Shown here piece by piece: positions 1 through 20,000 of a DNA stretch of 20,000 nt. The notes under the pieces were generated by a model. That model was given only the letters and a program-made list of their open reading frames with translations. It was not told where the DNA came from and ran no database searches. Made by a program: the position numbers and the translations under genes. The DNA is taken from IMG/VR virus record IMGVR_UViG_3300034061_003767. One strand, 5' to 3'. The stretch comes from an uncultured virus (IMG/VR IMGVR_UViG_3300034061_003767) (taxonomy: Duplodnaviria; Heunggongvirae; Uroviricota; Caudoviricetes). The stretch's first letter is position 1. The number at the start of each line of letters is the position of its first letter.

Positions 1-117
1 GAGGATGATGAGGATTATGATCTCGACAGTGAATACTGGGATCAGTTTGACGATGAAGAAGATGAGGATGATGATGACTATGATTACAACTACGGTGGTA
101 ATCAGTACCCTGGCTGA
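1..117 (+). CDS. 3' end of a hypothetical protein with a highly acidic C-terminus (partial)
   Basis: Frame 1 is open from base 1 (EDDEDYDLDSEYWDQFDDEEDEDDDDYDYNYGGNQYPG) to TGA at 115-117; not in the ORF track. Confidence 0.75.
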   Translation, partial: EDDEDYDLDSEYWDQFDDEEDEDDDDYDYNYGGNQYPG

Positions 118-122
118 TTAAT

Positions 123-139
123 GACTCCGTAAAGGAGTC
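123..139 (+). other. small stem-loop GACTCC-GTAAA-GGAGTC
   Basis: Perfect 6-bp inverted repeat just after the stop at 117; no U-tract directly behind it, so its function is unclear. Confidence 0.5.
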
Positions 140-144
140 GGAAG

Positions 145-203
145 AAAATGGGCCGCTGGTGCGGATACTAGTTAAGGGAGTGGTTCGATTCCACTACCAT
201 TTT
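145..203 (+). ncRNA. truncated tRNA-like element (acceptor stem, mini D-arm, canonical T-arm, no clear anticodon arm)
   Basis: AAAATGG(145-151)/CCATTTT(197-203) 7-bp stem; CCGC-TGGT-GCGG hairpin (153-164); AGTGG-TTCGATT-CCACT T-arm (179-195); GC-rich relative to flanks. Confidence 0.55.
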
Positions 204-218
204 TTAAAGAGGTTTACA

Positions 219-620
219 ATGCACGACCCATATGATGACGAAGATGATGGTTATGATGATGAACATTATGATAAAGACTATAATGATCAATATGATCCAT
301 ATAAATTCTATTTTCAGTTCGACATGAGTAATACCCCATTGTCAGACTGGATTACTAAAATGATTAATGATATAGTAAATAAAGAAATAGACTTGGACAA
401 GATGATAGTGTTTCCTGTGAATAGTTGGAATCCCAATACTGAGAGCAAGCCAAAACTCCAGTATTTGGGATCCAATTATAATAAAGAGCCTATATGGAAA
501 ACTAAATACTTTATATCCAACCCTCTTAATCAAGAATATAAAAAACATTTACAAAGCAATGCAGCACATTTTATTAAACAACCCAATTATTACAAGGGTT
601 TGTTTGATATTTTAAATTAA
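219..620 (+). CDS. hypothetical protein with an acidic D/Y-rich N-terminus
   Basis: ATG at 219 follows an AGAGG SD-like motif; the ORF-track start at 159 would overlap the tRNA-like element. Confidence 0.75.
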   Translation: MHDPYDDEDDGYDDEHYDKDYNDQYDPYKFYFQFDMSNTPLSDWITKMINDIVNKEIDLDKMIVFPVNSWNPNTESKPKLQYLGSNYNKEPIWKTKYFISNPLNQEYKKHLQSNAAHFIKQPNYYKGLFDILN

Positions 621-631
621 AAGGAGTTTCT

Positions 632-1057
632 ATGTCTGACTCAGAATGGTTTATTGTGCCTGATTTATCAGAGTTTACAGATAAAGCACGATCAATAGTC
701 TATAATAATTTTGGCGTTTGGAACAATAAAACAGATATGGATATCCTTATAGATGATGTGGCTCAAAATGAAAAAGCGGAATTTGATAAAGTATTATCTC
801 ATCAAGAGAGTTTAGTAATAGTTAAAGAAAATCTGAAAAGAGAAAGAAATAAGATCACAAAAAAAATTAGATATATTCTAAACGATGATATATTTGCTGA
901 GATAGTATATAAACTTAATGATAGGATGGTAAGTAATATTATTAGTGGTTTGGTTCAAAAGGGTTTAGTAGAAACTGCTTTTGATGAAGAGGCCAACGAC
1001 TTTGTTTTTTGGGTGAAAAATGATCAAGAAGAAAAAGAAAAACCAGAAACCGATTGA
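632..1057 (+). CDS. hypothetical protein, possible C-terminal winged-helix-like segment
   Basis: 141 aa ORF with AAGGAG SD; 'IISGLVQKGLVETAFDEEANDFVFW' resembles a wHTH helix plus wing. Confidence 0.75.
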   Translation: MSDSEWFIVPDLSEFTDKARSIVYNNFGVWNNKTDMDILIDDVAQNEKAEFDKVLSHQESLVIVKENLKRERNKITKKIRYILNDDIFAEIVYKLNDRMVSNIISGLVQKGLVETAFDEEANDFVFWVKNDQEEKEKPETD

Positions 1058-1448
1058 AATAGATGCTCACTTCAAATATCGATGTCCAAAATCAAATTGC
1101 GGATTTGATCATTGGCTATCTTTAAAAGAGTGTCAAACAAAAGACTTTAAAATAGTTTGTGATTGTGGGTTTGTATTTAAGCCTAAAAAAATATCTAAGA
1201 TTAAGATAGTTTATTCAGATATTAAGTTGGCGGACAACAAAGAACAACCCGCCAAGATTATAGAAAAACCTAAAATTCCTGTTGACTTTAAGAACGATTG
1301 TGGTAAACTATTGATTAGTTATGGTTTCACAAAAGAAGAAGCGATATCTTTATGTGAAAAAGCTTTTGAGAAAAATCCGGTTAACAGTTCTGGATTATTG
1401 ATTAAATATATATTACAAAATTTGGAGCAATTAAATGTCAACAATTAA
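1020..1448 (+). CDS. Zn-ribbon protein with a C-terminal RuvA domain III-like helical module
   Basis: CPKSNC...CDC at aa 22-49; aa ~90-135 'DCGKLLISYGFTKEEAISLCEKA...SSGLLIKYILQNL' fits the RuvA C-terminal pattern (ALxxLGYxxxEAxxA...LIRxAL); overlaps the ruvB start. Confidence 0.65.
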   Translation: MIKKKKKNQKPIEIDAHFKYRCPKSNCGFDHWLSLKECQTKDFKIVCDCGFVFKPKKISKIKIVYSDIKLADNKEQPAKIIEKPKIPVDFKNDCGKLLISYGFTKEEAISLCEKAFEKNPVNSSGLLIKYILQNLEQLNVNN

Positions 1449-2328
1449 AAGGCCAACATCGTTCGACAACATTATCGGTCAGTCAGATGTTGTTACCAGA
1501 CTCAAAATCTCTACGCTGGGCTGTAAAAAAACAGGTAGCGTCCTCCCTCATGTTTTAATTGACGGGCCTCCTGGCCTTGGTAAAACAACCATAGCGGGTG
1601 CTATAGCCACTGAGATGGACGTTAATCTATATACCGCAAACGCAGCAAATTTGCGTAGTGTTAAAAGTGTTCTGCCTTATCTGCTGCGTATGACAAAAAG
1701 ATCAGTATTTTTTATAGATGAAATTCATAGGCTACCAAAACTAGTTGAAGAATTTCTCTATCCGGTCATGGAAGATTTTAAAATTAATATTGTTCTTGAA
1801 AAAGAGCCAGAAGAAATTGAAATTCCTGCATTTACTTTAGTAGGAGCAACCACTAGCGGAGGTAGTCTTAGTCAGCCGTTTTATGATCGTTTTCAAATCA
1901 AAGAACATCTATCTTTCTATACTGATGATGAACTAGCCAAACTAGCAGGATTGAATTCAAGTAGTCTAGGACTAGTCATACCAGAATCAGACCTTTTGGA
2001 AATTGCAAAAAGAAGCAAAGGAACACCAAGAATTCTAAATGCTAGACTACAATGGTATAAAAACTATAAGATGTGTAATGAAGCAGAATCTGATGTTCAT
2101 AATATTTTTCAACTACAAGGAATTGACGAATACGGTCTAGATGTGTATGATAGAATGTATCTAGACATTCTTAAAAATAACAAAGGCAATCCGTTAGGTT
2201 TGAAATCCATTAGTTCTCTTACGGGCATAGCGATAGAGACTATTGAAAATAGTATTGAGCCATATTTAGTACGAAAAGGATTTGTACATCGCACCCAAAA
2301 AGGAAGAGTCATAGGTCAAATATGTTAA
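1435..2328 (+). CDS. ruvB: Holliday junction branch migration ATPase RuvB
   Basis: RPxxFxxxIGQ, Walker A GPPGLGKT, Walker B FIDEIHRL, LYPVMEDF, FTLVGATT, DRF Arg finger, GTPR sensor II, IEPYL...RTQKGR. Confidence 0.95.
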   Translation: MSTIKRPTSFDNIIGQSDVVTRLKISTLGCKKTGSVLPHVLIDGPPGLGKTTIAGAIATEMDVNLYTANAANLRSVKSVLPYLLRMTKRSVFFIDEIHRLPKLVEEFLYPVMEDFKINIVLEKEPEEIEIPAFTLVGATTSGGSLSQPFYDRFQIKEHLSFYTDDELAKLAGLNSSSLGLVIPESDLLEIAKRSKGTPRILNARLQWYKNYKMCNEAESDVHNIFQLQGIDEYGLDVYDRMYLDILKNNKGNPLGLKSISSLTGIAIETIENSIEPYLVRKGFVHRTQKGRVIGQIC

Positions 2329-2705
2329 AAACAATATGCTTTACGTTTTGTCTTTTATTATTTTCAACAACTATCATTGCTAATGATGGCTTTATTTTAT
2401 CCTCTATGGAGGAAACACAAAAACTTTCTAAATTAACAAACAAACCTGCACTAGTAATATTTGGTGCAGACTATTGCAAGTTTTGTCAGATACTTAAACA
2501 AGATATCTTGACTAATCAATTAAGTCCAAGCATAAATGAATATATTATATGCTATATTGATGTAAAAGATAATCTTAATCTAAAAAACAAATATAAAATA
2601 TCTTCTATACCCGACTCTAGAATATTTATTGATAACGAACAAGTGTCTAAAACCACGGGCTATTCAAAAGACACATATAAAAAGTGGTTAAATAATGATC
2701 GATAA
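2322..2705 (+). CDS. exported thioredoxin-fold protein (CxxC)
   Basis: N-terminal signal peptide-like stretch; KPALVIFGADYCKFC; 'SIP' cis-Pro loop. Confidence 0.8.
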   Translation: MLKTICFTFCLLLFSTTIIANDGFILSSMEETQKLSKLTNKPALVIFGADYCKFCQILKQDILTNQLSPSINEYIICYIDVKDNLNLKNKYKISSIPDSRIFIDNEQVSKTTGYSKDTYKKWLNNDR

Positions 2706-3003
2706 TAATTCTATAATAATATTAGTCATTATTATTTTAATTATTAATTCGTTTTTTATAGGATACTTATTGGGTCGATCTGTCAGTACAAAGGGTGTAT
2801 CAAATAATAATACCAAATCATTTTTTAAACGAGAACACGAGAAACTAAACACAAATAATCCTATTTCCATAGACGATAAAAAATTCGTTGCTGATATCAA
2901 AACAGATGGATTAGAAAAAAAATATGATTCATTAGGAGATATTAAAAAGAGTGAAGAAAATATCTCTAATTCTGTAAACAAACTTAAAAACCTAAAGAGG
3001 TAG
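2695..3003 (+). CDS. small bitopic membrane protein
   Basis: Single N-terminal hydrophobic helix (IIILVIIILIINSFFIGYLLG) followed by a basic, hydrophilic tail. Confidence 0.75.
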   Translation: MIDNNSIIILVIIILIINSFFIGYLLGRSVSTKGVSNNNTKSFFKREHEKLNTNNPISIDDKKFVADIKTDGLEKKYDSLGDIKKSEENISNSVNKLKNLKR

Positions 3004-3007
3004 TACA

Positions 3008-4009
3008 ATGTCAAAAGGCTTAGACGTAGGAACAAGTTACATAGTATTGTCTTCAGAACAAGATGGCAATATAGAGTATAAAGACTTTAGAGATGCTTTC
3101 TATATAATTAAACCTACCACTCCCGTAGCAACCAAAATGATCGAAAAAGGTTTAGCTGGAAAAACATTTATCAAAGATAGTGACGGATCGTTTATTATCT
3201 TAGGAAAAGACGCTATAGAAAAAGCAGTAGAAAGAAATGATGTTGCAAAAAGACCCATGTATAGGGGTGTTGTCTCAGCAAAAGAAAAAGACGCAAAAAG
3301 AGTACTAGCATTTATTTTAAAAGAAGTAGTCGGAACATCCTCAGAGTCAGGAGAAAAACTTGTATTCTGTGTTCCTGCACAACCTGTTGATCAAGAAGAC
3401 GAAGATTTTGATGTTGGATACCATGAAGATGTTGTTAAAAGTGTTTTAGCAGAATGTGGTTATGATGCTAGAGCAATTAATGAAGCAGAGGCTTTGTGCT
3501 ACTCAGAATTAGAGGGCGATGATTATACTGGGATAGCAATTAGTTGTGGGGCTGGTATGACAAATGTTTGTGTTATGTTAAACGGTGAGCCAACAGTAGT
3601 CTTTAGTACCACAAAGTCAGGCGATTGGATTGATCGTATGAGTGCTGTAGCCACAGGAGAAACGGATAGTGTTGTACAGGCTGAGAAAGAGGGTGGTCAA
3701 TTTAAAATTGGAGAACCCAACAACAATCCTGTCCTTGCTGCGGTATCTGCATATTATGAAAGACTAATTGATTATACTACAAAACAATTATCCTCAGCAT
3801 TAACAGGACATAAGTCTTTACCAAAATTTAAAGATCCTCTCAAAATTGTTGTTGCTGGAGGAACCTCTCAAGCACAAGGATATATAGAATTATTCACACA
3901 AAAACTAGCAGAAAATAACTTCCCTCTTGTAGTCAAAGAGGTCGTCCACGCTACTGATCCACTTCATGCTGTTTCTAAAGGATGCTTAATAGCGGCCAAA
4001 GTATTATAA
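3008..4009 (+). CDS. actin-like ATPase, volactin-like family
   Basis: Phosphate-1 KGLDVGT, RPMxxG, connect-1 INEAEALCYSEL, phosphate-2 GIAISCGAGMTNVC, GDWID, adenosine VVAGGTS, connect-2 DPLHAVSKGCLIAA. Confidence 0.9.
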   Translation: MSKGLDVGTSYIVLSSEQDGNIEYKDFRDAFYIIKPTTPVATKMIEKGLAGKTFIKDSDGSFIILGKDAIEKAVERNDVAKRPMYRGVVSAKEKDAKRVLAFILKEVVGTSSESGEKLVFCVPAQPVDQEDEDFDVGYHEDVVKSVLAECGYDARAINEAEALCYSELEGDDYTGIAISCGAGMTNVCVMLNGEPTVVFSTTKSGDWIDRMSAVATGETDSVVQAEKEGGQFKIGEPNNNPVLAAVSAYYERLIDYTTKQLSSALTGHKSLPKFKDPLKIVVAGGTSQAQGYIELFTQKLAENNFPLVVKEVVHATDPLHAVSKGCLIAAKVL

Positions 4010-4025
4010 TATAATAATATATTCA

Positions 4026-4038
4026 GTGTATTTAAATA
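4026..4038 (+). promoter_or_regulatory. candidate phage promoter motif GTGTAT plus AT-rich tail
   Basis: Intergenic GTGTAT 47 nt before the ATG at 4073; the same hexamer lies 50 nt before the ATG at 19717. Confidence 0.3.
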
Positions 4039-4072
4039 GGATGTTCAGCCTCTAATAATTACGGAGGATGGT

Positions 4073-4828
4073 ATGCTTAAAAAGATTATATTCTGCATCT
4101 TATTTATTAATTTATCAACAATTTTTGCTGGAACAACAGACCCCAATACTCCAGATCAAAAGTATGTGGATTATGCCAAAGACTTTTATTATGTAGGTAA
4201 AATATGTGGATCTTATGAAGACGGCACTAGATTTTGTGCATCTGCTGTAGCAATAGATGATCATCATATATTAACTGCTGCTCATGTTGTAAAAAATAGT
4301 GTTTCGTGTTCGGTTTCTTTTGATGATAAAAAATATAACATAATTACAATGACTATACATAAAGATTTCAATGAAAATAAATTTGGAACAGCAGATATTG
4401 CTATAGGATATTCAGAAAAATCGTTTGACTTAAAGTTTTATCCACAATTATACAATAATAATGATGAAATTGGCAAAGTGTGCTGTATTTCTGGATATGG
4501 TTTAACTGGTACATTTAAAACTGGAGCACGCTTATCTGATCAAAAAAAACGAGCAGGATCAAATATCATAGATGATATAGAAGATGATATGCTTATTTGT
4601 AGTCCTTCTTATCCTCAAGATTCTAATAGAACTTCATTAGAATTTTTTATAGCTAGTGGAGATAGTGGTGGTGGTCTTTTTATAGATAGTCGTTTGGCCG
4701 GAATAAATTCTTGTGTGATGGCTATTGACAGATCGCCCAAAAGCAAATATAATGAACAGTCAGGCCATACTAGGATTCAAAAATTCATCTCTTGGATTGA
4801 AGAAAACAAAATTAAAAAACAAAAATGA
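4073..4828 (+). CDS. exported trypsin-like (S1) serine protease
   Basis: Signal peptide; catalytic triad motifs LTAAHV, ADIAI, GDSGGG; GGAGG SD. Confidence 0.92.
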   Translation: MLKKIIFCILFINLSTIFAGTTDPNTPDQKYVDYAKDFYYVGKICGSYEDGTRFCASAVAIDDHHILTAAHVVKNSVSCSVSFDDKKYNIITMTIHKDFNENKFGTADIAIGYSEKSFDLKFYPQLYNNNDEIGKVCCISGYGLTGTFKTGARLSDQKKRAGSNIIDDIEDDMLICSPSYPQDSNRTSLEFFIASGDSGGGLFIDSRLAGINSCVMAIDRSPKSKYNEQSGHTRIQKFISWIEENKIKKQK

Positions 4829-5022
4829 AAGACTTTGATAGTTTTGATAGAAAATCTTTTCGTAAAGAAAAATTAGATAGCAAAAAAAAAGATAGAAAAT
4901 TATCTAGCGATTTTAGCGAAGAGCAAAGAATTAAAAGATTAAATAAACAAAATCTAAAGAAAAAAATTCAGGAAATAGCAGAAGAAGAAAAATGGGAAGA
5001 CTGGGAAAATGAAATACATTGA
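4825..5022 (+). CDS. small highly charged hypothetical protein
   Basis: 65 aa, ATGA overlap with the upstream gene; basic body with an acidic WEDWE tail. Confidence 0.65.
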   Translation: MKDFDSFDRKSFRKEKLDSKKKDRKLSSDFSEEQRIKRLNKQNLKKKIQEIAEEEKWEDWENEIH

Positions 5023-5245
5023 GGAAATTTATTCTGGAGATTGTTTTGAATTTAAAAATAAACAATATTTATTAACACATGACTTTAAAAAAAATGGTCA
5101 AAGATTATGTTATTGTTTATTAGACGGCACAGGAGAATGGTTTGAGCCTTCTGTTATGGTTGAGATATTTCCTATATATGGACTAGACAATAACAATAAT
5201 ACATATCCTATTAAACCAACACCGAAATCGTCAGATGTTATCTAG
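5009..5245 (+). CDS. hypothetical protein
   Basis: 78 aa ORF overlapping both neighbours. Confidence 0.65.
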   Translation: MKYIEEIYSGDCFEFKNKQYLLTHDFKKNGQRLCYCLLDGTGEWFEPSVMVEIFPIYGLDNNNNTYPIKPTPKSSDVI

Positions 5246-5489
5246 ATTAAAAATATTTGTCTCGTCATTATTCTGGCATATTGCTAGAGGATTGCCAAAA
5301 AGTGGAAAACAAAATATCTTAGCAAGATATGACATTTGTAAACAATGTGAATCTTATAATCGTCAATACAAAATTTGTAATGAATGTGGATGTAATATAT
5401 CTAATAAAAGTATTTTTTTAAATAAATTAGCTTGGGCTGATCAGGAATGTCCTTTAGGAAAATGGGGTAAATATGCAAAAGATAAATAA
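5235..5489 (+). CDS. small Cys-rich putative Zn-binding phage protein
   Basis: RxxICxxC...CxxCGC...CPLGKW pattern, common in phage hypothetical proteins. Confidence 0.75.
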   Translation: MLSRLKIFVSSLFWHIARGLPKSGKQNILARYDICKQCESYNRQYKICNECGCNISNKSIFLNKLAWADQECPLGKWGKYAKDK

Positions 5490-6021
5490 AAAACATATAT
5501 TTTATATTAAAGATAATTTATTTGACAATATTATTAATAAAATTCAAACTAGTCAAACTAGTCACACAATTATAGTTCCTCATGTATGTAATAATATTAA
5601 TCTTTTTGATGCTGGATTTGCTGGTCAGATCTCTATTAGATATCCTGTAGTCAAAGCAAATTTTCACCTTTTAGGTAAGGATGCTAAATTAGGCTATACG
5701 CAATTTGTTAAAGCGTACGAAAATACCAAAAAAGAAAGTGAAATTGTTTTTGCTAATATGATTAGCCAAAATGGTACTATCGGAGCTTTAAATAAACGTC
5801 CATTAAATTATGCTTTCTTAATGCGTTGTATGCTTGATGTTAAACAATTTATTCAAAATAAAACTAAAGAAGATACAGAACAAATAATAGAAATACATTG
5901 TCCAAAATTTGGTAGTGGTTTAGCAGGAGGTCAATGGTCTTTTATTCATCAGCTAATAATAGATATATGGAAAAATATTCCCGTCTATGTTTATGACTAT
6001 GACAATAGGAATAAAATATAA
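5473..6021 (+). CDS. macrodomain protein (Poa1p/TARG1/DarG-like ADP-ribose hydrolase fold)
   Basis: IVPHVCN...AGFA..I..RYP, VFANMISQ, LNY, IHCPKFGSGLAGGQW signature. Confidence 0.85.
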   Translation: MQKINKKHIFYIKDNLFDNIINKIQTSQTSHTIIVPHVCNNINLFDAGFAGQISIRYPVVKANFHLLGKDAKLGYTQFVKAYENTKKESEIVFANMISQNGTIGALNKRPLNYAFLMRCMLDVKQFIQNKTKEDTEQIIEIHCPKFGSGLAGGQWSFIHQLIIDIWKNIPVYVYDYDNRNKI

Positions 6022-6635
6022 TGCAAGATCTTATGACACAACAAGATATCTATAAGGAATTAGATTTTTGGAAAAATTATATACAGCCATATAAAAATTT
6101 TAAACATAAACAATATTATATAGATTTTTTTCCATTTTCAGAAATTACTGGACATTGTTTAGAAATTGGTTGTGGAGGATCTCCCTTTGTTACATATGTG
6201 GATAATCCTATATCTAATATAGATTTATCTTTGGTCGATCCTCTAATAAATCAAATAGCAGAACTGCCTAGATATGACTTTTTAAAAAATTATCATATTT
6301 TTAATTGTAGTCTACTAAATTTTAGTACATTAGAAACATACGACTATATTATTTGCTTAAATGTTTTAGATCATTTTCCAAAATATCATACTAATTTTAT
6401 AGATAAAATAAAAAGTCTTTTAAAGCCTCTCGGTAAATTATTTTTATATTATGATATTAGAAAAGAGAATAAAGATGATCACTATAGTATTGATCACAAT
6501 ATAATTTATCAACATATTCATAATAATTTTTCTATAGTTAAAGAATCTTTAGCTATTAATCCAGAACATAAAGATTGGTCTACAGTATATATGGGATACA
6601 GAGCTGTTTTAGAAAATAAACTGGACCACAAATGA
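6021..6635 (+). CDS. class I SAM-dependent methyltransferase
   Basis: CLEIGCGG motif I, VDP, YDYIICLNVLDH, LLKPLGKL. Confidence 0.85.
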   Translation: MQDLMTQQDIYKELDFWKNYIQPYKNFKHKQYYIDFFPFSEITGHCLEIGCGGSPFVTYVDNPISNIDLSLVDPLINQIAELPRYDFLKNYHIFNCSLLNFSTLETYDYIICLNVLDHFPKYHTNFIDKIKSLLKPLGKLFLYYDIRKENKDDHYSIDHNIIYQHIHNNFSIVKESLAINPEHKDWSTVYMGYRAVLENKLDHK

Positions 6636-7210
6636 ATTATTTACTCGATTGCGGTACTCATTTTTTTCAGGGATTAAACAAACTAAATGATATCTATAGG
6701 TTTGACCATACTTGGCAGATTTATTGTTTTGAGGCTAATCCTATAACATTTATAAAATCAAAAAAATATTATCCATCTTTTCCAAATATAATACATGAAA
6801 ATTTGGCTGTTTCTATAAACGAAAATGAATGTATAGTAAACTGCGACATAAATAATAATGATGAATGTGGTCAGGGATCAAATATATTAACATCACCACC
6901 TAATAAAGATATCGTATACAATCACTTGTTCAATTTTATGCCATATAAAGTGAAAAAATTTGATATCTGTAAATTTTTACAACAACTAAATAACATAGAA
7001 CAATTAATTATTAAAATTGATATTGAAGGAGAAGAGTTTAATGTAGTCCCACATATTTTAAAACACTTTAATTGTTCACTCATCAATACTATATATATAG
7101 AATTTCATGAGAGATTTTTTATAGAAGAAATAGAGACTTATCAAAAATTAAAAATAAAATATAAAGAGTCTTTATCCAAACTTGGTTGCCGCGTGATAGA
7201 ATGGGAATGA
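6632..7210 (+). CDS. FkbM-family methyltransferase
   Basis: LDCGTH, YCFEANP, ENLAV, IKIDIEGEE, YIEFH. Confidence 0.88.
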   Translation: MNYLLDCGTHFFQGLNKLNDIYRFDHTWQIYCFEANPITFIKSKKYYPSFPNIIHENLAVSINENECIVNCDINNNDECGQGSNILTSPPNKDIVYNHLFNFMPYKVKKFDICKFLQQLNNIEQLIIKIDIEGEEFNVVPHILKHFNCSLINTIYIEFHERFFIEEIETYQKLKIKYKESLSKLGCRVIEWE

Positions 7211-7217
7211 ATAATAT

Positions 7218-7895
7218 ATGAAACTCTACACTCTATATACCGATTCTCATGCTGTTTTATTAAATAATTTTTTTCTTCCTTCTGTTAAGAAAGTAAAAAA
7301 CATAGAACTAATTATTGAACATAAACCACAAGACTGTGCATCTGGACAATATATGCAGAATGGTTGGCTGACAACCATGAAACATAAAGTTCAATATCAC
7401 ATAAAAGCCTGTCAAATATATGACGATGAAATATTTATATATTCTGATTGTGATGTTATTTTTTTAAATAAAAATTTAGTACAATCTATAATTGATGAAA
7501 TGGGAGATTGTGATATAGCTTGCCAAAACGATGTTGCCCTCTACAATAATAGAGATACTTGTTGTGCTGGGTTCTTTGTTTGTAAAACCAATAATAAGAC
7601 TGTACATCTTTGGCAAAGTATTTTAGAACACATGAATAGTTTACCAACAAATACAAACGAACAAGATCAGTCTTTATTAAATCACTATTTAGATAAAATT
7701 GATATTAAATATAAAACATTATCTCATAAATTTTTTACATTAGCAAGACATAAACCAGAACTATGGGATCAAAAAAATAACTACTTCGACTTTACTATAC
7801 CTGATGATATTATTGCATACCATGCTAATTGGACACATGGCATAGAAAACAAAATTGCTCTTTTAAATTATGTACAATCTAAAATAAAACAATAA
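7218..7895 (+). CDS. nucleotide-diphospho-sugar transferase (GT-A; GT77/Nucleotid_trans-like)
   Basis: IYSDCDVIF (DxD), CAGFF, DQSLLN, YHANW...K. Confidence 0.8.
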   Translation: MKLYTLYTDSHAVLLNNFFLPSVKKVKNIELIIEHKPQDCASGQYMQNGWLTTMKHKVQYHIKACQIYDDEIFIYSDCDVIFLNKNLVQSIIDEMGDCDIACQNDVALYNNRDTCCAGFFVCKTNNKTVHLWQSILEHMNSLPTNTNEQDQSLLNHYLDKIDIKYKTLSHKFFTLARHKPELWDQKNNYFDFTIPDDIIAYHANWTHGIENKIALLNYVQSKIKQ

Positions 7896-7897
7896 TT

Positions 7898-8758
7898 ATG
7901 AATATATTAATTACAGGACATAAAGGATTCGTTGGAAAATATTTTGTTACAAAATATGCTAATCATAATATTGTAGGAATCGACATCAAAGATGGTAACG
8001 ATGTTAGAGATTTTTTCAAAAAAGATTTTTCTGCTTTTGATTTGGTTATACATCTTGCGGCTATTGTAGGAGGCAGACAAACTATAGAGGGATCTCCAAT
8101 ATCTGTTGCTATTGACTTATCGATTGATGCTGAGTTTTTTAGTTGGTGCTTAAAGGCTAAACCTAAACATATAATATATTTTTCTTCATCAGCAGCATAT
8201 CCGATTAAATATCAATATTCTAATTCTAATATTAAGCTATCTGAAGATTTGATAGATTTAGATAATGTAGAATCTCCAGATCTTACTTATGGATGGGCAA
8301 AATTAACTGGTGAATATTTAGCTAAATTTGTAAGTCATGAAATTAATACTACAATTTTTCGCCCATTTTCTGGGTATGGTTCTGACCAAGATTTGTCCTA
8401 CCCTTTTCCTTCTTTTATTAAAAGAGCATATGAAAAACAAAATCCTTTCGAGATATGGGGTGACGGAACACAAGTTAGAGATTTTATACATATTCAAGAC
8501 ATTGTGGATGCTGTTGATGTGTGTGTTCAAAATAAAATTACCGGCACTTATAATCTTGGATCTGGCATACCTACTTCTTTTAATGATTTAGCAAATCAAC
8601 TATGTGATATAGTTGGTTACCAGCCCTATATCCTGCATAAACCATCTGCTCCTACTGGTGTAATGTATAGGGTTTGTGATCCAACTAAAATGCTAAATTT
8701 TTATAAGCCAAAAATTACTTTAGAACAAGGTATTAATTTAGCTTTAAATTCTATATGA
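7898..8758 (+). CDS. NAD-dependent NDP-sugar epimerase/dehydratase (extended SDR)
   Basis: ITGHKGFVG, VIHLAA, FSSSAAY, YGWAK (YxxxK), WGDGTQVRDFIHI. Confidence 0.92.
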   Translation: MNILITGHKGFVGKYFVTKYANHNIVGIDIKDGNDVRDFFKKDFSAFDLVIHLAAIVGGRQTIEGSPISVAIDLSIDAEFFSWCLKAKPKHIIYFSSSAAYPIKYQYSNSNIKLSEDLIDLDNVESPDLTYGWAKLTGEYLAKFVSHEINTTIFRPFSGYGSDQDLSYPFPSFIKRAYEKQNPFEIWGDGTQVRDFIHIQDIVDAVDVCVQNKITGTYNLGSGIPTSFNDLANQLCDIVGYQPYILHKPSAPTGVMYRVCDPTKMLNFYKPKITLEQGINLALNSI

Positions 8759-10572
8759 GAGTAGCCCATCGTCTAGCAAAGAAATGTCAATCTGATAATT
8801 TGATTAATTTATCCGTTTCTTTTACAAATGCAGACATTTTAAATGATCATATTATTGATGTATTTATCAATAAAAATATAAACATTACAGATAAAAGCAT
8901 ATTGGTTTTGTCTTTAGTTAATAATTGTGGGAATAGTATATACTATATCGATAAATTTATTCAAGAACTATCAGAAGTATTTAATAATATTAAATTTTGT
9001 TTTTTTTCTAATAACAATAAAGACCCAACACATAAAATCTTAGATAATTTAGAACAAGCTTATAAAAATAATGTTTATATTATAAGACATAAAGATGAAC
9101 CTATCTCTATTGTAGATAGAATTTATAAATTTGCAGAATATCGTAATATTAATTTTATAGAAGCAATTAATAAGTTTGGTACAGATTTTGATTATTTAAT
9201 AGTTTTTGATTCTGATTTATCTGATAGTATTCCGATTCAACCTATAGTTGATAGTCTAAAAATAGAAAACATAGATTGGTCTTGTATAACTGGGAACCAT
9301 TGTTATAAAAATTCTTCCTATTATTATGACGATCTAGCATTAAGATTTATTAATGATCCTATCAATATAAGAGACAAATATAAAAATTTTGATATTTTTT
9401 ATGGAAAATCTGAATACTGGCTAGATAATTTATATCTAATGAACAATTGGATTAAAGTTAAATCTGCTTTTGGTGGTCTTAGTATTTATAAAATGCCAGA
9501 AGTTTTAGATATTTTTCATACCCATCATCATTTATATGATATGGAAAACCTACCAGAATATACTGCTGAGCATATAGCTCTAAATCTTAAACTTACCAAA
9601 GATATTTTAATTAATCCTAATATCAAATATACCAATACTGTTAACATAGAGGGAAAAATGTATAATCATCCTATAGCTTTTGTTCCTAGAGATGCTGGAT
9701 TCTTTTCTGTATTTAATTTCTATGTGGGGTGTCTAACTCAAGGAGGTAGGTCATATCCCCTATGGAATAAACAAGAACTACTGAATATGCATAGAACTAA
9801 TGATCATTTTGCATACTGGACAGAGAATTTTAATTGTTGGTTCGATTATTTTGAGCCTGTTGAATTTTTTGCTAATGATACAACACATATATCTCAAGAA
9901 TATTTAAAACTACCAAGATATTCTGGTGAACAAGGACCAGAGGAATTTAGAATACCAGATAAAACTAAACAATTATTAAAGGGAGATAAAGAAACTTTTA
10001 AACAATGGCGAATCAATGTTCATAAGTTTTTCAAAACCTTTGTAAAGTTCAAACCCGAAATTGTCGATAGTGTCAATGAAATTTGGGACGATAATTTTGG
10101 TGATAGTCAGAACATTATCGGGATCCATTATAGACATCCAAGCCATTTTATAGAGAGTGGTAAAATATATTTAGAAGACTATTTCTCTAAAATAGATACT
10201 ATTCTAAAAGAACATCCTAGATCAAAGATTTTTTTAGCGTCTGATAGTCAATTTGGTATTTATTCTTTTGTAGAAAGATATGGCAATAGGGTTTTTTATA
10301 TCCAAGATATTGATAGATTAAGCATGGCGGAGTTTTTACAGTGGGCTTTTGGATTAGCCGACGGTAAGGCGGATCATGTTGGTTTTATCAACGGGAAAGG
10401 ATACGAACTTCACCATAAACGAGTAGGCAAAATAGATAATAAAAAAATGACCACCGATCTTCTCAAAGAAGTTCTATGTTTATCCCGTTGCAATCAAATT
10501 ATTAATAATATTTCTAATATTCCATTAGCTATTAGCTATATAAATCCGGAGGTTGAAATTATCACACTATGA
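8755..10572 (+). CDS. two-domain glycosyltransferase: N-terminal CAP59/GT69-like GT-A plus C-terminal NodZ/GT23-like (fucosyltransferase-type) domain
   Basis: N-half: FAEYRN, DYLIVFDSD, YDDLALR, VKSAFGGLSIYK, EH. C-half: DAGFFSVFN, IGIHYR, IFLASD, LSRC...SN. Confidence 0.75.
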   Translation: MRVAHRLAKKCQSDNLINLSVSFTNADILNDHIIDVFINKNINITDKSILVLSLVNNCGNSIYYIDKFIQELSEVFNNIKFCFFSNNNKDPTHKILDNLEQAYKNNVYIIRHKDEPISIVDRIYKFAEYRNINFIEAINKFGTDFDYLIVFDSDLSDSIPIQPIVDSLKIENIDWSCITGNHCYKNSSYYYDDLALRFINDPINIRDKYKNFDIFYGKSEYWLDNLYLMNNWIKVKSAFGGLSIYKMPEVLDIFHTHHHLYDMENLPEYTAEHIALNLKLTKDILINPNIKYTNTVNIEGKMYNHPIAFVPRDAGFFSVFNFYVGCLTQGGRSYPLWNKQELLNMHRTNDHFAYWTENFNCWFDYFEPVEFFANDTTHISQEYLKLPRYSGEQGPEEFRIPDKTKQLLKGDKETFKQWRINVHKFFKTFVKFKPEIVDSVNEIWDDNFGDSQNIIGIHYRHPSHFIESGKIYLEDYFSKIDTILKEHPRSKIFLASDSQFGIYSFVERYGNRVFYIQDIDRLSMAEFLQWAFGLADGKADHVGFINGKGYELHHKRVGKIDNKKMTTDLLKEVLCLSRCNQIINNISNIPLAISYINPEVEIITL

Positions 10573-11423
10573 ACATACAGGAACTATTACCTCCATCAGC
10601 AGAATTTATAGATCGATATAATAATAATATTGAGCTTGGTAAATCTTTTCTAAAAGATAAAAAAATAGTTATTATTGGTTTGGCCAGAAATATAGCAAAT
10701 AGTATCGAGGATTCATTATCAAAACTAGTAGACTTTGCACAAAATGCTAAAGACTATAAAATTATTATTTTTGAAAACGATTCAAGTGATAATACACGCG
10801 AGATATTAGAGAATATAAAAAAAGATAATCCTAATATTATAACTCTTTATGAAACCCATAATCGACCACAGTTTGGACAGGTACAAGATACAGAGCGTAC
10901 TATGGCTTTGGCAGAATATAGAAATACTCTAAGAGAGTACATCAATACGCATCTGCTAGACTACGATTACGTAATTGTTTCTGATATGGATTTTATTGAC
11001 TTCAGCGACCTAGGCTGCTATAATTCTTTTGGCTGGTTGGCTCGTCATACAGACACAATTGATGCTGTAGCGGGTAATTCTTTTGAATATAAAAACGTAA
11101 CATTGGCTAATCAAAAAAGTTTATGGAACTACGATAGTTGGGCATTTAGATATACATGGTGGAATCAGTTGCCTGTTTTAGATTCTATGACTTATAGTGG
11201 AATGTTATGGTTTGGATTTTTTATTATGCCGGTTGGTTCTACAATAATTCCTGTAAATAGTGCTTTTGGTGGTATGACAATATATAAGACGCATCAATTT
11301 GTTCAGGGTACTTATGATGGTTATGATTGCGAGCATGTGTGTTTTCATTATAGTTTAAAACAAAAAATACCATCATTTCAGCTGGTATTAAACCCTTCTC
11401 AAACAATGGTATTTAAAGAATGA
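10569..11423 (+). CDS. CAP59/GT69-like GT-A glycosyltransferase
   Basis: IFENDSSDNT, R..ALAEYRN, VIVSDMD, YDSWAFR, PVNSAFGGMTIYK, CEHVCFH. Confidence 0.8.
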   Translation: MNIQELLPPSAEFIDRYNNNIELGKSFLKDKKIVIIGLARNIANSIEDSLSKLVDFAQNAKDYKIIIFENDSSDNTREILENIKKDNPNIITLYETHNRPQFGQVQDTERTMALAEYRNTLREYINTHLLDYDYVIVSDMDFIDFSDLGCYNSFGWLARHTDTIDAVAGNSFEYKNVTLANQKSLWNYDSWAFRYTWWNQLPVLDSMTYSGMLWFGFFIMPVGSTIIPVNSAFGGMTIYKTHQFVQGTYDGYDCEHVCFHYSLKQKIPSFQLVLNPSQTMVFKE

Positions 11424-11557
11424 CAATCGTTTTATCTTTAGCAATAATTATTGGCATTTTAAATTGTATGAAAACTATTTCGGATACAAGATTAGGATAT
11501 CTTCCAGCCGTCAAACCTTCGAAAAATTTAATCAGTTTTACTTTTTTAAATGAATAA
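11420..11557 (+). CDS. 45-aa small protein with a hydrophobic N-terminus
   Basis: MTIVLSLAIIIGILNCMKT...FLNE*; ATGA overlap with the upstream stop and an 8-nt overlap with the downstream start; below the ORF-track cut-off. Confidence 0.6.
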   Translation: MTIVLSLAIIIGILNCMKTISDTRLGYLPAVKPSKNLISFTFLNE

Positions 11558-12092
11558 TCGTCTACACAATCAAAGAGTTTATCTCGCTGGTGCTATGGAC
11601 AGAGTTGCTGATCGTGGTACAGGTTGGCGAGATAGTATAACTCCATTCTTACAAAGTTTAGAAATTGTGGTATTCAATCCGATTAGTAAGCCTACAGATA
11701 TTGGATTAGAAGATCATGATACTCATCAAATCAAAACTAAGCTCAAACAAATGGGCAGATATGACGAATTAGCTGCTATGATGAAAACTATTCGTAGTGT
11801 AGATTTACGTCTAGTAGATATTAGTGATTTTTTAGTAGTCAATCTAGACTTAGATATTCATCCATGCGGCACATACGAAGAAATTACATGGGCCAACCGA
11901 CAAAAAAAACCCATTATCATACATATGGTCCAAGGTAAGGGTCATGCTCCAGATTGGTTGTTTGGAATGATTCCTCATCAAATGATTTTTTCCAACTGGG
12001 ATGAAATCAAAAACTATCTAAATCATATTAACAATTCAGAAAATATAGACACACATAAAAGGTGGTATTTCTTCAATGCAAAAAATAATTAA
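11550..12092 (+). CDS. nucleoside 2'-deoxyribosyltransferase / nucleotide N-glycosidase-like protein
   Basis: VYLAGAM, VFNP, DLRLVDISDFLVV, GTYEEI (catalytic Glu), KKPII. Confidence 0.82.
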   Translation: MNNRLHNQRVYLAGAMDRVADRGTGWRDSITPFLQSLEIVVFNPISKPTDIGLEDHDTHQIKTKLKQMGRYDELAAMMKTIRSVDLRLVDISDFLVVNLDLDIHPCGTYEEITWANRQKKPIIIHMVQGKGHAPDWLFGMIPHQMIFSNWDEIKNYLNHINNSENIDTHKRWYFFNAKNN

Positions 12093-13194
12093 CGAAACAA
12101 AACTAGATTTTGATGACGTTTTGATTAGGCCAAAACGATCTACTCTGAATAGTCGAGCAGAAGTAGATTTGGTTCGTACTTTTAAATTTGCTCATAGTCC
12201 ACGACAATTAAATTGTGTACCGATTATGGTGGCAAATATGGATACTGTTGGTACATTTGAAATAGCTAAATCGTTATGTAAACAGCAAGCTATCACCTGT
12301 CTGCACAAACATTATAAAACAATAGATTATGTTGCATTTTATATTGATCATAGCATAGTTAATAAAAATCTTGCTTTTTATTCTGTTGGCACAAGTCAGA
12401 AAGATATAGAAAAAGTAATTGATGTATTTGATCAAATTAAAAGACTTGGCTTTGAAACACCAAATATTTGTTTGGATGTTGCTAATGGATATACTGAACA
12501 ATTTGTAAAAACGGCTGCTCATATTAGAAAATTATTTCCAGAAATTATTATTATGGCTGGTAATGTTGTTACTCAAGAAATGGTCGAAGAACTAATTATT
12601 CATGGAAAAGTCGATATAGTCAAGGTCGGTATAGGGTCAGGCAGTGTTTGTACCACTCGTTTAAAAACGGGCGTCGGATACCCTCAATTGAGTGCTGTGA
12701 TGGAGTGTTCGGATGCTGCTCATGGTCTTGGTGGGCATATTTGTTCTGACGGAGGCTGTAAAATAGTCGGAGACATTTGTAAGGCTTTTGGTGGTAATGC
12801 TGATTTTGTAATGTTGGGTAGTATGTTTGCTGGTGCTGATGAGTGCGAAGGAGAATGGAAATACGAATGGAAAATGAGAAGTGGTGGATGGCAACCTTTT
12901 GACCCACAATCTCCTGATGTTGAAAAACGCAAAGTATCATTACAATATTATGGAATGAGTAGCAAAAACGCTATGGATAAACACCATAACGGAGTTGCAG
13001 AATATAGAACAGCAGAGGGTAAGTGTGTCATAGTACCATATAAAGGAAAAGCAGAAGAAATATTACAAGACATTTATGGTGGTATGCGTAGCGCGTCCAC
13101 ATACATAGGAGCCACAAAAATAAAAGACTTTGGAAAAAAAACAACATTTATTCAAGTAAACAACACACACAATAAAATTTATGAAAAAAATTAA
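12076..13194 (+). CDS. guaC: GMP reductase
   Basis: LDFDDVLIRPKRSTLNSR, PIMVANMDTVGT, DVANGY, AGNVVT, KVGIGSGSVCTTR..TGVGYPQLSAV, SDGG, YYGMSS, YRTAEGK. Confidence 0.93.
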   Translation: MQKIINETKLDFDDVLIRPKRSTLNSRAEVDLVRTFKFAHSPRQLNCVPIMVANMDTVGTFEIAKSLCKQQAITCLHKHYKTIDYVAFYIDHSIVNKNLAFYSVGTSQKDIEKVIDVFDQIKRLGFETPNICLDVANGYTEQFVKTAAHIRKLFPEIIIMAGNVVTQEMVEELIIHGKVDIVKVGIGSGSVCTTRLKTGVGYPQLSAVMECSDAAHGLGGHICSDGGCKIVGDICKAFGGNADFVMLGSMFAGADECEGEWKYEWKMRSGGWQPFDPQSPDVEKRKVSLQYYGMSSKNAMDKHHNGVAEYRTAEGKCVIVPYKGKAEEILQDIYGGMRSASTYIGATKIKDFGKKTTFIQVNNTHNKIYEKN

Positions 13195-14296
13195 TTTAAA
13201 CTGTCCAATTAACGGTACGGGCTATGGTATAACATCTCTTAATATAGCCAAAGCATTAGTGTCTCTAAATATAGATTTATGTTTATTTCCTATAGGATCT
13301 AAGATAGAAGTAAATTCATTATTAGATGCGGAAATTATCAAAACATTGATGAAAAAAAATGAGTTCTTCCCATACGAAGCTCCGTGTTTAAAAATTTGGC
13401 ATCAACACGATTTAGCTACTAAAATCGGTAACGGTCATTATTATACTTTTCCATTTTTTGAGATAGATACTTTATCCAAAAAAGAAATTCATCATTTAAA
13501 TTGTAGTGACTATATATTTGTAGCTTCTTCTTGGGCCAAAAATATATTAATTAATAATGGAGTTAAAAAACCCATCTACACTGCGCCGCTCGGTGTTGAT
13601 ATGAATATTTTTTATGAACCAAACAAAATTAAAGTAGAACAAGAAAATTATATCTTTTTTCATATAGGAAAATGGGAACACAGAAAATCTCAAGATATTT
13701 TATTAAAGACTTTTGATCAAGCATTTTCAGATAAGGATAATGTGGAACTAAGACTTGTTCCATTCAATCCGTTCCTGTCTGAGCAAGAAAACGATTATTG
13801 GTTTAATTTAGTAGATGCTTGTAAACTCAGAGATAAAATTAAAATATTTGGTAGACTGCCTACTCAATACAATTTGGCTGAATTTATATTTCATGCAGAT
13901 TGTGGTGTTTTTATATCTAGAGCAGAAGGTTGGAATAACGAGGTTATAGAAACTATGGCTATGAATAAGCCGGTGATTACAACAAACTACTCAGCCCACA
14001 CAGAGTATTGCAATGATAAAAATTCTTATCTTGTCAATATAGATCGACTAGAACCAGCAAATGATGGAAAATGGTTTCATGGCGAAGGTAAATGGGCAGA
14101 ATTGGGCCAAAATCAAATAGATCAAACAGTAGAATATATGAGATATGTGTATAATAATCGTATAGACTCTAATCCAGAAGGAGTAAAGGCTGCTGAAAAA
14201 TACTCATGGACTAGAACAGCAGATATTATAAATCAAACTTTTATAGGGAATAATAGCTATTATGCCAATACCAAAACCAGAAAAAAACGAAGATAA
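13181..14296 (+). CDS. GT4-family (GT-B) glycosyltransferase
   Basis: TGYG, FFHIGKWEHRK, SRAEGWNNEVIETMAMNKPVITT (EX7E), YSW. Confidence 0.88.
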   Translation: MKKINLNCPINGTGYGITSLNIAKALVSLNIDLCLFPIGSKIEVNSLLDAEIIKTLMKKNEFFPYEAPCLKIWHQHDLATKIGNGHYYTFPFFEIDTLSKKEIHHLNCSDYIFVASSWAKNILINNGVKKPIYTAPLGVDMNIFYEPNKIKVEQENYIFFHIGKWEHRKSQDILLKTFDQAFSDKDNVELRLVPFNPFLSEQENDYWFNLVDACKLRDKIKIFGRLPTQYNLAEFIFHADCGVFISRAEGWNNEVIETMAMNKPVITTNYSAHTEYCNDKNSYLVNIDRLEPANDGKWFHGEGKWAELGQNQIDQTVEYMRYVYNNRIDSNPEGVKAAEKYSWTRTADIINQTFIGNNSYYANTKTRKKRR

Positions 14297-14930
14297 ACAA
14301 AAGTTTATACAACGTTGCATGAGCAACGATACAATGAAAAAAGATTACCCCAATAATAGTCAAAGAATAGCAGTATGTTTAGGTCAAACAACAAAAAATA
14401 AAGGGTCTATATTATCTTCAGTATTAGATATTTTGGGTTTTTCATTTGGTGAATATTGTGAAGAATGCGGATCTGAAGAAAATTTGACTATTGCTAATTT
14501 AATTATTCCGTCAGAAGAAGACTATGTTGATTTTGGCGAAGATGTTGAAGAATTTGATGTTACAAGTATTGCTAAAACTAAATACGAATATTTAGATCCA
14601 GATACGCAAGAAACATTTTATTTTGATCAAAAGAGAAACTACAAAAAAAATAATAAATATTTAAGATATGTCGGAGAAGCCAAAGGTTCAGAATATCAAG
14701 GTAGAAAAGTAACATTAAATAAACCATTTAGAACACCTGACGGCCCTAAAAAAATGAGTGTCTATGTAAAGAATGAAAAGGGCAATGTCGTAAAAGTAAA
14801 CTTTGGTGATCCAAATATGAAAATTAAGAAAAATATTCCAGAAAGACGCAAAAGTTTTAGAGCAAGACACAACTGTGATAATCCTGGACCAAAATATAAA
14901 GCCCGTTATTGGTCATGTAAGGCTTGGTAA
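14262..14930 (+). CDS. modular hypothetical phage protein
   Basis: N-terminal MPIPKP...FIQRCM...QRIAVC module, a CEEC motif, an acidic linker and a basic C-terminal VNFGDP...RRKSFRARHNC...RYWSC module. Confidence 0.75.
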   Translation: MPIPKPEKNEDKQKFIQRCMSNDTMKKDYPNNSQRIAVCLGQTTKNKGSILSSVLDILGFSFGEYCEECGSEENLTIANLIIPSEEDYVDFGEDVEEFDVTSIAKTKYEYLDPDTQETFYFDQKRNYKKNNKYLRYVGEAKGSEYQGRKVTLNKPFRTPDGPKKMSVYVKNEKGNVVKVNFGDPNMKIKKNIPERRKSFRARHNCDNPGPKYKARYWSCKAW

Positions 14931-15592
14931 TGAATTTAAGCTATTTCTTATCAAAAGATAAAATCGATTCTATCGGTTATGAGACTATATATCTAGAAAA
15001 ACCAATTTCCAATCTTATAGATTTTGAGTGGAAAAATATTCTAGCTGCTCCTCCTAAAAACACTAGCGAAACAACAACAAAGGAATTACTACTAATAGCA
15101 AAGTCTACAAAAAATAGATCTGTTAAAGATATCGAGTTAATTCATAATGTTGACCAAAACCTAGATGAGCCCTTTATATTACTGCTCAATAAATATAATA
15201 TAAAATATCCACAAAATTATATTGATCTATTTTATGATATAGTGCATCCAGTATTACTTAACACCAAAAGTTATTGGAATAGAGCAAGACCCAACCAATT
15301 AGCCAAATATTTTAATATGACTATTAATGTATTAGTAACAGACACCCACCACACAGCAGCATATCCTTCTGGACATACGGTGTATAGTAACTTAGTGGCT
15401 AATATACTTAAAGATTTGTTTCCACAAATTAACACAAAAGAATTAGACCATATAGTAAATGAAACAGCACGAGCCAGAGTATTACAAGGAGTTCACTTTT
15501 CTAGCGATAACAAAGCGTCCATAATTTTTAGCGATTACATGTTCCAAAAACTACATCCAAAACTAAGGAAATATTACAATGACACGATTTAA
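14924..15592 (+). CDS. PAP2-superfamily phosphatase (acid phosphatase/haloperoxidase-type)
   Basis: KSYWNRARP (KX6RP), YPSGH, RVLQGVHFSSD (RX5HX3D). Confidence 0.88.
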   Translation: MVMNLSYFLSKDKIDSIGYETIYLEKPISNLIDFEWKNILAAPPKNTSETTTKELLLIAKSTKNRSVKDIELIHNVDQNLDEPFILLLNKYNIKYPQNYIDLFYDIVHPVLLNTKSYWNRARPNQLAKYFNMTINVLVTDTHHTAAYPSGHTVYSNLVANILKDLFPQINTKELDHIVNETARARVLQGVHFSSDNKASIIFSDYMFQKLHPKLRKYYNDTI

Positions 15593-16211
15593 TGATATTC
15601 TTAACGGAATTAAGAGCGCTGTTGATAATACTAAGGCTCAAACAGATATTTATCCAGAAAACGAATATGAAGATAATAGATTGAGTTTAATTTCTAATGA
15701 TGATATAGAAATGAAAGACGAAGATTCGTCTGATATGAATGAATATAAACAAAGTTACTATGATATGAGTGTAGGCTCCTTAAGAGCGATCATGAACCAC
15801 GCAAAAGACATTCTAGACTATCTAGATAGCCCTATGGTAAAAGAAAATTTGACCGCGCCACACTTACAAGGTATAATCGCCGTAGCAGAGGATCATATGA
15901 GAGGTATCCACGATTTTGTAATGTTTGTGGAAACAGATGACGATGACTATGAAGAAACAGAGTCCGAAGTCAAAAACATTCCAGACCAAGAAAAAAAACG
16001 AAACAAGGTAAAAATTTCAGATTTACCACATTATGAATACCAATATAAAAAGTATCCCGGTGTCACAACAACTATGGGCGAATCTAAAAAGCCAGGATTA
16101 TGGGAAAATATCAGAAAGAAAAAAGAAAGAGAAGGAAAAAAATATCGTCCAGCCAAACCCGGAGACAAAGATAGGCCAGATCCAGAATCTTGGAAACAAG
16201 CACAAAAATAA
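15579..16211 (+). CDS. hypothetical protein with an acidic body and a basic C-terminal GLWENI...KPG motif
   Basis: 210 aa ORF overlapping the upstream gene. Confidence 0.75.
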   Translation: MTRFNDILNGIKSAVDNTKAQTDIYPENEYEDNRLSLISNDDIEMKDEDSSDMNEYKQSYYDMSVGSLRAIMNHAKDILDYLDSPMVKENLTAPHLQGIIAVAEDHMRGIHDFVMFVETDDDDYEETESEVKNIPDQEKKRNKVKISDLPHYEYQYKKYPGVTTTMGESKKPGLWENIRKKKEREGKKYRPAKPGDKDRPDPESWKQAQK

Positions 16212-16239
16212 ACTTGTATCATTGGACTGATATTTAAAA

Positions 16240-16554
16240 ATGCTTGATTTAGAGGATATTATATATTTGGAATGGCTATTTAATAGGCTTTTATATAAAT
16301 ATCAAGATAATCCAATTTATATAAATAAAGCCAAAAACACTCTTCAAAAAATAAAAAACCCACAAATAGACATAACAGATATAGAGCTAAACAAGATACT
16401 TGCTAAATATTTTATAGACTTTAATCTCGATAAAGAAGATAATATAGGATATAACAACGAAGATAGGATTCGATTAAGACTTACTATTAGATCAATAATA
16501 GAAGATATTATTAGTAATAATATTCCGGACAATACTCAGATTCTCATTAACTAA
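16240..16554 (+). CDS. hypothetical protein
   Basis: 104 aa ORF filling the gap, co-oriented with neighbours. Confidence 0.7.
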   Translation: MLDLEDIIYLEWLFNRLLYKYQDNPIYINKAKNTLQKIKNPQIDITDIELNKILAKYFIDFNLDKEDNIGYNNEDRIRLRLTIRSIIEDIISNNIPDNTQILIN

Positions 16555-16568
16555 ATAAAGGATAATAA

Positions 16569-17219
16569 ATGCTATTACAAATGAACGGCATAGGCAAACA
16601 AAAAATTACATATAAAGATCATACAAATATTACTTTTGATAACTTAGACGATTATCTCATATTAGCAAAAAAAGCAATATCAAAATTCTCCCATCCTATG
16701 TCAAAAAAAATGCTTAAAGATGAAGATGCTATATCTTTAGTTGCTAATGCCATTATGATGGCAGATTGGAGATGGGATGAAAACTACCAAAGTAAACAAG
16801 GAACTAAAAAAACAAAATATTCCTACAGAAACCAATGTGCTATTTGGGCAATTCAAACCTATTTATCGAAAGAGTATCAAAAGAATAAAAAATATGATAA
16901 AATCTATTCTTTAGATTATGTTTCAGAGTCGGAGGATAGTATCGCTCATAACCTAGTTGAAGATAAAAAAAATTTAACACCATATGAAATTGCAATCAAA
17001 AACGAAAAAGAAGATAATACTAGTGGTCTGGTAGAAATAATCTTGAGCCTTGATTGTTTGTCTGATAGACAAAAAGACTATCTTAAATTATACTTTTTAG
17101 AATCAGAGACTTTTGAAAATATTGGGAAAAAATACGGCATTACAAGAGAAGCTGTGAGACAAGGACTAAATAAAGCTATATTAACAATAAGGAGTCATAT
17201 CAGTGAATTCTCAATATAA
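16569..17219 (+). CDS. sigma-70-family-like RNA polymerase sigma factor (divergent)
   Basis: Region 2-like EDAIS...MADWRWD...YSYRNQCAIWAI; region 3-like 'YSLD'; region 4 HTH LSDRQKDYLKLYF...TFENIGKKYGITREAVRQ; AAGGA SD. Confidence 0.8.
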   Translation: MLLQMNGIGKQKITYKDHTNITFDNLDDYLILAKKAISKFSHPMSKKMLKDEDAISLVANAIMMADWRWDENYQSKQGTKKTKYSYRNQCAIWAIQTYLSKEYQKNKKYDKIYSLDYVSESEDSIAHNLVEDKKNLTPYEIAIKNEKEDNTSGLVEIILSLDCLSDRQKDYLKLYFLESETFENIGKKYGITREAVRQGLNKAILTIRSHISEFSI

Positions 17220-17583
17220 AATTATCATACATCCCATAGTACTAACAACACAAATAGAATTAAACAAGCAATATGTATTATCTGGCTCAGATAAAGAGTG
17301 GAAGCCTATAACTTTCAATCTAGATGAAAGCATCTTAGAAGATATAAATTATAAAATTATTGAAAAAATGAAAACATATATTTTCGTAAACGAATTAGAA
17401 CTTTTACCACAACTGATAAATATTAAAAAATCTATCACAGAAGATAATGCAGTAGATATTATCTACGGCTTCGTGGTTGGTTTTACTAATAATATAAATA
17501 ATTGTTTTTGGCTAGAATTTAATGTATTAGAAGAAAAAGAATATAGTAATCTAATATTAGAAGTAATTCAAAAGCTAAATTAA
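17203..17583 (+). CDS. hypothetical protein
   Basis: GTG start preceded by AGGAG; 126 aa. Confidence 0.7.
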   Translation: MNSQYKIIIHPIVLTTQIELNKQYVLSGSDKEWKPITFNLDESILEDINYKIIEKMKTYIFVNELELLPQLINIKKSITEDNAVDIIYGFVVGFTNNINNCFWLEFNVLEEKEYSNLILEVIQKLN

Positions 17584-17586
17584 ATT

Positions 17587-17925
17587 ATGTTCAACTTTTT
17601 TAAAAAAAATAATAAACCAATAGAAGAAACCGATAAAACTAATGCTATTACTATATTATTAGAAAATACAGATCCTTATATTCATATTTCTATTATGAAT
17701 ACAGATAAAGATAGTGTAATAAATTTAGCTAAGGTATTATATCAATTAAATACGGGACAATACGCTACTCACATGATGAATATTTTATTAGAGCTAAGCA
17801 AAGAGGATGCTCACATAGCTTTATTTGTTTCTCAAGTTATGACAGATTGGGTTTATCAAATAGAAGCCCAAAGAACAATAAATGAACCTTATGTCAAACC
17901 AACAGCTTTTGGTAATAATAAATAA
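17587..17925 (+). CDS. hypothetical protein
   Basis: 112 aa, 3 nt after the upstream stop. Confidence 0.7.
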   Translation: MFNFFKKNNKPIEETDKTNAITILLENTDPYIHISIMNTDKDSVINLAKVLYQLNTGQYATHMMNILLELSKEDAHIALFVSQVMTDWVYQIEAQRTINEPYVKPTAFGNNK

Positions 17926-17928
17926 ACT

Positions 17929-18324
17929 ATGAATAAAATTATATGGGAAAAATGGAACGATCCGTTTGGAGAAAATTTAGATGAAGTCAAATGGAATAGT
18001 TATGATAACGAAGAACTAGACGAAGAAACAGAATTTTTAGATAAACAAGTTATACAGAATGCTAAGCCTATAAAAGTGATAGCAACTCCTGCGGGATTAA
18101 TTCCATATAACGAACATACCGCATCTAGTAAAATTTTTAATTTTTGGGTAGGACATACTAATTTTAATATTTCAAAAAATATAATGGAGACCATAGAAAA
18201 TTGTGAAGGGGTAGAATTATTAGATGTTTTTACCAGATATAGATTTAGAATAGCTGTTGGAAAATGTTTTACAGATAATGAGGTAATGGCAAATATTACA
18301 GAAAAAATCAATGGGAACAGATAA
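17929..18324 (+). CDS. hypothetical phage protein
   Basis: 131 aa; WEKWxDP and FWVGHTNF...GVE...TRYRFRIAVGK segments look like conserved motifs. Confidence 0.75.
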   Translation: MNKIIWEKWNDPFGENLDEVKWNSYDNEELDEETEFLDKQVIQNAKPIKVIATPAGLIPYNEHTASSKIFNFWVGHTNFNISKNIMETIENCEGVELLDVFTRYRFRIAVGKCFTDNEVMANITEKINGNR

Positions 18325-18991
18325 CGAACAACCTAGTATTCTACATGATATTCATGACTATAGTATAGATGTAGAAAACAGAGAAATATATTTGCATTCA
18401 TATTTTTCAGATGATGATAATAATGAACCCGGTGTTGATTACAGGTCAGCCATAACTTTTGAAAAAAATCTTAGATATCTTAATCTATTATCATTAGATC
18501 CTATATTAGTTCATATGCACTTGCCAGGAGGAGATTGGCAAGATTGTTTGGGTATATATGATAATATTAAAAATAGTAAAAGTCCTGTCTGTATAGTGGC
18601 CTATGCTAAGGTCGAATCTAGTAGTACGGTTTTATTACAAGCGGCCGATTTACGCATTCTTAGCGCTAATACTAATTTTCTAGTTCATTACGGCTCTATT
18701 AGTGTGGATAATGAACACAAAGCAGCATTAAGTATGATACAATGGAGCGAAAAAGAGAGCGAAAAGATGATAGATATCTTTACTGAAAGGTGTATGAATA
18801 GTAAGATTTGCAAAGAAAAAAATTGGAAAAAGATGATGGTTAAAAAACACATCATCACACAACTTGCCACAAAAAGAGATTGGATTCTAACATCTGAACA
18901 AGCTGTTGATTATAATTTTGCTGATGGTGTTTTGGGTAGTAAAAAATTTCCTAATATAGACTATATCAAAAACTATATGAAAAAATTATAA
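18311..18991 (+). CDS. clpP: ClpP-like ATP-dependent protease proteolytic subunit
   Basis: REIYL, PIxVHMHLPGG, IYDNI, ESSSTVLLQA (Ser), R..SANTNFLVH (His), RDWILTSEQAVDYNFAD (Asp). Confidence 0.82.
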   Translation: MGTDNEQPSILHDIHDYSIDVENREIYLHSYFSDDDNNEPGVDYRSAITFEKNLRYLNLLSLDPILVHMHLPGGDWQDCLGIYDNIKNSKSPVCIVAYAKVESSSTVLLQAADLRILSANTNFLVHYGSISVDNEHKAALSMIQWSEKESEKMIDIFTERCMNSKICKEKNWKKMMVKKHIITQLATKRDWILTSEQAVDYNFADGVLGSKKFPNIDYIKNYMKKL

Positions 18992-18992
18992 A

Positions 18993-19664
18993 ATGTATAT
19001 TGATTTTGCTATTATCGACACAGACATTAATGATACTCAAGCAAAAGATATCATTAAATATGTTATAGATAATAATTGTGTTAATAGCATTACAATTCCT
19101 TACTATTTTGGCAAGCTTATTAAACCATATATTAATAATAACGGTTGTGATTTTTCTTGTTTTATAGATTATCCTCTAGGAATATCAGATTCTAAAACTA
19201 GAATTTTTGCTGTGGATCAGGCTATTAAAAGCGGATTTAATACCATAGATGTTTGTGTGCCGCAAAATTTAGCGGCCAATAGAAAATATGATAAAATTAG
19301 AGAAGATATTAATTCTATAGTTGAAATTGCTAAAGATAAAAATGTCAATATTAGATATATTTTAGAGTACAGAAAATTTGACCACTTTTGTCTAAAAAAA
19401 ATATGTGAAATTTTTGAAAATCTAGGTGTAAAGTATGTATTTCCATCCACCAGTTATTTTCTAGATAATTTAGCGGACAATATTTTAGCTTCTATATTTT
19501 TATATAACAATTCTAAAGATTTAAAAATTATATGTACTGGTAATGTTTGGACAGATAAACATTTTGATACTATGATTAAATCTGGACTATTTGGATTTAG
19601 GACAACCTCAACCCACACCCTAAACAATTTTATCAAGTTCAATTTAACCAAACAAAAAAAATAG
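18993..19664 (+). CDS. DeoC (deoxyribose-phosphate aldolase)-like TIM barrel, catalytic lysines apparently lost
   Basis: IDYPLG, AIKSGFNTIDV, RYILE, G.KYVFPSTSY (cf. GADFIKTSTGF), IICTGNV (cf. VKASGGI). Confidence 0.75.
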   Translation: MYIDFAIIDTDINDTQAKDIIKYVIDNNCVNSITIPYYFGKLIKPYINNNGCDFSCFIDYPLGISDSKTRIFAVDQAIKSGFNTIDVCVPQNLAANRKYDKIREDINSIVEIAKDKNVNIRYILEYRKFDHFCLKKICEIFENLGVKYVFPSTSYFLDNLADNILASIFLYNNSKDLKIICTGNVWTDKHFDTMIKSGLFGFRTTSTHTLNNFIKFNLTKQKK

Positions 19665-19666
19665 TG

Positions 19667-19683
19667 GTGTATAGATAATTATC
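19667..19683 (+). promoter_or_regulatory. candidate phage promoter (GTGTAT) with an adjacent 10-bp palindrome GATAATTATC
   Basis: Intergenic; GTGTAT at 19667-19672, palindrome at 19674-19683, GGAG SD at 19707-19710. Confidence 0.3.
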
Positions 19684-19716
19684 CATCATTCTATAGTAAC
19701 TTATACGGAGTAAAAA

Positions 19717-20000
19717 ATGGCCACAGTACAAACAAATGGGTCTTCTGCTGTAACAGCAACATCCACAGTAAATAATGGTGGCGTTATGACCGCCAACGGA
19801 TCATCAAGTGCTAATGTTTTAAGAAGTCAATCAACCTCAACCGCACAAGTTGGCCTTTATAGCAACGCAGTAGCAGATAATGCTGATGCTGATAAAGCTT
19901 TAAGTGCTGGTACTTTTGCTTATAATAATGCTACTCCTACCGCTATGAAGATTACAACCAGTTTAGCTGGTGTTAGTAATGATTTCTTAAGAAGCGGAGC
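19717..20000 (+). CDS. 5' part of a Ser/Thr/Ala/Asn/Gly-rich protein, possibly a virion structural protein (partial)
   Basis: ATG 19717 with GGAG SD; open to the window end: MATVQTNGSSAVTATSTVNNGGVMTANG...DFLRSG; not in the ORF track. Confidence 0.75.
   Translation, partial: MATVQTNGSSAVTATSTVNNGGVMTANGSSSANVLRSQSTSTAQVGLYSNAVADNADADKALSAGTFAYNNATPTAMKITTSLAGVSNDFLRSG

What the first reader, a model, noticed from the sequence alone, without database searches (positions are those of the whole stretch)
1020..2328. Non-canonical RuvAB: RuvA's RuvB-docking domain fused to a Zn ribbon instead of OB/HhH junction-binding domains
Seen: the gene overlapping the ruvB start has a CX4C...CXC Zn ribbon, a Lys/Pro-rich linker and a C-terminal helical segment with the RuvA domain III pattern. 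No OB-fold or HhH region is recognisable, and no ruvC is in the window. Known: in bacteria, RuvA domains I-II bind the Holliday junction and domain III recruits RuvB. Inference: this phage retargets the RuvB motor through a different adaptor, to another DNA structure or protein, which would be an uncharacterised branch-migration or DNA-remodelling module.
Basis: partly seen in the sequence, partly recalled or inferred. Interest (0 to 1): 0.78.

Follow-up and report, generated by a model that had tools for sequence, protein, structure and literature searches.

The report
Phage RuvB with optional zinc-ribbon mini-RuvA
An uncultured large phage carries its own RuvB DNA motor, and the small gene overlapping its start keeps only RuvA's motor-docking domain, tethered to a basic zinc ribbon; related phages have dropped this gene several times, so it looks like an optional adaptor.

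Summary
ORF 1020-1448 (142 aa) overlaps ruvB (1435-2328) by 14 nt. It has a CX4C...CXC zinc ribbon, a disordered Lys-rich linker and a three-helix C-terminal domain.

That C-terminal domain is RuvA domain III rather than a generic UBA fold:
- The family profile's best PDB match is T. thermophilus RuvA domain III (E 0.069).
- 2 of 40 members hit Pfam RuvA_C (best 2e-5).
- hhalign to E. coli RuvA aligns residues 157-199 (E 0.0024).
- The four best of 48,161 chains in a fold search are RuvA domain III (Z 5.5-6.2).

RuvB is intact. No OB or HhH domain is present, and five complete relatives have no RuvA_N.

The "replacement adaptor" reading is only partly right. Starting from the small protein, 78 of 78 usable loci have RuvB downstream. 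Starting from RuvB, 18 of 79 usable loci lack the small gene, including two complete genomes. The RuvB tree needs at least 3 gains or losses. Two unknown upstream genes (219-620, 632-1057) are the constant partners.

These phages also encode RecA and endonuclease VII, so junction processing remains the likely job.

This scan has reported the same module on at least eight other genomes. My paper searches found no description of it.

The parts
1020..1448 (+). mini-RuvA gene (142 aa): zinc ribbon + linker + RuvA domain III
   Evidence: ORF. The family has 251 hits and 245 representatives of 50%-identity clusters. AF2 model.
1020..1217 (+). N-terminal basic zinc-ribbon domain (aa 1-66; C22, C27, C47, C49; Lys-rich N-terminal tail)
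   Evidence: The four Cys are invariant in A1 and present in 259 of 263 members. pLDDT is 88-94. pI is 9.7. Family median net charge is +8.
1218..1277 (+). flexible Lys-rich linker (aa 67-86)
   Evidence: pLDDT is 48-71. Length ranges 0-60, median 21, with composition free to vary.
1278..1445 (+). RuvA domain III-like three-helix domain (aa 87-142) with an invariant YGF loop
   Evidence: Best PDB profile hit is 1ixs_A, E 0.069. hhalign to E. coli RuvA 157-199, E 0.0024. Foldseek's best hits are RuvA, prob 0.97. VIA's top four are RuvA domain III, Z 5.5-6.2.
1435..2328 (+). phage RuvB (297 aa), intact AAA+ motor
   Evidence: Pfam RuvB_N 2.6e-44, RuvB_C 3.4e-20 and the lid domain. NCBIfam NF000868 scores 290.2 bits against a cut-off of 282. 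38% identity to E. coli RuvB, E 6e-70.
1783..1824 (+). RuvB presensor-1 beta-hairpin (aa 117-130), the expected docking site for domain III; 4 residues shorter than in E. coli
   Evidence: It aligns to E. coli L135-L152. A passage in PMC2628435 names that hairpin as the RuvA contact.
632..1057 (+). up141: conserved acidic 141-aa protein of unknown function; overlaps the mini-RuvA start by 38 nt
   Evidence: Present in 80 of 80 loci in both surveys. AF2 pLDDT 80.6, pTM 0.68. No clear fold match.
219..620 (+). up133: conserved 133-aa protein with an Asp/Glu/Tyr-rich N-terminal tail, unknown function
   Evidence: Present in 79 of 80 loci. No PDB or Pfam match.

Best explanation
The 142-aa protein is a cut-down RuvA. 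It consists of a basic four-cysteine zinc ribbon, a flexible tether, and RuvA domain III. Its gene is translationally coupled to an intact phage RuvB.

Shown here: the domain composition, the gene order and its conservation, the intactness of RuvB, and the recombination genes that travel with it in related phages.

[quoted passage not shown] There it would promote nucleotide exchange and ATP hydrolysis, and tether the hexamer. The zinc ribbon, together with the Lys-rich N-terminal tail, would hold DNA or a DNA-bound partner and so supply the anchor against which RuvB pulls. The module would then migrate or remodel branched DNA made by the phage RecA, with endonuclease VII as the resolvase.

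The protein is an accessory, not the core of the module. It has been lost several times among close relatives. The constant neighbours of RuvB are the two unknown proteins up133 and up141.
For: Domain III identity:
- The A1 profile's best PDB sequence match is RuvA domain III from the RuvA-RuvB complex (1ixs_A, E 0.069, query 88-139).
- 2 of 40 members hit PF07499, best 2e-5.
- The only RuvA_C six-frame hit in five complete relatives is this gene, in G003 (1.1e-4).
- hhalign to E. coli RuvA gives E 0.0024 over residues 157-199.
- Foldseek's best rows are RuvA (prob 0.97; 1ixs_A TM 0.74, rmsd 1.8 over 47 columns), with UBA domains lower at prob 0.38-0.44.
- In the VIA search of 48,161 chains, ranks 1-4 are RuvA domain III (Z 6.2, 6.0, 5.6, 5.5), against UBA/CUE at about 4-4.8.

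Contact residues:
- In one search's alignment, E. coli L167 and L170 pair with L98 and Y101. L167A and L170A abolish RuvB activity in vivo without affecting junction binding (passage in PMC2628435).
- Across the family, position 98 is L/M/F/I in 263 of 263, position 101 is Y/F/L in 258 of 263, G102 is kept in 263 of 263, and position 103 is F/Y in 261 of 263.

Synteny: RuvB is directly downstream in 78 of 78 loci with room.

RuvB is intact:
- Walker A and B are present.
- R152 aligns with the E. coli arginine finger R174.
- R286/K289/R291 align with the DNA-contact hairpin arginines described for P. aeruginosa RuvB (passages in PMC10071043).

Role of domain III as nucleotide-exchange factor, ATPase activator and anchor: passages in PMC9477746.

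N-terminal domain charge: pI 9.7, median net charge +8.

Context:
- RecA in 5 of 5 complete relatives.
- Endonuclease VII in 4 of 5 relatives and in the window's own record.
- No RuvA_N in 5 of 5.
Against: - The window's own protein hits no Pfam family at E<=0.1.
- All sequence and fold statistics for the 50-residue domain are marginal on their own: E 0.069, Foldseek E 0.4, Z about 6.
- Binding to RuvB was not tested.
- The RuvB hairpin is 4 residues shorter than in E. coli.
- 18 of 79 usable RuvB loci lack the gene. Two complete genomes with terminal repeats lack it anywhere (positive control) and have no RuvA_C or RuvA_N either. RuvB therefore works without any phage-encoded domain III in those phages.
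- Their hairpins look the same as in phages that keep the gene.
- Nothing beyond charge supports DNA binding by the zinc ribbon.
Confidence: 0.62

Rival explanations
1. The real RuvA substitute is one or both of the constant upstream proteins (up133, up141), which bind the DNA substrate or RuvB. Mini-RuvA only bridges or tunes this complex.
For: up141 is present in 80 of 80 and up133 in 79 of 80 RuvB loci, whether or not mini-RuvA is there. The genes overlap or abut. up141 shows weak winged-helix hints: AdcR at E 0.2 and SarA at Foldseek prob 0.41.
Against: up141 is acidic, pI 4.6. It shows no similarity to RuvA domains I-II: hhalign aligns only 9 columns and no RuvA chain appears in the fold searches. 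The best Z of 5.3 is at noise level. up133 has no match at all. No interaction was tested.
Confidence: 0.2
2. Mini-RuvA is a pure regulator or insulator. It occupies the domain III site on phage RuvB, or on host RuvB, to switch the motor on or off or to keep host RuvA away. The zinc ribbon serves folding or self-association, not targeting.
For: In bacterial RuvAB, domain III alone modulates the RuvB nucleotide cycle (passages in PMC9477746). The gene is dispensable in several lineages. The same paper reports that RuvA and RuvB from different species can work together.
Against: The N-terminal domain is strongly and consistently basic and is more conserved than the domain III part, which suggests a ligand of its own. 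The strict linkage to the phage's own RuvB argues against a host-directed decoy.
Confidence: 0.12
3. The C-terminal domain is a generic UBA-like three-helix bundle with a different partner, and its position next to ruvB is incidental.
For: UBA and CUE domains also align, at Z 4-4.8 and Foldseek prob 0.38-0.44. One of 40 members hits UBA_9 at E 0.034.
Against: RuvA domain III outranks UBA domains in both fold searches and is the only significant sequence relative. The gene sits where ruvA sits in the E. coli K-12 record, directly upstream of ruvB, in 78 of 78 loci.
Confidence: 0.06

Closest known systems
Bacterial RuvA-RuvB branch-migration complex (E. coli RuvAB; T. thermophilus 1IXS/1IXR; the 7PBL-7PBS cryo-EM series)
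   Same: Gene order, with the small gene directly upstream of ruvB. A C-terminal three-helix domain III joined by a flexible linker. Hydrophobic positions equivalent to E. coli L167/L170 and the G171-Y172 loop are kept. RuvB has all three domains and the presensor-1 hairpin.
   Different: RuvA domains I (OB fold) and II (two HhH motifs), which form the tetramer and grip the junction, are absent and replaced by a 66-residue basic zinc ribbon. The RuvB hairpin is 4 residues shorter. RuvB lacks about 18 N-terminal and 17 C-terminal residues of the E. coli protein. The small gene is facultative. No RuvC is present; the resolvase in these phages is of the endonuclease VII type.
UBA/CUE-like three-helix domains
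   Same: The same small fold, with a Gly-aromatic loop between helices 1 and 2. That this loop is the usual binding surface in UBA domains is recalled, not tested here.
   Different: They score lower than RuvA domain III in both fold searches, and there is no ubiquitin system in this context.
Jumbo-phage recombination sets surveyed by Iyer et al. 2021 (PMC7824862; passages read)
   Same: Large phages that carry their own recombinase and a Holliday-junction resolvase, including endonuclease VII types.
   Different: [quoted passage not shown] Here a RuvB is present, with a partial RuvA.

Membership tests
RuvA (Holliday junction branch migration complex subunit) | Domain I, OB fold (Pfam RuvA_N, PF01330) | tested here: not met
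   No Pfam hit in the protein or in 40 relatives. No six-frame hit in the window's own record or in 7 complete relatives. The model shows a zinc ribbon instead.
RuvA (Holliday junction branch migration complex subunit) | Domain II, two helix-hairpin-helix motifs (HHH_5, PF14520) | tested here: not met
   HHH_5 is absent's list for this protein and from the 25 of 40 matching families that displays. 0 of 5 complete relatives score over the cut-off.
RuvA (Holliday junction branch migration complex subunit) | Domain III, the RuvB-binding three-helix domain (RuvA_C, PF07499) | tested here: met
   Met at the family-profile and fold level. The window's own sequence alone does not reach Pfam significance.
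RuvA (Holliday junction branch migration complex subunit) | Tetramer that binds four-way junctions | not testable with these tools
   The domains that do this in RuvA are absent. The oligomeric state of the zinc-ribbon protein is unknown.
RuvA (Holliday junction branch migration complex subunit) | Physical binding to the RuvB alpha3/presensor-1 hairpin | not tested
Only the conservation of positions equivalent to L167/L170 is shown.
RuvB (AAA+ branch-migration motor) | RuvB_N P-loop domain, lid and C-terminal winged helix; equivalog-level score | tested here: met
   Pfam hits. NF000868 scores 290.2 bits against a cut-off of 282, while TIGR00635 scores 270.7 against 299.05, which is not reached. 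38% identity to E. coli RuvB over 296 columns.
RuvB (AAA+ branch-migration motor) | Catalytic and DNA-contact residues (Walker A/B, arginine finger, C-domain hairpin basic residues) | tested here: met
   GPPGLGKTT, D95/E96, R152, R199 and K289/R291 are invariant, and R286 nearly so, in 24 phage RuvBs. They align to E. coli residues. The residue roles come from passages in PMC10071043.
Zinc ribbon | Two Cys pairs on beta-hairpin knuckles | tested here: met
   CX4C and CXC are invariant, and the model shows hairpins. Metal binding itself is not testable here. The subfamily was not resolved: only weak IBR and CCCH hits, 12 of 40 members each, best 0.0017.
UBA-like domain | Three-helix bundle with a Gly-aromatic loop | tested here: inconclusive
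   The fold-level likeness is real (Z 4-4.8) but weaker than to RuvA domain III.

The most novel reading that the evidence does not exclude
The conserved unit is a new kind of RuvB machine. Its constant partners are the two unknown proteins up133 (with an acidic Asp/Glu/Tyr tail) and up141, not RuvA. The zinc-ribbon mini-RuvA is a plug-in module that couples the motor to a particular DNA structure or protein when needed. RuvB would then be used in these phages for a job other than classic four-way junction migration, for example fork remodelling or clearing proteins from DNA.
Probability: 0.25. Interest if true: 0.78.

Novelty: new variant of a known kind. Interest (0 to 1): 0.58.

Why it matters
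RuvAB is a textbook motor, and its current mechanism gives RuvA domain III an active role as nucleotide-exchange factor and anchor. Here nature has separated domain III from the junction-gripping body of RuvA, joined it to a different basic domain, and in sister phages deleted it altogether while keeping RuvB. That offers a natural test of three questions:
- What does domain III do on its own?
- Can RuvB work without a RuvA core?
- What do the two always-linked unknown proteins contribute?

It also adds a RuvB-based branch-migration option to the phage recombination repertoire. A 2021 survey of jumbo phages described their RuvC resolvases as not coupled to a RuvB-like ATPase (PMC7824862, passages read).

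Tried and rejected
- **Complex prediction.** Complex prediction for RuvB with residues 84-142 was not available, so no interface test exists.
- **Covariation.** Mutual information between domain III and RuvB columns over 49 locus pairs gave only singleton or lineage-bound signals. It was uninformative.
- **Hairpin with and without the gene.** Comparing RuvB alpha3 and hairpin segments between loci with and without mini-RuvA showed no systematic difference.
- **up141 as a split-off RuvA domain I-II.** hhalign aligned 9 columns. Neither the Foldseek list nor the VIA list contains RuvA; the best rows are SarA/MarR at prob 0.41 and an unrelated chain at Z 5.3.
- **up133 as an archaeal-type junction resolvase.** The AHJR-like hit appears in 1 of 29 members at E 0.053, and no acidic residue is invariant. 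The lead was dropped. The PDB profile search returned 0 hits.
- **ESM Atlas.** Scores were only 0.77-0.81, which are leads at best. One neighbouring cluster has RuvA_C on 50% of its members.
- **GenBank phage collection.** There was no match to the small protein at E<=1e-3. RuvB matches are all under 60% identity (about 41% at best among the 30 of 37 listed) and include records annotated as bacterial-type ruvB.
- **Longer proteins carrying the zinc-ribbon domain.** None was found, which is weak evidence.
- **Prokaryote genomes.** One hit only, on a 1.1-kb contig of an alphaproteobacterial MAG. This gives no host inference.
- **PADLOC.** Only P-loop-local matches.
- **Zinc-ribbon fold on its own.** I make no claim that its fold is new.

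Full report
**What is there.** The window comes from a 29.9-kb fragment of a virus record that CheckV estimates to be 22% complete. Around the finding, a run of plus-strand genes overlap or abut:
- up133 at 219-620. The listed GTG ORF begins at 159, but the conserved ATG is at 219.
- up141 at 632-1057.
- The 142-aa gene at 1020-1448.
- ruvB at 1435-2328.
- A thioredoxin-like gene with a signal peptide at 2322-2705.

The 142-aa gene overlaps up141 by 38 nt and ruvB by 14 nt.

**The small protein.** The cysteines C22-x4-C27 and C47-x-C49 are invariant in a 40-sequence alignment that I built from 39 of the 120 listed hits plus the query. All four are present in 259 of 263 distinct family sequences. 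That set is 268 fetched proteins, minus those outside 118-200 aa and duplicates, plus the query. The AF2 model has mean pLDDT 80.6. It shows:
- a small beta-hairpin domain at residues 11-66, pLDDT 88-94;
- a low-confidence linker at about 67-86;
- three helices at 88-138, pLDDT about 86.

The N-terminal domain is basic, with pI 9.7 and a family median net charge of +8. The linker ranges from 0 to 60 residues, median 21, and its composition varies freely. The C-terminal domain is near neutral.

**Is the C-terminus RuvA domain III or just UBA-like?** HMMER finds no Pfam family for the window's own sequence. At family level, several independent tests point to RuvA:
- The A1 profile's best hit among all PDB sequences is T. 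thermophilus RuvA domain III from the RuvA-RuvB complex (1ixs_A, E 0.069, query 88-139). Full-length RuvA comes next.
- 2 of 40 members hit PF07499 RuvA_C, best 2e-5, against 1 of 40 for a UBA family.
- hhalign of A1 against E. coli RuvA aligns query 88-132 with RuvA 157-199 at E 0.0024.
- In a six-frame scan of five complete relatives, the only RuvA_C hit is this gene, in G003, at 1.1e-4.
- Foldseek's best rows are RuvA chains (prob 0.97; 1ixs_A TM 0.74, rmsd 1.8 over 47 columns). The E-values are only 0.4-1.4, as expected for a 50-residue domain. UBA domains follow at prob 0.38-0.44.
- VIA-align, run against 48,161 representative chains without any Foldseek pre-filter, puts RuvA domain III at ranks 1-4 (7pbp_G Z 6.2, rmsd 1.8, 48 residues; 2ztc_A 6.0; 1ixs_A 5.6; 1ixr_B 5.5). 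UBA and CUE domains score about 4-4.8.

Each number is modest. Their agreement, together with the gene's position, makes homology to domain III the clear reading.

**Contact positions.** In one search's alignment, E. coli L167, L170, G171, Y172 and E176 pair with L98, Y101, G102, F103 and E107. A passage in PMC2628435 reports that L167A and L170A abolish RuvB activity in vivo without affecting junction binding. The same passage gives the RuvA domain limits: I 1-64, II 65-140, III 155-203, with a 15-residue linker. Across the family:
- position 98 is L/M/F/I in 263 of 263;
- position 101 is Y/F/L in 258 of 263;
- G102 is kept in 263 of 263;
- position 103 is F/Y in 261 of 263;
- E107 is kept in 256 of 263.

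**RuvB.** The 297-aa protein has RuvB_N (2.6e-44), the RuvB lid and RuvB_C (3.4e-20). It passes the NCBIfam RuvB equivalog NF000868 (290.2 bits against 282) but not TIGR00635 (270.7 against 299.05). It is 38% identical to E. coli RuvB, E 6e-70. The following are invariant, or nearly so, in 24 phage RuvBs: Walker A, Walker B, R152 (aligned with the E. coli arginine finger R174), the GTPR sensor-2 motif, and R286/K289/R291 on the C-domain hairpin. The residue roles come from passages in PMC10071043. The hairpin that contacts RuvA in E. coli is L135-L152 (passage in PMC2628435). It aligns with phage residues I117-I130 and is 4 residues shorter at the tip.

**Conservation, starting from the small protein.**
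- 251 database proteins match at E<=0.01.
- 245 representatives of 50%-identity clusters match at E<=0.001, and the 150 that are listed are 80-236 aa long.
- 129 viral stretches encode a relative.
- Of the 80 viral loci kept, 78 have RuvB starting -10 to +36 nt from the end of the match. The other two end 47 and 1 nt after it.
- up141 is present in 80 of 80 and up133 in 79 of 80.

**Conservation, starting from RuvB. This changed my reading.** Earlier notes of this scan said that sister phages lack the small gene, so I tested that claim. A scan with the RuvB alignment found 508 viral stretches, of which the best 80 were kept. HMMs of the four proteins gave:
- mini-RuvA present in 61 loci, absent in 18, and 1 locus with no room to judge;
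- up141 in 80 of 80;
- up133 in 79 of 80, the exception being a truncated locus.

Where the gene is absent, the up141 stop lies -17 to +41 nt from the RuvB start, so the deletion is clean. Five records without it were searched whole with the A1 profile. None matched, including two complete genomes with direct terminal repeats, of 138 and 187 kb. The same search found the gene in 3 of 3 positive controls, at E 1e-59 to 1e-64. Those two complete genomes also have no RuvA_C or RuvA_N.

On a RuvB tree (IQ-TREE quick search, 80 rows, 60 of them distinct), presence or absence needs 7 changes. At least 3 are forced by well-supported branches, and the shuffled mean is 15.9. The RuvB hairpin and alpha3 segments look alike in both groups.

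So the small protein is real, selected and tied to RuvB, but it is facultative.

**Context.** Five complete relatives that keep the gene (159-224 kb) have:
- no RuvA_N;
- no RuvC over the cut-off;
- no HHH_5 over the cut-off;
- RecA in 5 of 5;
- endonuclease VII in 4 of 5.

The window's own record has endonuclease VII about 10.3 kb upstream of the gene and no RuvC.

I scanned 144 of the 194 ORFs of at least 70 aa that my own simple ORF caller found in the 159-kb relative G004. Short ORFs and two ORFs spanning locus borders were left out. The scan found endonuclease VII, RecA, DnaB, a Toprim primase, a split Pol III alpha, SSB, a PD-(D/E)XK nuclease, an ATP-dependent ligase, UvdE, ThyX and an ERCC4-domain nuclease. 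These phages therefore have a full recombination and replication set.

**The constant neighbours.** up141 is acidic, pI 4.6. Its model has pLDDT 80.6 and pTM 0.68. It shows only weak winged-helix hints, and nothing resembling RuvA domains I-II. up133 has an Asp/Glu/Tyr-rich N-terminal tail, a conserved C-terminal half, and no match in PDB sequences or Pfam. Their functions remain open.

**Mechanism.** According to passages in PMC9477746, RuvA domain III binds RuvB helix alpha3 and the presensor-1 hairpin. It acts as a nucleotide-exchange factor and ATPase activator, and it anchors the rotating motor. My best reading is that the phage protein supplies exactly this domain, on a flexible tether whose other end is a basic zinc ribbon that probably holds DNA. 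The docking and the DNA binding are inferences.

Because RuvB persists without the small gene, the protein is an enhancer or coupler rather than a requirement. In phages that lack it, RuvB may run alone, with up133 and up141, or with the host RuvA. Cross-species RuvA-RuvB cooperation is reported in the same paper.

**Novelty.** Three full-text searches found no paper describing a zinc-ribbon/domain III protein paired with a phage RuvB. [quoted passage not shown] Subscription-only literature and supplements were not searched. This scan has already reported the same module on at least eight other genomes, so for the scan it is a repeat finding.

Noticed in passing
window 3008-4009 (+): An actin-fold protein matching Pfam Volactin (PF25216, 5.3e-62), a family I recall as described from haloarchaea. 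It is the most conserved gene of the neighbourhood, 72-93% identical across related phage loci. NCBIfam gives only weak BeeR, MamK and salactin hits. One paper search for 'volactin' together with 'phage' found no phage report.
   Followed up: partly
window 219-620 and 632-1057 (+): Two unknown genes are always linked to the phage RuvB (79-80 of 80 loci), even where the mini-RuvA is deleted. up133 has a striking Asp/Glu/Tyr-rich N-terminal tail. up141 is acidic, with a possible winged-helix-like C-terminal half.
   Followed up: partly
window 1020-1057: A 38-nt stretch codes in two frames: the up141 tail ...EKPETD and the mini-RuvA N-terminus ...KNQKPIE, both conserved. Where mini-RuvA is deleted, the up141 tail has decayed in 7 of 14 distinct tails. 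The tail's conservation therefore seems partly imposed by the overlapping frame.
   Followed up: partly
window 2322-2705 and 4073-4828 (+): A thioredoxin-like protein and a trypsin-like serine protease both begin with hydrophobic, signal-peptide-like N-termini, which suggests exported phage proteins.
   Followed up: no
window 6021-14296 (+): A long block of ORFs. The syntenic block in relative G004 encodes glycosyltransferases and sugar-modifying enzymes, but the window's own ORFs there were not scanned against Pfam. The exception is an IMPDH/GMP-reductase-like gene at 12076-13194 (PHROG dehydrogenase, 1.1e-105). Further on lie a sigma-70-like factor (16569-17219) and a ClpP-like protease (18311-18991).
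   Followed up: no
window 19716-20000: the genome search reports that only places 1-19715 of the window lie on the record's contig. The last 285 bases, which hold the start of an ORF rich in Ala, Ser and Thr, lie off it or belong elsewhere.
   Followed up: no
G004 (159-kb relative): about 93507-105377 (-) and L090:6405-11504 (-): An open frame of about 3,950 aa that I could not scan because it spans locus borders, and a 1,700-aa protein with collagen triple-helix repeats (2e-50). Most structural genes have no Pfam match.
   Followed up: no
P0212 (236 aa, database protein): A single family member has an unrelated 130-residue N-terminal part in place of the first half of the zinc ribbon. It may be an assembly or gene-calling chimera.
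   Followed up: no
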